From an uncultured Candidatus Saccharimonas sp. (GTDB taxonomy: Bacteria; Patescibacteriota; Saccharimonadia; Saccharimonadales; Saccharimonadaceae), in NCBI GenBank assembly GCA_964531915.1, contig CAZHFQ010000001.1, forward strand, positions 1 to 52,067: a stretch of DNA of 52,067 bases. Direction: 5' to 3'. The translations under genes and the position numbers were made by a program. The notes under the pieces were generated by a model, which saw only the letters and a program-made list of their open reading frames with translations, was not told the origin of the DNA and ran no database searches. Positions within the stretch are counted from its first letter, which is position 1; the number at the start of each line of letters is the position of its first letter. Positions 1-52,067 of the stretch are shown piece after piece.

Positions 1-393
1 AACAATATCAATCACCGAGACAACAGCCTGAATACCATCTCTTATGACGGTTGTTTTACCAATAGTTTGTCTGTTCAGATTTCGGAGTACGCGAGTTGTA
101 GTATATTGCTGAGTATAAAAAATACAGGCATTAATAATAATGATCGCAACGATAATTATCGCGTCCAGCATTTCATGACTAATTAGACTAACTAAAGCCG
201 CAAGCCCAAGTACAGCTACAAATACACTCTTAAAAGGTTCGATAATCAAAAGCCAAACGGATTGTCGTTTAAATTTCAGCCGATTCGGACCATATTGCTT
301 TAAACGCTTTGAGGATTCGTTTTTTGAGATACCGTTGTCAGACGTATCCAGAAGTTTGTACAGATTTTCTACTGTTTCTTTATACCAAATCAT
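1..393 (-). CDS. P-type cation-transporting ATPase, N-terminal fragment (continues beyond the window start)
   Basis: Own translation of the minus strand from the ATG at 393 gives MIWYKETVENLYKLLDTSDNGISKNESSKRLKQYGPNRLKFKRQSVWLLIIEPFKS..., followed by a hydrophobic helix. This is the usual Cation_ATPase_N plus first TM start of P2-type ATPases. It is absent from the ORF track because the window edge truncates it. Confidence 0.7.
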   Translation of the reverse strand, partial: MIWYKETVENLYKLLDTSDNGISKNESSKRLKQYGPNRLKFKRQSVWLLIIEPFKSVFVAVLGLAALVSLISHEMLDAIIIVAIIIINACIFYTQQYTTTRVLRNLNRQTIGKTTVIRDGIQAVVSVIDIV

Positions 394-636
394 TATCCTT
401 ATTATAACCTAAGGACAAGCCGATTATGGAACTTGGCGCTTTTTTGAATTATCGATTTTACTACCCCAAATAGACGTACTCCACAATCACAGCAATTTTT
501 TTAGTTATATTCTGTTTTGTAAGTGCGGGGCTGAATACTTATCAAAATATTGCTCTAGAATTGATTTCGATATTTTTGCATATAGGACATACAGATATTG
601 GGCAGTTTCTATGGCTCGGCATATCGGTCTTGAACA

Positions 637-999
637 TTACTCAGATTGCAATTTTGAATCAAGTATATGAGCACGCCTTTTTGGAGACTCATCAACCTTA
701 TCGAGTGAATCTGCCAGCTTATATGCTATATAGTTAATCCCTTTTCTAGCAAGTTCATCTATACTCTCTACAATAACCTTCGCTTTTGTTTTCCCTGATT
801 GATCAGCCGTAACATCAATAACAAACGCTTTTTCTAGTTTTTAATGCCACACTATCCACACGTGTTTACCTTTTATCCATTCGGATGAATCATTATAAAC
901 CCTGCCAACTGCAACTGAAAATTGCTCATTTGGGAATAACACCTTAAGTTTTTCCCATAAAAGCACCGGACTGGACTGTATATATGCTATTTTGTCCCA
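637..999 (-). pseudogene. Gene fragment with no start codon and an in-frame TAA (841-843); function unknown
   Basis: Own translation gives ...LWEKLKVLFPNEQFSVAVGRVYNDSSEWIKGKHVWIVWH*KLEKAFVIDVTADQSGKTKAKVIVESIDELARKG...SE*. One frame stays open across a single stop and has no ATG/GTG upstream. The H-x-W...D-x-T spacing faintly recalls transglutaminase-like cores, which is weak evidence. Confidence 0.3.
963..976. repeat. Possible degenerate copy of the tRNA-Asn 3' end (candidate distal att remnant)
   Basis: GCACCGG-ACTGGAC compares with GCTCCGGCGACTGGAC of the tRNA at 14549-14564, matching 13 of 14 aligned positions with a 2-nt gap. Similarity ends at the same TGGAC as in the copy at 4742-4759. 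Confidence 0.3.
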
Positions 1000-1110
1000 T
1001 CATATAGGTCACGAACCATTTGCCGACAAGGCGTCAAAAATACAAAAGGAGAGATCAGTCTGACGCATATTTTCAAGAAATAGATGCCATAATTATGATA
1101 TAATTAAAGT

Positions 1111-1236
1111 ATGAGCGAAAGCGAAAAGAAAAAACATTTAATAAACAGTGTCGCCCGCAGCATGGAAGCCGAGGGGTTTAACTTTGGCACTGTAAAAAAG
1201 ACTCTCGAAAGGCAATTACAGCAAACAAAGGGCTAA
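1111..1236 (+). CDS. VbhA-like antitoxin of class I Fic proteins (41 aa, below the ORF-track cutoff)
   Basis: Own translation gives MSEKKKHLINSVARSMEAEGFNFGTVKKTLERQLQQTKG-type sequence (MSESEKKKHLINSVARSMEAEGFNFG...). It contains the inhibitory-helix motif [S/T]xxxE[G/N] as S-MEA-E-G. Its stop lies 3 nt before the fic ATG. Confidence 0.65.
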   Translation: MSESEKKKHLINSVARSMEAEGFNFGTVKKTLERQLQQTKG

Positions 1237-1239
1237 TTT

Positions 1240-1815
1240 ATGACGGACTATTTCGTCGATGGCGATGAGGTCATAGATAACAAACTAGGGATATCTGACC
1301 CGCAAAAACTTAAAGTTGCAGAACAAGATATCGTTTCCAAAAAGTCAGCTATTATTATGAGTGAAGTCTCGACGATATTTGATTTTGAATTCTTGCTACA
1401 TATTCACAAAATACTATTTGAAGATATCTATAATTTTGCTGGGGAAATTCGTACTGTTGATATTACTAATCCCGAAGAACATATTCCGTTTGCTTATGCA
1501 AAGTTTATAAAACCAGAAGCTAAACGAATATTCCACAAGCTAAAGTCAAAAGAATATCTTGTCGGGTTAAATAAGGGGGAGTTTGTCAAAGAGGTTACCA
1601 GTCTATCTGCCGAATTAAATGCACTACACCCTTTCCGAGACGGCAATGGACGCATAATACGTTTATTTCTAATACTATTAGCTGATCATGCTGGTTATCT
1701 ATTAGATTATAGTCAGGTTTCAGCAAAAGAGCTTATAGAGGCATATAAGCTCGCATTTGAAGGTGATCCAAAACCACTGCTGATAGTTTATGGGAAGGCG
1801 ACAACCAAAACTTGA
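1240..1815 (+). CDS. Fic/DOC family protein (AMPylation-type toxin)
   Basis: The canonical Fic motif HxFx(D/E)GNGRxxR is present as HPFRDGNGRIIR. Size is 191 aa, and a VbhA-like small ORF lies directly upstream. Confidence 0.9.
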   Translation: MTDYFVDGDEVIDNKLGISDPQKLKVAEQDIVSKKSAIIMSEVSTIFDFEFLLHIHKILFEDIYNFAGEIRTVDITNPEEHIPFAYAKFIKPEAKRIFHKLKSKEYLVGLNKGEFVKEVTSLSAELNALHPFRDGNGRIIRLFLILLADHAGYLLDYSQVSAKELIEAYKLAFEGDPKPLLIVYGKATTKT

Positions 1816-1985
1816 TAGCCCATATGCAAATAATAATTTAAGCATTCGAGTGACAAGTCAGGGGACACGGTCTACCTCTTTGGGTGCTTGGTTTGGCTCG
1901 CACTAGCAAACGAATTGCGAACTGCAAGTATTGACTATGATAAACACCAAATTATGCAAATAAAGGAAATTATTGGAAACATAGC

Positions 1986-2642
1986 TTAATTCATCCCTTT
2001 ACATAATTCTTCTGTAAGCAAATGAACTGTCGTTGAAGGGTTTGCATCTACAGGTTTTGTCTTATTTTTGATAGTTTCCTTCAACATCTGTCTAGCTCGT
2101 TTAACTGCTTCGGGATAATTATCTCTGATTCTATCAAAAATATCTTCACCGTGTTTATAGCCACCTAAATGCTTCTTAAGCTTTTCCTCAATATCACGCC
2201 TATGCAACGTTGTTGATACTACTTGAAAGTGAAGTAAAAACCAAAGTTCAAATGCATCATTTGAATAAGCTACCTTTATGCCATTTTGGTTTGCTAAATA
2301 CAATGCCTGATTAAATGTTTCTTTATCATTGGTTTTCTTTAAATCAACATCACGGTCAAAAACCACCCAAGTCTCATCACTGTTTTTATCGTAAGCAAAT
2401 AAAGGCGATTTGATTATGTCTTTTCTTAGTTTAATAGCCTTCTTAACAAGACTAATTTTTGAGTCTTGTTTATCAATAGGTTCAATGCGAGGTCCTGTTG
2501 TGCTACGAAAATGCTCAAAGTATTGAGCTTCCGTCTTACCTTCAGTAACAATCAAAAAAAACTTACGTTCGTCTATTACACCAGAAGGTCTTTTGCCACT
2601 AAGTGCAAACCGACTTCTAGTTTTGCTTTGACGATGAACCAT
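1986..2642 (-). CDS. RloB/AbiLii-like Toprim-type protein
   Basis: RloB-family signatures are FLIVTEGKTEAQYF, TWVVFDRDVD and AYSNDAFELWFLLHF. It lies 8 nt downstream of the ATPase gene on the same strand. Confidence 0.8.
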   Translation of the reverse strand: MVHRQSKTRSRFALSGKRPSGVIDERKFFLIVTEGKTEAQYFEHFRSTTGPRIEPIDKQDSKISLVKKAIKLRKDIIKSPLFAYDKNSDETWVVFDRDVDLKKTNDKETFNQALYLANQNGIKVAYSNDAFELWFLLHFQVVSTTLHRRDIEEKLKKHLGGYKHGEDIFDRIRDNYPEAVKRARQMLKETIKNKTKPVDANPSTTVHLLTEELCKGMN

Positions 2643-2650
2643 ACTGCTAG

Positions 2651-3949
2651 CTAACTTTCTTCAAACTTCAGAACTGGCACTGCACCAAATCTACCCTCTA
2701 GATAGCGTTTAGCGAGCTCATATTCTTTCTTTGTTTTATACTCTGACAGGCATCGCAATATTGAAGCTTCGTTTGCACATTTATCAGCGAACCAAATCTG
2801 GTCTCTTCGTAAGTCGAGCCTACTGCTCTGGGTATTTTTAGTAAGCAAAAATGTTTCGTGGCTCGTAAAGATAAGTTGACTACCGTGTTTATTTAACATG
2901 GGATTTTGAAAAAGCTCAACAATCTTCTTTGTAAGGAATGGGTGTAAACTTGACCCAAGTTCATCAAACACAACAGTCTCGCCATTATTTAAAGCATTGA
3001 GCAATATTACAGCCAAAGCAAAAATCTTCTGAGTGCCCAGTGACTCCTCTCTGAAGTTAAAGAAATGACTCCCTTCCACTTTATTGCCATCATTGTCGTA
3101 AACCGAGTGTTGTGACATAATTTGGTAGTTGAAACCCGAGCCCTTAGCCATAATTGACTTAAGCTCTTCTGGAATACCTGGTGGCAACTCATTGGCATTA
3201 ATTTGCGACCTGTCTATAGACACGTCATTTATGTCTATATCTGCCTTCCTAATGAATTCTATAACTTGTGCCTGAAGTTTCTTATCGTTAAAACAACGGT
3301 CTAACGCATAACTTAATAGGTTATTTGTGTCAGTGCCTTCTATCAGTTTTATTTGGCTACCCACTAATTCGAGTAACCTATGTGAATATTGTTCTGCAAG
3401 ATTTCCAAATACATTGACTGCTAGAGCCGTATTTAGAACACGTTTTACTAAAGGCTCAAGGTCACTCTTAACCGTCTTATCAAATGTGAAGTTGTTGCCA
3501 CTTCGCTCAAAGATAAGTCGTGAACGACGATTTTTTTGCGGTCTATCTATCAGTTCAAGCCATTCAGAAACCACGCCAAAACTATTAACCTCAAAGCCAT
3601 AGTTAAACTGCGAGACAGTATGCTCATCCCACAAAGATATCTCAAAGTGGATAGGCTCTTTACTGCTATTTGTATTTAATAAAAATGGCTGTAAAAGCGG
3701 GTGCTTATTAATAGGAAAATTCGTAGGATTTGCATTCAAAATCGAACTTACCATACAAACCAATGCTTTAATTACATTAGACTTTCCCCCAGCGTTTTGA
3801 CCAAATATACCAGCAACTGGTAAAATATTGTCGCCAAAAGCTGTGGTTGATATTGCGATGCCATCATCCTTTAGAGGCTCTGCTAATAGAGATAAGCTAG
3901 ACGCTTCCTTGAACGACCTATAGTTCTTAATAGTGAAATCTATAATCAT
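2651..3949 (-). CDS. AAA_21/ABC-type ATPase, AbiLi-like (RloA-like)
   Basis: The N-terminus is MIIDFTIKNYRSFK. Walker A is GQNAGGKSN, Walker B is VVFDELGSSLHP, and an H-loop-like FTSHE is present. The track ORF starts at GTG 3958, but ATG 3949 gives the family-typical N-terminus. Confidence 0.8.
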   Translation of the reverse strand: MIIDFTIKNYRSFKEASSLSLLAEPLKDDGIAISTTAFGDNILPVAGIFGQNAGGKSNVIKALVCMVSSILNANPTNFPINKHPLLQPFLLNTNSSKEPIHFEISLWDEHTVSQFNYGFEVNSFGVVSEWLELIDRPQKNRRSRLIFERSGNNFTFDKTVKSDLEPLVKRVLNTALAVNVFGNLAEQYSHRLLELVGSQIKLIEGTDTNNLLSYALDRCFNDKKLQAQVIEFIRKADIDINDVSIDRSQINANELPPGIPEELKSIMAKGSGFNYQIMSQHSVYDNDGNKVEGSHFFNFREESLGTQKIFALAVILLNALNNGETVVFDELGSSLHPFLTKKIVELFQNPMLNKHGSQLIFTSHETFLLTKNTQSSRLDLRRDQIWFADKCANEASILRCLSEYKTKKEYELAKRYLEGRFGAVPVLKFEES

Positions 3950-4450
3950 AGTGTCCACATTATAGCGTATTCTTTTATAAAAAACAATACTTTATGCGAA
4001 AAAATCGCATAATTTGTATAAATATACCAAGAAATAGTTATATTTTGCGATTTACAACTTACATAGCCAATTATTTTTCATAAATGTTAGTCATAGGGGG
4101 GTGGTCGCCCTATATCTTACGATTTTATACTCAGCCGTATATATACTCAATTTTTGGGGCTATTTTTTGACAGGCATTTTTTAATTTGGAAAATTATCTA
4201 TTTCTGGACCTAGTCTGCCCTGATATTTACTATCAACCATAAGCCCATTCTTGTCATAGATATGAGTCTTTGATTTAGTAATTTCTTTATCAAGAAAAGA
4301 TAAAAAATCTTCATATAGTCGACGTGTATCTATATGAACCACATTGCCTTTGAAAATATGCCCTATTATAATGCCACCAGCCGAAGCAGTGACAGACCAG
4401 CATATTGTTTTGTCGCCTTTCTTAATATGTATGAGTCTATCGCTGTGAGA

Positions 4451-4834
4451 ATTACTACCGCTGACTACGACAAATATGTAACAAAATACAAGGCAGAAAG
4501 AGATGAATTGGAATATAAATTGGTTGAATATACTAATAACGACAAGTCATTCATTTTAACCGCCGAACATCTGTTACGACTAGCTCAAAATGCCCAAACA
4601 ATCTTCCAAAGTTCGCAACCTGCTCAAAAGAACAAAATCCTGAAGACCCTACTTGCGAACTGCAAAATAGACCAAAAAAGGCTTCAACTTAACCTGTTAA
4701 AGCCCTTTGGTAGCATCATTGCTGACGCCAAATCTCAATCTTGGCTCCCCTTAGTGGACGTACTTCGCAACTTTGACTCAGGGCAAGTAAGTTTAGCCAC
4801 TACAGGCCTGGTTTCCACACGCCAAATAGATTAG
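4451..4834 (+). pseudogene. 3' remnant of a large serine recombinase (paralogue of 13107-14576)
   Basis: The track ORF 4334-4834 aligns colinearly with the C-terminal ~125 aa of the intact recombinase from residue ~40 onward. Matching pairs include ISEELYNKKFEEYRS / ITTADYDKYVTKYKA, HLLNLAKDAPKLF / HLLRLAQNAQTIF, KRSMINLVLSN / KNKILKTLLAN and NWLRRLD / SWLPLVD. The catalytic and zinc-ribbon domains are missing, and the stop codon of the intact copy is lost. Confidence 0.7.
4742..4759. repeat. Diverged copy of the tRNA-Asn 3' end (displaced att remnant)
   Basis: TGGCTCCCCTTAGTGGAC compares with TGGCTCCGGCGACTGGAC at 14547-14564. It sits at the same position relative to the recombinase C-terminus as in the intact copy. 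Confidence 0.55.
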
Positions 4835-6011
4835 TTGCTTCTGGCTTATCCGAAGAAACCGGTTGGATGTAAGCATGTATTTCGGAGCATTTGTTTGGTA
4901 TTTTTATAGCGTTTGACCTATCCCCAAGAGAAGTCCAAACAACGCTACCGCCAGCTATTTGCCACCCAAACCAGTATGCCTTGAAACCCTTATCCGCCGT
5001 GCCATCCGAATAGAACGCGACTGCTTTTAGGTTTACGTTGTCATCGACGATTGCTATGCGACGTATATCCTGTATGCCTCGTAATTTTGGTTTATATGAA
5101 ATCATTAATTCCTTAACTTGTCTCGCAGAAAGTCTTTGCGAATAATTATCTTTTCTAAGATAGGCATCGTCCTTGTAGAATATTACTTCTCCAGTACTTC
5201 TAAATACGGCAGGTATTTTAATGCGCATTATCATTTTTGACTTAAATGATATAAGTTGTATTCTCAATTTCGACACATCAATGTCAGTATTACTACTAAT
5301 ATAGTCAATCATTTTTGACCTGTTTGTATCAATATCCTTTGGCAAACCGAAGGCGAAAAATTTACCGATTATATGATCTGCAACGTCACTCGATAGAATA
5401 TCCCTCTCTTCCGCAATCCCAATATATAGGTCACCGCCATCAGTATTCGCAAATGCAGAAATAGTCTTAGCTATACCCTCCCTAAGATTAAAAGATTTTT
5501 TACATTCAATATGACCGTTTTCGTCGTTGGCAAGAGCAGTACTAAGACCGTTTTCATTATTTGATAATAGTTTATTTTTCACTTTTAAACTAACTAGACG
5601 AGGTATGTGATTAGCTGTTTCAAATCCACTAAGGCACTCTCTGATTATTTTTGAAACATCAGAGCTTTTCATATCACCAAGCAAGCCCACTCTTTGGCTA
5701 TATTTTAACTTCACCAACCTAGAAACAATAAATGTCTCTCTATGCATCCTTTCATAACGCAATTGATCTTCCGAATAATTTGAAAGATTTTTAATCTCAT
5801 CCAGTTCCTGAATAGCCTTCTTTACACTGTTACAATTATACTCTATGAAGCCGTCTATATTATTATTAATCAAAGCTTCGTCGGCATGTCGTCGTAACGA
5901 CGTAAAACCATCTTTAAACTCCACAATCCCATACTTTTGCTTTGATTTACTGACTGACATCTTATTATTTATATTAGCACTGAAATACCCTAAACTCATT
6001 ATAAGTTGCAC
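4800..6011 (-). CDS. Schlafen/AlbA_2-domain protein
   Basis: A central AlbA_2 signature is HIECKKSFNLREGIAKTISAFANTDGGDLYIGIAEERD. The flanking N- and C-terminal regions have no motif I recognise. The start may be Met18 (5960). Confidence 0.7.
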   Translation of the reverse strand: MQLIMSLGYFSANINNKMSVSKSKQKYGIVEFKDGFTSLRRHADEALINNNIDGFIEYNCNSVKKAIQELDEIKNLSNYSEDQLRYERMHRETFIVSRLVKLKYSQRVGLLGDMKSSDVSKIIRECLSGFETANHIPRLVSLKVKNKLLSNNENGLSTALANDENGHIECKKSFNLREGIAKTISAFANTDGGDLYIGIAEERDILSSDVADHIIGKFFAFGLPKDIDTNRSKMIDYISSNTDIDVSKLRIQLISFKSKMIMRIKIPAVFRSTGEVIFYKDDAYLRKDNYSQRLSARQVKELMISYKPKLRGIQDIRRIAIVDDNVNLKAVAFYSDGTADKGFKAYWFGWQIAGGSVVWTSLGDRSNAIKIPNKCSEIHAYIQPVSSDKPEATNLFGVWKPGL

Positions 6012-6064
6012 TGAAAGTGTTGTTGAAGTATGTCCTAATTATTTCGGTGTATTTTGCAAAAGAG

Positions 6065-7336
6065 CTAACTTTCGATTTTTTCGATAGAACTCAGTTCGGT
6101 AATTGGCTTAACGATTTCTTGAACTCTAGGGTTATATTCTCCAGTTAGGGTCGCTATTGCTGCTAACCCTATGTGATAGCCAAGGTTTACAGGAACTGCA
6201 TTTCCAATTTGTTTGTATTGTGAAGACATAGATCCCATAAATAACCATTCATCTGGAAATGTCTGAATACGCGCATATTCTCTTACATTTAATGGTCGAG
6301 TCTCTTCAGGATGACACCTTTCAGTTTGTTTTTGTCCTGGGTTACATGTCAGTGTTAGGCTTGGTTCATTCCAAGAAAGTCGTCGAGCCATTCCTGTCTT
6401 GCCTCCTCCTAGATAAAAACTACCCATCATGTATTCTTTTTGGATTTCTAAAGGCAGGTCTCTCCAATATCCACTTTCAGGCACTAAAGAGAGCACTTTC
6501 TTTTTCTTTTCAGAATATTCTTGCCCTTCCGATTTTGGCTTATCGCCGATAGCTTCTCTCAGTGATATCGTATAGTCTCTCTCACGTGGAAAAACAATAG
6601 GATTATCTATATCCTTGCGAACTGCAAATATTAATAATCTTTCTCGCTTCTGTGGAACATCAAGATATTGAGCACGTAAAACCTTATATGCCACATTGTA
6701 GCCCAAGCCCTGTAGGGTTTTGATCATTGCCCTAAGTGTCTTGCCTTCATCGTGCATAACAAGACCTCTTACATTCTCCCCGATAGCAATTTTAGGCTGC
6801 ACTTCTTTTATAGCTCGCGCGAACTGGTAGAATAGGGTTCCTCTAGTATCCGCGAAACCTCTACCTCGACCCGCATAACTAAAAGCCTGACAAGGGAATC
6901 CACCCTCTATTAGATCCACCCTTCCTTTATAATGACAAAAATCGATGCTTGCTACATCATCGTGAATGACGTTCCAATTTGGTTTATTCTTAATTAAAGT
7001 GGCAGCAGCATCTTTATTAAACTCATTAAGCATAATGTGCCTTACTCCTGCATTCTCAAGACCAAGGGCAGTTCCACCGGCTCCGGCGAATAAATCAATA
7101 GCTGTAAATGGTGATTTCTTCTTTGATTTTAGGATTTTATAGTTATTCCCTGTGTGTGTTCCATTAACTTTAGAATATATGCGCTGAACTTCATTAATAT
7201 TAAAAAGTCGATAATTTTTGTTTGAACGTATCGCCTTAATGAGACCCTTCTTTTCCCATCTGCGTATCGTATCTACCGATACGCCTATTTTTTTCGCCGC
7301 CTCTACAATCGTCAATAAGTCATCAATCATAACCAT
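6065..7336 (-). CDS. DNA (cytosine-5)-methyltransferase with an N-terminal MerR-type HTH
   Basis: C5-MTase motifs are FAGAGG (I), GGFPCQAFS (IV), ENV (VI), QKRERL (VIII) and GNAVP (X). The first ~55 aa (LTIVEAAKKIGVSVDTIRRWEKKGLIKAIRSNKNYRLF) form a MerR-like HTH. Confidence 0.9.
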   Translation of the reverse strand: MVMIDDLLTIVEAAKKIGVSVDTIRRWEKKGLIKAIRSNKNYRLFNINEVQRIYSKVNGTHTGNNYKILKSKKKSPFTAIDLFAGAGGTALGLENAGVRHIMLNEFNKDAAATLIKNKPNWNVIHDDVASIDFCHYKGRVDLIEGGFPCQAFSYAGRGRGFADTRGTLFYQFARAIKEVQPKIAIGENVRGLVMHDEGKTLRAMIKTLQGLGYNVAYKVLRAQYLDVPQKRERLLIFAVRKDIDNPIVFPRERDYTISLREAIGDKPKSEGQEYSEKKKKVLSLVPESGYWRDLPLEIQKEYMMGSFYLGGGKTGMARRLSWNEPSLTLTCNPGQKQTERCHPEETRPLNVREYARIQTFPDEWLFMGSMSSQYKQIGNAVPVNLGYHIGLAAIATLTGEYNPRVQEIVKPITELSSIEKIES

Positions 7337-7344
7337 ATTATTGC

Positions 7345-7373
7345 AGTAACCATTGCATAATGCAAGGGTTACT
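7345..7373. promoter_or_regulatory. 29-bp near-perfect palindrome between the REase stop and the MTase start (candidate operator or RNA hairpin)
   Basis: The sequence is AGTAACCATTGCAT-A-ATGCAAGGGTTACT, with arms complementary at 13 of 14 positions. A GGTTACC site also occurs at 8105-8111 in the region upstream of the REase gene. Confidence 0.4.
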
Positions 7374-8076
7374 ATGACAATATATATGCACGGTTAAATA
7401 ATTCTATAAATACTGTGGAGTTACGAAGCTCAGCTTCCTCTACATTTAAGATACTAGCAAGAATAGTGGGTAAAACTTCATATAGCTTCTTAAGAGCATC
7501 CTCGTCTCCTGAAGCTAGCGCGTAAAAGCTTTTCCCGTCGATTTTCGCAATATCACTCCTTCGTGGTCTTGGTGTCCCTCTTTCGGAAGGTGTGAACGGT
7601 AATTCATATGGACGCGGCGTCTTAGGTATAACTTCCACAAGATATGCTTTTTTAATATTATCTCCGCTATAGTCTAAGTGTCTCTGTAGGTTATCATACA
7701 CGCTCAAGGCGCTTCTAGCATTCATTGTGTTATGTTTATTTTTGACTTCAGCAATAACCTTCAATGACTCATTTTTAACATCGTAGCTACCACCTCTTCC
7801 TGCGTTGTCCCAACCAGGCATATAACCTAGGATGTCCTGATGAAAATCACCAAGAGCGTTTGAAAATGCTTTTTGAATTTGCCGTGATTTTTCTTGCTCC
7901 ATCCACTCATCGGTCGATACACCCTGACGAGCAGCGTCAACCTGTGCAGAAAACGGGTCAATTACGTTCCTATACGGGTTTTTTTCCACTCTATTCTGGG
8001 CGGATAATGCCGCATTAACTAGAGTTCTCGTTGCTTGATATAAACTATCATCATTTATGAATGGTAAAAGTGACAT
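7372..8076 (-). CDS. Putative type II restriction endonuclease (PD-(D/E)xK; possibly Eco47II-like family)
   Basis: It lies directly upstream of the C5-MTase on the same strand with a 35-nt gap. A D...E-x-K-like core is SYDVKNESLKVIAEVKNKHNTMN. The 234-aa size fits small type IIP enzymes. The family assignment is from memory only. Confidence 0.5.
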   Translation of the reverse strand: MSLLPFINDDSLYQATRTLVNAALSAQNRVEKNPYRNVIDPFSAQVDAARQGVSTDEWMEQEKSRQIQKAFSNALGDFHQDILGYMPGWDNAGRGGSYDVKNESLKVIAEVKNKHNTMNARSALSVYDNLQRHLDYSGDNIKKAYLVEVIPKTPRPYELPFTPSERGTPRPRRSDIAKIDGKSFYALASGDEDALKKLYEVLPTILASILNVEEAELRNSTVFIELFNRAYILS

Positions 8077-8166
8077 ATATTATTTACTTCTTCTTATACT
8101 ACAAGGTTACCATAGAAAACAAATTATAGGCTATATAAGGCTGGGATATTATCACAACTTTCTATT

Positions 8167-8922
8167 CTATCTGGTAACCGTGAAGGCGCTTGTGTCACGC
8201 TTGAGTTTATCATATTGCCCGGGTTGACTTTGGAAGAAGCGTTTAATTAACTTAAGGTCTCTTTTAGATATTTTTCGCTCACCAGCTTTAATACTTATTA
8301 AATCAAGATTGTCTACACTAATTCGTGCATTAATACCCCTCTGTTTCGACAGAACATGAAAATGTGCAGGTTGGTGATCGCCGGGGAATATATCAATACT
8401 AAAATCTCCTATATTGCATACATTGTATTTGCGTACCGTCTCTTTGCCATTATCATCTAAATAATGTGAGTTTAAATAGGCATTTAGCGCTTCGCGTATT
8501 CCCATATTTTCTGGCTCGTTGAGAAGCATTTTCATATCGTTCAGCGCCGACAGTAGATCAACATTTATCAATTCTTTATACTGATCAAAATATGGGTTTA
8601 TTTCACCAATCTTATATTTTTGCCTTTGTTCGTCATTGTCAAAATGTACCGCAACTATGCCTACGGCGATTTCTCCGTCGTTCAGCTTAAAATCGACGGC
8701 GCTCAGAACAGCTCCTTGATCTCCCGCAGTTTCATCGTGGTTAAATCGCATTGGGAGTAACTTATTTTTTATTTGCCTAACGACATCAACCACCGCCTTT
8801 TTCGAAAAACGCTCCCCATGTTTATCTAAATGAGACGTCACAACGATCGCCACCTCAAAACGTTCGTCGTTATTTATAAACGGAAAACCAACACAGTGAG
8901 GATTTGCCACTAGATCATTCAT
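8167..8922 (-). CDS. Fusion protein: unknown N-terminal domain (~170 aa) plus C-terminal DUF4160
   Basis: The C-terminal IDIFPGDHQPAHFHVLSKQRGINARISVDNLDLIS...LKLIKRF matches the DUF4160 pattern (DHxPxHFHV). The N-terminal part (TSHLDKHGERFSKKAV...LPMRFNHDE...) has no secure match. Confidence 0.6.
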   Translation of the reverse strand: MNDLVANPHCVGFPFINNDERFEVAIVVTSHLDKHGERFSKKAVVDVVRQIKNKLLPMRFNHDETAGDQGAVLSAVDFKLNDGEIAVGIVAVHFDNDEQRQKYKIGEINPYFDQYKELINVDLLSALNDMKMLLNEPENMGIREALNAYLNSHYLDDNGKETVRKYNVCNIGDFSIDIFPGDHQPAHFHVLSKQRGINARISVDNLDLISIKAGERKISKRDLKLIKRFFQSQPGQYDKLKRDTSAFTVTR

Positions 8923-8924
8923 AC

Positions 8925-10199
8925 TTAATTGTTGTCTTTAAACATTGAAACGTACGGATGATTATACCAGTCTCCATATACTTCATGGACTAAATCCAGA
9001 TGCTTTTTAGTCATTTTATTCTCAATGTCGTCAAGGTATTCCAAAAAATCCTTCTTCCTGCTGAGAGAGAAAATATTATCCGAATAGCCGAGTTTAGTCC
9101 TTATTGGTTCGTCACAGAGTCTGGTTTGAAACTCATTGTCAATAAACATCGCGTCACAGTAAGGTAGCAATGAAGATATAAACTCCACATCATTTAATGT
9201 CCCTTTATTATAAGGCTTTTTTCTATCATTTGAAGCATCACGAGCCATAGAAGCATATAGCATTGATGATATTTTTATATGAGGGACTTCTTTTATTTGG
9301 GTTGAAAAATATTCATTTATTTTTATTGTCGCTTTCTTAGAGTCAAGCCCCTCGCTTTTTAGTATTTGGAACAGTTGGATAAGAGTAACCTCTCTTTCGG
9401 TAGGCAAAATACTCTCAAGAGAATATGGGTTTTTACGTCGATTATCTACCATTTGCTCTAGAAGCCCCCAAAAACTCTTACCTACTGCAGATTGCTCTTC
9501 CTGTAGCCAATAGTTGAACCCCTTGCCTTTTTCAGATTTCCATCTTTCAAAAAGAGGGAGTAGCACATCATCAATACCCTTTCGTTCAAGGATAATTTGA
9601 TTAACTAAATCTGAACCGTAATCCGGGAGGCTAACTGAAAAGATCAGCCTATCACTCCAATCACTGAGTCGACCGTATATTACTCTACTCACATCCAACA
9701 CTATCGTGTTCATGCCAAGCCACGACTTAAAGTCATTTTCAATCTGGAAACGCTGTATTGTCCCATTTGTATAAAATCTTATCCCATTAGAAAAATGCTC
9801 TGTGATACGCTTAAGAGCATCCCTGTTTTCAGCCGTAAGTGTTTCATCCCTATGGGTCGAAGACGAAGGACATACTATCAACTGCAGTTTTGATAACCTG
9901 TCTAACTTTTCAAATAAAGATTTATAAAATGAAGTGTCTGTACCAGATCTAACTCTAATGTTTGGATTTATTGATTTCATCATATTACTTAAAACGAACT
10001 GATCGAGATAAATAATCTTTCTTTTTAACTTTGGTAATTCATACCCTTGTGTATGCCAGCAAGCCCTACAACGACGTGTATAGCCTGCACCCACACTTAA
10101 TAAAACACCGTATTCATTTTTCCTACATTTTGGGCACTTCTTGTAAGGTGGCTTGATAAATATACGAGGATCAATTGTTATAGTCTTTTTATCACTCAC
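8925..10199 (-). CDS. Hypothetical protein with an N-terminal CxxC...CxxC zinc ribbon
   Basis: CPKCRKNEYGVLLSVGAGYTRRCRACWH is followed by ~370 aa with conserved-looking acidic motifs (IIYLDQF, STHRDET, CDAMFIDNEF). It lies 2 nt from the downstream gene, so they form an operon. Confidence 0.6.
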   Translation of the reverse strand: MSDKKTITIDPRIFIKPPYKKCPKCRKNEYGVLLSVGAGYTRRCRACWHTQGYELPKLKRKIIYLDQFVLSNMMKSINPNIRVRSGTDTSFYKSLFEKLDRLSKLQLIVCPSSSTHRDETLTAENRDALKRITEHFSNGIRFYTNGTIQRFQIENDFKSWLGMNTIVLDVSRVIYGRLSDWSDRLIFSVSLPDYGSDLVNQIILERKGIDDVLLPLFERWKSEKGKGFNYWLQEEQSAVGKSFWGLLEQMVDNRRKNPYSLESILPTEREVTLIQLFQILKSEGLDSKKATIKINEYFSTQIKEVPHIKISSMLYASMARDASNDRKKPYNKGTLNDVEFISSLLPYCDAMFIDNEFQTRLCDEPIRTKLGYSDNIFSLSRKKDFLEYLDDIENKMTKKHLDLVHEVYGDWYNHPYVSMFKDNN

Positions 10200-10253
10200 A
10201 ATACCCTAATATTACATCAGGGGTAGTTATAAATCTATCTATTCTGTCAAAAA

Positions 10254-11261
10254 CTAGTACCCAAGAGAGTCTCTAAAAAACTGTTGAACTTCGTCTGTCG
10301 TAAAAACATAATTAGACTCATCTTGTGGGTATCTAAGCTCGACAGGCTCCTGTAGCTCCTGAGGTGCAATATTATCCGCGTTCTTGCGCAATATCCACTT
10401 ATCATATAGTGATAACTGGCTCATAGCTATTTCTTTACTGGTTTTTTCTTGTGTTGCCTTTGCCTCTTCGTATTTAGAAATTATTGGGTTACACTTACTC
10501 CGAACGCCGTCCATAAACTTATTAGTCGTATCCTCTAATCTTTGTTCCTCCTCGTCAGTAATTTCAGAGTAAGTAGTTTTATAGTCATAATGGCTTAACT
10601 TAAACTCACCGATACGATAACTCATAGTAATCCACTCAACTCTGGTTGAGCCGTTTTCGACACTATATCTGCATTTATCATACTCATCGAAGTTCTTTTC
10701 CATATATGACACCGCCGAGCTGTTGTCGCTAAGAGACTCTGGGCTAACTGAACCTTTTATCCCATGTAAACCAGTTAATATAACCAAAATGACAATGATT
10801 GCAAGACCTATCGGCTTAAGGATTTCTGCTTTCATACCATCCCACTTCGTTGCAGGCTTACTGCTTACGTGTGTCTTCCGCCAAACAACTAGACCTATAA
10901 TACTTATTGTTTTTGGATGTTTACCATATTTATTCGCGTCTTCCTTTCCAGCTTCAAATAACAGCCATAGTCCAAGAATGAAGTTAACAAATGGTACAAA
11001 ATAACCGATTAACCACCAGCCACTCATGCCCAAGTCGTGCAGACGTCGTATAACGCAAAATGAATGATAAACCCACCATAAAAGAGCGATTAGGAAAAAC
11101 AATGGGCTGGACGATGTGTCGTCGAGACCGGAAAAACCAAACGTCCCCAATACTCCACATAACAACCCAAATAAGATCATCGTGACAAATAACGATACTA
11201 TTGATGTCAATATAAAAGTGGATCTATTAAATCGTCCTTCTTCTAAACCAAGTATTTTCAT
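10254..11261 (-). CDS. DUF805-family membrane protein with a C-terminal soluble extension
   Basis: The DUF805 hallmark is RRLHDLGMSGWWLIGYFVPFVNFILGLWLLFEAGKEDANKYG, set among several hydrophobic helices. An extra TM and a ~170-aa tail follow. A strong SD (AGAGGGGG) precedes the ATG. Confidence 0.7.
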   Translation of the reverse strand: MKILGLEEGRFNRSTFILTSIVSLFVTMILFGLLCGVLGTFGFSGLDDTSSSPLFFLIALLWWVYHSFCVIRRLHDLGMSGWWLIGYFVPFVNFILGLWLLFEAGKEDANKYGKHPKTISIIGLVVWRKTHVSSKPATKWDGMKAEILKPIGLAIIVILVILTGLHGIKGSVSPESLSDNSSAVSYMEKNFDEYDKCRYSVENGSTRVEWITMSYRIGEFKLSHYDYKTTYSEITDEEEQRLEDTTNKFMDGVRSKCNPIISKYEEAKATQEKTSKEIAMSQLSLYDKWILRKNADNIAPQELQEPVELRYPQDESNYVFTTDEVQQFFRDSLGY

Positions 11262-11294
11262 TTGAACCCCCTCTATCGTTTAGGACTGTCCAAT

Positions 11295-11321
11295 AAAAAA
11301 GGACAACCTCTCTAGGTTGTC
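11295..11321 (-). terminator. Intrinsic-terminator-like hairpin 34 nt upstream of the DUF805 gene start (possible attenuator)
   Basis: On the minus strand the sequence reads GACAACCT-AGAG-AGGTTGTC followed by C-TTTTTT. That is an 8-bp stem, a 4-nt loop and a U6 tail, lying inside a 550-nt ORF-free region. Confidence 0.45.
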
Positions 11322-11810
11322 TACACCATCACAAGATTTGCATCCTATGCTTTCGAGAAGTTGCCCATTTATGGATGCAAACTCATCGAAAATCGACTAG
11401 TTTTAATATTATGATGATGTAGACTATTCCATAATAACTTAAACAGAGGAGATATTAAACTACTGTCTATTGATAGGCTGCAAAAATATCATAAATCCGT
11501 AGACGACTTAGAGTGAGAGAGTGAATATAAGAAGAGGGGGTGGGGGGGTGTAATTGTGCGTGAATAGAACCGTAGTTGTTATGTGTAGATAAATAAAAAA
11601 AGGGGGTAGTTGCATGCACTACGACCAATTAACCCACTCCGACTAAATAGACCTGCAACGGTAGTAACTGTGGTGCATAAAGAACTTCATCTTCGACACT
11701 ATTTATACATATTTTGGTACAATTTTGTTCACCCAATACACATCCTAATACTACGTAAACCTAATTAGGTAATTATAATTATACCTTTTTGCTATATAAT
11801 AACCTCAGCT

Positions 11811-12554
11811 ATGGACCCAAAGCAGTTTCTTCATGAGCGGGATATTATGTATGTGGTTAACAAACTACACTCGGCTTATATAGAAATAGCTCCACCTTTC
11901 AAAAAACATACATACCGCCTGTCGGAAAACCGATCGATAGACGCCCCTTCCTTTAAAGAACAGCGCGAAATATTAAAATCGTTAAGAGAACAATCGATAA
12001 TTGAAGTGTCAAAATGTTTAAACAAATTAGATAAGCCGACCTCATTCGAAAAAGCATGGGTATACGAATACAAACGGACTAAAAATAACAAGCTTAAGGA
12101 TTATTACTGGGATTTGTTATTAAAGCGCCAAGAAGGTCTATATAACCACGATGCTTTGATAGAAAAAGGTACTCTTGTCCTACACATAGAGGGGCAATAC
12201 ATATACGTAGTGTACCCTTACCATGCTCTCCGTATTAATCGAAAACCTTTAAAAAATGGCGGGTTCCCCCAGATATTATTCGAACATTTGATAAATAAGT
12301 CCAATGGCGAAACGGTTACTCAAGAAAGTCTAGATTATACGACTTCACGCAGTTTTATCGATATTGTTAATAGTGTAGGTTTTACGGGGATTATACGCTC
12401 CAAGTTCATACCTGAGGTAACTAAAAAATCCATAAGACTGTTGCGCGAGGTCGAAATGAATGTAAAAGACTCTACTAAACTGTACCGACAATTGATCGAA
12501 GACCCTTTTAATAAAGAATTGTACGAAAACTACCTCGAGAATATAGATAACTAA
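11811..12554 (+). CDS. Hypothetical protein (island-borne, upstream of the recombinase)
   Basis: A 247-aa ORF with no motif I recognise, on the same strand as the recombinase module. Confidence 0.5.
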   Translation: MDPKQFLHERDIMYVVNKLHSAYIEIAPPFKKHTYRLSENRSIDAPSFKEQREILKSLREQSIIEVSKCLNKLDKPTSFEKAWVYEYKRTKNNKLKDYYWDLLLKRQEGLYNHDALIEKGTLVLHIEGQYIYVVYPYHALRINRKPLKNGGFPQILFEHLINKSNGETVTQESLDYTTSRSFIDIVNSVGFTGIIRSKFIPEVTKKSIRLLREVEMNVKDSTKLYRQLIEDPFNKELYENYLENIDN

Positions 12555-12618
12555 ACACGAATAACGCGATACAACTCGTTACGCGTCTTAGGGGTGGTTT
12601 ACAGGTTATTATCAATGC

Positions 12619-12933
12619 ATGGTCGATGACAATAAACTATACATGAATACAATCAAAGACGAGGCAAAGTCTAAGATTGATCCTTTTTATGAAGAGAAAA
12701 TAGCCTCATATTTATCAGATAAGTTAAATGCGGAAGATGAAATTAGTCTAAAGTATTACCGTATTCTTGCTCATCATTTGACTAAACCGCAAATCGATCG
12801 TTTAGTCGGCACAGCTGTGGAGCTTGGGAGAAACCCCGCTCGATACTTCTGTGTTATTAGCAAAATCGAGCTTGAAAAAGCAAGGTACAAAAGGAGGGGG
12901 TGTGAAAACCAACCAACTCTCGACCCTGATTGA
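12619..12933 (+). CDS. Hypothetical small protein (possible DNA-binding or recombination-directionality candidate)
   Basis: A 104-aa ORF immediately upstream of the recombinase. The C-terminal helical segment is LTKPQIDRLVGTAVELGRNPARYFCVISKIELEKAR. The functional guess rests on position only. Confidence 0.35.
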   Translation: MVDDNKLYMNTIKDEAKSKIDPFYEEKIASYLSDKLNAEDEISLKYYRILAHHLTKPQIDRLVGTAVELGRNPARYFCVISKIELEKARYKRRGCENQPTLDPD

Positions 12934-13033
12934 GTACTTTGAATTACTTATAAAGATTGAAGCCCAAGATGAGAAAGATGTATAATAGAAGGGCTCCCCA
13001 ATATATACGAGATATTTTTAATTTCTGCTCTTA

Positions 13034-13087
13034 ATGGGCGGTTGTGCCAGAAAGTCTTGTATTTTTTGGGGAGCCACAACCGTCCAT
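13034..13087. promoter_or_regulatory. Inverted repeat in front of the recombinase gene
   Basis: ATGGGCGGTTGTG (13034-13046) pairs with CACAACCGTCCAT (13075-13087) at 12 of 13 positions. A second pair is GGGCTCCCC (12991-12999) with GGGGAGCC (13068-13075). It ends 20 nt before the ATG at 13107. Confidence 0.35.
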
Positions 13088-13106
13088 TTTAAGTAGGAGA
13101 AGTTAT

Positions 13107-14576
13107 ATGAAAGCATTTTTAATAGCAAGAGTGTCCACCGATGAGCAGGCAAACTCACTCCCTGCACAAGTTTACAAACTTAAGGACTACGCTCTCCGTA
13201 ATGATTACAGCTACGAACTAACTGAGATAAAAGAAAGTGCCTATAAGGGCAGCCGCGAAGATTTTAAACTAATCATAGAAAAAATTAAGTCCTGTAGTGA
13301 ATTAGTTATTGTAGTATTCGATAAAGTTGATCGCTACACGCGCGATATTAGCTCAGACATCGTCAAGCAGCTCGAAACTTTATATCGTATGGGGAAAATT
13401 GAGCTTCACTTCCCATCAGACAACCTAACAATTACTAAAAACTCATCAGCTCCTGATTTGATGCGCCTAGGACTTGGTATGGTATTGGCAAAATATTACT
13501 CAGACGCAATAAGCGATAATGTAAAAAGGCGTAACGAACAAAAAAGACGCGATGGAGAATGGTGCGGTAGAGCGCCAATTGGTTACATTAATAAAGATAG
13601 GCCGGACGGTAAAAAATGGGTTGAGATTGATCCAATATACTCGCAAGCAGTCCGCGAAGCTTATGAATTATATGCGAGTGGCAATTCTTCATTACGCGAA
13701 ATCGCAAAAGAATGGAGTACCCAATGCGGGCACAAAGTAGGCTCTAGTAAAATAGAGCAAGTTCTCAAAAACCCATTCTATTACGGAGAAATGCGCATAA
13801 AAGGAGAGTTGTACCCCCATAAGTATGAGCGCCTAATAACCAGAGGCCTCTTCGAACAAGTTAAGGCAGTACGAGAGGGTTATTCCGTAAAGCCTCATCG
13901 TTGGGGCGGACTACCCTATTCATTTCGCGGTCTTATTTACTGTGCTGATTGTGGTTGTCGCATTACTTTCGAAAAAAAGAAAAAAGGTAAATATATTTAT
14001 GGGCATTGCACTCAAGCAAAAGGGAAACATAACGCGAAGTATGTGCCCGAAAATGAATTGATTAAACAGATGATGGTAATCTTCAAAAAGGTTCAGATAC
14101 CTGGATTGGCCTACCAACAGGTTAGCGAAGCCCTGCGTGCTTCTCATGAGGATAAAAAGCGCACATACCACGCTCAAGCGCGATCTATTGACACTGAAAT
14201 TAAAAAATATCAAACAAGGACAGAAAAGGTTTATGAAGATTATTTGGACGAGAAGATCTCCGAAGAGCTATATAACAAGAAGTTCGAGGAGTACCGATCA
14301 AAAGTTAAACTTCTTCAGGAACGCCGTTTAAATATCGAACTTACTGAAGATACTTACTACTCAAGTGTTTCCCATCTGTTAAATCTTGCAAAAGACGCAC
14401 CAAAGTTATTCATAAAGGCAAATCAAGAGCAAAAACGGTCAATGATCAATTTAGTACTTTCGAACTTACGGCTAGACGGTAATCAACTGAGGTGGGAATA
14501 CAAAAAGCCATTCGAAATGATGGCTTTTTGTAACAAATCTTCAAATTGGCTCCGGCGACTGGACTCGAACCAGTAA
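13107..14576 (+). CDS. Large serine recombinase (integrase)
   Basis: MKAFLIARVSTDEQ is the resolvase-type catalytic Ser motif, with DRYTRD, the recombinase domain (GRAPIGY) and a zinc ribbon (CADCGC...GHC) plus a coiled-coil C-terminus. An SD (AGGAGA) precedes ATG 13107, so the GTG 13044 extension in the track is unlikely. The last 30 nt overlap tRNA-Asn. Confidence 0.9.
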   Translation: MKAFLIARVSTDEQANSLPAQVYKLKDYALRNDYSYELTEIKESAYKGSREDFKLIIEKIKSCSELVIVVFDKVDRYTRDISSDIVKQLETLYRMGKIELHFPSDNLTITKNSSAPDLMRLGLGMVLAKYYSDAISDNVKRRNEQKRRDGEWCGRAPIGYINKDRPDGKKWVEIDPIYSQAVREAYELYASGNSSLREIAKEWSTQCGHKVGSSKIEQVLKNPFYYGEMRIKGELYPHKYERLITRGLFEQVKAVREGYSVKPHRWGGLPYSFRGLIYCADCGCRITFEKKKKGKYIYGHCTQAKGKHNAKYVPENELIKQMMVIFKKVQIPGLAYQQVSEALRASHEDKKRTYHAQARSIDTEIKKYQTRTEKVYEDYLDEKISEELYNKKFEEYRSKVKLLQERRLNIELTEDTYYSSVSHLLNLAKDAPKLFIKANQEQKRSMINLVLSNLRLDGNQLRWEYKKPFEMMAFCNKSSNWLRRLDSNQ

Positions 14577-14621
14577 CCTCGAAGTTAACAGCTTCTTGCT
14601 CCACCATTGAGCTACGCCGGA
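14547..14621 (-). tRNA. tRNA-Asn (anticodon GTT), CCA encoded
   Basis: Hand-folded cloverleaf: UCCGGCG-UA-GCUC-AAUGGUG-GAGC-A-AGAAG-CUGUUAA-CUUCG-AGGUU-ACUGG-UUCGAGU-CCAGU-CGCCGGA-G-CCA. It is 75 nt with a 7-bp acceptor stem, a canonical T-loop and a GUU anticodon. Confidence 0.9.
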
Positions 14622-14860
14622 ATAATTGTTTTTATGAACTCTCGCCCTCTACCTGATTTGAGACCTTTTTCTCTCTTCAGAGCTTCCGAACGAGTGGTAA
14701 CTAATTCTTCGTGTATTAGCTCCCATTCGCCAGGAAATCTTGATGTATATGATTTAAATGTATGATTATTATGCTTTATTAAACGTCTTTTTATATCATC
14801 GGTCTGACCAATGTAATACTTATTCGAAGTCTTATTGTAAATAACATACACGTGGTACAT
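14612..14860 (-). CDS. GIY-YIG nuclease superfamily protein (UPF0213/YhbQ-like, 82 aa)
   Basis: MYHVYVIYNKTSNKYYIGQTDDIKRRLIKHN...ALKREKGLKSGRGRE shows the GIY-YIG, R and E motifs. The ATG at 14860 is preceded by GGTGGAG. The TAG stop lies inside the tRNA (nt 8-10). Confidence 0.85.
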   Translation of the reverse strand: MYHVYVIYNKTSNKYYIGQTDDIKRRLIKHNNHTFKSYTSRFPGEWELIHEELVTTRSEALKREKGLKSGRGREFIKTIIPA

Positions 14861-14864
14861 ATTA

Positions 14865-14917
14865 TCTTGCTCCACCTTCGCCTTCGCTAGATAGCGAACG
14901 GCGAAGAGCTACGCCGG
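14865..14917 (-). repeat. Partial duplicate of the tRNA-Asn 5' portion (nt 2-13 and 17-28) interrupted by a 29-nt palindrome
   Basis: On the minus strand the sequence is CCGGCGTAGCTC-[TTCGCCGTTCGCTATCTAGCGAAGGCGAA]-GGTGGAGCAAGA. Both 12-mers are identical to the tRNA (14609-14620 and 14594-14605). Confidence 0.8.
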
Positions 14918-14942
14918 TCCGCTGTACAGCAGAACAATGGGT

Positions 14943-14971
14943 ATTATATCCCAAGACCCCTTGTAGGACAA
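14943..14971 (-). promoter_or_regulatory. Sigma70-like promoter upstream of the tRNA fragment/GIY-YIG/tRNA unit
   Basis: The minus strand reads TTGTCC, a 17-nt spacer, then TATAAT. It lies ~25 nt upstream of the duplicated tRNA 5' fragment. Confidence 0.5.
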
Positions 14972-14997
14972 CTCTGTTTATAGAAGGCAATGATTTA

Positions 14998-15333
14998 CTA
15001 AGACTTTTTGCCAAACATCGACATTAGTTTGCCAAAGAATCCAGATGGTTTTGGCTGTTCAGCTGCAGCCGGAGCTGTTTGGATTGGCTGCGGTTGCTCG
15101 TCAGCAACTGGTGGCTGGAAGGTTGCTACTGGCTGTGGTGGAATTGGTTCTGTTGAAACCGCTGGCTCTGCAGGCTGTGGATCGGATTGCGGTTGAGAAA
15201 ACCCGTCTACCATTGGCGCCGCTGGCTCTGTGGCCATCGAGTCTTGTGATGTTGGTGGTTCTGGTATTGGTGTTACTGGTGGTGGCGTTGCCCCCATGTT
15301 GTTTTCAGGAACGTCTTCATTGTTTGGTTGCAT
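14998..15333 (-). CDS. Pro/Gln-rich low-complexity hypothetical protein
   Basis: A 111-aa ORF that is visibly more GC-rich than its surroundings, with a C-terminal FFGKLMSMFGKKS. Both plus-strand ORFs across it look like composition artefacts. Confidence 0.45.
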   Translation of the reverse strand: MQPNNEDVPENNMGATPPPVTPIPEPPTSQDSMATEPAAPMVDGFSQPQSDPQPAEPAVSTEPIPPQPVATFQPPVADEQPQPIQTAPAAAEQPKPSGFFGKLMSMFGKKS

Positions 15334-15417
15334 ATATCCCCTTTTCTGATAGATTTAATGCCTGACTCTAATATAACAAAATAAACGTTAGAGTTATATA
15401 CATATTCTAAATATTCA

Positions 15418-15867
15418 CTAGGAAATGTTACTAGATTTTAGATAATCTATGAGCCGCGTTTTCATAGCCACATGCGCCCCGTCTATCCCCAGAATTTTCA
15501 AAGCCCCGATTAAAACATAAAGTTCATCGAGCGTTTCTTGATCATAAGCTTGTTCCAGAGCATTAAATTTTCTAGTAACAGCATTAACTATCCACTTTTC
15601 TTGTGCTGGTGTTGGGCCTTTACGGACAGGGGAATCGTCAAGACGCGTGGTTACAACCTCAAGAGACCTAGCGGAACGATCCCGTTTTTGCAAATAACCC
15701 TTTGCCATTAGCCCATCAATATGAACCGCAACGGTTGAGACTGACTTATAACCTAAGGCTCGCATTATTTCACGATAACTCGGTCCATAGCCATGCCCCT
15801 GTATAAAGCCATCAACAAAGTTTAAAAGTTCTCTTTGGCGTTTACTTGATCGTTCTTTATTCATCAT
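15418..15867 (-). CDS. LexA-N-terminal-type winged-helix regulator lacking the S24 peptidase domain
   Basis: SKRQRELLNFVDGFIQGHGYGPSYREIMRALGYKSVSTVAVHIDGLMAKGYLQKR matches the LexA DNA-binding domain. No Ala-Gly/Ser-Lys autocleavage module follows. The start ATGATG overlaps the stop of the upstream gene. Confidence 0.7.
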   Translation of the reverse strand: MMNKERSSKRQRELLNFVDGFIQGHGYGPSYREIMRALGYKSVSTVAVHIDGLMAKGYLQKRDRSARSLEVVTTRLDDSPVRKGPTPAQEKWIVNAVTRKFNALEQAYDQETLDELYVLIGALKILGIDGAHVAMKTRLIDYLKSSNIS

Positions 15868-17197
15868 GAGTCCTTCGCCCTGTAGGGGCACCGAGTGCAA
15901 CTGCGGCTAATCCCCACCAGATTATTGAAACCGCATCATCAGTCCAAACTGGTAATAATATACCAATTATAGCAAGCCCAATACCACCTGCAAATATACC
16001 TAATGCCAGCCAGTCACGCCTCAGACTCCACAAGCCAAGTAATATTGACACAAATATATACATAAATATTGCTAAACCTAGCCAGCCAATCTCATGGTTA
16101 ATAAATAAATATTGATTTTCGATTATCACTGCCTTATTTCCGATTATTGAAGCCGAGCCAGTACTACCAATACCACCGCCTAATGGCTGGTGAATTAAAT
16201 GATTGAAGCCATCATCAAGTGAGCTTGCATGGCCTTCGTTCGAACTTATACTGCTGCCACCAGATGGATTTTCATGCAATATAACGTTTGATATAAAAGA
16301 CGTATCACGGGCTAAAAACAGTCCACCAAACACTAAAATCATCAAAATACCGATAGTTATCCACTTTTCTGTGGATAACTTGCGCCAAGTTGTCACCGCT
16401 AACACTATAGATATTGAAATAGCGGTTCCGATCAATGCACTTCGCGAATAACTAGCCCATAATGCCACCAGCCCACCAGCTGACAAGATAGCGACAATAA
16501 TCAGTTGCCATTTATCTTCGCTGTACAGCGAATTAATTTTTTTCTTTGCGATTGCAGCAACTAATATTGTCAGCACTATCCCAGCATATGCCCCCAACGG
16601 ATTCGGCCCTCTAAAAGTACCGTTTATCCGAATAAAGGCTGGGTTTTTATCAATGGTTAAATATGGGCTAATTGTGTCTAGGTTATAACCGATACATTTC
16701 AAAACATCATTTGGTAAAATAAATACTTGCATCAAAGCGAAGATTAACGCGATCAGCGCCCCAGCAATACCTACCGTAATAAACAATTTTCTTTGGGCTG
16801 GGAAAAGTCGAAGTGCAATATAAACCAAACCAAAAAATAGTAAATAGCGTAAATCAATCGCCAGACCCGCAGCCCAAGCAGTCCATCCTTGACTCATATA
16901 AAATGACAAAACTAGATGCAGTGCAGCATAAATAACAATTGCAATGATTGTTGGACTTTGCAATATCTTGAACTTCCTATTTTTATAAATCAAAAATAAC
17001 GCCATAATCCCAGCGACTAGCATCATAATTTCTTTCCAAGATTTAATCAGCAACTCATAATTTGGCCATAAAGTACTAAACCCAACACTTAAAGGTGTAT
17101 GTAAAATAACCCCACCGAATATTACCAGCAAAATTGTTATGTAAATTTTCCCTGCCAACCCTAAAGATTCTGACTTATGTATTTTACTACCTACCAT
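15857..17197 (-). CDS. O-antigen ligase/polymerase-like (Wzy_C) polytopic membrane protein
   Basis: It has about 10-12 hydrophobic helices and the typical SYSRSALIG loop region. Confidence 0.7.
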   Translation of the reverse strand: MVGSKIHKSESLGLAGKIYITILLVIFGGVILHTPLSVGFSTLWPNYELLIKSWKEIMMLVAGIMALFLIYKNRKFKILQSPTIIAIVIYAALHLVLSFYMSQGWTAWAAGLAIDLRYLLFFGLVYIALRLFPAQRKLFITVGIAGALIALIFALMQVFILPNDVLKCIGYNLDTISPYLTIDKNPAFIRINGTFRGPNPLGAYAGIVLTILVAAIAKKKINSLYSEDKWQLIIVAILSAGGLVALWASYSRSALIGTAISISIVLAVTTWRKLSTEKWITIGILMILVFGGLFLARDTSFISNVILHENPSGGSSISSNEGHASSLDDGFNHLIHQPLGGGIGSTGSASIIGNKAVIIENQYLFINHEIGWLGLAIFMYIFVSILLGLWSLRRDWLALGIFAGGIGLAIIGILLPVWTDDAVSIIWWGLAAVALGAPTGRRTHDE

Positions 17198-17237
17198 CTA
17201 CTACCTACTATATACCATTTTTAGTACTCCAAAGATG

Positions 17238-17407
17238 TTATACTCGACATTCGTATGATATCGCCTATACCTGGTTTGCCCCCGATGCCCCTAATCAATT
17301 TTTCTGTTGTCAACATATCTATTGATATACTTCCATCAGATAAAAATGGTTAGAAGCCACCGCTAACAACCCATCTATTAGACGAATCATACGAATGTCG
17401 AGTATAA
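17238..17407. repeat. Perfect 22-bp inverted repeats flanking a 126-bp segment (inverton- or MITE-like)
   Basis: TTATACTCGACATTCGTATGAT (17238-17259) is the exact reverse complement of ATCATACGAATGTCGAGTATAA (17386-17407). The element lies between divergent glycan genes. Confidence 0.85.
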
Positions 17408-18861
17408 TTGGGTTACTTATGATAAGTAGAAACACTAAATTTTACAACTTGATTTTAATAGTATGCGACATTTTTGTAATTTTAGGTGCCTTTGTTTTGG
17501 CATATGTTGTCCGCGTAAGGCTCGACCCACGCCCCCTACTCGCCAGTGTCTATGCGATTGATTATGTGCATGCATTCTTACTCATTATCCCTTTTTGGAT
17601 TTTAATATTTGCAGCCCTCGGTCTTTACAAATCTAATACGTATAACCGACGTTTGGTTGAATGGTCAAAAATCGCAATTGGATCACTTATCGGCATTTTA
17701 CTTGTTGTTGGCTGGCAGTATGTTAGTGGAAAAATCATATTCCCCGCCAGACTGGTTGCGGTTTATGGACTATTTGCGGCATTTTTCTTAATTGTTATTG
17801 AACGCGAAATACTACGTTTAATCCGTAGCTTGATGTTCAGGTATGGAAAAGGTGTCAACCGAGTTTTATTAATCGGGACTTCTGACGCCACTAGTGATAT
17901 TGCCCGAAGTCTGGCCAACACAGTAAAAAGTGGCTATAAAATTATCGCAATCGCCGGTCCCAAAAAAATAGTTCCACCCGAATTAAAAGTAAAACATTAT
18001 TCTTTAGTTGAAACCGCCCTAAAAGACATTGAAACAAATAGAATCTCTACAATTATCCAAACGGATTTATATGATTCAGCCGAACGTAATCAAAAAATAC
18101 TCGGAGCTGCCCAGTCGCATCATATCGGTTATAACTTTATCCCTGGTGAAGCTGAATTTTATTCGGGCAAAAACACTATCGACGTATTTTTAGGATACCC
18201 TATGATATCAGTTTACCAAACGCCTCTTGTTGGCTGGGGCTCTATTGCCAAGCGTATTTTTGATTTAATCGTAAGTTCAATATTGATTGTAAGTTTATCG
18301 CCGTTCTTACTAACGATTTATATAATTATAAAACTCAGTGGGTCTGGTCCTGCTATATTTATTGGTCCCCGCCTTAGCCGTTTTTCAGAGCCAATTAGCC
18401 TAATTAAATTTCGCACAATGGAGCATATAAAAGGCTATGAGCTTAAGGATGCGGCCGAAGAATTTCGCGCAATGGGTCGTGAAGATTTAGCGCGTGAATA
18501 CGAAAAAAACCGAAAAGTTGACAATGACCCTCGGGTTACCCGTTTCGGTAACTTTTTACGAAAAACATCCTTGGATGAATTGCCCCAGATTTTCAATGTG
18601 TTCAAAGGTGATTTAAGTTTGGTTGGACCGCGTCCAATCCTTCCCCAAGAATCCAAACTTGCCAAAGGGCGAACTGCCTTACTTCACAGCGTAAAATCTG
18701 GTATGACTGGCATCTGGCAGGTCTCGGGACGCAGCCAGCTGACATTCGAAGAACGCATCGATTTAGAACTTTATTACGCCCAAAACTGGACGTTCTGGTT
18801 AGATATAAAAATCTTGTTTAAAACAATTGGAGTTGTTTTGCGCAAGAAAGGAGCAAAATAG
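17395..18861 (+). CDS. Polyprenyl-phosphate sugar phosphotransferase (WbaP/EpsL-type priming transferase)
   Basis: N-terminal TM helices are followed by a C-terminal Bac_transf domain (KRIFDLIVSSILIVSLSPFLL, LDELPQIFNVFKGDLSLVGPRP). The true start may be Met9 (17419), just outside the inverted repeat. Confidence 0.85.
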   Translation: MSSIIGLLMISRNTKFYNLILIVCDIFVILGAFVLAYVVRVRLDPRPLLASVYAIDYVHAFLLIIPFWILIFAALGLYKSNTYNRRLVEWSKIAIGSLIGILLVVGWQYVSGKIIFPARLVAVYGLFAAFFLIVIEREILRLIRSLMFRYGKGVNRVLLIGTSDATSDIARSLANTVKSGYKIIAIAGPKKIVPPELKVKHYSLVETALKDIETNRISTIIQTDLYDSAERNQKILGAAQSHHIGYNFIPGEAEFYSGKNTIDVFLGYPMISVYQTPLVGWGSIAKRIFDLIVSSILIVSLSPFLLTIYIIIKLSGSGPAIFIGPRLSRFSEPISLIKFRTMEHIKGYELKDAAEEFRAMGREDLAREYEKNRKVDNDPRVTRFGNFLRKTSLDELPQIFNVFKGDLSLVGPRPILPQESKLAKGRTALLHSVKSGMTGIWQVSGRSQLTFEERIDLELYYAQNWTFWLDIKILFKTIGVVLRKKGAK

Positions 18862-18885
18862 CTAATGGAAGATGGCTATTAGAAT

Positions 18886-19251
18886 ATGGCAAATAGTATA
18901 AATTCATTTGAAGACCTGACAGTCTGGCAAGAAAGCCAGAAGTTTGCAGTAGACGTATATAAAGTAACGAAGCTCTTCCCCAAAGAGGAAGTTTTTGCAT
19001 TAACTAGTCAGCTACAGCGCGCTGCGAGTTCAATATCGGCAAATATTGCCGAAGGTTTTGGTTGTTCATCAACAAAAGACAAACTACATTTCTACACAAT
19101 GGCATACAGTTCGCTGCTTGAAGTAAAAAACTTTCTATATCTCGCAGAAAAACTAGGATATTTGCAAAAACCTAAACTAGATTCGCTCATAACTCATAGC
19201 ATATGTTGTCAGAAACTAATTAATGCTTTCAAGTCAGGATTATCTAAATGA
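18886..19251 (+). CDS. Four-helix-bundle protein (23S rRNA intervening-sequence protein / Avd-like family)
   Basis: FEDLTVWQESQKFAVDVYKVTKLFPKEEVFALTSQLQRAASSISANIAEGFG is the family signature. Size is 121 aa. Confidence 0.85.
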   Translation: MANSINSFEDLTVWQESQKFAVDVYKVTKLFPKEEVFALTSQLQRAASSISANIAEGFGCSSTKDKLHFYTMAYSSLLEVKNFLYLAEKLGYLQKPKLDSLITHSICCQKLINAFKSGLSK

Positions 19252-20399
19252 ACACGCCAAATTCCAATAGCCAAATTCCAATAGCCAATAACAACCCAAA
19301 GGTTGTTATTGTCCACGACTGGCTTACAAACATGGGTGGTGCCGAAAACGTTGTATTGGCAATGCACGAGGCGTTTCCGGATGCTCCGATTTACACGTCC
19401 ACATACTCTCCGGAAAATATGCCGAGATTCAAAGGTTTGGATGTTCGAACGACGTACCTGCAAAACCTACCCGGACCACTGCGCAAACTTCACAAGTTCT
19501 TGCCGATGCTTCGCGTCAGCGCATTTAAAAAATTAGACTTATCCGAATTTGATATCATTCTCAGTAGTTCTAGCGCCGAGGCAAAACAAGTGCAAAAAAC
19601 CATGCCAAATCAGGTGCATATATGTTACTGCCATACACCAATCCGATATTATTGGAGCCATTACGGCGAATATAAAAAAGATCCAGGTTTTGGTAAATTA
19701 AACTGGCTGGTTCGTCTGGTAATGCCACTTATGATCCCGCGCCTCAAAAAAGCCGACTATAAAGCCGCTCAAAAAGTCGACGTTTTCATCGCTAACAGCA
19801 CCGAAGTCCAAAAACGAATCAAAAAATATTACGATAAACCCTCAACCGTCATTCACCCGCCAGTCGATGTTAATCGTTTTGAACCCGCTCGTAAAAGGGG
19901 AAATTATTATGTTGCCCTTGGTCGTCAAGTGCCTTATAAGCGAATTGACTTGGCCGTATCAGCCGCAACCAAACTATCGATTCCGCTATATGTGTATGGT
20001 AATGGCAGTCAGCACCAACAACTGGTAGAGATGGCAGGACCAACCGTCAAGTTTTATACCGATAGGCTTGGGGATGCGTCCGACAATGCCGTCACACAGG
20101 CTCTGAACAATGCCAAGGGCTATATTTTTCCAGCCGAGGAAGATTTTGGCATCGTCCAAGTCGAAGCCCTGGCTGCCGGCGCACCGGTGATTGCCTATGG
20201 CAAAGGTGGTGCACTCGACATTATCCAAGACGGTAAAAGCGGTGTATTATTTAACGAACAGTCAGTTGACTCCGTTGTTGAGGCCATAGGACACGCTGAA
20301 CAAATTGATTTTTTACCAGGCACACTCCGACGTAAAGCCAAAAGATTCGACAAAAGTCTATTCCTAACAAAAATCAAAAAAATCGTCTCTGACAACTAA
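19248..20399 (+). CDS. GT4 glycosyltransferase
   Basis: EDFGIVQVEALAAGAPVIAYGKGGALDII is the E-x7-E region of GT4 enzymes. An ATGA overlap links it to the upstream gene. The first ~13 codons are encoded by a 14-nt tandem repeat. Confidence 0.8.
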   Translation: MNTPNSNSQIPIANNNPKVVIVHDWLTNMGGAENVVLAMHEAFPDAPIYTSTYSPENMPRFKGLDVRTTYLQNLPGPLRKLHKFLPMLRVSAFKKLDLSEFDIILSSSSAEAKQVQKTMPNQVHICYCHTPIRYYWSHYGEYKKDPGFGKLNWLVRLVMPLMIPRLKKADYKAAQKVDVFIANSTEVQKRIKKYYDKPSTVIHPPVDVNRFEPARKRGNYYVALGRQVPYKRIDLAVSAATKLSIPLYVYGNGSQHQQLVEMAGPTVKFYTDRLGDASDNAVTQALNNAKGYIFPAEEDFGIVQVEALAAGAPVIAYGKGGALDIIQDGKSGVLFNEQSVDSVVEAIGHAEQIDFLPGTLRRKAKRFDKSLFLTKIKKIVSDN

Positions 20400-20408
20400 T
20401 AGTGTTGT

Positions 20409-20804
20409 TTATACGATACCCAAAAAACACGTTGGGTTAACAATAACTATTTTTTTATATTGTGACAACACTAATAAATCTTTATCGCCAGTGATGATAT
20501 GTGAAGCATCGCCAGTCAATGCAGTCTCAATCACCCTATTGTCGTCTTCGTCGCGACTTACCACAACTTTTATGTGACCAAGTCGGACTTTGTTTATATA
20601 AGGTTGTAATACAATCTGAAAACTTTCAAAATCTTCTACAAAATCGGGAAATTTAACGATTAAAATTCTTCGAACTTCAGTGAAGATTTCTTCCGAAGCA
20701 ACAATCGTCCACCCTTCTGAAACTGCTTGTTCAAAAATAAAACGGGGCTTGCCACCAAATACAAGCGCCGATATCCAAACGTTGCTGTCAATTACAACTT
20801 TCAT
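20409..20804 (-). CDS. PIN-domain toxin (VapC-like)
   Basis: MKVVIDSNVWISAL... and a C-terminal IITGDKDLL are PIN acidic motifs. The likely start is Met9 of the track ORF, 7 nt after the antitoxin stop. Confidence 0.8.
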   Translation of the reverse strand: MKVVIDSNVWISALVFGGKPRFIFEQAVSEGWTIVASEEIFTEVRRILIVKFPDFVEDFESFQIVLQPYINKVRLGHIKVVVSRDEDDNRVIETALTGDASHIITGDKDLLVLSQYKKIVIVNPTCFLGIV

Positions 20805-20811
20805 GAGTAAA

Positions 20812-21042
20812 TTATTTGTCCGCAACAATATCGTAGACTTGTTGTTCGCTTTTAATGCCTAAATTAGCACCTTTTTTATTAGTACGATCTAATAATTTCT
20901 CAAACGTTTCTTCTGTTCGCATTTGATTAACAATCGCCTTGCGAACATAATCGCTACGACTTGAATAATCTTTTTTGGCGCGTTTGTCCAAAGCTTCAAC
21001 AAGTGCCTGTGGTAATGATAAATTGAATGTTTTTGTACTCAT
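20812..21042 (-). CDS. Ribbon-helix-helix (CopG-like) antitoxin
   Basis: MSTKTFNLSLPQALVEALDKRAKKDYSSRSDYVRKAI fits the RHH pattern. It lies directly upstream of the PIN gene. The longer track ORF would overlap manC. Confidence 0.7.
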   Translation of the reverse strand: MSTKTFNLSLPQALVEALDKRAKKDYSSRSDYVRKAIVNQMRTEETFEKLLDRTNKKGANLGIKSEQQVYDIVADK

Positions 21043-21079
21043 ACAATAATTGTATAGTATTTGTATGTATTTGTCAATA

Positions 21080-22138
21080 CTACTGATGCAATTTTTTTGC
21101 AACTTCACCGGTTCTGTGGCTGACATCTTTTCTGGATATTAGTATCCCGTCAGGGGTATTGACTACTACGATATTATCCAAACCAATAACTGCGACTGGC
21201 TTGTCGTCTTCTTCATTTCTGACAAACACATTCTCGACATCAATAGCGTGTATATTATCCCCTGAAAAATAATTACCACTTTCATTTTGTGGTACTACGT
21301 CATGTAAATCTTTGAATGAACCGACATCCATCCAATCAAAACTAGCCGCAACTACAGCCAAACTCTTGGATTTTTCAATTAGGGCAATATCAATTACTTG
21401 GTTATCAAGTTCCAGATATGCATCGTTATATTTTTTACTACCAACTTTAGATATTGATGACAAGCTTTCGAAGTCCTTTTGCAAATTCGGCGCATTTAAT
21501 TTCATTTCGTCAAGAAAAGTATTGACTGACCCGACAAAATAACCACAATTCCATAAATAATTACCTGACTCCATATACTTTTTTGCGGTTTCATAATCTG
21601 GTTTTTCTTTGAATGATTCAACGTCAAATACTCCACCGCTAGCACTTATCACACCGTCGCGCTTTATATAACCAAACCCCATTGAAGGAAATGTTGGTTC
21701 AATCCCTATTAATGTAATTATGTTCTTTGACTGTGAAACTTTTGCTGCTGCAGTAAAAGATCTAGCAAAACCACCGATATCACGTATATGATGATCTGAA
21801 TGAATAAAAGCAATTGGTTCATCGTGATTGTGTTTTCTGGCAATTACATCCAGCGCAAACACGATACAATGGGCGGTACCACGACGACCTGGCTCTATCA
21901 AAAATGCCGAGGTCGACAATTCTGGCAATTGTTCCCGAACTTGATCCGAGTGACTAGCCTCGGTAACGACATAAACCGTTTCCCCGACTTTGGAAGCACG
22001 ATCATATGCTGTCTGCAGCATCGTTCGCTTGCCCGTTAATTTTAGTAAATGTTTTGGGTGTTTAGGGGTTGATAGCGGCCAAAGGCGCGTACCAGATCCA
22101 CCAGCTATTATTACTGTAATCATCAGCCTATTATACAT
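21080..22138 (-). CDS. manC: Mannose-1-phosphate guanylyltransferase (nucleotidyltransferase domain only)
   Basis: VIIAGGSGTRLWPLSTPKHPKHLLKL is the signature. At 352 aa it has no C-terminal cupin/PMI domain. The start is probably Met6 (22123). Confidence 0.8.
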   Translation of the reverse strand: MYNRLMITVIIAGGSGTRLWPLSTPKHPKHLLKLTGKRTMLQTAYDRASKVGETVYVVTEASHSDQVREQLPELSTSAFLIEPGRRGTAHCIVFALDVIARKHNHDEPIAFIHSDHHIRDIGGFARSFTAAAKVSQSKNIITLIGIEPTFPSMGFGYIKRDGVISASGGVFDVESFKEKPDYETAKKYMESGNYLWNCGYFVGSVNTFLDEMKLNAPNLQKDFESLSSISKVGSKKYNDAYLELDNQVIDIALIEKSKSLAVVAASFDWMDVGSFKDLHDVVPQNESGNYFSGDNIHAIDVENVFVRNEEDDKPVAVIGLDNIVVVNTPDGILISRKDVSHRTGEVAKKLHQ

Positions 22139-22191
22139 GATGTTTATTCCACCATTTCAACTAGATCATTCTTTGTTATAATAAATTGTGA

Positions 22192-23208
22192 ATGGAAAAA
22201 GTTTCGGAAATTACTATCCTGGGAGGTAGAAAAGCTCAGGAATTTGAAGAGCGTGTTATAGGTTATCTAAAAAATAAAAAAGGGATTGATGTTAGAAAAG
22301 TGGACTTTGACGTTTCTAACTTTCGAAACGGCGAACTGAATATCAAACTAACTGGTTCGGTTCGGGGTTATAATTCGATTATTTTCCAACAATTTACCCA
22401 ACCGGGTAGCGAAATGCATGAAGAGTTATTCGAATTGTTCCTACTAGAAGACACTATCAGCCGGTCTGCTGCCAAAAGCATTATTTTGTGTCTGCCATTC
22501 ATGCCCTATTTACGCCAGGATCGAAAAGCCGAAGGACGAGAACCAATCTCTGCTAGGACGTTATTTGATCTACTTGGGACTGCAGCATCTGGAAAACTTG
22601 TCAGAATTGTAACTTTTGATATGCATAACTCGGCCGAACAGGGCTTTGTTAATTTTCCAATTGATAACCTACCAGCCATGCCAATTTTTGCCAATTATTT
22701 CGTTAAACAAAAATGGTTTAACCACAATACCACGACAGTTTTAGCGCCTGATGTTGGTGGCGCAAAACGGGCCGAAGAATTTGCAACCAGTTTATGCCTT
22801 AATGATGGTATTTCTATCATGCATAAAAAACGCAAAAAGGGACAAATGGCCGAGGCCAAGACAATTATTGGTGATGTGAAAGGCAAAGATGTGATTATTA
22901 TTGACGACATAATTGATTCAGGCGGAACAATCCTGGCCAGCGTGGACATGTTAAAAAAACATGGTGCAAAAAGTATCAATATCGCAGCCACACATGGTAT
23001 TTTCTCGGGCGACGCAGTCAAAAATTTCTCGACTGCTGGGATTAATGTAGTTACAACTGACAGCCTTCCTAGGGACAAAAAATTTGTCAAGGATAGTGAT
23101 TGGCTAACGGTTCTTTCGATTGCCGAGTACACAGCCGAGGTACTTTACGAAAATGAAATTGGCGGCTCGGTCAGCGAAATAATCAAGAAAAAGTCAAAAA
23201 TTTCTTAA
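22192..23208 (+). CDS. prs: Ribose-phosphate pyrophosphokinase
   Basis: It has the PRPP-binding loop VIIIDDIIDSGGTI, plus DVGGAKRAEEFA and RQDRK motifs. Confidence 0.9.
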   Translation: MEKVSEITILGGRKAQEFEERVIGYLKNKKGIDVRKVDFDVSNFRNGELNIKLTGSVRGYNSIIFQQFTQPGSEMHEELFELFLLEDTISRSAAKSIILCLPFMPYLRQDRKAEGREPISARTLFDLLGTAASGKLVRIVTFDMHNSAEQGFVNFPIDNLPAMPIFANYFVKQKWFNHNTTTVLAPDVGGAKRAEEFATSLCLNDGISIMHKKRKKGQMAEAKTIIGDVKGKDVIIIDDIIDSGGTILASVDMLKKHGAKSINIAATHGIFSGDAVKNFSTAGINVVTTDSLPRDKKFVKDSDWLTVLSIAEYTAEVLYENEIGGSVSEIIKKKSKIS

Positions 23209-23283
23209 ATAACTAATGTTGTCTATTTTGTAGTTGCTATGCATTATTAGTAACTGTATACTAGTCTCAGTACATTAAATTAA

Positions 23284-23445
23284 AAGTATCCAGAGTGCAG
23301 CGAGAGATCTAGCTTTATGACCTGCCGGCAACCTAACGTTTTTTAACGCTGATGGTGCCAATTCTAGCCCAAATGGGGAAGATAGTAACAGGATAAACTC
23401 CTTTCATCTTCCCCGCTAGGGCAAGAGATACGTAAAAAGGAGTTA
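23284..23445 (+). promoter_or_regulatory. SAM-I (S-box) riboswitch with an SD-sequestering expression platform
   Basis: TATCCAGAG..GAGAGA..TTATGA..GGCAACC..GGTGCCAATTCTAGC..AGATA follows the SAM-I consensus (YUAUCaAGAG..GAGGGA..UGA..GCAACC..GGUGCnAAnnCCAGC..AGAUA). AACTCCTTT (23393-23401) is perfectly complementary to the SD region AAAGGAGTT (23434-23442). It lies directly upstream of metK. Confidence 0.8.
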
Positions 23446-23450
23446 TTTTT

Positions 23451-24419
23451 ATGTCAAATTATCGAACAGCCGAGAGTGTTTCGCCAAAACACCCAGACAA
23501 AATATGTGATCAAATATCCGATGCTATTTTGGACGCCTACCTATCTCAGGATCCAAACACCAGAGCCGGGATTGAAGTAATGGGTGGGCATGGTATTGTT
23601 TTTGTAACAGGTGAAGTCACGTCCAAAGCAAAAAGTATTGATATAGAATCTATTGTTAAACGGCTTGCAGGGAAAGTAAAATTAATCGAAAACATAGCAA
23701 CTCAAAGCCCCGAAATTGCCCAGGGTGTTGATATTGGCGGAGCTGGCGATCAGGGCATTATGATTGGTTATGCTTGTAGTGAAACTCCTGAACTATTACC
23801 ACTTGAAACTGTTTTATCACGACGGCTCAATCAACATATTTATAAAAAGTGGCCTTATGACGGCAAAACACAAATATCACTTACAGATGGCCAGATTTCG
23901 TCAATTGTCGCAAGTTTTCAAAATGCCAAACGCGATGAACTACTTAAAAGTGTTAAAAAGTGGCTTGAAAACGAACCGCTAGCAAAATACTCAAACATAG
24001 ACTTTCATATTAATCCAGCAGGTGATTGGCAAATTGGCGGTTTTACGGCTGACGCAGGTCTAACTGGTCGCAAATTGATTGTCGATAACTATGGCCCACG
24101 CATCCCAATTGGTGGTGGTGCATTTAGTGGCAAAGACCCCAGTAAAGTTGATCGTTCGGCAGCATATATGGGTCGCAAAATTGCAGTTGATTATCTAAAA
24201 AAGCGAAATGCAAGTGAAGTTTACGTACGGCTTGCCTATGCTATTGGGCATAACCAACCGCTTGAAGCTACCGTAATTATAGACGGAGTACAAGAACAAG
24301 TTAAAGGATATGACCTTTCTCCTAATGGGATTATTAAAACTCTTAAATTAAAACAACCAATTTATGAAGAGACTGCTCGTTTCGGTCATTTTGGCCACAA
24401 AGGTTTTAGTTGGGAATAA
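23451..24419 (+). CDS. metK: S-adenosylmethionine synthetase, compact 322-aa form
   Basis: Signatures are HPDKICDQISDAILDA, GAGDQGIMIGYA, GGGAFSGKDPSKVDRSAAY and a C-terminal ARFGHFG. Several segments present in the ~384-aa E. coli enzyme are missing. Confidence 0.9.
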   Translation: MSNYRTAESVSPKHPDKICDQISDAILDAYLSQDPNTRAGIEVMGGHGIVFVTGEVTSKAKSIDIESIVKRLAGKVKLIENIATQSPEIAQGVDIGGAGDQGIMIGYACSETPELLPLETVLSRRLNQHIYKKWPYDGKTQISLTDGQISSIVASFQNAKRDELLKSVKKWLENEPLAKYSNIDFHINPAGDWQIGGFTADAGLTGRKLIVDNYGPRIPIGGGAFSGKDPSKVDRSAAYMGRKIAVDYLKKRNASEVYVRLAYAIGHNQPLEATVIIDGVQEQVKGYDLSPNGIIKTLKLKQPIYEETARFGHFGHKGFSWE

Positions 24420-24461
24420 TCAGAAATACCTTTGTCCACGCTCTGCCTTATTTGATATATA

Positions 24462-25826
24462 ATGTCTGTAATGGATTTGAGAAATACTATCACAGTACTT
24501 GGTGCCGGTTACGTAGGTCTAACAACCGCAGCTTTGCTTGCGCATTCCGGGTTTAAGGTTTTTGCAGTAGAGCCAAACAAAGAAAGACTTAAAGTAATTA
24601 AAAAAGGTAAATCATTTTTTTACGAACAAGGTCTGGACCCTGTTATAAAAACTGCAATAAAATCAGGTAACTTAATCCCAACCGACTCTTATAAGGTCAG
24701 CGTTTCTAAAAGTGATGTTATATTTTCCAGCGTTGGCACGCCTGACAACCCAGACGGCAGTTCCAACCTTACTTACGTATTCAGTGCCGCCAAAGAAGCT
24801 GCTAAGTATATGAAACATGGCGCGATTTACGTCCAAAAAAGCACAGTCCCCGTCGGCACAGGTAATATAATAGAAGATAGCTTCGCAGACCTGGATAAAA
24901 ACATTTCTTATGTTTCAAACCCGGAGTTTTTGCGCGAAGGGACCGCTCTTTACGATACTTTGTTTTTTGATAGAGTCGTAGCCGGAGGCAAAGACAAAAA
25001 ATCCGTGAATCAAATCCTGAATATATATCGACAGCTTGAAGAAAATAGAGATAAGATTGCGGAAATATCAAGAGTCGAGGTTAACCCCCGAAAGGGCAAA
25101 TACATTGCAACCAGCCTTAATAGCGCCGAGTTAATAAAAGTTACTGCAAATGCTTTTCTGGCATTAAAAATTTCGTTCGCAAACTCTATTGCAAAACTCG
25201 CCGATAAAGTTGACGCCGATGTTGTCGAGGTTATGGACGCTGTTGGTGCAGATGAGCGCATCGGGCGTGCGTTTTTGAACGCCGGCCGTGGTTATGGTGG
25301 AGGTTGCTTCCCAAAGGATGTCAGTGGGTTAATCGCAAGTGGGATGCAAAATGGTATCGATTTAGGAATTATGAATGCAGCGCAGACATTAAATAGTTCA
25401 ATGCCTGGTTATATTGTTGAAAAACTTCAAAACGCAATTGGAGGAAACCTCGATGGCAAAAAGGTTGCAGTTTTGGGACTTGCATTCAAATCAGGAACCA
25501 GTGATGTCCGTCGCTCGCCTGGTGTACTATTGGCAAATTCTCTCAACAAAGCAAATGCTATAGTTACAACCTTCGACCCACAAGCAAACCATGAAGCGTC
25601 AGAAGATTTGCGAAAAGGCATTATTCAATGTGAATCAATCGAAAATGCAATCAAGGACGTTGATAGTATTGTTATCGCAACCGAATGGCCAGAATTCCTA
25701 AATTATGACTTGAAAATATATGCCAAAATTATGCATAATGGCAAAATATTTGTCGACGCCATCAATTGTTTTCCCGTCATGGATATTAAGTCAGCCGGCA
25801 TGGAGTACATAGGCGTAGGCCGTTAA
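24462..25826 (+). CDS. UDP-glucose/GDP-mannose dehydrogenase family protein (UDP-glucose 6-dehydrogenase-like)
   Basis: It has an N-terminal Rossmann fold VLGAGYVGLTTAALLA and the catalytic Cys motif GGGCFPKD. Confidence 0.8.
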   Translation: MSVMDLRNTITVLGAGYVGLTTAALLAHSGFKVFAVEPNKERLKVIKKGKSFFYEQGLDPVIKTAIKSGNLIPTDSYKVSVSKSDVIFSSVGTPDNPDGSSNLTYVFSAAKEAAKYMKHGAIYVQKSTVPVGTGNIIEDSFADLDKNISYVSNPEFLREGTALYDTLFFDRVVAGGKDKKSVNQILNIYRQLEENRDKIAEISRVEVNPRKGKYIATSLNSAELIKVTANAFLALKISFANSIAKLADKVDADVVEVMDAVGADERIGRAFLNAGRGYGGGCFPKDVSGLIASGMQNGIDLGIMNAAQTLNSSMPGYIVEKLQNAIGGNLDGKKVAVLGLAFKSGTSDVRRSPGVLLANSLNKANAIVTTFDPQANHEASEDLRKGIIQCESIENAIKDVDSIVIATEWPEFLNYDLKIYAKIMHNGKIFVDAINCFPVMDIKSAGMEYIGVGR

Positions 25827-25846
25827 AATGGTACAATAATAAATAT

Positions 25847-26797
25847 ATGAAAGTATTTGTTCAAATCCCCTGTTTAAACGAGGAGACTACGTTACCGCTG
25901 GTTCTTGAGTCTATCCCAAAAAAAATTAAAAATGTCGATGATTTAGAAGTTCTAATAATCGATGACGGATCAACTGATAAAACTATTGCTGTTGCAAAAA
26001 AATATGGCGTCAAGCACTTCGTAAAACATACCCGCAACATGGGGCTGGCACGTTCTTTTCGCGACGGCGTAGACTATGCCTTGCAACACGGGGCAGACAT
26101 TGTAGTAAACACTGATGGCGACAACCAATACCCCCAAAGCCGAATTGCCGATTTAGTACAGCCAATAATTGATGGTTCTGCAGATATCGTTATCGGCGAT
26201 CGCCAAACCTCAAAAGTTGCGCATTTTTCACCATTCAAAAAATTCATGCAACGATTTGGTAGTTGGGTTGTAAACAAGGCCGCCGGTACAGAACTCCCTG
26301 ATGCAGCCAGCGGGTTTCGTGCATATTCCCGTGGCTCTTTATATAAACTAAATGTAGTAACAAGGTTTAGTTATTGCATGGAAACGATTATTCAAGCGGG
26401 TAATAAACGACTGCGAATTTCTAGTGTTACTATTGAAACGAACAAGAAAACCCGTGAGTCCCGTTTGTTCAAGAATATCGGGCAGCATATGATGCAATCT
26501 GGAAAAGCAATCCTACGTAGTTATATTATGTTCAAGCCACATGTTATATTCCTAACTCTTGGTATATTATTTGGTCTTGCGGGCCTAATCCCGTTTATAC
26601 GGTACTTATTCTATTTTTTTTCTGGAGTAGGCAATGGACATCTTCAATCACTTATTTTTGGGAGTTCAATGCTCGTCGGTTCGTTATTATCGTTCGCACT
26701 GATGGTAATTTCTGATTTATTAAGGACTAATCGTATTTTACTCGAAGACCAGCTAGAGCGTATCAAAGAGATTCAATATAAAAAAAGTGGACAATAG
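25847..26797 (+). CDS. GT2 polyprenyl-phosphate glycosyltransferase (DPM1/GtrB-like) with C-terminal TM helices
   Basis: Signatures are VQIPCLNEE, LIIDDGSTDKT and TDGDNQY, with two C-terminal hydrophobic helices. Confidence 0.75.
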   Translation: MKVFVQIPCLNEETTLPLVLESIPKKIKNVDDLEVLIIDDGSTDKTIAVAKKYGVKHFVKHTRNMGLARSFRDGVDYALQHGADIVVNTDGDNQYPQSRIADLVQPIIDGSADIVIGDRQTSKVAHFSPFKKFMQRFGSWVVNKAAGTELPDAASGFRAYSRGSLYKLNVVTRFSYCMETIIQAGNKRLRISSVTIETNKKTRESRLFKNIGQHMMQSGKAILRSYIMFKPHVIFLTLGILFGLAGLIPFIRYLFYFFSGVGNGHLQSLIFGSSMLVGSLLSFALMVISDLLRTNRILLEDQLERIKEIQYKKSGQ

Positions 26798-26817
26798 AAC
26801 TGTTTGGGAGTTGTAAA

Positions 26818-27936
26818 TTAAAGGTCACGACAAAATTTAATAATACTTTTAGACATAGCGTCCCAGCTGTTCTCTTCACATAGTTTATGTATTGATTTTC
26901 TCGTACTTTTTGCTTTTTGACGATTAATACCCTTAATTGCATTTGCCAAATCCTCGGGTGAATTTGGGGCTACTAACCAGCCAGTTTTTCCCTCGACCAC
27001 CGCATCATTAAGACCGCCAACGCGCGTCCCTAAAATAGGCTTACCATAATTATATGCCAACGCCGCCACTGCACTACCTGTTGCAGATTTATACGGCAGA
27101 ACGATAACATCTGCTCGTGCAAAATATTCTGCTGCTTGAGCATCACTAACATAGTTAAAATGCATTTCAAGACCTGAAATTTTTTTACTTTTTATATCCT
27201 GCTCAAGTTGGTTTCTATCAAGCCATACTTCACCCGCTATTGTTATATATAATTCTTGATCATTCAACAACGTAAGTGCCTCTATCAACGTATCTAGTCC
27301 TTTATAAGGTCGTATGAACCCGAAGTAAAGCAACTCAAGCCGACCTCTTTTTTTTAAAATATTCTTCGCAGGGGGGTAATGATTAAAAATGGGCAACAGG
27401 CGTTGTATGATTTTGGCTTTTGAGAAATTACTACGTAATATTTTAGCCTGTTCGGTTGCATGAATCAGATAACCATCAGCTTGTCCAAGGAAAAATCTGC
27501 TTAATTTTTGGACTATTACATTCGAATCGTGATCAAACACGTTATGACAAATATATACGACTTTTATATTATGCTTCCTTGCACGACGTGCTATATAAGC
27601 AAGCCCAGGTTGCCAAAAAAGCGTCCACCATGTTATCAAGACAACGTCAGTCTTATCGGAAATAATCTTGTTTGCAGTTTTTTTAAGGCTAAATAACGAA
27701 TATGTATCGATTATATATCTAATGTTCCCGAGTTTATCTACCCCACTAGCTAACCCTTTGCTCCTTTTACCTGGGTATAACCATTTGGGGTAAAGACGTT
27801 TGAATGAAACTACATTTACGTCGGCATAATTCATTAATGCTCGGTTAAGTTGGGTATTATATTGGGCTACCCCTCCCCTGTAGGGGTTTATGGGTCCTAC
27901 TAACGTAATTTTTATTTTATCACTATTATCACACAT
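26818..27936 (-). CDS. GT4 glycosyltransferase
   Basis: It has the GT-B C-terminal region SATGSAVAALAYNYGKPILGTRVGGLNDAVVEGKTGWLV. Confidence 0.7.
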   Translation of the reverse strand: MCDNSDKIKITLVGPINPYRGGVAQYNTQLNRALMNYADVNVVSFKRLYPKWLYPGKRSKGLASGVDKLGNIRYIIDTYSLFSLKKTANKIISDKTDVVLITWWTLFWQPGLAYIARRARKHNIKVVYICHNVFDHDSNVIVQKLSRFFLGQADGYLIHATEQAKILRSNFSKAKIIQRLLPIFNHYPPAKNILKKRGRLELLYFGFIRPYKGLDTLIEALTLLNDQELYITIAGEVWLDRNQLEQDIKSKKISGLEMHFNYVSDAQAAEYFARADVIVLPYKSATGSAVAALAYNYGKPILGTRVGGLNDAVVEGKTGWLVAPNSPEDLANAIKGINRQKAKSTRKSIHKLCEENSWDAMSKSIIKFCRDL

Positions 27937-27965
27937 AAGGTCGAAGGTTGTTGGTTAACCATTTT

Positions 27966-28679
27966 TCATATTTTGGTTAGTTTATATAATATCTGATTCC
28001 CAAATAGACTTGGCATCATTCTTTCAAGAGGAACAAGTAGTTTAATCCCCATCCCTGACGTAACTACAACTTTATCTACTTTATAGCCTTGGTGGTGTGC
28101 CCAATAAATAAAGTCTTTATTAGTCCAAAAGCGTATATGTTCTTTGACATGCTGCTTGATAACCACCAAAGGGAATCTACCAAACATCAAGCGAAAACGA
28201 TGGATAAAAAACCCTGTGTTTGGTATTGATATAAAAAGTGCCCTTTCAATATGATTGTGCAATAAGGACACTACCGTTTCGAGATCCTGAATATGCTCAA
28301 GTACCTCTGTAATAACAACGTAATCGAATTTTTTAGCTTTTAAAAACTTTTTAAATTCATCGCTAGTGACATCAACAATCTCGGCATTAAACCTTTTTTT
28401 AATAACATGTTCAACCGCAGTCTTTGATATATCAATCCCCTGTACGTCCTTAAGTTTGTTGTGTTTGGACAAATACTCAATTACGGTTCCATCCCCACAA
28501 CCTACATCTAAAAGAGTGGTTCCGTTGTCAATCAGTTTTGTTAATTTTTTAGCGCGTTCGAGAGAAGGGGCATTAAACCCCCTCCTCTCCCAATATTCAT
28601 CGTAATCTTTAAAATTATTGTCAAGCATCATGGGTCTAAAAAGTATTGTCATAGCTTTTGATATTTTATTCACTCTCAA
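27966..28679 (-). CDS. Class I SAM-dependent methyltransferase (MetW-like)
   Basis: Motif I is LLDVGCGDGTVIEYL, followed by VITEVLEHI. Confidence 0.75.
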   Translation of the reverse strand: MRVNKISKAMTILFRPMMLDNNFKDYDEYWERRGFNAPSLERAKKLTKLIDNGTTLLDVGCGDGTVIEYLSKHNKLKDVQGIDISKTAVEHVIKKRFNAEIVDVTSDEFKKFLKAKKFDYVVITEVLEHIQDLETVVSLLHNHIERALFISIPNTGFFIHRFRLMFGRFPLVVIKQHVKEHIRFWTNKDFIYWAHHQGYKVDKVVVTSGMGIKLLVPLERMMPSLFGNQILYKLTKI

Positions 28680-28755
28680 CCTCCGTTAATTTTTACACAG
28701 CACCCAACGAAAACTCGCGTATTCCTTTAATTATAGCTTAAGATTATGGTTAAAT

Positions 28756-29931
28756 CTAGTTACCCAACAACGATTTAAGCCGTTTGTAATATCTTTCTGT
28801 AGATCTACCATCGGCTGTATTGCCATATGCAATTTCTTTAACTTTAATTATACTATCTGAATTCTTCTTAAGATACTTGTTCGGATTTTTAAGATATGAT
28901 TTTATTATTTTCTCAAAACTTTCAAAATCATCTATTATATCTGAAAACCGATTTTCGGGGGTTGAACGCCTCCGCAGATCATCCCCCTGGAACGGTGCGT
29001 TAATATTAATAAAAATCACTGGCCTATCAAGAACCAAAAAATCAAAAACTAATGAAGACCAGTCTGTCACTAAGATGTCCGTAATCGATAGAAGCTCCTC
29101 GGTATCTGGATAATCTCGAGTTGGCATTGAACGTATATGCTCGGATACATTATTGAGACTGCCGTCGCTTAACATGTGTGCCCTGAAAATGATAAAGGAG
29201 TTAGTAGATTTCGCAAACTCGTTGAGGTGAGATAATAGTTCATCTTGACTCATGCCAAAAGGTAAATCGCTTCTGCTGGGGTCATTCTGTTTCCAGGTTG
29301 GAGCAATCATTATAACCTTTTTATCAGGGATCGAGTAACGTTTTTTCACATCTTTGAAGGAACCATTTATCAAATTATCAACTCTACCATAACCAGTCGA
29401 AACTATTTTTGACTTTAATTGGTATCTATTAAGATAAAACTCTTTCATTATATTCGAAGACACCCATATCTCTTCGTAACTATTCAAATAGTTTAGAATC
29501 TTTGGGGTTTGGTTCTTAAGCATTGGAAGACCATGCCATACATCAACAAATTTTATATCCGTAAGTTTTGCTAAATAAAGTAAGGTTAGAGCCTCATAAT
29601 TTGTAACAATAACATCAGATTGAGCAACCCTTATCATGTCTTTAAGGTTTAACATATTGAGGGTTGGTAAATTTTGCTTGCCTTTATAAATTTCTAGATA
29701 TCCAGGAAAAGCAAGAAAATACATTCTTATGGATTTATCGTATTTGCAGATATAATCAGCCAGTGCCCTTGAATTACCGTGCATTTGATAAAAAAATACG
29801 ACGGTTTTTATTTTCCGATTTCGAAATATCCTGAAGGGTATTGCAATAAATATAAAAAGGGCACTGACAATAAGGAGTATCCAATGCATCGGGTTACTCT
29901 TATCTATTTTCATATTTTTATCGTATAACAA
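28756..29931 (-). CDS. CDP-glycerol glycerophosphotransferase (TagB/TagF family)
   Basis: MIAPTWKQ and ILVTDWSSLVFDFLVLDRPVIF are family signatures. It overlaps tagD by 14 nt. Confidence 0.8.
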   Translation of the reverse strand: MLYDKNMKIDKSNPMHWILLIVSALFIFIAIPFRIFRNRKIKTVVFFYQMHGNSRALADYICKYDKSIRMYFLAFPGYLEIYKGKQNLPTLNMLNLKDMIRVAQSDVIVTNYEALTLLYLAKLTDIKFVDVWHGLPMLKNQTPKILNYLNSYEEIWVSSNIMKEFYLNRYQLKSKIVSTGYGRVDNLINGSFKDVKKRYSIPDKKVIMIAPTWKQNDPSRSDLPFGMSQDELLSHLNEFAKSTNSFIIFRAHMLSDGSLNNVSEHIRSMPTRDYPDTEELLSITDILVTDWSSLVFDFLVLDRPVIFININAPFQGDDLRRRSTPENRFSDIIDDFESFEKIIKSYLKNPNKYLKKNSDSIIKVKEIAYGNTADGRSTERYYKRLKSLLGN

Positions 29932-30355
29932 GCTTTAGCTTTTTTGACATATTTTCGGAAGGTATCTCTTTTTGCATATTTTTTATAGCAGATGATGATA
30001 TGTCAGGCGTCCTCTCAAGATACACTACTTTACAATGCTCATTGAGCTCATCAAATTTACCAACCCAATCAGATCCCATCACAAATATATCTATCCCATA
30101 ATCCAATATGTCGGTGATTTTTTGTTCCCAGTTTTTTTCTGGTATTACGCGATCAACATACCTAATAGATTCAATTAGTCTTTTCCTTTTATTATAGTCG
30201 AACTTTGATTTTTTGCCTTTAATTGCATTAAATTCGTCCGAAGAGAGAGCAACAATTAGATCCCCTCCCATAGCTAAATCCTTCGCACGCCTTAATAACT
30301 CAATATGGCCATAATGCAATAAATCAAAAGTCCCATAAGTAATAACTGTTTTCAT
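29918..30355 (-). CDS. tagD: Glycerol-3-phosphate cytidylyltransferase
   Basis: MKTVITYGTFDLLHYGHIELLRRAK is the HxGH cytidylyltransferase motif. Size is ~145 aa from Met7 of the track ORF. Confidence 0.9.
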   Translation of the reverse strand: MKTVITYGTFDLLHYGHIELLRRAKDLAMGGDLIVALSSDEFNAIKGKKSKFDYNKRKRLIESIRYVDRVIPEKNWEQKITDILDYGIDIFVMGSDWVGKFDELNEHCKVVYLERTPDISSSAIKNMQKEIPSENMSKKLKLVIR

Positions 30356-30403
30356 AATATATATTATACACATATGTTGGCGATAGATATATAATGGGGG
30401 GAA

Positions 30404-31339
30404 GTGTTTTTAAGAAAACTTAATAAATTTATACCTTATGCATTCTATTCATTGCTAGTATTGTTTTTGTTTGTATACTTAAAGAATATCGATTTCAACG
30501 AATTTAGTTCAGCTCAATTTAACTGGTACTACCTGTTAATATCAGGTCTATTTGCATTGGCTACTCGATTTTGGCAAGTAGCTATATGGTTTTCGCTCTT
30601 AAAGGGTTTGGGAGCAAAGAATATTAAAGACAGTCGATCAGAATTAACATTTGTTTACGCAAAATCTTGGCTTGGCAGATATATACCAGGTACCGCACCG
30701 TGGATATTAGGTAAGATATATTTCGCCTCAAAACACGGTATATCGAAAAACAAACTTGCCGTAAGCTCCATGCTAGAGGGTGTACTACAAATAACGGTTG
30801 TTATGGCTATGGCTTTCATGATGTTGCTTTTTGATAGCCGTTTAAATGTAATAGACATAAAATTCAAACTCATTATGATCACAGCTCTCATTGTTTGTGT
30901 TATAGCTATTCTTCCTCCAATATTTAACCGTATTATTTCAGCTGCTTCTAGAATAGTCAAAAGGGGTAGATTGAGCGACGATCATAAAGCAGACTCAAAG
31001 ACTATCCTGACCGGGTCAGTCATGTATGCCGTTGGGGCTTTATTGAGTGGCATATCGTTATTCTTTATTGCAAAAGCTGTTTACCCTGGTCTAGAAAATT
31101 CTGACATATTCTTTGTTATGGGAGCAGGCAACCTAGCTAGTGCGGTTAGTATGCTGGTAATATTCGCCCCTAGCGGTATTGGAGTACGTGAAGGAATCCA
31201 ATTAACATTACTTAGCGTCATTATGCCAACTGAAATAGCCTTACTCGTAACCATTACGACTCGATTATGGAGTGTCGCTATGGATTTCGTTTTTTTTGGC
31301 TTGACCTTAATGATAAAAAAATATTTTTCGTCTTATTAA
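30404..31339 (+). CDS. Flippase-like / LPG-synthase-TM (UPF0104) membrane protein
   Basis: About 8 TM helices, with a pattern including SWLGRYIPGTAPW typical of UPF0104 proteins. Confidence 0.55.
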   Translation: MFLRKLNKFIPYAFYSLLVLFLFVYLKNIDFNEFSSAQFNWYYLLISGLFALATRFWQVAIWFSLLKGLGAKNIKDSRSELTFVYAKSWLGRYIPGTAPWILGKIYFASKHGISKNKLAVSSMLEGVLQITVVMAMAFMMLLFDSRLNVIDIKFKLIMITALIVCVIAILPPIFNRIISAASRIVKRGRLSDDHKADSKTILTGSVMYAVGALLSGISLFFIAKAVYPGLENSDIFFVMGAGNLASAVSMLVIFAPSGIGVREGIQLTLLSVIMPTEIALLVTITTRLWSVAMDFVFFGLTLMIKKYFSSY

Positions 31340-31366
31340 TCCATATCGGGTTTACTTCGCACAAAA

Positions 31367-33424
31367 TTACCTACCCCCAAAACTTTTTATTACCTGAAAA
31401 CCCCCGTTGTCCTTTATCGTAGCCAAAGACATCCCAGCTCTAGTATCGTAAGCATATTGTGGAGGATTGATATTGCTACTTATTAGCTTATGACTATTAA
31501 AATTACTTACTTCCTTGAAATATTTTTGCGCATTTATGGGTATCAGATCCTCAAGTTGGTCACTATATACACCCAGGAACGGGATTACCCCGTGAGATCT
31601 AGCGACCTTGGCTATTTCTGCTAATTTCTTTGTATTTGGCTTGTATACTGTCTTGTAATCCGCCGCATTAAAACTGTAGGCATAAGCCTCAACATTGCAA
31701 TACGTCCTCGTTGGTTGGACTGCTTGAAGCCTTGCAGCCCCAACCCAAATTAGTACAGCATTTGAAGGGAGGTTAGCGCATAAACCGGGTATTACCCCAT
31801 ACTCAGCAGTGTTCCTAGTTTTCAAGAGCGGCCGTGATGTAGTAAGCGGAGCTATTATTAGCCCAAGGCTAGCAATAATAATTAAAGTGTTTTTAAATCG
31901 CAACGAAGATAGCTTTATTTTACCGGAAATTACAGATAGCATATAAACCCCAAAGATAACTATACCCGGCATAATCACTGGCAGCATGCGCCGTGAAGCC
32001 CAAATTTGATCTGGGAAAATACTTGGCTTTACAAAATATACTAGTGAAGTCCCCAGAATCACAAAAAGCCCACACAATAATAGTAGGCTTTTATCATGCA
32101 TGCTTTTATAAATTGCATATGCAAGTCCTACCAAACCAAGACATGCCAAAGTGCCCCCAATATACCAACTGATCCAAAAGGTTGTTAGATCCGAATAATT
32201 TCCTGAATAAACTGTACTTCTCATCCATATTGGCCTACTCAATAAAAATAACCCAAAAAGAAGCACTGATAATGCCCCGACTTTCGCCCTCCACTTTTTC
32301 GTCCTAGAATCAACCCATTTAATCGTATCGGGGTATTTAGTTGTTACCCAAATCGCTACTATACCAACCACGAACACCCCCAGTAACACAGCAACTTCTT
32401 GGTACATTAAATGCTTGATGTTTCCATAGTAATACCCTGAAAACAATTTCAGATCTAACCAAGCCAAAAAACACATTGCAACAACTGGCATAGCAAAAAA
32501 TAACGTTTGCAATCCTCTCTCTTTTCTTTCGACCTTTTTTGCAATAACATTATATAACGCAAAAAATGCCACAACACCAATCAAACTTAGATACACATCA
32601 ACTCGGGTCAGTACCCCCGCCCCGATAACTAAACCTGATAACCCCCAAAGAATTAGTTTTTTGTTTTTTTGAGCAATCCAAATTAAAGCTAACCCCCCAA
32701 ACATAAATGTAGCCGTAAGAGGTTCTGTATAAGTGTCCCTAGAGAAGTATATAAGTGGCATTGATGCTGCCATAACAGCCGTGCCGACCATTGCCCAGAA
32801 AGGGGGCATTAACAAGCTGGCAAAACAATATATTGCAAGCAATGCCGTCATACCGAATAATATATTGAAATGTAATAAATGCTTAGAACCAACAAATTTC
32901 CCGATTGAACCAAGAAGGGCAGGAAGAATATGCTGCCCCTGTACATCAATTTTATTTTGCCTATCTTTACTAACATCAAACCCAGCACTACTGGCGATCA
33001 CCCCTTTAACGTCTTTGAATGTATCTGGGTTATTGATCTGCAAATTAGTTCTTTCTGCCAGCCAGGAGGCTGCATTTGCGTAAATACCAGGGTCACGGTC
33101 AACTAGAACGTGTTGTGATGTAAAGAAAATATTGTATCCACCCCAAACTAATACCCCTGTGAGCACCAGCAAATTGCATATTTGCCTCATCTTTGTTGTA
33201 CCGGGATAAGGGATATTGGCAAATCTAAAGACAATTCCTCCGCAAATTACCGCAACAAATAAGCCAAGTGTCCATATTAACCCTGTCTGGAACTGATTTA
33301 TCAATAAAAGTATTATGTTTATTAAACTAAACCCAGCTAATCCAGCAATTACAGCAAGTGGCAATTTATCAAAAAAATTTGATAAATTTTCTTTTTTAAA
33401 TAATTTAACCCAAACTATTTTCAT
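31367..33424 (-). CDS. GT-C fold glycosyltransferase (ArnT/PMT, GT39-like) polytopic membrane protein
   Basis: A 685-aa protein with more than 12 helices. The first extracytoplasmic loop carries VDRDPGIYANAASW, a DxD/DE-like motif, and a C-terminal soluble domain follows. Confidence 0.6.
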   Translation of the reverse strand: MKIVWVKLFKKENLSNFFDKLPLAVIAGLAGFSLINIILLLINQFQTGLIWTLGLFVAVICGGIVFRFANIPYPGTTKMRQICNLLVLTGVLVWGGYNIFFTSQHVLVDRDPGIYANAASWLAERTNLQINNPDTFKDVKGVIASSAGFDVSKDRQNKIDVQGQHILPALLGSIGKFVGSKHLLHFNILFGMTALLAIYCFASLLMPPFWAMVGTAVMAASMPLIYFSRDTYTEPLTATFMFGGLALIWIAQKNKKLILWGLSGLVIGAGVLTRVDVYLSLIGVVAFFALYNVIAKKVERKERGLQTLFFAMPVVAMCFLAWLDLKLFSGYYYGNIKHLMYQEVAVLLGVFVVGIVAIWVTTKYPDTIKWVDSRTKKWRAKVGALSVLLFGLFLLSRPIWMRSTVYSGNYSDLTTFWISWYIGGTLACLGLVGLAYAIYKSMHDKSLLLLCGLFVILGTSLVYFVKPSIFPDQIWASRRMLPVIMPGIVIFGVYMLSVISGKIKLSSLRFKNTLIIIASLGLIIAPLTTSRPLLKTRNTAEYGVIPGLCANLPSNAVLIWVGAARLQAVQPTRTYCNVEAYAYSFNAADYKTVYKPNTKKLAEIAKVARSHGVIPFLGVYSDQLEDLIPINAQKYFKEVSNFNSHKLISSNINPPQYAYDTRAGMSLATIKDNGGFQVIKSFGGR

Positions 33425-33560
33425 TTAACCCCTAATTTTTGTATTTAACAACTTATGAAACTATAACACAAAATTTAAGACAGTATAAGTCTATAAGACA
33501 CTTGAAAATATATCCTATTTATGCTAGAATGGGCATATTGCAAAACCCTAAAATAAAAAT

Positions 33561-34097
33561 ATGAAAAGTATCCAGAAAAAAAAGTCGCCCCTAACAATAA
33601 AAATAATAATCGTCTCTGTGATAATTATTATCGTTGCGGGTTCGTCGGTTGCAGGAATGTACATTACTCACACCGGAGTGTTTAAAGATTCTAATAATAC
33701 AAATACACCTACGAATGAGGTCGATACGAAAAATACACCTTCTGCGTCAACAACCCCAAACCCTAGCAAAACCCCTTTAAGCACACAGCCAACCAACGAC
33801 ACACAACCTAATACACTATCTGCGAGTATTACCTACACTAGAGAAAAAGATTCAAGTTTACAAATTGGTACGGTTATTGATGAGGTTACTTCGGGGGGAA
33901 CATGTAAGTTAACTCTAACGAAAGATGGTAAAAATGTAACAGACTCGGTCGGGATCCAGCCCCTAGCAAGTTCATCAACCTGCAAAGGCTTTGACATTCC
34001 AATCATAGAATTATCAAAAGGTGTTTGGGAGATTAAAATTGATATTTCAGCAGCATCAAAAGAAGCGCATTTAACAGGGTCTGTGAATGTAAATTAA
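33561..34097 (+). CDS. Membrane-anchored hypothetical protein with a T/P/S/N-rich linker
   Basis: An N-terminal TM helix and a low-complexity linker are followed by a ~90-aa C-terminal domain with two Cys residues. Confidence 0.5.
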   Translation: MKSIQKKKSPLTIKIIIVSVIIIIVAGSSVAGMYITHTGVFKDSNNTNTPTNEVDTKNTPSASTTPNPSKTPLSTQPTNDTQPNTLSASITYTREKDSSLQIGTVIDEVTSGGTCKLTLTKDGKNVTDSVGIQPLASSSTCKGFDIPIIELSKGVWEIKIDISAASKEAHLTGSVNVN

Positions 34098-34106
34098 GGA
34101 ATATAT

Positions 34107-36122
34107 ATGATAACCAAAGAGTTGAAAGTAAAAAAATACAAATTCCGTCCTATCGGCATAGTTGCCACTTTTGTTGTAGTTGTTTTTGGAATTTATTACT
34201 TCATCAACTTTACAGTTAATGCATCGACTACTGGTTGGATGGCTGGTAGGATTATTGATGACAGTGTATTCACAGCAAATAACTCCATGTCGGCCACGCA
34301 AATCCAATCATTTTTAAACGGAAAGGTTCCGAGTTGTGATACAAATGGAACCCAACCAGCATCTGATTTTGGACGTCCAGACTTAACGCACGCTCAGTAT
34401 GCCGCCCTCAGAGGCTGGCAAAAACCTCCGTACATCTGTTTGAAAAATTATAGTAACAGTGGTAAATCAGCTGCTCAACTAATTTACGATACCGCACAAA
34501 AGTATAGGATCAGTCCTAAGGTACTGATTGTATTGCTCCAAAAAGAACAAAGTCTTGTAACAGACACCTGGCCTTTAAATATACCACAATATAGGTCAGC
34601 GACTGGATACGGTTGCCCCGATACAGCCGCTTGTGATAGTACCTACTATGGATTACCCAACCAGCTTGACTGGGCGGGCAAAATGTACCGTGCAATACTG
34701 GACGACTCCCCCACATGGTACACTCCATATGAATTAGGTAATAATTATATCCGATACAACCCAAGTACATCATGTGGAGGTAGCAATGTATATATACAAA
34801 ATCGTGCGACCCAAGCGTTATATAATTACACGCCATACCAACCAAATTCTGCCACATTAAGTGCCGCTTGGGGGGCAACTGTAACCTGTGGAGCATATGG
34901 TAATTTGAATTTTTATCGTTATTATACAAAGTGGTTTGGAGCAACTACGTCTGTAGCAACATATGGTTATAGTGTGGTGTCAAAGGAATTTTATTCGGAT
35001 TACACATACAACACAAAAATTTCAAGCACCCCAACCATAGAACCAAACCAAACAGTTTATTTAAAACTGACTATTAAGAACACCGGCAACCAGACATGGT
35101 ACAGTGATAACTTGCGTATTGGCACACAAAACCCGGAAAATAGAGCATCCCCATTTTATGTAGCAGCAGGAAATGGTAATTGGATAAATGCTGGACGGCC
35201 AGCAACAATGAGTGGAACCAATTCTATCAACGGTGGAGAAACGGCAACGTTCCAATTTGCGATGAAAGCTCCCCCACACTTAGGAAGCTACGCTGAGTCG
35301 TTTGGTATTTTAATTGAGGGGTATCGCTGGGTAGGTGGTGCTTTTAGCATACCAATAAATGTTGCTTCGGCTAGCCTTTACTATATTAAGAAGTTGTCAT
35401 TTAGTGCCTACTCAGACAGCCAAATGACAAGAAAATTGGATCCGTCAAAAATTTCTCTATACACTAACTCGAAAATATATGCAAAAACAACCATAAAAAA
35501 TACCGGTAATCAGACATTACCAGCAAATCTGACAAAAATTGGGACTAGTAATCCCGAAAACAGAGCTAGCCCATATAGTGATGGCAGCTGGCTATCGTCT
35601 GGCCGAGCAGCCGTAGCTGATGAAGGAAGTATCGCCCCACAAAGCATTGGCAATTTTGTCTTTACAATGACTGCTCCAAATATCCCAATAGCACGTACTA
35701 CCGAACAATTTGGCTTGTTGATAGAGAACAAAATGTGGCTAAGTGATAATATTGGTTCTTTCTCTATACAAACAACAATTAGGCCCCCAATAGATTTGAC
35801 GAATGGACAATCGCTGAAAATAGGAGGCAAGTTACTTTCATCTAACGATAATTATGTATTAGTGCTCCAAGGAGATGGAAATTTAGTGTTATACTCCTAT
35901 GGTAAAGCTTTGTGGTCAAGCCGTACGGCAGGAAAAAGCGGGATAAGACTTGTTATGCAGGGGGATGGAAATCTTGTGCTTTACACCCAAAACGGGAAAC
36001 CTGTATGGAATAGCCGAACAGACGGTAAAGGGGTCTCGCAGTTATTTATGCAGGGGGATGGAAATCTTGTGCTTTACAACAATCAAGGCTATACATGGGC
36101 AAGCTGGACGGTTGGTAAATAA
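34107..36122 (+). CDS. Surface protein: TM anchor, cell-wall-enzyme-like domain, two repeated beta-sandwich modules and a C-terminal bulb-type (B-) lectin domain
   Basis: Three QxDxNxVxY lectin motifs are present: LQGDGNLVLYS, MQGDGNLVLYT and MQGDGNLVLYN. An internal duplication is KNTGNQTWYSDNLRIGTQNPENRASPF / KNTGNQTLPANLTKIGTSNPENRASPY. The N-terminal LIVLLQKEQSLVTD region resembles wall-hydrolase-associated domains, which is a weak match. Confidence 0.75.
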   Translation: MITKELKVKKYKFRPIGIVATFVVVVFGIYYFINFTVNASTTGWMAGRIIDDSVFTANNSMSATQIQSFLNGKVPSCDTNGTQPASDFGRPDLTHAQYAALRGWQKPPYICLKNYSNSGKSAAQLIYDTAQKYRISPKVLIVLLQKEQSLVTDTWPLNIPQYRSATGYGCPDTAACDSTYYGLPNQLDWAGKMYRAILDDSPTWYTPYELGNNYIRYNPSTSCGGSNVYIQNRATQALYNYTPYQPNSATLSAAWGATVTCGAYGNLNFYRYYTKWFGATTSVATYGYSVVSKEFYSDYTYNTKISSTPTIEPNQTVYLKLTIKNTGNQTWYSDNLRIGTQNPENRASPFYVAAGNGNWINAGRPATMSGTNSINGGETATFQFAMKAPPHLGSYAESFGILIEGYRWVGGAFSIPINVASASLYYIKKLSFSAYSDSQMTRKLDPSKISLYTNSKIYAKTTIKNTGNQTLPANLTKIGTSNPENRASPYSDGSWLSSGRAAVADEGSIAPQSIGNFVFTMTAPNIPIARTTEQFGLLIENKMWLSDNIGSFSIQTTIRPPIDLTNGQSLKIGGKLLSSNDNYVLVLQGDGNLVLYSYGKALWSSRTAGKSGIRLVMQGDGNLVLYTQNGKPVWNSRTDGKGVSQLFMQGDGNLVLYNNQGYTWASWTVGK

Positions 36123-36168
36123 ATATAAAGAAAGCTTTTTGCACATCTTCGTCTTGCATTACTAGACA

Positions 36169-37377
36169 ATGTGGCCAGACTTCAATGTATCTGTTATTAT
36201 AGCTTATATGTCGAGAAAGAAACAAACCATATTCTTTGATGGGCTGGGGTTAGTCGAGGGTCATTTTAGTGGAGTTGGACAATATATCCTAGGCATACTA
36301 CGAGGTATAGATAAAATTATTGATGACAAAAAAAACATGCAGGAACCATACCACAGAGTGAAGGTAATTATCCCCTATGACACTGTAGGTAAGTTCAAAT
36401 CATTCAAATTTAGAAACATCGAGTATAAACCAGCGCCAATACCATTTAGAATCATGAGCGTCTTATGGTCAAGAAATAAATTACCACCTATTGATTTATT
36501 TTGTGGAAAAGGCTTTTACGTTTTCCCTCGGTTCGTATCAATGCCTTTGCTTTTTAGTAAATCAGCCATTGTTATATATGACATATCGTTCGAACTTTGC
36601 CGTGAATTTTCTAATGAGGAAAATGCCAAGTTTCTTTCTAGTTCAGTTAAAAAGTCTATCAACTCTAGTAATAAAATAATAACTATTTCCAAAAATGCAA
36701 AAAAAGAAATAGTTAATTTTTATAATGTAAACAATAACGACGTTGCTGTTGCAACCCCTGCGGCTGACCCATATTTTTTATATCGTAGGAGCAATTCAGA
36801 GATTGAAAACATAAAACGTAAATATGGTATTGAAGGTGATTATATTCTTGCCCTTTCTAATCTTGAGCCACGAAAAAATTTGGGCTCATTAGTTGAAGCC
36901 TTCTGCAGACTACCGAAAAAACTAACTAATCAAAATTCTTTATTATTAGTTGGGGTTAATGGCTGGAAAACAGATCAGTTATTCGATGATATTGTAGATA
37001 AAGTTAAGGAAGGATATAAAATCATTCGCCCTTCTCAATACGTAAGCGATGAGGATAAGGCTGCAATTATATCTGGTGCAAAAGTCTTGGTCTACCCAAG
37101 CCACTACGAAGGTTTTGGCATGCCCCCTCTTGAAGCATTATCATGCGGCACACCTGTTATAACAGCCGACAACTCCTCGCTCCCCGAAGTAGTCGGTGAG
37201 GCCAAATTTATGGTTAATAGTCACGACATCAACGGAATCAAAAATAAGATAATCGAGGTACTAAATAAACCTAGTATTCAAAACCTCGCAATCACAACTG
37301 GGCCTGAAAGAGCCAAACTATTCTCGTGGGAAAAGAGTGCTCAAACGTTTATTGACATAGCCGAGGGAAAGATATGA
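36169..37377 (+). CDS. GT4 glycosyltransferase
   Basis: The signature is YEGFGMPPLEALSCGTPVITADNSSLPEVVGEA. The start may be Met14 (36208). A 4-nt overlap links it to the next gene. Confidence 0.8.
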   Translation: MWPDFNVSVIIAYMSRKKQTIFFDGLGLVEGHFSGVGQYILGILRGIDKIIDDKKNMQEPYHRVKVIIPYDTVGKFKSFKFRNIEYKPAPIPFRIMSVLWSRNKLPPIDLFCGKGFYVFPRFVSMPLLFSKSAIVIYDISFELCREFSNEENAKFLSSSVKKSINSSNKIITISKNAKKEIVNFYNVNNNDVAVATPAADPYFLYRRSNSEIENIKRKYGIEGDYILALSNLEPRKNLGSLVEAFCRLPKKLTNQNSLLLVGVNGWKTDQLFDDIVDKVKEGYKIIRPSQYVSDEDKAAIISGAKVLVYPSHYEGFGMPPLEALSCGTPVITADNSSLPEVVGEAKFMVNSHDINGIKNKIIEVLNKPSIQNLAITTGPERAKLFSWEKSAQTFIDIAEGKI

Positions 37378-38687
37378 AAATAGGGATTGATATATCTTCC
37401 CTTCAAGGTCTCCATAGAATGAGGGGCATTGGTTATGTAACAAATCATTTTATTAAAAACATCCCCAACCAATCCCCTGACACATTTGTTTTTTATATAT
37501 ATAAAAATGGAAGGAAAATCATTGACAAAGAAATACTCAAAAATATCTCCTTAGAGTCAAGTGACTACGAAGTTAGATGTATGAGTCCACCAAATGACAA
37601 AAGAGGTGAATTCACTGGTAGATTAAAATATTTGTTTAAATCATTTTCTAAACCTAAGACTTTAGCAAGCTACATACTTGGCTCGCATAAATATGGTAAT
37701 GTTAAAGACCTTGACGCTTTCATCCAATTGGACCAAAGTGAACCACTCGCAAGATTACGCAAAGGTGCTAAAAATTATTTTATTGCCTATGATCTTATAC
37801 CTTATGTGTTAGAAAAAGATTATTTATGGGGATATCACACCGCAAGATTGAACGGTAAGAAAAGACTTGGAGCAATAAAATGTGTCGTTAAACGCTATAT
37901 GTATATATGGAAATTAAAGATTAACACTAAGAAGGCACATAAGGTTATTGCAATTTCTAAAGCTACAAAATATGACTTTGAAAAAATTTTGAAAGTGCCT
38001 TCTAAAAAAATCGAGGTTATAAGCTTGGGAATAGATAACACTAGCGCACAAAACAAGAAAATTAATAGTGACGGCTTGGTTGATCGATATTACTACACTC
38101 CCTGGGGGTATATAACAAAAAGAGATTCATTAAAAAATGTAGACTTCCTCCTTTTCGTTGGTGGTGTGGACCCAAGACGAAAATTAGACGATGTTGTCAC
38201 AGCGTTCAATCACCTTAGAGGGCAGGGTAAAGACATTAAATTGGTATTGTCGGGCGATGTGATGAAAGGGCCACTAGTTATTGACACTGAACCAGTCCGT
38301 AAGGCGCTGTTGGACTCATCATATTATGACGATATATATTTTCTCGGTTTCACTAGTGATGAAAAAAGGGATTGGTTATACAGTAAAGCTTTGGCTTTTA
38401 TTTTCCCTAGTATTTATGAAGGGGTTGGCTTGCCAGTGTTAGAAGCTATGAGATATCATACCCCCGTGATTGCCTACGACAACAAGGCTGTTAGAGAGGT
38501 TGCTGGAGATTGTCCAATTTACGCTAACGACCCATTGTCTATAGTTGAAGCAGTTAAAAAGCTACTTAGCTATAAAGAGAAAGAAATAAATAAACTTACT
38601 GACAAAGCGTACTATCAATCTTTAAAATACACATGGGGAAAGACAGCCAAATCAATTCTTGAAATTGTTTCGGGGGACAAATCCTAA
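37374..38687 (+). CDS. GT4 glycosyltransferase
   Basis: The signature is YEGVGLPVLEAMRYHTPVIAYDNKAVREVAGD. Confidence 0.75.
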   Translation: MKIGIDISSLQGLHRMRGIGYVTNHFIKNIPNQSPDTFVFYIYKNGRKIIDKEILKNISLESSDYEVRCMSPPNDKRGEFTGRLKYLFKSFSKPKTLASYILGSHKYGNVKDLDAFIQLDQSEPLARLRKGAKNYFIAYDLIPYVLEKDYLWGYHTARLNGKKRLGAIKCVVKRYMYIWKLKINTKKAHKVIAISKATKYDFEKILKVPSKKIEVISLGIDNTSAQNKKINSDGLVDRYYYTPWGYITKRDSLKNVDFLLFVGGVDPRRKLDDVVTAFNHLRGQGKDIKLVLSGDVMKGPLVIDTEPVRKALLDSSYYDDIYFLGFTSDEKRDWLYSKALAFIFPSIYEGVGLPVLEAMRYHTPVIAYDNKAVREVAGDCPIYANDPLSIVEAVKKLLSYKEKEINKLTDKAYYQSLKYTWGKTAKSILEIVSGDKS

Positions 38688-38696
38688 ATACTATTA

Positions 38697-39593
38697 CTAT
38701 TTAGGCCCGCTTTTTTTATATCGGAACCAATCAACCGTAAGACCATATAGACTCCTCTTGAGTCTATTACTATATCCCACCCCTTTTAAAGACAATTGGT
38801 TATCTTGAATAAGTTTTTGGTTTTCATCACGTAGTTTTTGTACTAAATCGAAGTGAACTTGATTTAGCCTTGTCACTTTTTTTAGCTGTCCCATGATGTG
38901 GACAATGTTATCGTAATGGTGTTTTTTTAACGATTGGTGTGATAGCTTCACGACAGTATCCGCAAAATTATCTGTTCTGTACCACGATTCTTCTGCAATA
39001 TAATACTCATTTAAACCGTCTTTAATAAAACATTTGTATTGATTTTTTGTTAATACTTGCCGCCATAAACCTTTACAGTGATTTGATTCGATACATACGA
39101 CCTCAGGACGATATAAGATCCAATCATTCCCCTTGATAACATCGCTTTCAAACCCTTCTACATCGATTTTGAGAAAATTTATCTTTTTAACATTATTCGA
39201 TTTGAATACATCTTTTAGGGTTTTTACCTTTACTTTATATTTATTAACCTCGTCTTTTTTAAGGTTACTGACCATGCCTCTATCAAAACTTGAATGGCCT
39301 GGCATTGTTTTGTTTTCAAAAAAAGCAAGCTCGCCACTTTTATCACCAATACCGATATTTAGATTTATATCATCTGGCCTATCCTTTTCGAGTAGCCTAT
39401 ATAGTGATGGGATTGGCTCAATATTAATACCCCTCCACCCTTTTTCGTAAAAGATTTTCGTAACCGAATCCATAACTGGGTAGTTTGCTCCTACATCCAC
39501 ATAAAACCCGTTATCTACGTTCAATAATAAAGCGAGAATAATTATATCCTCATTATATTGCGCATAAGACGGAAATGGGTTTAGCAAAATCAT
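38697..39593 (-). CDS. FkbM-family methyltransferase
   Basis: FYVDVGANYPVMDSVTKIFYEKGWRGINIEP...IGIGDKSGELAFF follows the Methyltransf_21 pattern. Confidence 0.75.
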   Translation of the reverse strand: MILLNPFPSYAQYNEDIIILALLLNVDNGFYVDVGANYPVMDSVTKIFYEKGWRGINIEPIPSLYRLLEKDRPDDINLNIGIGDKSGELAFFENKTMPGHSSFDRGMVSNLKKDEVNKYKVKVKTLKDVFKSNNVKKINFLKIDVEGFESDVIKGNDWILYRPEVVCIESNHCKGLWRQVLTKNQYKCFIKDGLNEYYIAEESWYRTDNFADTVVKLSHQSLKKHHYDNIVHIMGQLKKVTRLNQVHFDLVQKLRDENQKLIQDNQLSLKGVGYSNRLKRSLYGLTVDWFRYKKSGPK

Positions 39594-39703
39594 AGTAGCC
39601 TACTTGGTGATTTAAAAACTTTTTTTACACTCGACAAAAGAGCTGCGATGATAATATCTTCATAATCCTGCACATATACTGTAATTATATCTTTATTTAA
39701 CAT
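39590..39703 (-). CDS. Possible 37-aa small ORF wedged between the two methyltransferase genes
   Basis: Own translation gives MLNKDIITVYVQDYEDIIIAALLSSVKKVFKSPSRLL. The ATG lies 2 nt after the upstream stop, and its TGA overlaps the downstream ATG (ATGA). It is supported only by this tight coupling. Confidence 0.25.
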   Translation of the reverse strand: MLNKDIITVYVQDYEDIIIAALLSSVKKVFKSPSRLL

Positions 39704-39705
39704 GA

Positions 39706-40707
39706 TTATTTCACCTTCTTTGTTAATAAATCATAGGCCTTTACGATAGACTCCAAGTCCTTTTCATAAGATCTAAACAGTGAATTATTTGAAGAATTTA
39801 TGGAGGTTTCTATATGAAAATCTTTATCGGCCTCACAAAAAGACGCGACTATAAGACCGTCTCCGCTAAATGACTCCGTGACATTATGCTCTGAGATGAT
39901 ATACCCTCCATGTTTTTTTATCCACCTTAGGCACTGCAGATGTGTAGATGGGGCCCCAGATATTGAATAGTGGTGTGTAGAGACAAACACAAACCTAAGG
40001 GACTTCATCCTAATAGCGCCTGTCGCACCCTCTAGTGCCATCATTTCAGACCCCTGAACATCGATATGTAATACTGATAAATTATTAACCTCATATTCTT
40101 TCATCAACCCGTCGACAGTCCGAATAATAGTTTTAACAGTACCTCTGTAATCAGAGGAATCCGGTTTGAATGATACGCCTTTTTTATCTAGTGATCCTGC
40201 AGCAGACTGAACAAACTCTATATTTAAATTATTTAATTCAGCGTTGTTTTTCCCAACATTAATATTTAACGGATCAGGTTCGCATGCAATAACTAGTGAT
40301 TTGGGGAAATTTTTTTTAAACCATAATGAATAATAAGACCAAAACGCACCTAATTCAATCATTGAACCAGGATTTTTAAGCCTTTTTAATACCTCATAAT
40401 AAAGTTTTTCCTCTTGAGGTTCATGGTGCCCTCTTAAATTTAATATTATTTCAGACATCCAAGAACCAAAATATCCTCCACTTTCAACCTTTATGCCATT
40501 GTGCATAATCTGGACTTCTTTTTTGTCACATTTTTCAATTTTACCCGCATTCGATACTTTTGGTATGTAATCGGTGTCCCTGCAACTAATGGTCATTTTT
40601 ACTCTTTGCTTATTATTCATTACGCACGGGTTTTCACTATTTAATATATCTAGAGAATTTTGATAAATATCGTTATTTTTTTTCGAAAGTTTTGTCAATA
40701 TGTTCAT
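39706..40707 (-). CDS. FkbM-like SAM-dependent methyltransferase
   Basis: MIELGAFWSYYSLWF...ACEPDPLNINVGKNNAELNNL...IDVQGSEMMAL has the same fold signature as FkbM-family enzymes. A 4-nt overlap links it to the ABC ATPase gene. Confidence 0.6.
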   Translation of the reverse strand: MNILTKLSKKNNDIYQNSLDILNSENPCVMNNKQRVKMTISCRDTDYIPKVSNAGKIEKCDKKEVQIMHNGIKVESGGYFGSWMSEIILNLRGHHEPQEEKLYYEVLKRLKNPGSMIELGAFWSYYSLWFKKNFPKSLVIACEPDPLNINVGKNNAELNNLNIEFVQSAAGSLDKKGVSFKPDSSDYRGTVKTIIRTVDGLMKEYEVNNLSVLHIDVQGSEMMALEGATGAIRMKSLRFVFVSTHHYSISGAPSTHLQCLRWIKKHGGYIISEHNVTESFSGDGLIVASFCEADKDFHIETSINSSNNSLFRSYEKDLESIVKAYDLLTKKVK

Positions 40708-41912
40708 AGTTTAGACCTTTTTTCATTCTTATAAACTACTGTTGGTGAGACAATGTAAGGCGTGTTCGATTGATTATTGATAGAAAAACGAATAACATTA
40801 CTCCACCAATCATAAGTAGTCACACCATCACTTGACGTAATTGACACCGTTAATAAATATTCGCCACTACTGAATATATTCGCCAAGCCCCATTCTATTT
40901 TGTTTATAGTATTATTCTCTACAATATCAGATTTCTTAGTTGAGATTAAACTACTTGTACCGACCACTGGTTCTCCAGCTTGATTCTCAATCAAAAAACC
41001 ATATATAACATTACTATGGGAGCCACTAGACTCTGACTCTACCATAATAGTTATTTTATCACTTTCAATATTAATTTTGGGGGGGGCTTTATATTGAATC
41101 TGGGCATTCCCCCACCGTTGATCTTTTGTGCCTTGCCTAACAATACTTTCATTAAACATTTTTACATATGCCTCTGCTACTTTTTCTGTCGATCCATGGT
41201 CTTTAATGACTGAATCATCTACTAATATAACTCTATCGCAATACTCCCTTATAGCCCCCATATCATGACTAACAAAAATTACTGTTTTTTTATCTTTTTT
41301 TAACTTTTTAAAGTATTGGAAGCATTTACGTTGAAAATCGGCGTCACCTACGGCCAATACTTCGTCAATTAGCAAAATATCTGATTCGGCTAATATAGTT
41401 GCGACCGAAAATGCTAAACGAACTTGCATACCACTACTGTAATTCTTGAGTTTTTGATCCATAAACCGCTCTAATTCCGCGAAATCAACAATTGATGAAT
41501 ATTTTGCATCAACCTCTTTTTCCGAAAAACCCAGTAGCGCCCCGTTAAGATAGGTATTCTCACGTCCTGTTAGTTCTGGGTTAAATCCAACTCCTAATTC
41601 GATAAATGGTACAAGTCTACCGTTAACAGACACTTTTCCTTTATTCGGTTGGTAAATGCCAGAGATAATTTTTAAAAGTGTACTTTTGCCGCTGCCATTG
41701 CGTCCAACAATACCAAAAAATTCACCTTTTTTAACATCAAAAGATATATTTTTTAACGCATGTTGGATTTCTGTTTTTTTTCTATTTTTGCTAAAAGGAT
41801 TTACAAAAAGACTTTTAACGCTGTCGGCCTTTTCGTGCGGCAGACTAAAATTCTTTGAGACACTCTTTACACTAATAGCTATTTCGTCTTCCATGTTATA
41901 TCTCCTCCGCAA
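40704..41912 (-). CDS. Polysaccharide/teichoic-acid ABC exporter ATPase (Wzt/TagH-like) with a C-terminal extra domain
   Basis: It has Walker A GRNGSGKST, the signature YSSGMQVRLAF and Walker B LLIDEVLAVGD. About 150 aa of additional C-terminal beta-rich sequence sits in the position of the Wzt carbohydrate-binding domain. Confidence 0.85.
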   Translation of the reverse strand: MRRRYNMEDEIAISVKSVSKNFSLPHEKADSVKSLFVNPFSKNRKKTEIQHALKNISFDVKKGEFFGIVGRNGSGKSTLLKIISGIYQPNKGKVSVNGRLVPFIELGVGFNPELTGRENTYLNGALLGFSEKEVDAKYSSIVDFAELERFMDQKLKNYSSGMQVRLAFSVATILAESDILLIDEVLAVGDADFQRKCFQYFKKLKKDKKTVIFVSHDMGAIREYCDRVILVDDSVIKDHGSTEKVAEAYVKMFNESIVRQGTKDQRWGNAQIQYKAPPKINIESDKITIMVESESSGSHSNVIYGFLIENQAGEPVVGTSSLISTKKSDIVENNTINKIEWGLANIFSSGEYLLTVSITSSDGVTTYDWWSNVIRFSINNQSNTPYIVSPTVVYKNEKRSKL

Positions 41913-42717
41913 AACTAGGTGATTTTTTTCTGAAATAAAACACGCCTACAACAGCGACCACAACCACAATAGTTAACGGTATAAGTCGTGCATAAGTGCT
42001 GCCGTAAATCCCAGCAATGGTCAAAGTATCTGATGTAATAACCATATACCGGGCGTCTTGTATTATTTGAGCGATGGGGCTTAGCATCATTAATTTTGCA
42101 GCCATAGGGGATATCGCAACAACCAACGCAATTGGGTAAAGGATAGGGGTAGCATAAAAACCAGCCTGTAGGACGACTTCCCATATGTAATTGATATCCC
42201 TAAATCGAACATATAGTGCACTAAGAATAAATGCTATAGATAAAGAAAATATAAATAACTCAGTAATCAAAGGGATTAACCACAGAATATTCAACGTAAA
42301 TGAAACGTTATTGATAACCATAAAAATCGCAATCACTAAAAGATTAACTGCAAGGTTAATCATTGCAGAAAAAGAACCGGAAACGACGACCACATAACGT
42401 GGGAAAGATAATTTACGTAGCAAATCGCCCTTTCCCACAATCGCAGACACACCATTAAATGTTACCTCTACAAAATAATTCCAAAAAACAATCCCTAACA
42501 GCAAATACACGGCATAATGCGGAACGTCCCCACCGATACGAAGAAAATTAACAAAAACGACATAAAGTACGGCAAAAAGTCCAAGGGGTCTTAACAATGT
42601 CCAAATATAGCCAAGGACTGAGCCTTTGTAGCGAATCTTGAAATCAGTTATCACAAGTTGCCTTAGCAAGATAATTGAATAACGATAACGTTGTTTGAGT
42701 TTTTCAAAAAATTCCAC
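41896..42717 (-). CDS. ABC-2 type exporter permease (Wzm/TagG-like)
   Basis: ITDFKIRYKGSVLGYIWTLLRPL and six hydrophobic helices are present. It overlaps the ATPase gene. Confidence 0.85.
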   Translation of the reverse strand: MEFFEKLKQRYRYSIILLRQLVITDFKIRYKGSVLGYIWTLLRPLGLFAVLYVVFVNFLRIGGDVPHYAVYLLLGIVFWNYFVEVTFNGVSAIVGKGDLLRKLSFPRYVVVVSGSFSAMINLAVNLLVIAIFMVINNVSFTLNILWLIPLITELFIFSLSIAFILSALYVRFRDINYIWEVVLQAGFYATPILYPIALVVAISPMAAKLMMLSPIAQIIQDARYMVITSDTLTIAGIYGSTYARLIPLTIVVVVAVVGVFYFRKKSPSFAEEI

Positions 42718-42771
42718 AGTAGCCCTTATTATAGTGACAATTTCACCTTAAATCAATGTTATACTGAACTA

Positions 42772-43695
42772 GTGGACAAAGAAAAAGTAGTTATTTCTGG
42801 AGTAAATGGTTTTGTCGGCCATCACTTGACCCGAGAATTATACAGTGCGGGTTTATTGGTTGTAGGTATCGGGCAAGAAGCAGTTGTTAATTCTGATATC
42901 TCGGATATTGTTAGCGAATACCACCAGGCTAACCTAGTGGAAGAATGGCCAATTATCCCAGACGCCAAAGCTGTTATACACCTTGCCGGACTAGCCGCCG
43001 TGTCGCCATCGTTTGAAAAGCCGCAAGTTTATATAAATGCAAATAGTTCGATGGTGACGAACCTTTGTGAATATTATATAAAGCAAGAAAGCCGACCGCG
43101 GATTGTTATTATCAGTAGCGGTGCAATATATAGTCCAAATCAACCAATACCAATAAAAGAAAGTGGCGAAATAGGTTTTTCATCACCATACGCTGTCAGC
43201 AAAGTGCTGAACGAAAACCAAGTAGCATATTATCGAAACCGTGGATTAGACTGCGTCATAGCTAGGCCTTTCAACCATATAGGTCCGGGACAAGCAAAGG
43301 GATTTATTTTGCCAGACTTTTACGGTCGCCTGGCATCAATTGGCAAGGATGAACACACAATAATTACCGGCAACATTGAAACTAGGCGAGATTACACAGA
43401 TGTTCGAGATATTGCCAGAGCATACAGCAAATTGGCACTAGCGCCAGAATTAAAAGACAGTATTTACAATATCTGTTCAGGCACCAGTTTGTCGGGCGCT
43501 GAAATCTTTAATGAGCTAAAGCAAGCTATGGGATTAAAAGATGTGAGCTATAAGATCGACCCTTCGCTTGTAAGACCGACAGATGTTAAAGATATCGTAG
43601 GCGACTCACTTCGTTTAAGGAACGAGCTTGGTTGGAATCCAGAAATTGATATTCACCAAACGATTAAAGATTTCGTTAAGTCAAAACAGCGATAA
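42772..43695 (+). CDS. NAD-dependent epimerase/dehydratase-family reductase (GDP-4-keto-6-deoxymannose reductase/Rmd-like)
   Basis: It has the Rossmann fold VVISGVNGFVGHHLTREL and the catalytic YAVSK, and lies in a gmd neighbourhood. The start is uncertain. The track uses TTG 42691, which would overlap the divergent permease gene, whereas GTG 42772 gives a normal length. Confidence 0.6.
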   Translation: MDKEKVVISGVNGFVGHHLTRELYSAGLLVVGIGQEAVVNSDISDIVSEYHQANLVEEWPIIPDAKAVIHLAGLAAVSPSFEKPQVYINANSSMVTNLCEYYIKQESRPRIVIISSGAIYSPNQPIPIKESGEIGFSSPYAVSKVLNENQVAYYRNRGLDCVIARPFNHIGPGQAKGFILPDFYGRLASIGKDEHTIITGNIETRRDYTDVRDIARAYSKLALAPELKDSIYNICSGTSLSGAEIFNELKQAMGLKDVSYKIDPSLVRPTDVKDIVGDSLRLRNELGWNPEIDIHQTIKDFVKSKQR

Positions 43696-43698
43696 TAC

Positions 43699-44250
43699 CT
43701 AAAAAGTCTCTGGGAATGCTAGGACAAGAGCTGTAATTAGCGGAGTAGTGTTGAACTTTCCAGCCAGCCTGAGTTCTTTGAGTTTGCTGACGGGAATAAG
43801 CTGGACTTCTCCTATCGTTTCGGTAGCTTCATGCCCTATATCAGTGATTTTCTTTGCATTCTTGGCGCGAATCATATAGTTTGTGTGTTGAATTTTAGAT
43901 GGGTAAACATAAAACTCACCTATTAACTCAAGCTCCGTTGACTCGTACCCTGTTTCTTCGAGTAATTCTCTTGCGGCAGCTTGAATCGGAGTCTCTTCTT
44001 TGTCCATCCCACCAGCAGGAAGTGTAAGGATAGTTTCATCAACAGCATACTTATATTCATCAAAAATTATCAAATTGTGTTTTTCGTCGGTTGCAATGAC
44101 GATAATACCATCAGGAAGCTTAGCAACGCTATAGTCGTTTATTGTTTCCCCGTTCGGAAGACATACGGAATCTTCGTATACCTGCATATGTGGCGTATCG
44201 TATATGTAACGGCGTGTTTTTCTTTCCCAGGATTGGTGTTTGTGATTCAT
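43699..44250 (-). CDS. NUDIX hydrolase
   Basis: The Nudix box is GGMDKEETPIQAAARELLEETGY. It lies adjacent to gmd, as gmm/wcaH does in colanic-acid-type clusters. Confidence 0.8.
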   Translation of the reverse strand: MNHKHQSWERKTRRYIYDTPHMQVYEDSVCLPNGETINDYSVAKLPDGIIVIATDEKHNLIIFDEYKYAVDETILTLPAGGMDKEETPIQAAARELLEETGYESTELELIGEFYVYPSKIQHTNYMIRAKNAKKITDIGHEATETIGEVQLIPVSKLKELRLAGKFNTTPLITALVLAFPETF

Positions 44251-44261
44251 GAGTCGATATG

Positions 44262-45257
44262 CTATATCTTTTCGGACTCAATTGTTAGGTCGTTTTTTAC
44301 CATTAAAGCAACCAAGCCTTTGAAATCTACTTTTCGCCTCCAACCTAACGCCTTTTCTGCTTTCGAAGGGTCACCGAGCAGTATATCGACCTCTACAGGA
44401 CGCATAAAGGCTGGGTTTTGTTTTACGTATGGATGCCAGTCATCAATCCCAATCTGATTAAAGGCTTCTGTTAAGAAATCTTCGATTGAATGCGTCTCGC
44501 CCGTCGCAAGAACATAATCGTCCGGTTTTTTTTGCTGTAACATTCGCCACATACCTTCTACATAATCACCAGCATAACCCCAATCACGCTTTGGCCATAG
44601 GTCACCTAGTTCAATATGGTCTTGAAGACCAAGTTTAATTCGCGCTACGGCCTTGGTTATTTTACGTGTGACGAATTCATCGCCGCGACGCTCACCTTCG
44701 TGGTTGAATAGAATGCCGGACACAGCAAACATCTTGTAACTTTCTCGGTAGTTTTTAGTAATCCAGAAACCATATAGCTTTGCTACACCATATGGACTTC
44801 GAGGATGGAACAACGCTTCTTCGTTATATCCCTTTTCCGGACGATTATAGTCCAGGCCACCGAACATTTCGGAAGTAGACGCTTGGTAAAAGCGAACTTT
44901 ATTTTTGGGGTCGGTCAAACGAATAGCCTCTAGCATATTGAGAACGCCCTTACCAGTAACATCTGCGGTCAACTGAGGGTTCTTAAATGAATAACCAACA
45001 TGACTAATAGCAGCAAGATTGTAAACCTCATCTGGTTTTGCAGCTGTCATGGCACGAACCAATGACGATTGGTCTGTCAAATCGGCCTCAATCAAAGTTA
45101 CGTATGGAAATTCTGCAGCCACTTTTTCGCGTTTTGGATTATGTTGTCCTCGAATAACTCCAAACACTTCGTAATCCTTGTCGTGAAGGAGTTTTGCAAG
45201 GTGTCCACCGTCTTGGCCGGTAATACCAGTAATTAATGCTCGTTTTTTTATAGTCAT
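44262..45257 (-). CDS. gmd: GDP-mannose 4,6-dehydratase
   Basis: ALITGITGQDGGHLAKLL, SPYGVAKLY and NHEGERRG are signature segments. Confidence 0.9.
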   Translation of the reverse strand: MTIKKRALITGITGQDGGHLAKLLHDKDYEVFGVIRGQHNPKREKVAAEFPYVTLIEADLTDQSSLVRAMTAAKPDEVYNLAAISHVGYSFKNPQLTADVTGKGVLNMLEAIRLTDPKNKVRFYQASTSEMFGGLDYNRPEKGYNEEALFHPRSPYGVAKLYGFWITKNYRESYKMFAVSGILFNHEGERRGDEFVTRKITKAVARIKLGLQDHIELGDLWPKRDWGYAGDYVEGMWRMLQQKKPDDYVLATGETHSIEDFLTEAFNQIGIDDWHPYVKQNPAFMRPVEVDILLGDPSKAEKALGWRRKVDFKGLVALMVKNDLTIESEKI

Positions 45258-45312
45258 TTAAAATATCTCCTCCAAATTAGGTCTAGTAATTGTAATTGAT
45301 ATTATACCATCT

Positions 45313-45861
45313 CTATCGCGAATAGTCGTCGGCTAGTCGGACAATATCATCTTCACTAGAAAGATTTTGAGAGTCTGTATGTTGCCATATTTCAGTAACT
45401 AATGTGTATGCAGCCGCACGGCCGATAAGTCGGTGGCGTTCTTGTGCCGCAAACTGTACTGTTTCACCAGCGCACACGGATTGGACACCTTCCTCTTGAT
45501 CCGTCAGACTTTTATCGTAAAGTCCGTCGGTCAAGAACGCCCACCGTTCAGCTCGCAAGTTATGGTATTGCCAACTTAATCTTTGGCTCGGTGACACAAC
45601 TAAGATTTTGGGGCTTAATTCGGCATCGTCGTTACCTAATTTTGCCTCAGATAGGGTTATTTCTGGGAAAAATTCCTCAACAAATAAATCTGCTTCATCA
45701 TTTGAAAATCTTATGTAAGCGCCCCACGGTTTTTTATCATTCCGCTCAACCACCGTGAAGCCATGATCGGTCATTTGATTTTCAATTCCGTCAACTAATA
45801 GTGGCTTACTAGTTGATTCGCTAGTATCAATTTTTGATAATTCACTAATTAATTCTGACAT
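45313..45861 (-). CDS. Stand-alone cupin protein (type II phosphomannose-isomerase C-terminal domain-like)
   Basis: KPWGAYIRF...SWQYHNLRAERWAFL...ERHRL follows the cupin motifs of ManC/PMI C-terminal domains. Confidence 0.6.
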   Translation of the reverse strand: MSELISELSKIDTSESTSKPLLVDGIENQMTDHGFTVVERNDKKPWGAYIRFSNDEADLFVEEFFPEITLSEAKLGNDDAELSPKILVVSPSQRLSWQYHNLRAERWAFLTDGLYDKSLTDQEEGVQSVCAGETVQFAAQERHRLIGRAAAYTLVTEIWQHTDSQNLSSEDDIVRLADDYSR

Positions 45862-45911
45862 GATGTTTTCTGATTATAACATTGTGATTTTCCACCGTCA
45901 AAGGTGCTTGG

Positions 45912-46073
45912 ATGGCGTTTATATTAGGGCTTAAGAAGTTGGGTGAACGGTGGCAGATTCAAAAAAACAAACGCGTTTCAACAAAATACATCAAAAGTAT
46001 GCTGTGGAATGATTTACCACCAGACCAAACTGGACTTCGCAAAATGCGTAAGATGTTTACCGATAAGCAGTAG
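45912..46073 (+). CDS. Possible 53-aa basic small ORF
   Basis: Own translation gives MAFILGLKKLGERWQIQKNKRVSTKYIKSMLWNDLPPDQTGLRKMRKMFTDKQ. It is followed by the palindromic terminator. No homology claim is made. Confidence 0.25.
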   Translation: MAFILGLKKLGERWQIQKNKRVSTKYIKSMLWNDLPPDQTGLRKMRKMFTDKQ

Positions 46074-46101
46074 GTGGTATTTAGTAGATAGTAGATGGTA
46101 A

Positions 46102-46129
46102 CTTATTTACATGAATTCATGTAAATAAG
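46102..46129. terminator. Perfect 28-bp palindrome between convergent genes (bidirectional terminator candidate)
   Basis: CTTATTTACATGAATTCATGTAAATAAG is fully self-complementary. Confidence 0.55.
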
Positions 46130-46142
46130 ACTACTATTGCGC

Positions 46143-46460
46143 TCACGCATGAATTTTATCAAGATCGACACCAGCTTTGTCGGCTAGAACTTGGATATAT
46201 CGCTCTAATCGATTGATTTTATGACTCATTGCGGCCATCTCTTGTGCATAAGTTTCAAGTTTACCGGCATATCCGTCAATAATATTAGTTAGGCCATCAA
46301 AGCGTTTATCAAAACGTTCTTCAAGGTTATCAATGCGATTGTCAACCTTGTTAAAGCGATTGTCGACTTGCTGAATAAATGTTTGCATTACATCTAAAAT
46401 TTCGCCAGTTGACTTACTAACGATTGCTTTAACGTCATTTTTTGTTGCATAGTCGGTCAT
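46143..46460 (-). CDS. Coiled-coil hypothetical protein
   Basis: A 105-aa ORF with heptad-like repeats (VDNRFNKVDNRIDNLEERFDKRFDGL). Confidence 0.5.
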   Translation of the reverse strand: MTDYATKNDVKAIVSKSTGEILDVMQTFIQQVDNRFNKVDNRIDNLEERFDKRFDGLTNIIDGYAGKLETYAQEMAAMSHKINRLERYIQVLADKAGVDLDKIHA

Positions 46461-46614
46461 GACTTAATTATAGCACTATTCTATTCGTCGTATAACAAAA
46501 ATTTGAAAGTATTTTTTAATGCATATTTAAGTTATTGTTATATTGTTCGAGTTTCTTCGAGTTATCTGTGATTAAGGCAACGCGTTAAAGAAGCTGGGTG
46601 TTATACTAGTACTG

Positions 46615-47577
46615 ATGAAAAAAATCAGCATATTAATCCCCACCTACAACGAAGAGGAAGTTTTAGAACACCTATATCAACGCCTAGGTAAACTTGCCAA
46701 TGACAATAAGTCATATGATTTTGAATTTTTATTTTCTGATGACGGCAGCAAGGATAAGACCCTCGAGATAATCAAGGAATACGCCGAAAAAGACGATCGT
46801 GTTAAATATGTCAGTCTGTCGCGCAATTTCGGCAAAGAAATTGGCATGATTGCCGGACTGGATTATGCAACTGGCGATGCCACCGTAATTATTGACGCTG
46901 ATTTGCAAGATCCGCCAGAGCTAATCCCTAAAATGATTAAATATTGGGAAAATGGATATGATGATGTCTATGCCAAACGCAACAGTCGCGAGGGTGAAAC
47001 TTGGATAAAAACCCTGACGGCCAACGCCTATTATTGGCTGCTGGGGAAAATGACCCAAGGACAACTTATCAAAATCCCACGAAATACTGGCGATTTTCGT
47101 CTGCTTGATAAGCGCTGCGTCGAAGCCCTAAAACAAATGCGCGAATCAGAGCGCTATACCAAAGGCATGTTTAGTTGGATTGGTTATCGTAAAAAAGAAA
47201 TCACTTTTGACCGTGACCCCCGTGCAGCTGGTGAAGTAAAACAAAATTATCGAAAGCTCATCAACCTGGCAATTGACGGAATTACATCTTTTTCGACAAC
47301 ACCACTTAGATTATCATCGCTTTTCGGTCTGATTGTTTCGGTCGTGGCGTTTATTTATGTTGTATATATTGTTTTCAAGGCCGCTTTTTTTGGAGACCCA
47401 GTCGCTGGCTATCCGTCCATGATGGCCGTAATGCTATTTTTGGGCGGTGTACAGTTACTTTCACTAGGCGTAATCGGTGAATATGTCGGTCGCATTTTCA
47501 AAGAAGTCAAAAACCGTCCGCTTTACTATATTGAGGAAAGTAACATTAGTGAAAAACCTAGCAAAAAAACACGTTGA
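46615..47577 (+). CDS. GT2 polyprenyl-phosphate glycosyltransferase (GtrB/ArnC-like)
   Basis: Signatures are ILIPTYNEEE, FSDDGSKDKT and DADLQDPPELI, with two C-terminal TM helices. Confidence 0.8.
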   Translation: MKKISILIPTYNEEEVLEHLYQRLGKLANDNKSYDFEFLFSDDGSKDKTLEIIKEYAEKDDRVKYVSLSRNFGKEIGMIAGLDYATGDATVIIDADLQDPPELIPKMIKYWENGYDDVYAKRNSREGETWIKTLTANAYYWLLGKMTQGQLIKIPRNTGDFRLLDKRCVEALKQMRESERYTKGMFSWIGYRKKEITFDRDPRAAGEVKQNYRKLINLAIDGITSFSTTPLRLSSLFGLIVSVVAFIYVVYIVFKAAFFGDPVAGYPSMMAVMLFLGGVQLLSLGVIGEYVGRIFKEVKNRPLYYIEESNISEKPSKKTR

Positions 47578-48013
47578 AAAAATACGTTTTGGGGTAGTCG
47601 GCATCGCCAGCACTGCGATTGATTTTGGCGTCCTTTTCACCTTGGTTGTCCTTGGATTTCCTGCAATTGCCAGCAACTTTGTATCAACCTCGGTTGCAAT
47701 GGTTTTCAGCTTTTTCACAAACAAATCGTACACTTTTAAAGTTACCAGCAGCACCAAAAGGCACTTTGTATATTTTGTAATCATTACCGTTTTTGGGCTT
47801 TGGGTAATCCAGCCCATCATCATTCAGGGTTGGACCCTGATACTAGGTCCGTGGTTTACCGACAGCTGTCCGGTAAGTTTAATTGGCGATTTGCTTGGAC
47901 CATGGTTCAAGCCGGCATATTTGGTTCTTTTAATTAGTAAGTGTTTGGCGACTGCCGCCTCTTTGGTTTGGAATTACTTACTTTATCGTAAATTTGTTTT
48001 CATAAAAAACTAA
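47549..48013 (+). CDS. GtrA-family membrane protein
   Basis: KIRFGVVGIASTAIDFGVLFTL...FFTNKSYTFK follows the GtrA pattern. The GTG start at 47549 overlaps the end of the GT2 gene. The track start at 47477 would overlap it by 100 nt. Confidence 0.7.
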   Translation: MKNLAKKHVEKIRFGVVGIASTAIDFGVLFTLVVLGFPAIASNFVSTSVAMVFSFFTNKSYTFKVTSSTKRHFVYFVIITVFGLWVIQPIIIQGWTLILGPWFTDSCPVSLIGDLLGPWFKPAYLVLLISKCLATAASLVWNYLLYRKFVFIKN

Positions 48014-48090
48014 GCATAACCACAAATTAGACGCTATGTGTACAATATGCTATCGTGATAGTAAGTAGCAAACAAAAAGGAGGTTTTACG

Positions 48091-48720
48091 GTGTCCCTTG
48101 AACTAATGGCGAAAAATGAGGAAAAGTCAGAATTAACACCACATGAAACACTAGTAAAAGACTTAAGGGAGCAGTTTGAAACTGATTTGTTGGATTTGGG
48201 TGTTGTACATGAAATCCCACAACCCAAAAACCCGGATCAGACCATGGCATCTCACCCAGATCAAAGGTCTGGTGTCTTTCAAGATTTAAGAGCGGTTGTA
48301 AAAACCGGCCAGGAAATGTTTTTTGTAATTGATGCATCAATTAGGGTTAGTGTTGACCTTGATGGCTTTAGACGACCAAGTTATGTGAACAGCACCTTGT
48401 TTGCCAAACAAGTTCCTGGTGAAACTGCCCAGATTTTAGATTTTTCCAGACAACAAATCGATTTTGAGCAACGAGATATACCACGACACCTTAAGAAAAA
48501 AGTGGTTAGCCGTGACGCAGAATTCATTGTTGCACAAGGCGAAGATGGTGTATTTGGAATATTAAACGAGAATCCAGCCGAACCAATAGAAGTTTTCAAA
48601 CAAAAACTCTCTAGTGGTTCAGACGAGGAACCAAGTAAACTTATTTTGAGAGGTGATGATGCCTGGTGTGTCCATTCTAAACAAGTTTTTGGTGCCATTA
48701 AACAATCGATAATTGGCTAG
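48091..48720 (+). CDS. Hypothetical protein
   Basis: The ORF has a strong SD (AAAGGAGG) 7 nt before GTG 48091. No motif was recognised. Confidence 0.5.
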   Translation: MSLELMAKNEEKSELTPHETLVKDLREQFETDLLDLGVVHEIPQPKNPDQTMASHPDQRSGVFQDLRAVVKTGQEMFFVIDASIRVSVDLDGFRRPSYVNSTLFAKQVPGETAQILDFSRQQIDFEQRDIPRHLKKKVVSRDAEFIVAQGEDGVFGILNENPAEPIEVFKQKLSSGSDEEPSKLILRGDDAWCVHSKQVFGAIKQSIIG

Positions 48721-48762
48721 CAACAGACCGCAAGATAATTATCTGATGATATACTAATATTA

Positions 48763-49866
48763 ATGCGATATATTGCAATTGATGCCAGGATTATTAACAG
48801 CTCGACGGGAATGTACGTCGAACGTATCCTTCATTACCTGCAACAAATCGACAAAACCACAAAATACACGGTTTTAGTACGAGCCAAAGACAAAGATTTT
48901 TGGAAACCCAAAAATGATAATTTCAAAGTTATGGTTGCCGATTTTGACAACTATTCATTCGCCGAACAGTTTGGCTTTAAAAAATTCCTAGACAAACTAT
49001 CACCAGACTTGGTTCATTTCTGTATGCCTCAGCAACCAATTTTATACAAGGGTATCCATATCACCACGTTCCATGATTTGACACTTTTAAAAACATATAA
49101 TTCCGATAAAAACTGGCTAGTTTTCCACATCAAACAACTGGTCGGGAAGTTTGTTTTTAGATACGTGTTAAAAACTAGCAAGTATGTTTTGGTGCCTACC
49201 AGATATACGAAAAATGAGATATTGAAGTTTTCGAAAGTCTCTGCGGATAAAATTGCGGTTACACCCGAAGCAGCGGAGGTTTCAATCGGTGAAATCGTCC
49301 CATACAAACACCCATACGATAAATTTATTATGTACGTCGGACAACAAAGCGATTATAAAAATATAAAGGGGCTGGGGGATGCTCATCAAAAACTACTTCA
49401 AAAATATCCCGACCTTGGATTAATTCTGGTTGGCAGATTGAACGCAAGTGCGAAAATTAATCAAAATTATTTTACCAACAAAGGATATAAAAATATCTTG
49501 TTTACCGACTTTTTATCAACACCTCAGCGTGACTGGCTTTATAAAAATGCAGCCGCTTATGTATTTCCGTCACTAATGGAAGGGTTTGGTTTGCCGGGGC
49601 TCGAAGCGATGGGATATGGGGCTCCAGTCGTCAGTAGCAACGCCACATGCCTTCCCGAGGTCTATGATGATGCAGCCCACTATTTCGACCCAAACAGCAT
49701 AGACGACATGACAAGGGCTATAGACGAGGTTTTATCCGATGATAGTCTACGAAATAACTTGGTTTCAGAAGGCTATAAACAAATTGCTAAATATTCATGG
49801 CAACGAACAGCCAAACAAACCCATAGTGTTTATGTAGATGCTATCAGAAACTATGCAGAGCATTAG
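48763..49866 (+). CDS. GT4 glycosyltransferase
   Basis: The signature is MEGFGLPGLEAMGYGAPVVSSNATCLPEVYDDA. Confidence 0.8.
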   Translation: MRYIAIDARIINSSTGMYVERILHYLQQIDKTTKYTVLVRAKDKDFWKPKNDNFKVMVADFDNYSFAEQFGFKKFLDKLSPDLVHFCMPQQPILYKGIHITTFHDLTLLKTYNSDKNWLVFHIKQLVGKFVFRYVLKTSKYVLVPTRYTKNEILKFSKVSADKIAVTPEAAEVSIGEIVPYKHPYDKFIMYVGQQSDYKNIKGLGDAHQKLLQKYPDLGLILVGRLNASAKINQNYFTNKGYKNILFTDFLSTPQRDWLYKNAAAYVFPSLMEGFGLPGLEAMGYGAPVVSSNATCLPEVYDDAAHYFDPNSIDDMTRAIDEVLSDDSLRNNLVSEGYKQIAKYSWQRTAKQTHSVYVDAIRNYAEH

Positions 49867-49870
49867 TTTC

Positions 49871-49960
49871 GCCATTGGAATTTAGCTACTGGAATATGGC
49901 AAAACTCAAGTCCGCGCTAACAGCCAATAGCTATATTCTATATTCTATATTCCATTTGCC
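49871..49960. repeat. Intergenic repeat cluster related to the flanks of the four-helix-bundle gene, including 3 tandem TATATTC heptamers
   Basis: GAATATGGCAAA (49892-49903) is identical to 18882-18893. The 14-mers CCATTGGAATTTAG and CTACTGGAATATGG resemble CTATTGGAATTTGG, the reverse complement of the 19257-19284 unit. TATATTC occurs three times at 49932-49952. Confidence 0.6.
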
Positions 49961-49962
49961 AG

Positions 49963-50424
49963 CTATGAGCCAGATTGAGCAATTGTAAGTTTACGATCAA
50001 ATCCTTCGCCCTCGGAGAAGGTTTGGATGTCACCATATTCACTGGCGACTTTATGGACAATTCGCCTATCAGCCGCATTCATACTGACAATTTTTGAGTC
50101 GCCTGTTTTTTTGACTTCTTCGATCCATTCACGAGCTTGTACCGCGACGCGATCAGCTCGTTGTCTTTTGTAATCAGCAATATCAATATTTATGCGTGTC
50201 AGCAGAGCGTCTTTGCTGCGTAGAACAGTTGAAACAATATACTGAAGACTTCGAAGGGTTTCGGCATTTCGTCCAATCAAAAGACTATTTAACTCATTTG
50301 ATGGGACGGATAATTCAATAACGTCTTCGTCACATGTTGATGAAACTGTCAGGTTTGCCCCAAAAAAAGATAGTAAGTCTTCGAGATATTTTTGTGCAAA
50401 TTGAACTGATTCTTCTTTGTTCAT
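49963..50424 (-). CDS. jag: Jag/KhpB-like RNA-binding protein (KH plus R3H)
   Basis: The C-terminal R3H region is SMNAADRRIVHKVASEYGDIQTFSEGEGFDRKLTI. It sits in the conserved position after yidC. Confidence 0.8.
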   Translation of the reverse strand: MNKEESVQFAQKYLEDLLSFFGANLTVSSTCDEDVIELSVPSNELNSLLIGRNAETLRSLQYIVSTVLRSKDALLTRINIDIADYKRQRADRVAVQAREWIEEVKKTGDSKIVSMNAADRRIVHKVASEYGDIQTFSEGEGFDRKLTIAQSGS

Positions 50425-50508
50425 CCCGTTAGAATTCCTTCCATCGTATAAGATTATTTAAACTGGTATTTGGTTTTTTATTTGTTCGTATTCTAACGGG
50501 ATTCATTA

Positions 50509-51471
50509 TTATTTCTCCTTTTTACTACTCTCCCATGAGGCTGTATCTTTGGCCTTGATACGAATAATCTGGGCTGACTGTGCTTCTTTGGCTCGTGCCT
50601 TGGCGGTCGCTTTTTTATGATGCACAACTGGTGCCTCATCGGCAATCTCTATCATTTCATCGGTGTCTTCTTTTAGAATTTTCCCCTGTTGGAAAACAGC
50701 TACTAGATTAGAAACAGTATAATAAAGCGCTATCGCCCCGGGCAAATTAACCATAATAAAGAACATCATAATTGGCAAAAATTTTGTCATTGATCCCATC
50801 ATAATCGAGTTCATCTCGCCCTTATCGGCTTCTTTGCCGTCAGATGCTTCTTTCATAATATCGCGCAGACGTTTGCCTGTTTTGTTTTTAGGAGAAATTT
50901 GTTTAGCCATAATATATTGCGTTGCTGCCGCCCCAATGGCCAAAATAAGCAAAACTACGTTGATATTAAATGGATTTGCCGAAAAAGCGTTTTGTGTTAG
51001 GCTTAAAAATCCGAGAAACATTTCGTTGAAGTGATCCGGATGAGATATAAGATCTTGGACTGGGTCTAGAACCTTCATGAAACCATATGTATATTGATCA
51101 AGTTTATCCCTGTGAAGTGTGAATATTTGAATCACTTGATAAAGCGCGATAAAAATTGGCAATTGAATCAAAAGCACTAAAATCGAACGGAATGGGCTGA
51201 TGTCATGCTTTTTGTAAAGCTCCATCATTCGAACACCTTCGAGTTGCTTGTTGCCTTTTGTCTCTTTTTTGATTTTGGCAAGCTCGGGTTGCATTTTTTG
51301 CATAGCCTTGGTTTGATGTAGTTGTTTTTTAACTAGTGGCCACATCGCGAATCTAACAAGGATTGTGAAAATTATTACGGCAACACCAAAGTCGCCGCCT
51401 GGTATCAAGCTGTAAATTCCAATCAACAGATTAAAAATTGGTTGTACAATAAAGATTTGAAAAATATCCAC
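50509..51471 (-). CDS. yidC: Membrane protein insertase YidC
   Basis: WPLVKKQLHQTKAMQKMQPELAKIKKE...MELYKKHDISPF and five TM helices are present, in rnpA-yidC-jag synteny. Confidence 0.9.
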   Translation of the reverse strand: MDIFQIFIVQPIFNLLIGIYSLIPGGDFGVAVIIFTILVRFAMWPLVKKQLHQTKAMQKMQPELAKIKKETKGNKQLEGVRMMELYKKHDISPFRSILVLLIQLPIFIALYQVIQIFTLHRDKLDQYTYGFMKVLDPVQDLISHPDHFNEMFLGFLSLTQNAFSANPFNINVVLLILAIGAAATQYIMAKQISPKNKTGKRLRDIMKEASDGKEADKGEMNSIMMGSMTKFLPIMMFFIMVNLPGAIALYYTVSNLVAVFQQGKILKEDTDEMIEIADEAPVVHHKKATAKARAKEAQSAQIIRIKAKDTASWESSKKEK

Positions 51472-51549
51472 AGGTGTAAAAACTCCGAAACGGCACTAAT
51501 ATTATTAGCCCATTATAACAGTTTATACTTATTTTGGTACGGCTTTTAT

Positions 51550-51897
51550 TTACTTTTGTATGCCTGCTTGATGAAAAAGTTGATTTATTAATTGGATGGT
51601 TTCTTGATGTGTTAGATTGATAAAATCACTAGACGTAACAATAATCGCGATGTCATAAACGCCATTTAGCTCTGGTATTTTAGTGCGTATACATTCGTAC
51701 AATCGTCTTCGTATCAGGTTGCGGCGTACGGCACTTTTTAAAGTTTTTTTACTAACGACCACTGCAAACCGTGAGTCTTTGCGATGCTTGTTTGAAACAT
51801 ACTTAATAGTTACCGAGCGCAGACGGATGGCCTGCCCTTTTTTATAAACATAACCTAAGCTACTGTGTCCATGAAATCGATTTTTAAAAGGAATCAT
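51550..51897 (-). CDS. rnpA: Ribonuclease P protein component
   Basis: A basic 115-aa protein with the RNR-like motif KSAVRRNLIRRRLYE, lying upstream of yidC. Confidence 0.85.
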   Translation of the reverse strand: MIPFKNRFHGHSSLGYVYKKGQAIRLRSVTIKYVSNKHRKDSRFAVVVSKKTLKSAVRRNLIRRRLYECIRTKIPELNGVYDIAIIVTSSDFINLTHQETIQLINQLFHQAGIQK

Positions 51898-51948
51898 TTG
51901 TATATAATTATACCTTATAAATCGATGAAATCATGGTAGTATGTACCT

Positions 51949-52067
51949 ATGAAGGCAAGTGTTGAAACAGGAGCTAGAAAAACAGACCGTCTGCCTCAGT
52001 CTGAGTCCGAGTGGTTAGCAACAGGAATGTTTACACCTGAAACAATTGAGGATGGCGATTACCGAAT
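51949..52067 (+). CDS. 5' end of an unidentified ORF running off the window
   Basis: An open frame runs from ATG 51949 (MKASVETGARKTDRLPQSESEWLATGMFTPETIEDGDYR...). It is too short to classify. Confidence 0.25.
   Translation, partial: MKASVETGARKTDRLPQSESEWLATGMFTPETIEDGDYR

What the first reader, a model, noticed from the sequence alone, without database searches (positions are those of the whole stretch)
4451..14621. 9.8-kb serine-recombinase island in tRNA-Asn; the recombinase C-terminus is encoded by the tRNA 3' end
The intact large serine recombinase (13107-14576) ends inside tRNA-Asn. Its last 10 codons (NWLRRLDSNQ-stop) are read from the complement of the tRNA 3' terminal 30 nt. The same arrangement, decayed, lies at 4451-4759. 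There, ~125 aa are colinear with the recombinase C-terminus, followed by TGGCTCCCCTTAGTGGAC against TGGCTCCGGCGACTGGAC in the tRNA. Similarity to the tRNA stops after TGGAC (the T-stem), which suggests the crossover point. This is the pattern expected when a new element brings its own tRNA 3' end and displaces the previous one, which was itself supplied by an earlier related element. All cargo between the two copies is accessory.
Basis: partly seen in the sequence, partly recalled or inferred. Interest (0 to 1): 0.6.

Follow-up and report, generated by a model that had tools for sequence, protein, structure and literature searches.

The report
Serine-recombinase island stacked at tRNA-Asn end
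A 9.8-kb defence-gene island in a tiny Saccharibacteria genome was inserted by a large serine recombinase into the last few bases of the only tRNA-Asn gene, next to older insertions, and this rare serine-recombinase/tRNA pairing is the rule for the whole recombinase family in these bacteria.

Summary
[quoted passage not shown] A truncated relative (homology about 4364-4746) sits 9.8 kb away and is followed by a tRNA-like 18-mer.

Elements have stacked up at this tRNA, but the 18-mer is not a decayed tRNA end. It is the start of a conserved ~30-nt site, found in 49 of 401 genomes of the order and in none with a reversed control. That site marks the far end of insertions at tRNA-Asn, tRNA-Gln and tRNA-Trp.

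Only its first six bases match the neighbouring tRNA, and they change with the tRNA (TGGCTC, TGGCTG, TGGCAG). I therefore place the crossover in the last ~6 nt of the tRNA (about nt 71-72), not after TGGAC. The element supplies at most CCA plus 1-3 bases. The recombinase tail RRLDSNQ is host-encoded and should change on excision.

In public Saccharibacteria genomes, 55 of 70 complete homologues end inside a convergent tRNA. In 54 of those the CCA is read as Trp.

Two weaker copies of the site (1894, 458) suggest three stacked units, each with a defence system. All of this is inferred from sequence; no excision junction was seen. Serine-recombinase integration into tRNAs has rare precedents.

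The parts
14547..14621 (-). tRNA-Asn(gtt), the integration target. It is the only tRNA-Asn gene in the genome, with CCA encoded.
   Evidence: ARAGORN. It is 100% identical to the tRNA-Asn of 13 other genomes of the genus.
13107..14576 (+). Intact large serine recombinase (489 aa from the ATG). It has no stop codon of its own before the tRNA. The final WLRRLDSNQ and the stop are read from the antisense of the tRNA.
   Evidence: Pfam Resolvase, Recombinase and Zn_ribbon_recom. Catalytic Ser, Arg and Cys columns are invariant in the family alignment. Homologues at 51-69% identity are listed.
14547..14552 (+). Inferred recombination core at the right junction (attR). TGGCTC is the antisense of tRNA nt 71-76. 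The proposed crossover dinucleotide is TC at 14551-14552.
   Evidence: Inference from junction comparison and covariation with the tRNA.
4742..4773 (+). Left junction (attL). The shared core TGGCTC(C) is followed by the conserved element-side arm (P').
   Evidence: Exact match to the 24-nt pattern found in 49/401 genomes, with 0 hits for the reversed control. PWM score is 51.5 bits against a shuffle maximum of 13.4. Information content is high at +1 to about +30 and flat outside.
4364..4746 (+). C-terminal stub of an older, different-lineage LSR, lying within ORF 4334-4834. It corresponds to residues ~377-512 of a 516-aa relative. The catalytic N-terminus is gone.
   Evidence: BLASTP, the genome search, tblastn with a full-length relative at 62.7% identity. 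There is no significant Pfam hit because the region lies beyond the Pfam domains.
4800..6011 (-). Cargo: Schlafen/AlbA_2-domain protein.
   Evidence: Pfam PF04326, E 4e-14.
6065..8076 (-). Cargo: type II restriction-modification pair. It comprises a MerR-HTH-fused C5 cytosine methyltransferase (6065-7336) and an Eco47II-family endonuclease (7372-8076).
   Evidence: Pfam; PADLOC MTase_II and REase_II.
8167..11261 (-). Cargo: three genes of unknown role (DUF4160-containing, no-family 424 aa, DUF805 membrane protein).
   Evidence: Pfam; no PADLOC hit.
11811..12933 (+). Two genes (247 aa and 104 aa) just upstream of the LSR. They are probably part of the element's core module.
   Evidence: Homologues lie upstream of the LSR in several of the closest relatives: L134, L136, L157, L177, L208. 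No Pfam family. They are not related to the G2P-type Rep found beside some related LSRs.
1894..4741 (+). Older unit. It holds a weak P'-like site at 1894-1925, AbiLii (1986-2642, -), AbiLi (2651-3958, -) and the LSR stub.
   Evidence: PWM 18.4 bits on the same strand, second best in the whole genome, with shuffles at most 13.4. PADLOC AbiLi E 8e-83 and AbiLii E 4e-25.
458..1893 (+). Possible oldest unit. It holds a weak P'-like site at 458-489 and a Fic-family gene (1240-1815). This boundary is tentative.
   Evidence: PWM 15.3 bits on the same strand. No TGG core precedes the site. PADLOC PDC-S04, E 3e-56.

Best explanation
The stretch from about 4748 to 14552 is one integrative element of ~9.8 kb. 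It carries a restriction-modification system, other accessory genes and its own large serine recombinase.

Mechanism. The recombinase joined the element's site (attP) to the extreme 3' end of the tRNA-Asn gene. The exchange lies within the last ~6 nt of the gene (CCA, discriminator, nt 72-71), most likely at the TC dinucleotide 14551-14552.

Site layout. One arm of attP lies in the recombinase's own 3' coding end, which has no stop codon. The other arm is a conserved ~25-nt sequence that ends up at the far boundary, at 4748-4773.

Consequences. In the integrated state the reading frame runs on into the tRNA antisense and ends there (RRLDSNQ-stop). In the excised circle it would instead end PLVDVLRNF...

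History. The element landed next to an earlier element of a related lineage, and that element's recombinase had ended in the tRNA in the same way. The older gene now ends in the newcomer's arm and has lost its catalytic part. Weaker copies of the site at 1894 and 458 suggest still older layers. The result is a stacked defence island (Fic; AbiL; R-M).

Shown: gene identities, the overlap, the homology, conservation and distribution of the site, and its covariation with the tRNA. Inferred: the exact crossover, that this recombinase made the junctions, and the order of events.
For: (1) Family trait. Of 70 homologues with complete 3' ends in public Saccharibacteria genomes, 55 end inside a convergent tRNA (Asn 38, Gly 7, Gln 4, Asp 3, Arg 3). 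In 54 of those, the CCA is read in frame as Trp. All three serine recombinases of this genome overlap tRNA 3' ends.

(2) The site is real. The sequence after TGGCTCC at 4742 occurs in 49/401 genomes of the order, against 0 hits for the reversed control. It has a sharp left edge exactly at TGG and conservation to about +30.

(3) Its location. Of the eight larger stretches (13-20 kb) fetched around sites, seven held a tRNA-Asn 0.5-14 kb from the sites, on the side and in the orientation expected. The eighth held an LSR with a tRNA-like tail instead.

(4) It ends LSR elements. The site closes LSR-bearing elements of similar size in G115 (~10 kb), G306 (~9.3 kb) and G109 at tRNA-Gln (~5.8 kb). In G283 it lies 8.8 kb beyond a tRNA-Asn that carries only an LSR stub.

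(5) Covariation. The first six bases follow the adjacent tRNA. TGGCTG lies beside tRNA-Gln in 4 of the 5 loci of that class. TGGCAG lies beside tRNA-Trp in one locus. TGGCTC lies beside tRNA-Asn. From position 7 the site and the tRNA differ.

(6) Tandem arrays. Full-length LSRs displaced from the tRNA carry this or two other recurrent non-tRNA tails immediately after W-L. In two contigs a second LSR follows 11-13 kb on; in JAAXIO010000026.1 it overlaps tRNA-Asn, and in G147 it reaches the contig edge at W-L.

(7) Reconstruction. The pre-insertion sequence restores an older recombinase ending SQSWLRRLDSNQ-stop, as in its intact relatives.

(8) Site architecture. The site shows no significant single-strand fold, which fits a duplex site. 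The arm length of ~25 nt from the proposed centre fits known LSR attP half-sites (established knowledge of serine integrases).
Against: - No excised circle, empty site or read-level junction was available, so recombination here is inferred.
- The two arms of the predicted attP show only weak inverted symmetry (9 of 22 by eye), and the target's outer arm is not conserved. Canonical LSR sites have two recognisable half-sites.
- Many copies of the site lie in arrays of short LSR-less units, in genomes without a cognate tRNA-Asn-type LSR. Another enzyme or process might therefore act on it.
- Other insertions at tRNA-Asn in relatives leave 24-26-nt or ~40-nt tRNA repeats. Several crossover positions are thus in use at this gene.
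- The covariation rests on few independent loci for Gln and one for Trp.
- The junctions at 1894 and 458 are weak.
Confidence: 0.7

Rival explanations
1. The crossover lies after TGGAC, at the T-stem/T-loop border. The element brought its own 18-30-nt tRNA 3' end. The 18-mer at 4741-4758 is the displaced, decayed earlier tRNA end, itself supplied by the older element.
For: Islands flanked by 24-26-nt repeats of the tRNA-Asn 3' end, ending after TCGAAC, do exist in genus relatives G075, G006 and G021. One homologue (P0052) and L187 have tails that leave the tRNA sequence after the T-loop. The 18-mers share TGGAC at the same register.
Against: The acceptor part of the 18-mer (AAGGGGA) cannot pair with the tRNA's 5' strand TCCGGCG. 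Four of its five differences from the tRNA fall in the acceptor-stem part. The 'decayed' bases are conserved across 49 genomes of many families. They recur behind three unrelated LSR lineages. Conservation continues 12 nt beyond TGGAC into non-tRNA sequence. No copy of the tRNA's 3' 24 nt with up to 3 mismatches exists elsewhere in the window.
Confidence: 0.07
2. The island is composite. The recombinase element is shorter than 9.8 kb, and the site at 4742 belongs to an earlier LSR-less unit. An unrecognised junction would lie inside 4766-14546, for example in the ORF-free 11262-11810.
For: Relatives carry arrays of short units bounded by the same site. At least three site families exist (PLVD, TTIE and LQVTE tails), so an unknown type could be missed. 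The cargo runs on the minus strand while the LSR module runs on the plus strand, with a 550-nt gap between them.
Against: The PWM scan finds no second site between 4766 and 14546. No TGGCTC on the plus strand in that interval has a site-like continuation. LSR elements in G115 and G306 are of similar size, 9-10 kb.
Confidence: 0.13
3. The conserved site is not a serine-recombinase substrate. It would be a transcript-level or other cis element, such as a tRNA-end mimic with a terminator. Under this reading its position behind the LSR stub is incidental, and the true left boundary of the element is unknown.
For: In the tRNA-sense direction the site is often followed by a terminator-like hairpin, as the tRNA is in several relatives. 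Arrays occur without any nearby LSR. The outer arm is not conserved.
Against: The site replaces the tRNA exactly at the W-L codons of full-length LSR genes in several lineages. Its first six bases track the neighbouring tRNA. It shows no significant fold. It lies at the distal end of LSR elements.
Confidence: 0.08

Closest known systems
Large serine integrases of phages and integrative elements (phiC31, Bxb1, A118, TP901-1; TnpX/TndX)
   Same: The domain order is the same: resolvase catalytic domain, recombinase domain, zinc ribbon. The catalytic Ser and Arg columns are conserved. The inferred reaction is attP x attB with a short shared core and arms of ~20-25 bp.
   Different: - The target is the 3' end of a tRNA gene.
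- One attP arm is the enzyme's own stop-less 3' coding end, so the C-terminal tail differs between integrated and excised states.
- The outer target arm is not conserved and symmetry is weak.
- Related enzymes use different tRNAs while sharing the same element-side arm.
Serine-recombinase elements already reported in tRNA genes: Ralstonia filamentous phage phiRSM (tRNA-Ser 3' end) and Mycobacterium AICEs in tRNA-Leu
   Same: A serine recombinase integrates at a tRNA gene, and for phiRSM at its 3' end. Ghinet et al. 2011 call this rare (PMC3218068). Some relatives of the present LSR sit beside a G2P-type replication gene, as in filamentous phages.
   Different: By my recollection the phiRSM enzyme is a small resolvase-like protein, not an LSR. 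Those reports concern single targets. Here a whole family covers at least five tRNA species in 55 of 70 genes, with the gene end overlapping the tRNA. This element has no G2P-type Rep.
tRNA-targeting islands with tyrosine integrases (Islander-type islands; Prochlorococcus tycheposons)
   Same: The integrase gene lies next to an intact tRNA. Repeated integration pushes older elements outward, leaving integrase fragments. The cargo is adaptive or defensive, in a streamlined genome (Hackl et al., bioRxiv 10.1101/2020.12.28.424599; PMC4383910).
   Different: [quoted passage not shown] There is no long direct repeat of the tRNA, since only 6-7 nt are shared. The distal end is marked by a conserved non-tRNA arm instead of a tRNA fragment.
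SSV1-type integrases (attP inside the integrase gene)
   Same: The attachment site lies within the integrase reading frame, so integration alters the gene product (established knowledge).
   Different: SSV1 integration splits the gene in two. Here only the last few residues are exchanged and the gene stays whole.
Integrons
   Same: In relatives, arrays of short, co-oriented, mostly single-ORF units are separated by one conserved site next to a fixed entry point.
   Different: No tyrosine IntI is present. The site has no hairpin fold. The entry point is a tRNA end. It is not shown that the short units move.

Membership tests
Large serine recombinase (serine integrase) | N-terminal resolvase catalytic domain with the catalytic serine and conserved arginines | tested here: met
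   PF00239, E 1e-15, residues 25-173. R29, S31, D93, R97 and R100 are invariant in a 14-member alignment.
Large serine recombinase (serine integrase) | Recombinase domain followed by a zinc-ribbon domain with a Cys cluster | tested here: met
   PF07508 E 6.5e-11 and PF13408 E 3.4e-7. C300, C303 and C322 are invariant.
Large serine recombinase (serine integrase) | Coiled-coil motif within the zinc-ribbon domain that controls directionality | not tested
   No structure prediction was run. The region ~350-430 is rich in heptad-like charged residues by eye only.
Large serine recombinase (serine integrase) | Catalyses attP x attB exchange at a 2-nt core | not testable with these tools
   Only junction sequences were compared.
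Islander-type tRNA island | Intact tRNA at one end with the integrase gene adjacent | tested here: met
Islander-type tRNA island | Displaced tRNA fragment (direct repeat of typically 15 nt or more) at the other end | tested here: not met
   Only TGGCTCC (7 nt) is shared. No copy of the 3' 24 nt with up to 3 mismatches exists elsewhere in the window.
Islander-type tRNA island | Tyrosine-family integrase | tested here: not met
   The integrase is a serine recombinase.
Tandem (accreted) integrative elements at one att site | A second, older integrase gene or fragment in the same orientation at the junction between units | tested here: met
   The stub at 4364-4746 is on the same strand and ends at the junction core.
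Integron-like cassette array | Several short units separated by one conserved recombination site, with evidence that the units move | tested here: inconclusive
   This window has one strong and two weak sites. Clear arrays occur only in relatives. Mobility of the units was not tested.

The most novel reading that the evidence does not exclude
Saccharibacteria may run a gene-capture system in which the 3' end of a tRNA gene serves as a fixed entry site and a conserved ~25-nt arm marks each captured unit. Large serine recombinases would drive it. Their target could be switched between tRNAs by changing little more than the central dinucleotide (TC, TG, AG), because the rest of the target arm is the near-universal T-arm. 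The result would be integron-like arrays of defence and accessory genes in genomes under 1 Mb. The recurrent ~100-140-aa recombinase C-terminal stubs might be retained for a function, for example holding or blocking the site.
Probability: 0.3. Interest if true: 0.85.

Novelty: new variant of a known kind. Interest (0 to 1): 0.62.

Why it matters
tRNA genes are the classic landing sites of tyrosine integrases. Serine integrases there are reported as rare exceptions (PMC3218068), and a 2015 survey said none were known (PMC4383910).

Here a whole family does it, with a defined and unusual site layout. The exchange sits at the very tip of the tRNA. One arm is the enzyme's own stop-less end. The other arm is conserved and shared between enzymes that use different tRNAs.

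This explains how very small, host-dependent bacteria keep a replaceable defence island without risking an essential single-copy tRNA. It also offers a natural series of related serine integrases whose target choice seems to change by a few bases, which matters to people who engineer integrases. Finally, it gives a simple sequence signature (the conserved arm) for mapping mobile DNA in Saccharibacteria metagenome bins.

Tried and rejected
- **Empty site:** I looked for an empty tRNA-Asn site in 30 genus relatives. Every one has different DNA downstream, and no shared left flank could be placed in this genome. The window is a whole contig that starts inside the older layers, so the chromosomal left flank is not available.
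- **Excised circles:** IMG/VR held no relatives. A metagenome scan for the LSR-end/site junction gave two uninformative loci. The 5.9-kb contig of P0053 has no terminal overlap.
- **Hairpin test:** I tested whether the site folds as a hairpin like an integron attC. The z-scores ran from -1.3 to +2.3, so it does not.
- **Rep test:** I tested whether the 247-aa gene upstream of the LSR is the G2P-type Rep seen beside related LSRs. It is not.
- **Candidate remnant at 963-976:** It lacks the core and does not score in the PWM scan. Positions 1894 and 458 do score.
- **tRNA match for the 18-mer:** I checked whether the remnant's 18-mer matches any tRNA of this genome. None ends in AAGGGGAGCCA.
- **Literature:** Searches for Saccharibacteria or Patescibacteria serine recombinases at tRNAs found nothing specific.
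Full report
**What is at the coordinates.** The window is the whole of contig C1 of a 757-kb, 57-contig genome estimated 95% complete. Record titles of close homologues place it in Candidatus Saccharibacteria / Saccharimonadales.

ARAGORN finds one tRNA in the window, tRNA-Asn(gtt) at 14547-14621 on the minus strand. It is the only tRNA-Asn among the 40 tRNAs of the genome. It is 100% identical to the tRNA-Asn of 13 other genomes of the genus.

The ORF 13044-14576 (+) most likely starts at the ATG at 13107, as in its homologues. It carries Resolvase, Recombinase and Zn_ribbon_recom domains. The catalytic Ser/Arg and the Cys columns are invariant in the family. Its last nine codons, WLRRLDSNQ, and the stop occupy 14547-14576, the antisense of the tRNA's 3' 30 nt.

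**The remnant.** ORF 4334-4834 aligns with LSR residues 404-510 at 26% identity, E 3e-10. It is not a decayed copy of the resident LSR. Its nearest relatives are full-length LSRs of other Saccharimonadales families at 61-78% identity. With one of them as query, homology spans window ~4364-4786 (residues 377-512 of 516).

The frame is open throughout. The low identity to the resident LSR therefore reflects lineage divergence, not erosion.

**A family-wide trait.** Among 80 homologous loci from public genomes, 70 have a complete 3' end. Of these, 55 end inside a convergent tRNA gene (Asn 38, Gly 7, Gln 4, Asp 3, Arg 3). The overlap is usually 42 or 30 nt. In 54 of the 55, the tRNA's CCA is read in frame as a Trp codon.

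The same holds for relatives drawn by kinship. It also holds for the two other serine recombinases of this genome. The gene at C4:32410-34242 reads through tRNA-Ser(cga). The gene at C2:33902-35578 overlaps tRNA-Pro by 22 nt. None of these genes has a stop codon before the tRNA. The residues after Trp simply follow whichever tRNA is there.

**What the '18-mer' really is.** Some full-length LSRs are not next to a tRNA. They leave the tRNA-type sequence immediately after W-L and carry one of a few recurrent tails: PLVD(A/V)LR, TTIE(E/D)VIT or xLQVTE. The PLVD tail follows the remnant here, the related LSR of G158, and P0053, an LSR from the resident LSR's own clade. The DNA is near-identical for ~33 nt and unrelated beyond. 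The tail therefore does not travel with the recombinase gene.

A pattern search for its 24 nt, allowing up to 2 mismatches, hits 49 of 401 genomes of the order. The reversed control hits none. Often there are several same-strand copies on one contig. Aligned copies show conservation from the TGG to about +30, and essentially none to the left or beyond +33. The site has no significant single-strand fold.

**Where the site lies.** Of the eight larger stretches (13-20 kb) I fetched around sites, seven held a tRNA-Asn 0.5-14 kb from the sites, on the side and in the orientation expected. The eighth held an LSR with a tRNA-like tail instead. The site closes LSR-bearing elements in:
- G115, ~10 kb;
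- G306, ~9.3 kb;
- G109, ~5.8 kb, at tRNA-Gln.

In G283 it lies 8.8 kb beyond a tRNA-Asn that carries only an LSR stub. Two contigs show the tandem layout of this window with both recombinases intact. In JAAXIO010000026.1 an LSR with a PLVD-like tail is followed 12.6 kb on by a second LSR overlapping tRNA-Asn. In G147:C2 a second LSR follows 10.7 kb on and reaches the contig edge at W-L.

**Where the exchange happens.** At the left junction the sequence matches the tRNA only through TGGCTCC. From position 8 it carries the conserved arm. At the right junction the tRNA follows.

Sites next to tRNA-Gln begin TGGCTG and then the same arm (4 of the 5 loci of that class). A site next to tRNA-Trp begins TGGCAG. 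Sites next to tRNA-Asn begin TGGCTC. In each case these six bases equal the 3' six bases of that tRNA, and position 7 already differs.

The exchange therefore lies at or left of positions 5-6. The covariation of positions 5-6 is most simply explained if they are the 2-nt core that must match between the partners. This is an inference. It means the element contributes only CCA, the discriminator and at most two more bases to the tRNA. The tail RRLDSNQ is host-encoded. The excised form of the gene would end PLVDVLRNF... (the frame stays open to 4834).

Rebuilding the pre-insertion sequence gives an older recombinase ending SQSWLRRLDSNQ-stop, as in its intact relatives. The acceptor-like part of the 18-mer (AAGGGGA) could never have paired with TCCGGCG. 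That also argues against a former tRNA end.

**Older layers and cargo.** A weight matrix built from 42 sites scores 51.5 bits at 4742. It then scores 18.4 at 1894 and 15.3 at 458, both on the same strand. These are three of the four best hits in the genome, and shuffles reach at most 13.4. The copy at 458 lacks the TGG core and is tentative.

This suggests three stacked units:
- 458-1893, with a Fic-family gene (PADLOC PDC-S04);
- 1894-4741, with AbiLi/AbiLii and the LSR stub;
- 4742-14552, with AlbA_2, a MerR-fused C5 methylase plus an Eco47II endonuclease, three unknown genes, two LSR-linked genes and the LSR.

**Caveats.**
- Nothing here shows recombination directly.
- The predicted attP has weak symmetry, and the outer arm of the target is not conserved. 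Both are unlike textbook LSR sites.
- Many sites sit in arrays of short LSR-less units, in genomes lacking a cognate LSR.
- Other insertions at tRNA-Asn in relatives leave 24-26-nt repeats (G075, G006, G021) or ~40-nt 3' halves cut at the anticodon loop (L147, L160, L165). Other enzymes or crossover points therefore also operate at this gene.

**Comparison with what is known.**
- The enzyme is a member of the large serine recombinases by domain content.
- Integration of serine recombinases into tRNA genes has rare precedents: phiRSM at tRNA-Ser and Mycobacterium AICEs at tRNA-Leu (PMC3218068). The Islander authors wrote in 2015 that none were known.
- Tandem accretion at tRNAs with integrase fragments is described for tycheposons.
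- I found no description of three things: a Saccharibacteria-wide LSR family on tRNA ends, the stop-less gene end as att arm, or the conserved element-side arm.

**Verdict.** I rate this a new variant of a known kind, of moderate to high interest.

Noticed in passing
L126 (G168:C2:41000-60999) and L127 (G413:C1:62000-81999): Integron-like arrays lie directly downstream of tRNA-Asn, with 9 and 5 same-strand copies of the conserved site 0.4-4.7 kb apart. Between sites are co-oriented, often single ORFs. In most units an ORF starts ~45-85 nt after the site. No LSR lies in the 20-kb stretch. In the tRNA-sense direction most sites are followed by AGCATAAGCAC..., which looks like the first half of a terminator hairpin and also follows the tRNA itself.
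   Followed up: partly
window 4364-4746; L061, L065, L067, L069, L072, L079, L086, L088: The N-terminal breakpoints of independent LSR C-terminal stubs cluster at residues ~369-415 of a 516-aa relative, in 8 of 8 stubs not cut by a contig end. Random decay should not give such a narrow range. The last ~100-140 codons may be retained for a reason.
   Followed up: partly
genome contigs C4:32410-34242 and C2:33902-35578: Two further serine recombinases of this genome end in tRNA genes. One reads through the whole tRNA-Ser(cga). The other overlaps tRNA-Pro(tgg) by 22 nt in another frame.
   Followed up: partly
genome contig C4:35683-36938: Two tRNA-Arg(gcg) 3'-end look-alikes lie upstream of the real tRNA-Arg at 36862-36938. 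They begin TGGTACACC... at ~35695 and ~36663, each after a GTGCTTAT(G/T)CT-type motif. This may be a small stack at a second tRNA.
   Followed up: no
L055 (G075), L056 (G006), L057 (G021): In genus relatives, islands of 2-5 kb at tRNA-Asn are flanked by 24-26-nt direct repeats of the tRNA 3' end that stop after TCGAAC(CA). They contain no recombinase gene. This is a different crossover position from the one inferred for the LSR elements.
   Followed up: partly
L147, L160, L165 (near position 4450-4530 of each locus): LSRs of different clades end in the same ~40-nt 3' half of tRNA-Asn, which breaks off at the anticodon loop and is followed by a shared non-tRNA sequence. It looks as if another integrase class using the anticodon loop displaced them.
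   Followed up: no
window 14612-14875 (-): An 87-aa GIY-YIG nuclease gene abuts the 5' side of tRNA-Asn (Pfam E 7e-16).
   Followed up: no
L093:5425-6270 and L095:254-961: Some related LSR elements carry a REP_ORF2-G2P (filamentous-phage-type) replication gene just upstream of the LSR. This recalls phiRSM, the filamentous phage with a serine recombinase at a tRNA. The element in this window lacks it.
   Followed up: partly
genome contig C8:5771 (-): This is the third-best PWM hit for the conserved site in the genome (17.8 bits). No tRNA was found on that contig.
   Followed up: no

Follow-up and report, generated by a model that had tools for sequence, protein, structure and literature searches.

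Three adjacent cargo genes in a defence-rich mobile island of an uncultured Candidatus Saccharimonas sp.: a putative rider toxin, a stand-alone zinc-ribbon protein and a DUF805 bystander

We have analysed three genes at positions 8167-11261 of the window, the 52,067-nt stretch of contig CAZHFQ010000001.1 (assembly GCA_964531915.1, uncultured Candidatus Saccharimonas sp.) presented above, and suggest that they are neighbouring cargo of a mobile island, each with a function of its own, gene 3 being a putative rider toxin, gene 2 a stand-alone gene and gene 1 a bystander, a reading to which we assign a probability of about 0.5. A sequence-only reading of the segment had proposed a single three-gene sensor/effector operon, a proposal not borne out, as genes 2 and 3 mostly occur without each other. 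If the present reading is correct, the segment points to two uncharacterised families, represented by genes 2 and 3.

The three co-directional open reading frames described previously are present (Table 1), separated by 54 nt between genes 1 and 2 and by 2 nt between genes 2 and 3, and the full-length homologues of genes 2 and 3 described below mark these two as genuine genes. Their flanks, described as a type II restriction-modification (R-M) system on one side and a recombination module on the other, were confirmed with Pfam, PADLOC and ARAGORN. According to the ORF coordinates, the R-M pair shares the strand of gene 3 and begins 90 nt beyond its end, and further defence cargo identified with Pfam and PADLOC (PDC-S04/Fic, AbiLi/AbiLii and Schlafen-AlbA_2) is found on that side, while the 3' end of the serine recombinase gene overlaps tRNA-Asn. 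The AbiL, Fic, Schlafen and Eco47II R-M genes, combined with the recombinase/tRNA-Asn junction, substantiate the earlier description of the setting as a defence-rich mobile island, which is ~13.5 kb in size with the serine recombinase at its tRNA-Asn end. The terminator-like hairpin preceding gene 1 belongs to no Rfam family, and a consensus scan found no terminator-like site within 8167-11261; co-transcription of the trio is therefore possible, as judged from the sequence.

Table 1. Features of the three-gene segment and its flanks.
Feature	Position	Strand	Details
MerR-fused C5 DNA methyltransferase	6065..7336	-	Pfam DNA_methylase E=6e-79; PADLOC MTase_II
Eco47II-type REase	7372..8076	-	Pfam RE_Eco47II E=4e-53; PADLOC REase_II
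Gene 3 ORF	8167..8922	-	251 aa, ATG start
Gene 3 C-terminal DUF4160 (DhiT-type) domain	8170..8445	-	Pfam PF13711
Gene 3 N-domain	8548..8865	-	residues ~20-125; distant likeness to N-terminal half of Peptidase S78
Gene 2 ORF	8925..10199	-	424 aa, GTG start
Gene 2 N-terminal four-cysteine zinc ribbon	10035..10148	-	residues 18-55; C22, C25, C44, C47
Gene 1 ORF	10254..11261	-	335 aa, ATG start
Terminator-like hairpin + T-run	11302..11321	-	consensus scan and sequence; 40 nt upstream of gene 1 start codon
Large serine recombinase, island end	13044..14576	+	Pfam Resolvase, Recombinase, Zn_ribbon_recom
tRNA-Asn	14547..14621	-	ARAGORN

Conservation of the trio as a unit, as the sequence-only reading implied, was not observed, recurrence being confined to one near-identical contig. 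Of the 84 gene 2 loci, only this contig, L001, which carries a copy of the same block at 86–88% identity, has a DUF805 gene or gene 3 homologue next to gene 2; gene 3 is absent from the other 83 loci, and a DUF805 gene lies next to only one of 80 gene 2 homologues from GTDB. Conversely, gene 3 occurs in ~30 distinct contexts and has a gene 2 homologue upstream in the same block only. DNA identity between L001 and the window is 86% for genes 2 and 3 and 72.5% for the DUF805 part, and homology stops exactly after gene 3, the DUF805 gene, gene 2 and gene 3 moving as one block. With inheritance as a single block, short-range co-inheritance and functional linkage look alike in L001. At a further locus the gene 2 homologue is preceded by a different membrane protein (TM2 + Ltp). 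The earlier statement that the trio matches no named defence system holds in PADLOC-DB v2, in which genes 2 and 3 match no family and gene 1 has a single marginal match. For defence-island mining, close gene spacing alone does not define a system.

Gene 1 was correctly assigned to DUF805 (PF05656), residues 8–114 matching profile positions 5–111 of 111 with E=2.9e-17 and 63.6 bits, above the curated gathering score of 25.7. Like DUF805 inner-membrane proteins of the E. coli YhaH/YhaI type, this region spans the whole profile and has its RRLHDxGxSGWW motif. Unlike them, gene 1 adds a transmembrane segment, the hydrophobic stretch at approximately residues 150–170, and an orphan C-terminal tail (~165–200 aa). 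The sole PADLOC match of the tail is a weak one to NsnC (E=0.0016). Neither the tail nor full-length gene 1 has a homologue among 5.8 billion proteins, and ~630 nt encoding the tail are missing from L001, its closest relative. As the tail belongs to the suggested membrane effector, these two observations run against a single three-gene system. We know of no link between DUF805 and phage defence, and gene 1 would be tied to genes 2 and 3 by recent shared ancestry only.

The family to which gene 2 belongs is large, with 788 full-length homologues and 1,880 clusters at 50% identity, a typical member being a protein of ~430 aa in which a zinc ribbon precedes a conserved body of alpha/beta and helical elements. 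No match to gene 2 was obtained in Pfam, NCBIfam or PADLOC. The 140 loci detected in GTDB species representatives are spread over many phyla, and the 148 immediate neighbours of gene 2 homologues in 80 loci (80 genomes) represent 143 different Pfam families, the commonest being serine recombinases (4), ResIII (3) and aminotransferases (3). This diversity indicates that gene 2 is a solitary gene. A Rhizobium plasmid copy stands alone, flanked by wide intergenic gaps and adjoining tra genes, and four relatives were found on IMG/VR contigs. As many neighbours are housekeeping genes and the structural model matches no nuclease or hydrolase in Foldseek, a defence role for gene 2 is one of association only. 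The family is widespread and has no entry in Pfam, in PADLOC or in the structure libraries consulted, such that a functional assignment would annotate thousands of proteins.

The CPKC/CRAC zinc ribbon and the acidic motifs noted previously in gene 2 are all present, as are the motifs quoted for the other two genes, the ribbon with a spacing of 18 residues rather than the 20 originally given. All four ribbon cysteines are invariant in 27 sequences, family members give weak matches to zinc-ribbon Pfam families, and the ribbon is the sole part of gene 2 with structural matches, to Elf1/NrdR-type ribbons in Foldseek. Further invariant residues in the family alignment are D66 and Q67, C110, P111, S113, H116 and E119, T147, D337 and D354. 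The AF2 model of gene 2 (pLDDT 89, pTM 0.87) has no Foldseek match at E<=1e-3 in PDB or BFVD, and neither the full profile nor a core-only profile matches any PDB sequence.

The idea that gene 2 resembles PIN nucleases finds no support in Pfam or Foldseek. No PIN family was matched by gene 2 and 26 relatives in Pfam even at E<=1, and no PIN, FEN or NYN entry is among the 50 Foldseek matches listed. The PIN fold is defined by a three-layer alpha/beta/alpha arrangement around a five-stranded parallel sheet, with an active site of four conserved acidic residues. In common with VapC-like PIN nucleases, gene 2 is predicted to contain an alternating beta-alpha core with a compatible order of secondary structure in the model, and has invariant acids after beta1 (D66), in the helix that follows beta2 (E119) and after a late strand (D354), in addition to D337. 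In contrast to PIN nucleases, T147 occupies the canonical third acidic position, and gene 2 carries a helical insert of ~150 residues as well as the N-terminal zinc ribbon. A PIN-like nature may, tentatively, be read from the invariant D/E/D pattern.

The gene 3 family is rarer than that of gene 2, with ~36 full-length homologous loci, corresponding to ~30 distinct non-redundant contexts, recruited from metagenome contigs via two peptide patterns from one subfamily. The earlier assignment of gene 3 as DUF4160 fused to another domain was upheld, residues 181–231 matching PF13711 at E=2.3e-5 and 25.0 bits (gathering score 23), as do 28 of 29 family members (best E=7e-9), with D182, H183, H187, H189, S192 and R195 invariant in the family alignment. 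Gene 3 contains no other Pfam domain, has no ATPase and matches no PADLOC family; its AF2 model has a pLDDT of 81. DUF4160 is the growth-inhibiting toxin of the DhiTA toxin-antitoxin (TA) pair (PMC8198452) and one of 15 C-terminal effector families of NsnC in Menshen (PMC12065111). The C-terminal domain of gene 3 shares PF13711 and the His-rich motif DHxPAHFHV with DhiT of Dickeya dadantii (PMC8198452). DhiT, however, is small and consists of a single domain, and its gene precedes that of a DUF2442 antitoxin, whereas gene 3 encodes a 251-aa fusion with an additional N-domain of ~135 aa, and neither DUF2442 nor any conserved small ORF is found downstream of gene 3 homologues across ~30 contexts. 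The gene arrangement of a DhiTA-type module is not present in the window, where a 90-nt gap and the REase gene follow gene 3 and a DUF2442 antitoxin gene is absent. Menshen NsnC and gene 3 have in common an N-terminal recognition domain, putative in gene 3, ahead of a C-terminal effector, and location in defence islands (PMC12065111); NsnC, however, has an inactive PIN N-domain whereas that of gene 3 appears beta-rich and protease-like, and neither NsnA (ParB-DUF262) nor the NsnB ATPase adjoins gene 3. Menshen (NsnA-NsnB-NsnC) was rejected, since the PADLOC Nsn models miss genes 2 and 3 and the ORF list and Pfam show no ParB/DUF262 gene in the island.

The N-domain of gene 3, in which H31, D33, H62, D82, E84 and N109 are invariant in the family alignment, bears a distant likeness to HK97-type prohead proteases. 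Sub-threshold matches to Peptidase_S78 occur in 7 of 29 family members (best E=0.016), none reaching the gathering score of PF04586, and weak PHROG matches are to head-protein families and the head maturation protease family. Alignment with 10 phage proteases using hhalign revealed a modest similarity over 50 columns (probability 79%, P=1.5e-5, score 37.6), compared with probabilities of 0.2–0.4% for reversed controls, at most 3.9% in 40 column shuffles and below 1% for unrelated alignments; Foldseek found no protease for the gene 3 model. The likeness to the HK97 family (PF04586) extends over the first ~55 core residues, including the G-x-A-S strand, the D..gD/E motif and H62, the latter lining up with the His conserved in the H-D motif of the proteases, which we take to be catalytic His65 of HK97 gp4. 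In contrast, gene 3 does not possess the C-terminal protease half or the segment with the SxGF motif and the catalytic Ser, presumably Ser114 in gp4, a segment which falls in a gap near invariant N109; it has extra invariant residues, H31 and D33, and is located outside any phage head module. With H62 retained and the Ser segment missing, the N-domain would be an inactive protease, if homologous.

Gene 3 homologues usually follow directly on other, unrelated genes. In 19 of ~30 contexts no more than 20 nt separate the gene 3 start from the stop codon of the preceding gene, often with a 4-nt ATGA overlap, and gaps of -4 to +3 nt were observed repeatedly in many independent contexts, although roughly one context in three has a gap of more than 45 nt. 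A scan of 12 upstream partners identified eight of defence type: two type IIG R-M genes, one each of a type I M+S fusion, an N6_N4 MTase and an LmuB-like SMC, and one each of RelA_SpoT/PDC-S33, HEPN AbiU2 and HEPN DUF4209/PDC-S39. Genes downstream include a KAP NTPase and HsdS, and one gene 3 homologue is broken by an IS element. The 2-nt gap suggests that gene 3 is probably translationally coupled to gene 2, and coupling this tight could reflect joint action with the upstream gene. A comparable arrangement is known for PrrC and RloC, ABC-ATPase and anticodon-nuclease proteins whose genes lie inside type I R-M loci and which each have a specific R-M partner, PrrC being kept latent by the EcoprrI restriction enzyme. 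Gene 3 homologues similarly reside inside, or directly next to, operons for R-M and other defence systems, where they might plausibly act as back-up when the first line fails; they differ in sharing no domain with PrrC/RloC, in not carrying an ABC ATPase and in the great diversity of their upstream partners.

Combined, these results are consistent with gene 3 being a single-protein toxin module in which the C-terminal DhiT/DUF4160 domain would be the growth-arresting effector. The N-domain may derive from a phage head-maturation protease which kept the His and lost the Ser nucleophile segment, and would constitute the regulatory or sensing part, recognising a phage head-assembly component. The family would have no antitoxin gene of its own and would be expressed by translational coupling from an upstream defence gene, gene 2 in the window and R-M, Lamassu-like, HEPN or RelA/SpoT genes elsewhere. 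Such coupling suggests a back-up abortive-infection "rider". Gene 2 fills the slot held by known defence genes at other gene 3 loci and is a candidate single-gene defence protein. Its zinc ribbon, which may bind nucleic acid, is joined to an alpha/beta domain in which a set of Asp, Glu, His, Ser and Cys residues is invariant, and the protein may be a metal-dependent hydrolase, probably a nuclease. If true, the gene 3 family would represent a compact case of layered immunity in which first-line systems are accompanied by a suicide module as back-up, attached to the ends of defence genes unrelated to one another (R-M types I, II/III and IIG, Lamassu-like SMC, HEPN, RelA/SpoT), as well as bacterial reuse of a phage head-assembly protein as sensor, and would provide a second experimentally approachable setting for DUF4160. 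A bolder joint reading, which we hold only tentatively and consider unlikely, is that two new defence modules lie side by side, single-protein abortive infection by gene 3 and a stand-alone anti-phage hydrolase of undescribed fold encoded by gene 2. Gene 3 would then carry a domesticated, catalytically dead protease recognising the capsid delta domain, scaffold or procapsid, recognition would unleash the DhiT/DUF4160 toxin, and the gene, a rider lacking its own promoter, would spread by coupling to whichever first-line defence gene offers its 3' end.

The separate-cargo reading must be weighed against functional units of three or two genes. A three-component system, with the DUF805 protein as membrane effector, the zinc-ribbon protein as sensor/nuclease and the DUF4160 fusion as toxin, is largely refuted by the neighbourhood data and we regard it as highly improbable. 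While the co-directional genes, the short gaps, the lack of an internal terminator-like site in the scan, the identical order in L001 and the alternative membrane protein preceding one gene 2 homologue fit such a system, the single near-identical contig, the rarity of DUF805 beside gene 2, the homologue-free gene 1 tail missing from L001, the overwhelmingly separate occurrence of genes 2 and 3 and the lack of a PADLOC match do not. Somewhat less doubtful, if still against the odds, is a two-gene system in which the gene 3 toxin is controlled by, or stands guard over, the product of the gene upstream (gene 2 in the window; R-M, SMC or HEPN proteins at other loci), with PrrC/EcoprrI as precedent. 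The recurrent near-zero gaps, the location of gene 3 homologues inside or beside R-M loci (five others and the window), the absence of a separate antitoxin gene and the joint conservation of genes 2 and 3 relative to the DUF805 part argue for this pairing. It is difficult to reconcile with upstream partners that share no common domain among themselves or with gene 2, with gaps beyond 45 nt in about a third of contexts and with the 83 of 84 gene 2 loci without gene 3; in addition, with N-domains 30–40% identical across contexts, a specific protein-protein partnership with each upstream gene is hard to picture.

Two further explanations dispense with a defence benefit or with a current function. 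Gene 3 might be a selfish stabilising element, either a toxin that its own N-domain inhibits in cis or a homing-type nuclease, lodged at gene 3' ends in variable islands, with gene 2 as unrelated mobile-element cargo such as the element's nucleic-acid processing enzyme. The proven TA toxicity of DUF4160 (PMC8198452), the conserved His/Asp cluster of gene 3, which would fit a metal-dependent nuclease, the position of its homologues precisely after the stop codons of unrelated genes with one IS-disrupted copy, and the serine recombinases, transposases and conjugation genes near gene 2 homologues are compatible with this view; the strong defence bias of the upstream hosts, rather than random island genes, makes it distinctly unlikely. 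Least probable, and very unlikely, is a prophage origin by decay for genes 2 and 3, with the protease-like domain as a head-morphogenesis remnant. This would account for the weak resemblance of the gene 3 N-domain to phage head proteins, maturation proteases among them, and for the gene 2 relatives on IMG/VR contigs, but portal, capsid and terminase genes are absent from the island (ORF list and Pfam) and neither protein matches anything in 50,697 phage genomes. Moreover, the N-domain plus DUF4160 architecture is kept with its invariant residues, which argues for a selected function rather than decay.

The three open reading frames of the trio lie on the minus strand at exactly the positions given by the sequence-only reading and are separated by intergenic gaps of 54 and 2 nt, no terminator-like site being detected within the trio by a consensus scan. 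Pfam identifies DUF805 at residues 8-114 of gene 1 (E=2.9e-17) and DUF4160 at residues 181-231 of gene 3 (E=2.3e-5) and returns no match for gene 2, while NCBIfam, PHROGs, PADLOC and PDB sequence searches gave no informative match for gene 2 or gene 3. All of the motifs quoted in that reading are present, although the spacer between CPKC and CRAC in gene 2 is 18 residues and not 20. The trio had been matched to no named defence system, in agreement with PADLOC v2, which assigned none of the three proteins.

Features of the trio and the surrounding island (positions in the window)
Feature	Position	Strand	Remarks
Gene 1	10254-11261	minus	ORF, 335 aa
Gene 2	8925-10199	minus	ORF, 424 aa, GTG start
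Gene 3	8167-8922	minus	ORF, 251 aa
Hairpin + T-run	11302-11321	minus	terminator-like, consensus scan
Fic protein	1240-1815	opposite to trio	PADLOC PDC-S04
AbiLii	1986-2642	same as trio	
AbiLi	2651-3958	same as trio	
166-aa ORF	4334-4834		unknown
Schlafen/AlbA_2 protein	4800-6011	same as trio	403 aa
Large serine recombinase and tRNA-Asn	13044-14621		tRNA on strand opposite to recombinase

The trio is a single, recently shared block and not a conserved system. Conservation of the three genes as a unit did not hold, a gene 1 or gene 3 homologue being found beside a gene 2 homologue in one contig only, L001, a near-identical relative carrying the same block. The ORFs flanking gene 2 vary freely in size and gap at 84 loci, and all-against-all clustering of the ORFs within 5 kb of 80 homologues revealed no recurring partner. 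Serine recombinases form the largest real cluster (11 loci), XRE regulators, aminotransferases and R-M parts also recur, and the other large clusters were rejected as antisense shadow ORFs. The 148 immediate neighbours represent 143 different Pfam families, ranging from recombinases, ResIII, methylases, transposases and a phage portal to GcpE, citrate synthase and ATP synthase, with comparable scatter in PADLOC. In individual loci, the gene 2 homologue is preceded by a TM2+Ltp membrane protein and followed by an unrelated 220-aa protein (L002), has BrnT/BrnA behind it (L003) or adjoins tra genes as a lone copy on a Rhizobium conjugative plasmid.

Beyond DUF805, gene 1 encodes a fourth hydrophobic segment and a ~165-aa tail for which no homologue was found, the full protein matching itself alone among 5.8 billion sequences; a weak PADLOC match of the tail to NsnC (E=0.0016) was taken as chance. 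DNA identity with L001 is 72.5% over window positions 11323-10953 and 85.8% over 10200-8183, the window has an additional ~630 nt, which code for the tail, and similarity ends right after gene 3. In L001 (2637-5694, 88% identical), DUF805, gene 2 and gene 3 are followed by ORFs of 73, 209 and 731 aa, the last with a GHKL-ATPase-like motif (ITNSDDS). Other genes thus stand 3' of gene 3 in L001 where the window has the Eco47II R-M pair, which indicates that the downstream cargo has been exchanged. On the other side, a 549-nt intergenic region (11262-11810) separates gene 1 from the divergent gene at 11811; it gave no Rfam match and contains the hairpin, 40 nt 5' of the gene 1 start codon, which may act as an attenuator or mark where a small transcript ends.

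Gene 2 belongs to a family without a Pfam model. A word-seeded search retrieved 788 full-length relatives and an exhaustive HMM search 1,880 clusters at 50% identity (E<=1e-3; 693 with E<=1e-30). The best 150 of these HMM matches, all of them full-length family members, gave no link through distant relatives to a known family. GTDB species representatives contain 140 loci, the hosts including Saccharibacteria, other Patescibacteria, Planctomycetota, Acidobacteriota, Verrucomicrobiota, Gemmatimonadota, Bacillus and Cohnella; Saccharibacteria MAGs are among the closest relatives (56-88% identical), a hint at the origin of the window, and gene 2 occurs in 2 of 72,556 plasmids and in none of 50,697 phage genomes. 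The four ribbon cysteines, D66-Q67, T147, D337, Y347, D354 and the motif C110-P-x-S113-x-x-H116-x-x-E119 are invariant in a 27-sequence alignment. A confident AlphaFold2 model (pLDDT 89, pTM 0.87) shows a beta ribbon at the N-terminus, a core of alternating beta and alpha elements and a ~150-residue helical insert. Foldseek matched it to nothing in PDB or BFVD at E<=1e-3, the ribbon alone resembling Elf1/NrdR-type ribbons. A PIN-like nuclease, as suggested earlier, might at most be faintly hinted at by the invariant acidic residues and found no support: Pfam PIN profiles matched none of 27 family members, neither the full nor the core-only profile matched a PDB sequence, and Foldseek in PDB and BFVD reached no further than the zinc ribbon. 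Across the 27 members, Pfam returned only weak zinc-ribbon matches and, in two that are N-terminally extended, SEC-C. The SEC-C motif is seen at the N-terminus of the gene 2 relatives P0032 and P0102, and also in an unrelated 236-aa protein preceding a gene 3 homologue (L094:916-1626).

Seven gene 3 relatives were retrieved by protein search and 61 loci, ~36 of them full length, by a metagenome scan with the two best motifs of the family; none was found in the 72,556 plasmids or 50,697 phages. In a 29-sequence alignment, the N-domain is invariant at H31, D33, H62, G70, D82, E84 and N109 and the DUF4160 half at D182, H183, H187, H189, S192 and R195, PF13711 matching 28 of the 29 members. The description of gene 3 as a DUF4160 fusion holds. 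DUF4160 has been shown experimentally to be the toxin DhiT of the DhiTA pair (PMC8198452) and is one C-terminal effector domain of Menshen NsnC (PMC12065111). Gene 3 shares the DhiT domain, whereas a DhiA-type antitoxin is missing beside it, since no conserved ORF was found downstream of its homologues. In one homologue (L125:2930-5240), an IS3-type insertion (orfA/orfB, 3484-4946) interrupts the gene, the N-domain and DUF4160 half now being separated by 1.5 kb.

The AlphaFold model of gene 3 (pLDDT 81, with a low two-domain pTM of 0.51) gave no significant Foldseek match. Motifs of the N-domain (G-I-A-S...D..gE, P-x-L-x-x-H-D and D-G-E-y-a-L) are reminiscent of HK97-type head maturation proteases. 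Peptidase_S78 is the sole recurrent Pfam family in gene 3 members other than DUF4160, with sub-threshold matches in 7 of 29 (best E=0.016), and in PHROGs weak matches came from families annotated as "head maturation protease" and as "major head protein". Aligned by hhalign with HK97 gp4 and nine diverse phage proteases, the N-domain reached a probability of 79% (P=1.5e-5, score 37.6), compared with 0.2-0.4% for reversed controls, <=3.9% for 40 column shuffles and <1% for unrelated alignments. H62 aligns to the His conserved in the H-D motif of these proteases, which we take to be the catalytic His65 of HK97 gp4, and the N-domain is without the protease segment that would bear Ser114, presumably the nucleophile. 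Homology of the N-domain to HK97-type proteases is judged likely, though not established.

The main new result is the neighbourhood pattern of gene 3, which often lies closely behind mutually unrelated genes. In their general kind, as toxin-effector modules and as island genes that are candidates for single-gene defence, the findings are familiar. The gene 3 start is <=20 nt from the upstream stop in 19 of ~30 non-redundant contexts, frequently with an ATGA overlap, and 8 of the 12 upstream partners scanned are of defence type. The upstream genes include a type IIG R-M enzyme (L097, L109), a type I M+S fusion (L115, with a KAP NTPase 3' of the gene 3 homologue), a type II/III N6_N4 methylase (L103-L107), an LmuB-like SMC ATPase (L102), a RelA/SpoT protein (L124; PADLOC PDC-S33), HEPN AbiU2 (L105) and a HEPN DUF4209 protein (L006; PDC-S39), DUF4209 having been assigned to HEPN (PMC3710099). 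The remaining four are an 819-833-aa family and a 235-aa protein, both without a match, a SEC-C protein, and gene 2, for which hhalign detected no kinship with the other upstream partners. HsdS follows the gene 3 homologue in L123 and a HARE-HTH protein precedes it in L118. The papers retrieved by full-text searches on DUF4160 and on prohead protease/abortive infection contain no apparent account of the gene 3 architecture or of this pattern.

The 819-833-aa family, situated -4 or +2 nt upstream of gene 3 homologues in several metagenome contigs (L090:1024-3504, L096:2500-5001, L108:2527-4986, also L091 and L110), has a zinc-ribbon-like CPHC...CPLC motif, matches nothing in Pfam or PADLOC and is a candidate for an unknown defence gene. 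A 296-aa protein without a Pfam match lies directly 3' of gene 3 homologues in two otherwise different contigs (L117:4019-4909, L121:1497-2387).

The "defence slot of a mobile island" is a fair description of the setting, defence genes lying on one side of the trio and the serine recombinase and tRNA-Asn on the other. Downstream on the same strand are an Eco47II-type REase gene, 90 nt from the gene 3 end, a MerR-fused C5 methyltransferase, the Schlafen/AlbA_2 protein and AbiLi with AbiLii; in the rest of the island, at 1240-6011, many defence-type genes are packed together. Beyond the upstream side, two plus-strand ORFs (247 and 104 aa, 11811-12933) without Pfam, NCBIfam or PADLOC matches, which may be regulatory or excision genes of the island, are followed by the recombinase, whose ORF overlaps the 3' end of tRNA-Asn by 30 nt. 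No direct repeat of at least 16 nt (att candidate) was detected within 1-16000, nor any word of at least 10 nt common to the tRNA region and 1-1500, a result compatible with integration by a serine recombinase. The leftmost part of the window encodes, judged by its translation alone, what may be a P-type ATPase N-terminus, which would give the island an extent of roughly 400-1240 to 14546.

That the genes exist and are conserved, their domain matches and their neighbourhood statistics are shown, and all functions are inferred. The best-supported picture, with a probability of roughly 0.5, is that the trio consists of stacked independent modules. Gene 3 would be a DhiT-type toxin joined to a protease-derived regulatory or sensor domain and expressed through coupling to the defence gene, of whatever kind, that lies before it, and gene 1 would be a passenger. 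Gene 2, whose family is large and uncharacterised, would stand alone and fill the slot taken elsewhere by R-M, SMC, HEPN or RelA/SpoT genes, a position which makes it a candidate defence hydrolase.

Set beside both the close spacing of genes 2 and 3 and the scattered neighbours of gene 2, a true pair of these genes, as an instance of "variable first gene plus common effector", is doubtful. A selfish element, stabilising or homing and without any part in defence, to be weighed with the toxin domain as well as the defence-type partners of gene 3, appears unlikely. The three-gene system of the sequence-only reading, for which L001 supplies the one further example, is decidedly improbable, and a prophage remnant, considered with the protease-like N-domain and the phage genome counts, is the most improbable reading of all.

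Just outside tRNA-Asn, a minus-strand ORF (14998-15333) encodes a 111-aa low-complexity protein rich in Pro, Gln and Glu and is a candidate gene.

Follow-up and report, generated by a model that had tools for sequence, protein, structure and literature searches.

In the window, the 52,067-nt stretch of Candidatus Saccharimonas DNA that we analyzed, a gene for an 82-aa GIY-YIG protein lies between a duplicated fragment of the tRNA-Asn 5' part and the complete tRNA gene, and the same protein precedes tRNA-Asn in 80 Patescibacteria/CPR loci. We regard it as fairly probable that the window cassette belongs to a family of small selfish cassettes occupying the 5' half of tRNA-Asn in CPR, and the evidence on balance favors the view that the cassette is a mobile, homing-type selfish element. 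Its anatomy, the polarity of its insertion, its conservation across the family, its patchy occurrence, and the discordance between cassettes and their flanks can be read from the sequences themselves. Literature searches on GIY-YIG proteins in connection with tRNA-Asn or Patescibacteria, on UPF0213, and on the palindrome sequence returned no description of the arrangement, and the family is apparently undescribed.

Anatomy of the tRNA-Asn locus

The order on the minus strand is promoter, relic 5' part, GIY-YIG ORF, and complete tRNA-Asn. The features are as follows.

14943..14971, minus: promoter TTGTCC-17 nt-TATAAT, the single promoter-like site within 14400-15100
14918..14933, minus: palindrome 1, TCTGCTGTACAGCGGA, between promoter and relic, with one G.U-type wobble on the sense strand
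14906..14917, minus: relic of tRNA-Asn nt 2-13, CCGGCGTAGCTC, exact duplicate of 14609-14620
14877..14905, minus: palindrome 2, nested, 29 nt, TTCGCC-G-[TTCGCTATCTAGCGAA]-GGCGAA (outer TTCGCC..GGCGAA, inner TTCGCTATCTAGCGAA)
14865..14876, minus: relic of tRNA-Asn nt 17-28, GGTGGAGCAAGA, exact duplicate of 14594-14605
14612..14860, minus: GIY-YIG ORF, 82 aa, ATG at 14860, TAG at 14612-14614, with a Pfam match
14547..14621, minus: complete tRNA-Asn(GTT), the sole tRNA that ARAGORN finds in the window; 64 bits on the Rfam tRNA model
14499..14532, minus: terminator-like hairpin plus T run, 3' of the tRNA (13-nt perfect inverted repeat I1)
13044-14576, plus: large serine recombinase gene, converging on the tRNA and overlapping its 3' end by 30 nt
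16517..16532, no strand assigned: extra family palindrome TTCGCTGTACAGCGAA, an exact 16-mer inside a Wzy_C-like CDS (15857-17197, minus)

This arrangement bears out what the original prediction had read from the window. The two 12-nt blocks of the tRNA 5' part that it saw duplicated upstream are exact matches, the 29-nt palindrome does lie between them, the 82-aa ORF does end with its TAG at tRNA nt 8-10, and the near-consensus promoter stands ahead of the fragment, no second such site being found in 14400-15100. The blocks might have proved to be a generic dispersed repeat. However, CCGGCGTAGCTC has just two exact copies in the 52 kb (14609-14620 and 14906-14917), where 0.05 would be expected at no more than one mismatch; neither block occurs outside the tRNA and the fragment, which rules out a chance or dispersed repeat. 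Both tRNA copies were also scored on Rfam model RF00005 (gathering score, 29): the downstream copy reaches 64 bits, and the covariance search gave zero matches at E<=10 for the upstream relic.

The ORF ends in the codons ATT-CCG-GCG and the stop TAG, which together are tRNA-Asn nt 1-10. At its other end, the GGTGGAG of the relic D-arm lies 9 nt upstream of the ATG and, judging by its sequence, can act as a Shine-Dalgarno sequence. The TTGTCC/TATAAT site appears to be the native tRNA-Asn promoter, which would now drive the relic, the ORF, and, presumably, the tRNA. Palindrome 2 takes the place of D-loop nt 14-16 (AAT) of the relic copy and forms a stable hairpin when folded. Palindrome 1, which the original prediction had missed, stands in place of 3 nt (leader -2, leader -1, and tRNA nt 1) when compared with uninserted promoter-tRNA junctions, and the same position is also filled in loci L002-L006 and L163.

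The nuclease, its palindrome, and their distribution in CPR

The 82-aa protein matches PF01541 (GIY-YIG) over residues 1-69 with 59.1 bits against a cut-off of 22.6, and nearly all of its 421 homologues are also 82 aa long. Y5, Y16, G18, and E64 are invariant in 89 sequences and R26 nearly so (at least 90%); by analogy, Y5, Y16, R26, and E64 would have catalytic roles. An invariant Asn after E64 is absent across the aligned sequences. The AF2 model (pLDDT 95; 95.3) retrieved 1zg2, the Slx1 structures 6seh, 7cq3, and 4xlg (TMq, 0.63 to 0.70), and I-TevI 1ln0 (TMq, 0.61) in Foldseek, and a profile search of the PDB, with modest E-values, gave 1ywl (3.6e-5), 1zg2 (1.8e-4), and I-TevI (5e-3). The two rankings agree in placing UPF0213 and the Slx1 nuclease domain closest, and the protein is accordingly predicted to be a minimal stand-alone Slx1-like/UPF0213 GIY-YIG nuclease, consisting of the catalytic core alone and lacking a separate DNA-binding domain. 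The substitution pattern (dN/dS, ~0.1; 0.08 to 0.17) shows purifying selection on the gene; dS exceeds 1 even between the closest carriers, and synonymous sites are saturated. An anti-phage defense gene was considered and dropped, PADLOC and PHROGs giving weak GIY-motif matches only. A phage origin fared no better: one distant relative (48% identity) was found at the end of one viral contig, and the fragment-plus-palindrome pattern had no match in the viral contigs searched.

Across the 80 loci, ARAGORN calls a tRNA-Asn just 3' of the gene in 60. The stop codon coincides with tRNA nt 8-10 in 49/80; in 6 loci, it takes up nt 8-10 of a fragment that bears the palindrome, and in 8 it lies elsewhere within the tRNA. 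The overlap between ORF and tRNA is not obligatory, since the stop is upstream of the tRNA in 13/80. The C-terminal residues (IP-A/E/G/R/L/T) vary in step with the acceptor-stem sequence, and in L015, L060, and L071, whose tRNA has G9 (TGG), the ORF continues past this point. A perfect upstream copy of nt 2-13 of the local tRNA is present in ~57/80 loci, lineage differences following the tRNA; mismatched relic fragments occur in L014, L061, and L073. The original prediction had allowed for relatives with the gene and no duplication at all; nearly all carriers have the duplication. Many CPR lineages also have group I introns (60 to 84 bits) in tRNA-Asn, at some loci only, located between anticodon nt 35 and 36. 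Intron-bearing tRNA copies are missed by tRNA finders, and several metagenome assemblies have contigs that end at the cassette repeats; both points matter for the annotation of CPR genomes. What could not be seen from the window by itself is that the cassette has relatives throughout CPR, that the palindrome is a conserved part which is also found elsewhere, and that the recombinase is an independent element.

A 16-nt palindrome stands upstream of the gene in 77/81 loci, in the form TCCGCC-N4-GGCGGA or, in Saccharimonadales, TTCGCT-GTAC-AGCGAA, and its stem shows compensatory changes at 3/6 pairs. In most loci, exactly 3 nt of the local tRNA 5' copy give way to it (nt 14-16 in ~35 loci and nt 9-11 in 7), and 16-nt homologues of palindrome 2 occupy the position of the latter in ~45 loci; the D-loop of the intact tRNAs is free of the palindrome. 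A -10 box follows it, ahead of the ATG, in 26/77 loci, at exactly 6 nt from the ATG in 16 of these 26. It is nested in the loop of an earlier copy in the window, L002, L006, L043, and L079, and redundant tRNA-Asn copies contain it in their loops: L009 in the D-loop and anticodon loop, L035 in the D-loop and T-arm, and L202 in the anticodon loop. It is also present within group I introns (L072 and L034). The TTCGCTGTACAGCGAA copy in the Wzy_C-like CDS amounts to a 4-aa insertion (..INSLYSED..) that has no counterpart in 19/19 aligned orthologues, the gap lying in or next to that loop. The 16-nt palindrome has the character of an insertion, also within a coding sequence, and replaces 3 to 4 nt with no target-site duplication. 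Sequence that lacks the gene rarely has it (801 kb gave 6 copies, of which the two carrier loci account for 4), none was found within 10 kb on either side of the cassette in three further genomes (81 kb), and the 52-kb window has one non-cassette copy. An abundant REP-like repeat is ruled out because the palindrome is so rare outside cassettes. A role as an intrinsic terminator is unlikely as well: the palindrome lacks a T run behind it, and the sole promoter of the window is separated from the tRNA by two copies.

Empty sites and competing explanations

For comparison, we used 120 metagenome loci with the same intact tRNA, 109 of which have at least 300 nt upstream. The GIY-YIG gene is present in 3 of these 109 relatives (~3%) and absent from 106, and the comparison bears out the proposal that a small cassette entered the 5' half of tRNA-Asn, brought a replacement 5' part, and left the original one at the native promoter. 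The insertion point had been placed near nt 28; its position in the 5' half holds, but the D-loop (nt 13/14) is an equally valid description of the point itself. The empty relatives keep the same type of promoter 9 to 11 nt ahead of tRNA nt 1, as in the uninserted L085, L087, L114, and L193, where the promoter directly precedes an intact tRNA-Asn. The closest of them have the promoter sequence and upstream gene order of the window; in Saccharibacteria, the chromosomal position is conserved, with an upstream gene order common to uninserted loci. ORF-less footprints are seen in 4 to 5 loci among the relatives. An occupied/empty allele pair within one species was not found among the loci compared.

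Several observations point to mobility. In L076, an ectopic cassette precedes tRNA-Thr(CGT) and is accompanied by a duplicated tRNA-Thr 5' part; tandem arrays in L062 and L012 would fit re-insertion, and L023 has a pseudogene. Promoter and cassette are 100% identical over 357 nt between L003 and L004, whose upstream genes are 84% identical; this discordance would be an indirect hint that the enzyme cuts the empty allele and is copied in by repair, and it could in principle be an assembly chimera, as the L004 contig stops 3 nt past the ORF. In L016 and L021, the ORFs are 90% identical and the flanks unalignable, and in L022 and L028, the ORFs are 85.5% and the flank 95% identical. The correlation between protein identity and tRNA identity is positive but weak (rho, 0.24), and because of this and of the dS above 1, much of the history could be vertical descent plus loss.

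Taken further, such descent would make the gene a domesticated host gene in an ancient vertical CPR operon, serving for instance tRNA-Asn metabolism or DNA repair and mostly lost among lineages, with relic and hairpin as a regulatory leader. The CPR-wide distribution, the strong purifying selection, the saturated synonymous sites, the positive correlation of protein and tRNA identity, and the conserved position in Saccharibacteria would all suit such a gene, but we consider it quite improbable given that only ~3% of relatives with the same tRNA are carriers, that tandem arrays, ORF-less footprints, a pseudogene, and an ectopic copy at tRNA-Thr exist, and that cassette and flank identities are discordant. 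The leader also does not appear to be held by a pairing constraint: when the entire precursor is folded, the structure of lowest energy has the relic acceptor strand paired with the 3' end of the tRNA, but the ensemble frequency of this structure is negligible, and the mismatches in L014, L061, and L073 break the pairing, so that retention of the relic through pairing with the tRNA 3' acceptor strand is not supported. The same fold, and the group I introns in many CPR tRNA-Asn genes, might be taken to indicate an element acting at the RNA level, the ORF and second 5' part forming an intron or split tRNA that is removed or rearranged by splicing. This is most improbable: the interval is fully coding and matches no ribozyme family (RF00028, group I intron, has no match in window 14300-15200 at E<=10), splicing is not needed for the downstream tRNA, which is already complete, the relic is short of 3 D-loop nt, and the group I introns lie elsewhere (nt 35/36) and at some loci only. 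We give next to no credence to the duplication being an attachment-site scar of the adjacent serine-recombinase element. tRNA genes are classical integration sites, and the recombinase ORF converges on this one and overlaps it by 30 nt; however, it does so from the 3' side, the duplicated part is the 5' one, and the window has no repeated 3' tRNA fragment. Recombinase homologues are found at tRNA-Asn in 14 metagenome loci with no GIY-YIG gene in their sequence and in 15/80 carriers, and L266 and L267 are 99.97% identical over cassette and tRNA with the recombinase island in L266 only. The recombinase is thus distributed independently of the cassette, and the scar was rejected.

Another alternative, which we think rather unlikely, shifts the weight to the palindrome: the 16-nt palindrome itself would be mobile, mobilized by the Slx1-like structure-specific nuclease via hairpin or cruciform DNA, and the duplicated 5' part would be a by-product of repair once the palindrome had entered the D-loop of an essential single-copy tRNA, only events that supply a new 5' part surviving. 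Its replacement of 3 nt, its nesting in its own loop, its presence in loops of redundant tRNA-Asn copies and in group I introns, the 4-aa CDS insertion with no counterpart in 19 orthologues, its rarity where the gene is absent, the compensatory changes at 3/6 pairs, and the structure-specific Slx1 enzymes as nearest folds are all consistent with this. However, the palindrome is scarce outside the cassette even in carriers (0 in 81 kb; 1 in 52 kb), no target consensus is evident at non-tRNA sites, the counts behind the association are small, and we know of no GIY-YIG enzyme that inserts DNA. With some reserve, one may entertain nuclease and palindrome as a new type of minimal two-part mobile system, the enzyme acting on hairpin-forming DNA (the tRNA D-arm, the palindrome's loop, and redundant tRNA loops); as a result, the palindrome would be inserted from a template and displace 3 nt, and the 5'-duplicated tRNA-Asn cassette would be the form that survives in an essential single-copy gene. 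If so, this would be the first function for bacterial UPF0213/Slx1-like proteins.

Proposed mechanism and relation to known systems

Returning to the homing-type selfish element that we favor, we infer from the sequences a nuclease target, a transcript structure, a coupling to RNase P, and a palindrome function. The cassette would consist of the 16-nt palindrome, a short spacer that in many lineages holds its own putative -10 box 6 nt before the ATG, the 82-aa nuclease gene, and a replacement tRNA 5' part. Insertion would strand the original 5' part, broken by the palindrome, at the native promoter, and the only tRNA-Asn would stay intact because its original 3' part is now continuous with the replacement 5' part. 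For its last codons the ORF would use tRNA nt 1-7, and for its stop U8-A9-G10. In the window, the unit would be one RNA, most likely from the old tRNA promoter, with the duplicated D-arm GGTGGAG as ribosome-binding site; RNase P would free the tRNA by a cut that takes the stop codon off the mRNA. Such co-transcription and loss of the stop are both compatible with the sequence, in which 14400-15100 has the one promoter-like site. Each transcript would then give protein or tRNA, so that nuclease expression stays low. Spread and persistence may occur via nuclease-stimulated, homing-like recombination at the tRNA D-arm, with frequent loss through recombination between the direct repeats and movement between related genomes. 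Site-specific homing is a tentative part of this reading, as the protein is a catalytic domain devoid of a sequence-specific DNA-binding domain. For the palindrome, we prefer a role in disabling the relic target copy and, as an RNA hairpin, in damping read-through expression, by analogy with phage homing endonucleases that are regulated by hairpins; regulation or disabling alone would not account for the conservation of its sequence or for its copies outside the cassette. Nor does this reading account for the way in which the 5' part of the target comes to be duplicated, an event that recurs at tRNA-Thr.

If the proposal is right, selfish genes have a previously unseen means of residing in an essential single-copy gene: nesting in the 5' half of a tRNA, repairing the damage by a carried copy, and borrowing U8-A9-G10 as stop, with protein synthesis and tRNA maturation mutually exclusive on each transcript. 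U8-A9-G10 of tRNA is near-universal. The locus would also offer a candidate substrate for the large family of stand-alone bacterial Slx1-like GIY-YIG proteins, and it would make CPR tRNA-Asn a triple hotspot, with the 5' cassette, the anticodon-loop group I intron, and the 3' serine-recombinase island.

GC-rich palindromes in small AT-rich genomes are familiar from Rickettsia palindromic elements, yeast mitochondrial GC clusters, and REP/RAYT systems, and they can insert into RNA genes and, in frame, into protein genes. The palindrome described here differs in being only 16 nt long, in having very few copies, and in its link to a GIY-YIG gene, where those elements have a HUH transposase or no enzyme; of the traits of MITEs and RPEs, insertion polymorphism is present, but many dispersed copies and target-site duplication are absent. 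Group I introns with homing genes in tRNA anticodon loops resemble the cassette in being selfish, in preserving tRNA function, and in occupying the same CPR tRNA-Asn genes; unlike them, the cassette has no ribozyme, relies on a DNA-level 5' duplication instead of splicing, and lies in the 5' half, not the anticodon loop. The UPF0213/Slx1-like proteins BH0048 (1zg2) and EF2693 (1ywl) (PMC1564403) have the same minimal fold and size and likewise no invariant C-terminal Asn. Proteins of this type are encoded by ordinary chromosomal genes, in contrast to the cassette, and tRNA overlap, duplication, or a palindrome is not reported for them in the sources searched.

As in integrase-borne tRNA islands, an element within a tRNA gene carries the displaced part and leaves a fragment as a direct repeat, here of nt 2-13 and 17-28. 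In contrast to such islands, the 5' rather than the 3' part is duplicated, the element is ~0.35 kb and has no integrase, and its ORF reads into the tRNA; a serine-recombinase island of the classical type is present 3' of this tRNA, independent of the cassette.

The closest parallels may be found among homing endonucleases. SegB lies in the T4 tRNA gene cluster (PMC2988022, which cites Brok-Volchanskaya et al. 2008). With SegB and other T-even GIY-YIG enzymes, the cassette shares a nuclease gene among tRNA genes, a selfish and patchy occurrence, inheritance with the flanking tRNA, and, on the reading proposed here, an expression damped by hairpins and promoter placement. Translation of T4 segB is regulated by a hairpin, and free-standing GIY-YIG genes lie between tRNA genes (PMC2988022). 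The Seg proteins, however, are two-domain proteins of ~200 aa or more with a DNA-binding domain, as against the 82-aa Slx1-like core found here, and their phage-borne genes lie between genes with no tRNA overlap, target duplication, or palindrome, whereas the cassette resides in a cellular CPR chromosome. The tethered DNA-binding domain of classical homing endonucleases (I-TevI and Seg) is absent here. The palindrome breaks the relic copy of the tRNA and the downstream copy is intact; a target wholly within the tRNA would thus survive insertion, and classical 'disrupt the target' immunity would probably not apply. What the cassette does have in common with the classical homing endonucleases is presence/absence polymorphism at one site, with 3/109 relatives occupied and the same site used in 80 loci.

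Locus layout and polarity of insertion

The original prediction proposed a small cassette (GIY-YIG ORF and replacement tRNA 5' part) that had entered the 5' half of a tRNA-Asn gene and left a promoter-proximal relic fragment. Its account of promoter, 12-mer copies, 29-nt palindrome, ORF, and tRNA proved accurate, the sole part overlooked being a 16-nt palindrome ahead of the relic fragment.

Features of the tRNA-Asn locus in the window
14971-14943, minus: promoter TTGTCC-17-TATAAT, preceding the relic fragment
14933-14918, minus: 16-nt palindrome TCTGCTGTACAGCGGA, between promoter and relic fragment
14917-14906, minus: CCGGCGTAGCTC, copy of tRNA nt 2-13
14905-14877, minus: 29-nt nested palindrome
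14876-14865, minus: GGTGGAGCAAGA, copy of tRNA nt 17-28, then TAAT before the ORF
ATG 14860 to TAG 14614-14612, minus: 82-aa ORF, GIY-YIG domain (59 bits)
14621-14547, minus: complete tRNA-Asn(GTT), Infernal 64 bits, followed by a terminator-like hairpin

Both 12-mers occur at only two sites each in the 52-kb window, the relic fragment and the tRNA, and nt 1-10 of the tRNA form the last three codons and the stop of the ORF. Scored like the full tRNA, as had been proposed, the relic fragment gave no Infernal tRNA match, and no promoter-like site other than TTGTCC-17-TATAAT was found near the locus in the window. A 111-aa proline/glutamine-rich ORF (14998-15333, minus) with no Pfam family separates the LexA-like gene from the tRNA promoter; the matching interval is just ~120 nt in some uninserted relatives (locus L165), and a similar stretch occurs in L085.

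A metagenome scan with the intact D-arm/anticodon arm of the window tRNA as the query returned 120 loci. Upstream sequence of 300 nt or more was available for 109, and three of these had the GIY-YIG gene (L090, L131, and L163). Four or five were ORF-less footprints, and the remainder carried TTGAC-N17-TATAAT placed 9-11 nt before tRNA nt 1. The closest uninserted loci have the promoter sequence and the upstream Wzy_C-like and LexA-like genes in common with the window. Hence, the promoter-proximal fragment is the original 5' part, and the insertion comprises the ORF plus a second tRNA 5' part. The proposed polarity is thus borne out by relatives in which the promoter directly precedes an intact tRNA. 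The footprints L095, L117, L135, and L175, in which promoter and tRNA nt 1-12 are followed by a hairpin that differs or is degenerate, then by a short spacer containing a -10-like box, and finally by an intact tRNA, are probably decayed cassettes.

A cassette family and its conserved parts

The arrangement is a family and not a one-off. A protein search gave 421 homologues of the 82-aa protein, nearly all exactly 82 aa long and 54-84% identical, and wherever the source names them they are Saccharibacteria or Patescibacteria proteins. A scan of genomes yielded 80 loci. By record title these span many lineages of the candidate phyla radiation (CPR), among others Saccharibacteria, Uhr-, Moran-, Berkel-, Doudna-, Nomura-, Davies-, and Levybacteria, Microgenomates, and WWE3, although a few titles name bins outside the CPR (Gammaproteobacteria or Bdellovibrionales, for example). 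ARAGORN placed tRNA-Asn(GTT) immediately 3' of the gene in 60 of the 80; the loci lacking this call are mostly contig ends or have a tRNA-Asn split after anticodon nt 35.

Two further parts of the layout are conserved, the upstream fragment and the palindrome. In ~57 of 80 loci, nt 2-13 of the local tRNA recur without mismatch ~40-90 nt before the ATG, and the acceptor-stem sequence of this copy varies by lineage as that of the tRNA does. The 16-nt palindrome is found in 77 of 81 loci, as TCCGCC-N4-GGCGGA in most CPR lineages and in TCCGCT-, TTCGCT-, or TCTGCT-type forms in Saccharibacteria, with 100% stem pairing and compensatory changes at three of six pairs. It takes the place of exactly 3 nt, either D-loop nt 14-16 (~35 loci) or nt 9-11 (seven loci), and in several loci, the window among them, it is nested within the loop of an earlier palindrome.

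The ORF mostly ends inside the tRNA. Its C-terminal residues vary with the acceptor-stem sequence; where the tRNA has G9, the ORF continues through.

Position of the ORF stop in the 80 loci
49/80: TAG at tRNA nt 8-10
6/80: TAG at nt 8-10 of a palindrome-bearing 5' fragment
4/80: tRNA nt 19-21
4/80: tRNA nt 35-38
13/80: upstream of the tRNA
1/80: early stop (pseudogene)
3/80: other, or no tRNA

Of 77 loci, 26 have a -10 box between palindrome and ATG. The distance from box to ATG is exactly 6 nt in 16 of them, suggesting that the GIY-YIG mRNA is leaderless there (loci with such a -10-like box include L010, L012, L014, L024, L030, L035, L037, L045, L049, L050, and L056). Lacking this box, the gene in the window must presumably depend on the original tRNA promoter together with the duplicated D-arm GGTGGAG. 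Our readings of how the transcript is built and coupled to RNase P, of what the nuclease recognizes, and of how the duplication arises are inferences.

Outside the cassette the palindrome is rare: 801 kb made up mostly of uninserted loci contained six copies, of which four lie in L090 and L163, the two carriers with the form counted there; none was found within ±10 kb of three other cassettes. It occurs in loops of redundant tRNA-Asn copies 3' of the functional gene (L009 and L035), in a tRNA-like sequence on viral contig L202, and inside group I introns (L072 and L034). At 16517-16532 of the window an exact copy, TTCGCTGTACAGCGAA, adds four residues in a loop of the Wzy_C-like membrane protein (CDS 15857-17197, minus), an insertion absent from 19/19 orthologues in genomes without the cassette within the sequence compared. 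By this pattern, the palindrome acts like an insertion linked to the cassette. Degenerate extra tRNA-Asn copies 3' of the functional gene (L009, 2870-2960; L035, ~2850-2950; L075, 2880-3080; L202, 245-329) bear it in the D-loop, anticodon loop, or T-arm, the L202 copy being miscalled tRNA-Cys by ARAGORN. The more novel reading is that the palindrome may be a substrate of the Slx1-like nuclease. We prefer to see it as a cis element that would disable the relic copy and damp read-through expression, as hairpins damp expression of T4 segB and I-TevI (PMC2988022).

Evidence for mobility, and other elements at the same tRNA

Several observations point to a selfish mobile element. The cassette is patchily distributed among relatives. 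In locus L076 (2450-2810) it precedes tRNA-Thr(CGT), with the tRNA-Thr 5' part duplicated, and since tRNA-Thr resembles tRNA-Asn mainly in the D-arm, this points to the D-arm as the site recognized; the L076 ORF, in a frame that differs from that of the usual TAG, stops at a TAA in the anticodon loop. Tandem arrays (L062 and L012), a pseudogene (L023), and fragment-only units were also found, in addition to the ORF-less footprints. The ORF is under strong purifying selection (dN/dS, 0.08-0.17). The histories of cassette and flanks disagree: L003 and L004 show 100% identity over the 357 nt that reach from -35 box to ORF end, with upstream genes at 84%, L016 and L021 have 90% identical ORFs in unalignable flanks, and L022 and L028 show 85.5% identity in the ORF versus 95% in the flanks. 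Most carriers are separated by a dS of >1, and protein identity climbs weakly with tRNA identity (rho, 0.24), which argues against recent long-range transfer; the family is thus old, and it would move mainly among relatives or be lost frequently. An empty allele would be regained if the direct repeats recombined. Repeated tRNA segments and cassettes in tandem are expected to break short-read assemblies, which would explain contigs that end a few to ~100 nt past the ORF (L004, L012, L018, L020, L027, L044, L054, L059, and L063) and runs of N at that point (L052 and L062).

Other elements use the same tRNA. A large serine recombinase gene with Resolvase, Recombinase, and Zn_ribbon_recom domains (13044-14576, plus) converges on it, its last ~30 nt antisense to the tRNA 3' end (C terminus ..NWLRRLDSNQ). 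Homologues end at the same point in 15 of 80 carrier loci and 14 of 120 others (L161, L101, L097, L124, L098, L173, and L266 among them). Across cassette and tRNA, L266 and L267 share 99.97% identity, yet the recombinase island is present in L266 only. The island is a separate element using the tRNA 3' end, and the duplication is not an attachment-site scar of the recombinase, which is found with or without the cassette and is polymorphic in L266/L267. In many CPR lineages tRNA-Asn(GTT) is interrupted between anticodon nt 35 and 36, and Rfam RF00028 (60-84 bits) marks the insertion as a group I intron in eight scanned loci (L023, L026, L028, L034, L051, L053, L057, and L081), whose tRNA-Asn genes ARAGORN overlooks; the same split is seen in L024, L044, L062, and L072, and intron ORFs in L024 and L026 look HNH-like by eye. 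The cassette itself cannot be read as an intron or split tRNA: the downstream tRNA is complete, and no ribozyme was detected. A domesticated host operon is possible, although it fits poorly with 3% occupancy, arrays, footprints, and an ectopic copy.

The protein and comparison with known systems

The AlphaFold model of the 82-aa protein is confident (pLDDT, 95). By sequence and fold, its nearest matches are stand-alone bacterial UPF0213 proteins (1zg2 and 1ywl) and the nuclease domain of the structure-specific endonuclease Slx1, with I-TevI matching less well (PMC1564403). Classical GIY-YIG homing endonucleases have their own DNA-binding domain, whereas the cassette protein has none and so lacks one of their defining features. 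Hence, the cassette would work like a homing cassette, yet we do not assign its protein to the homing endonuclease family.

No prior description of the arrangement, palindrome string included, was found in full-text searches of the literature. We rate the cassette as a variant of a known theme, that of selfish nuclease cassettes lodged within or beside tRNA genes, in which the 5'-part duplication, the stop codon within the tRNA, the minimal Slx1-like enzyme, and the linked 16-nt palindrome are unusual.
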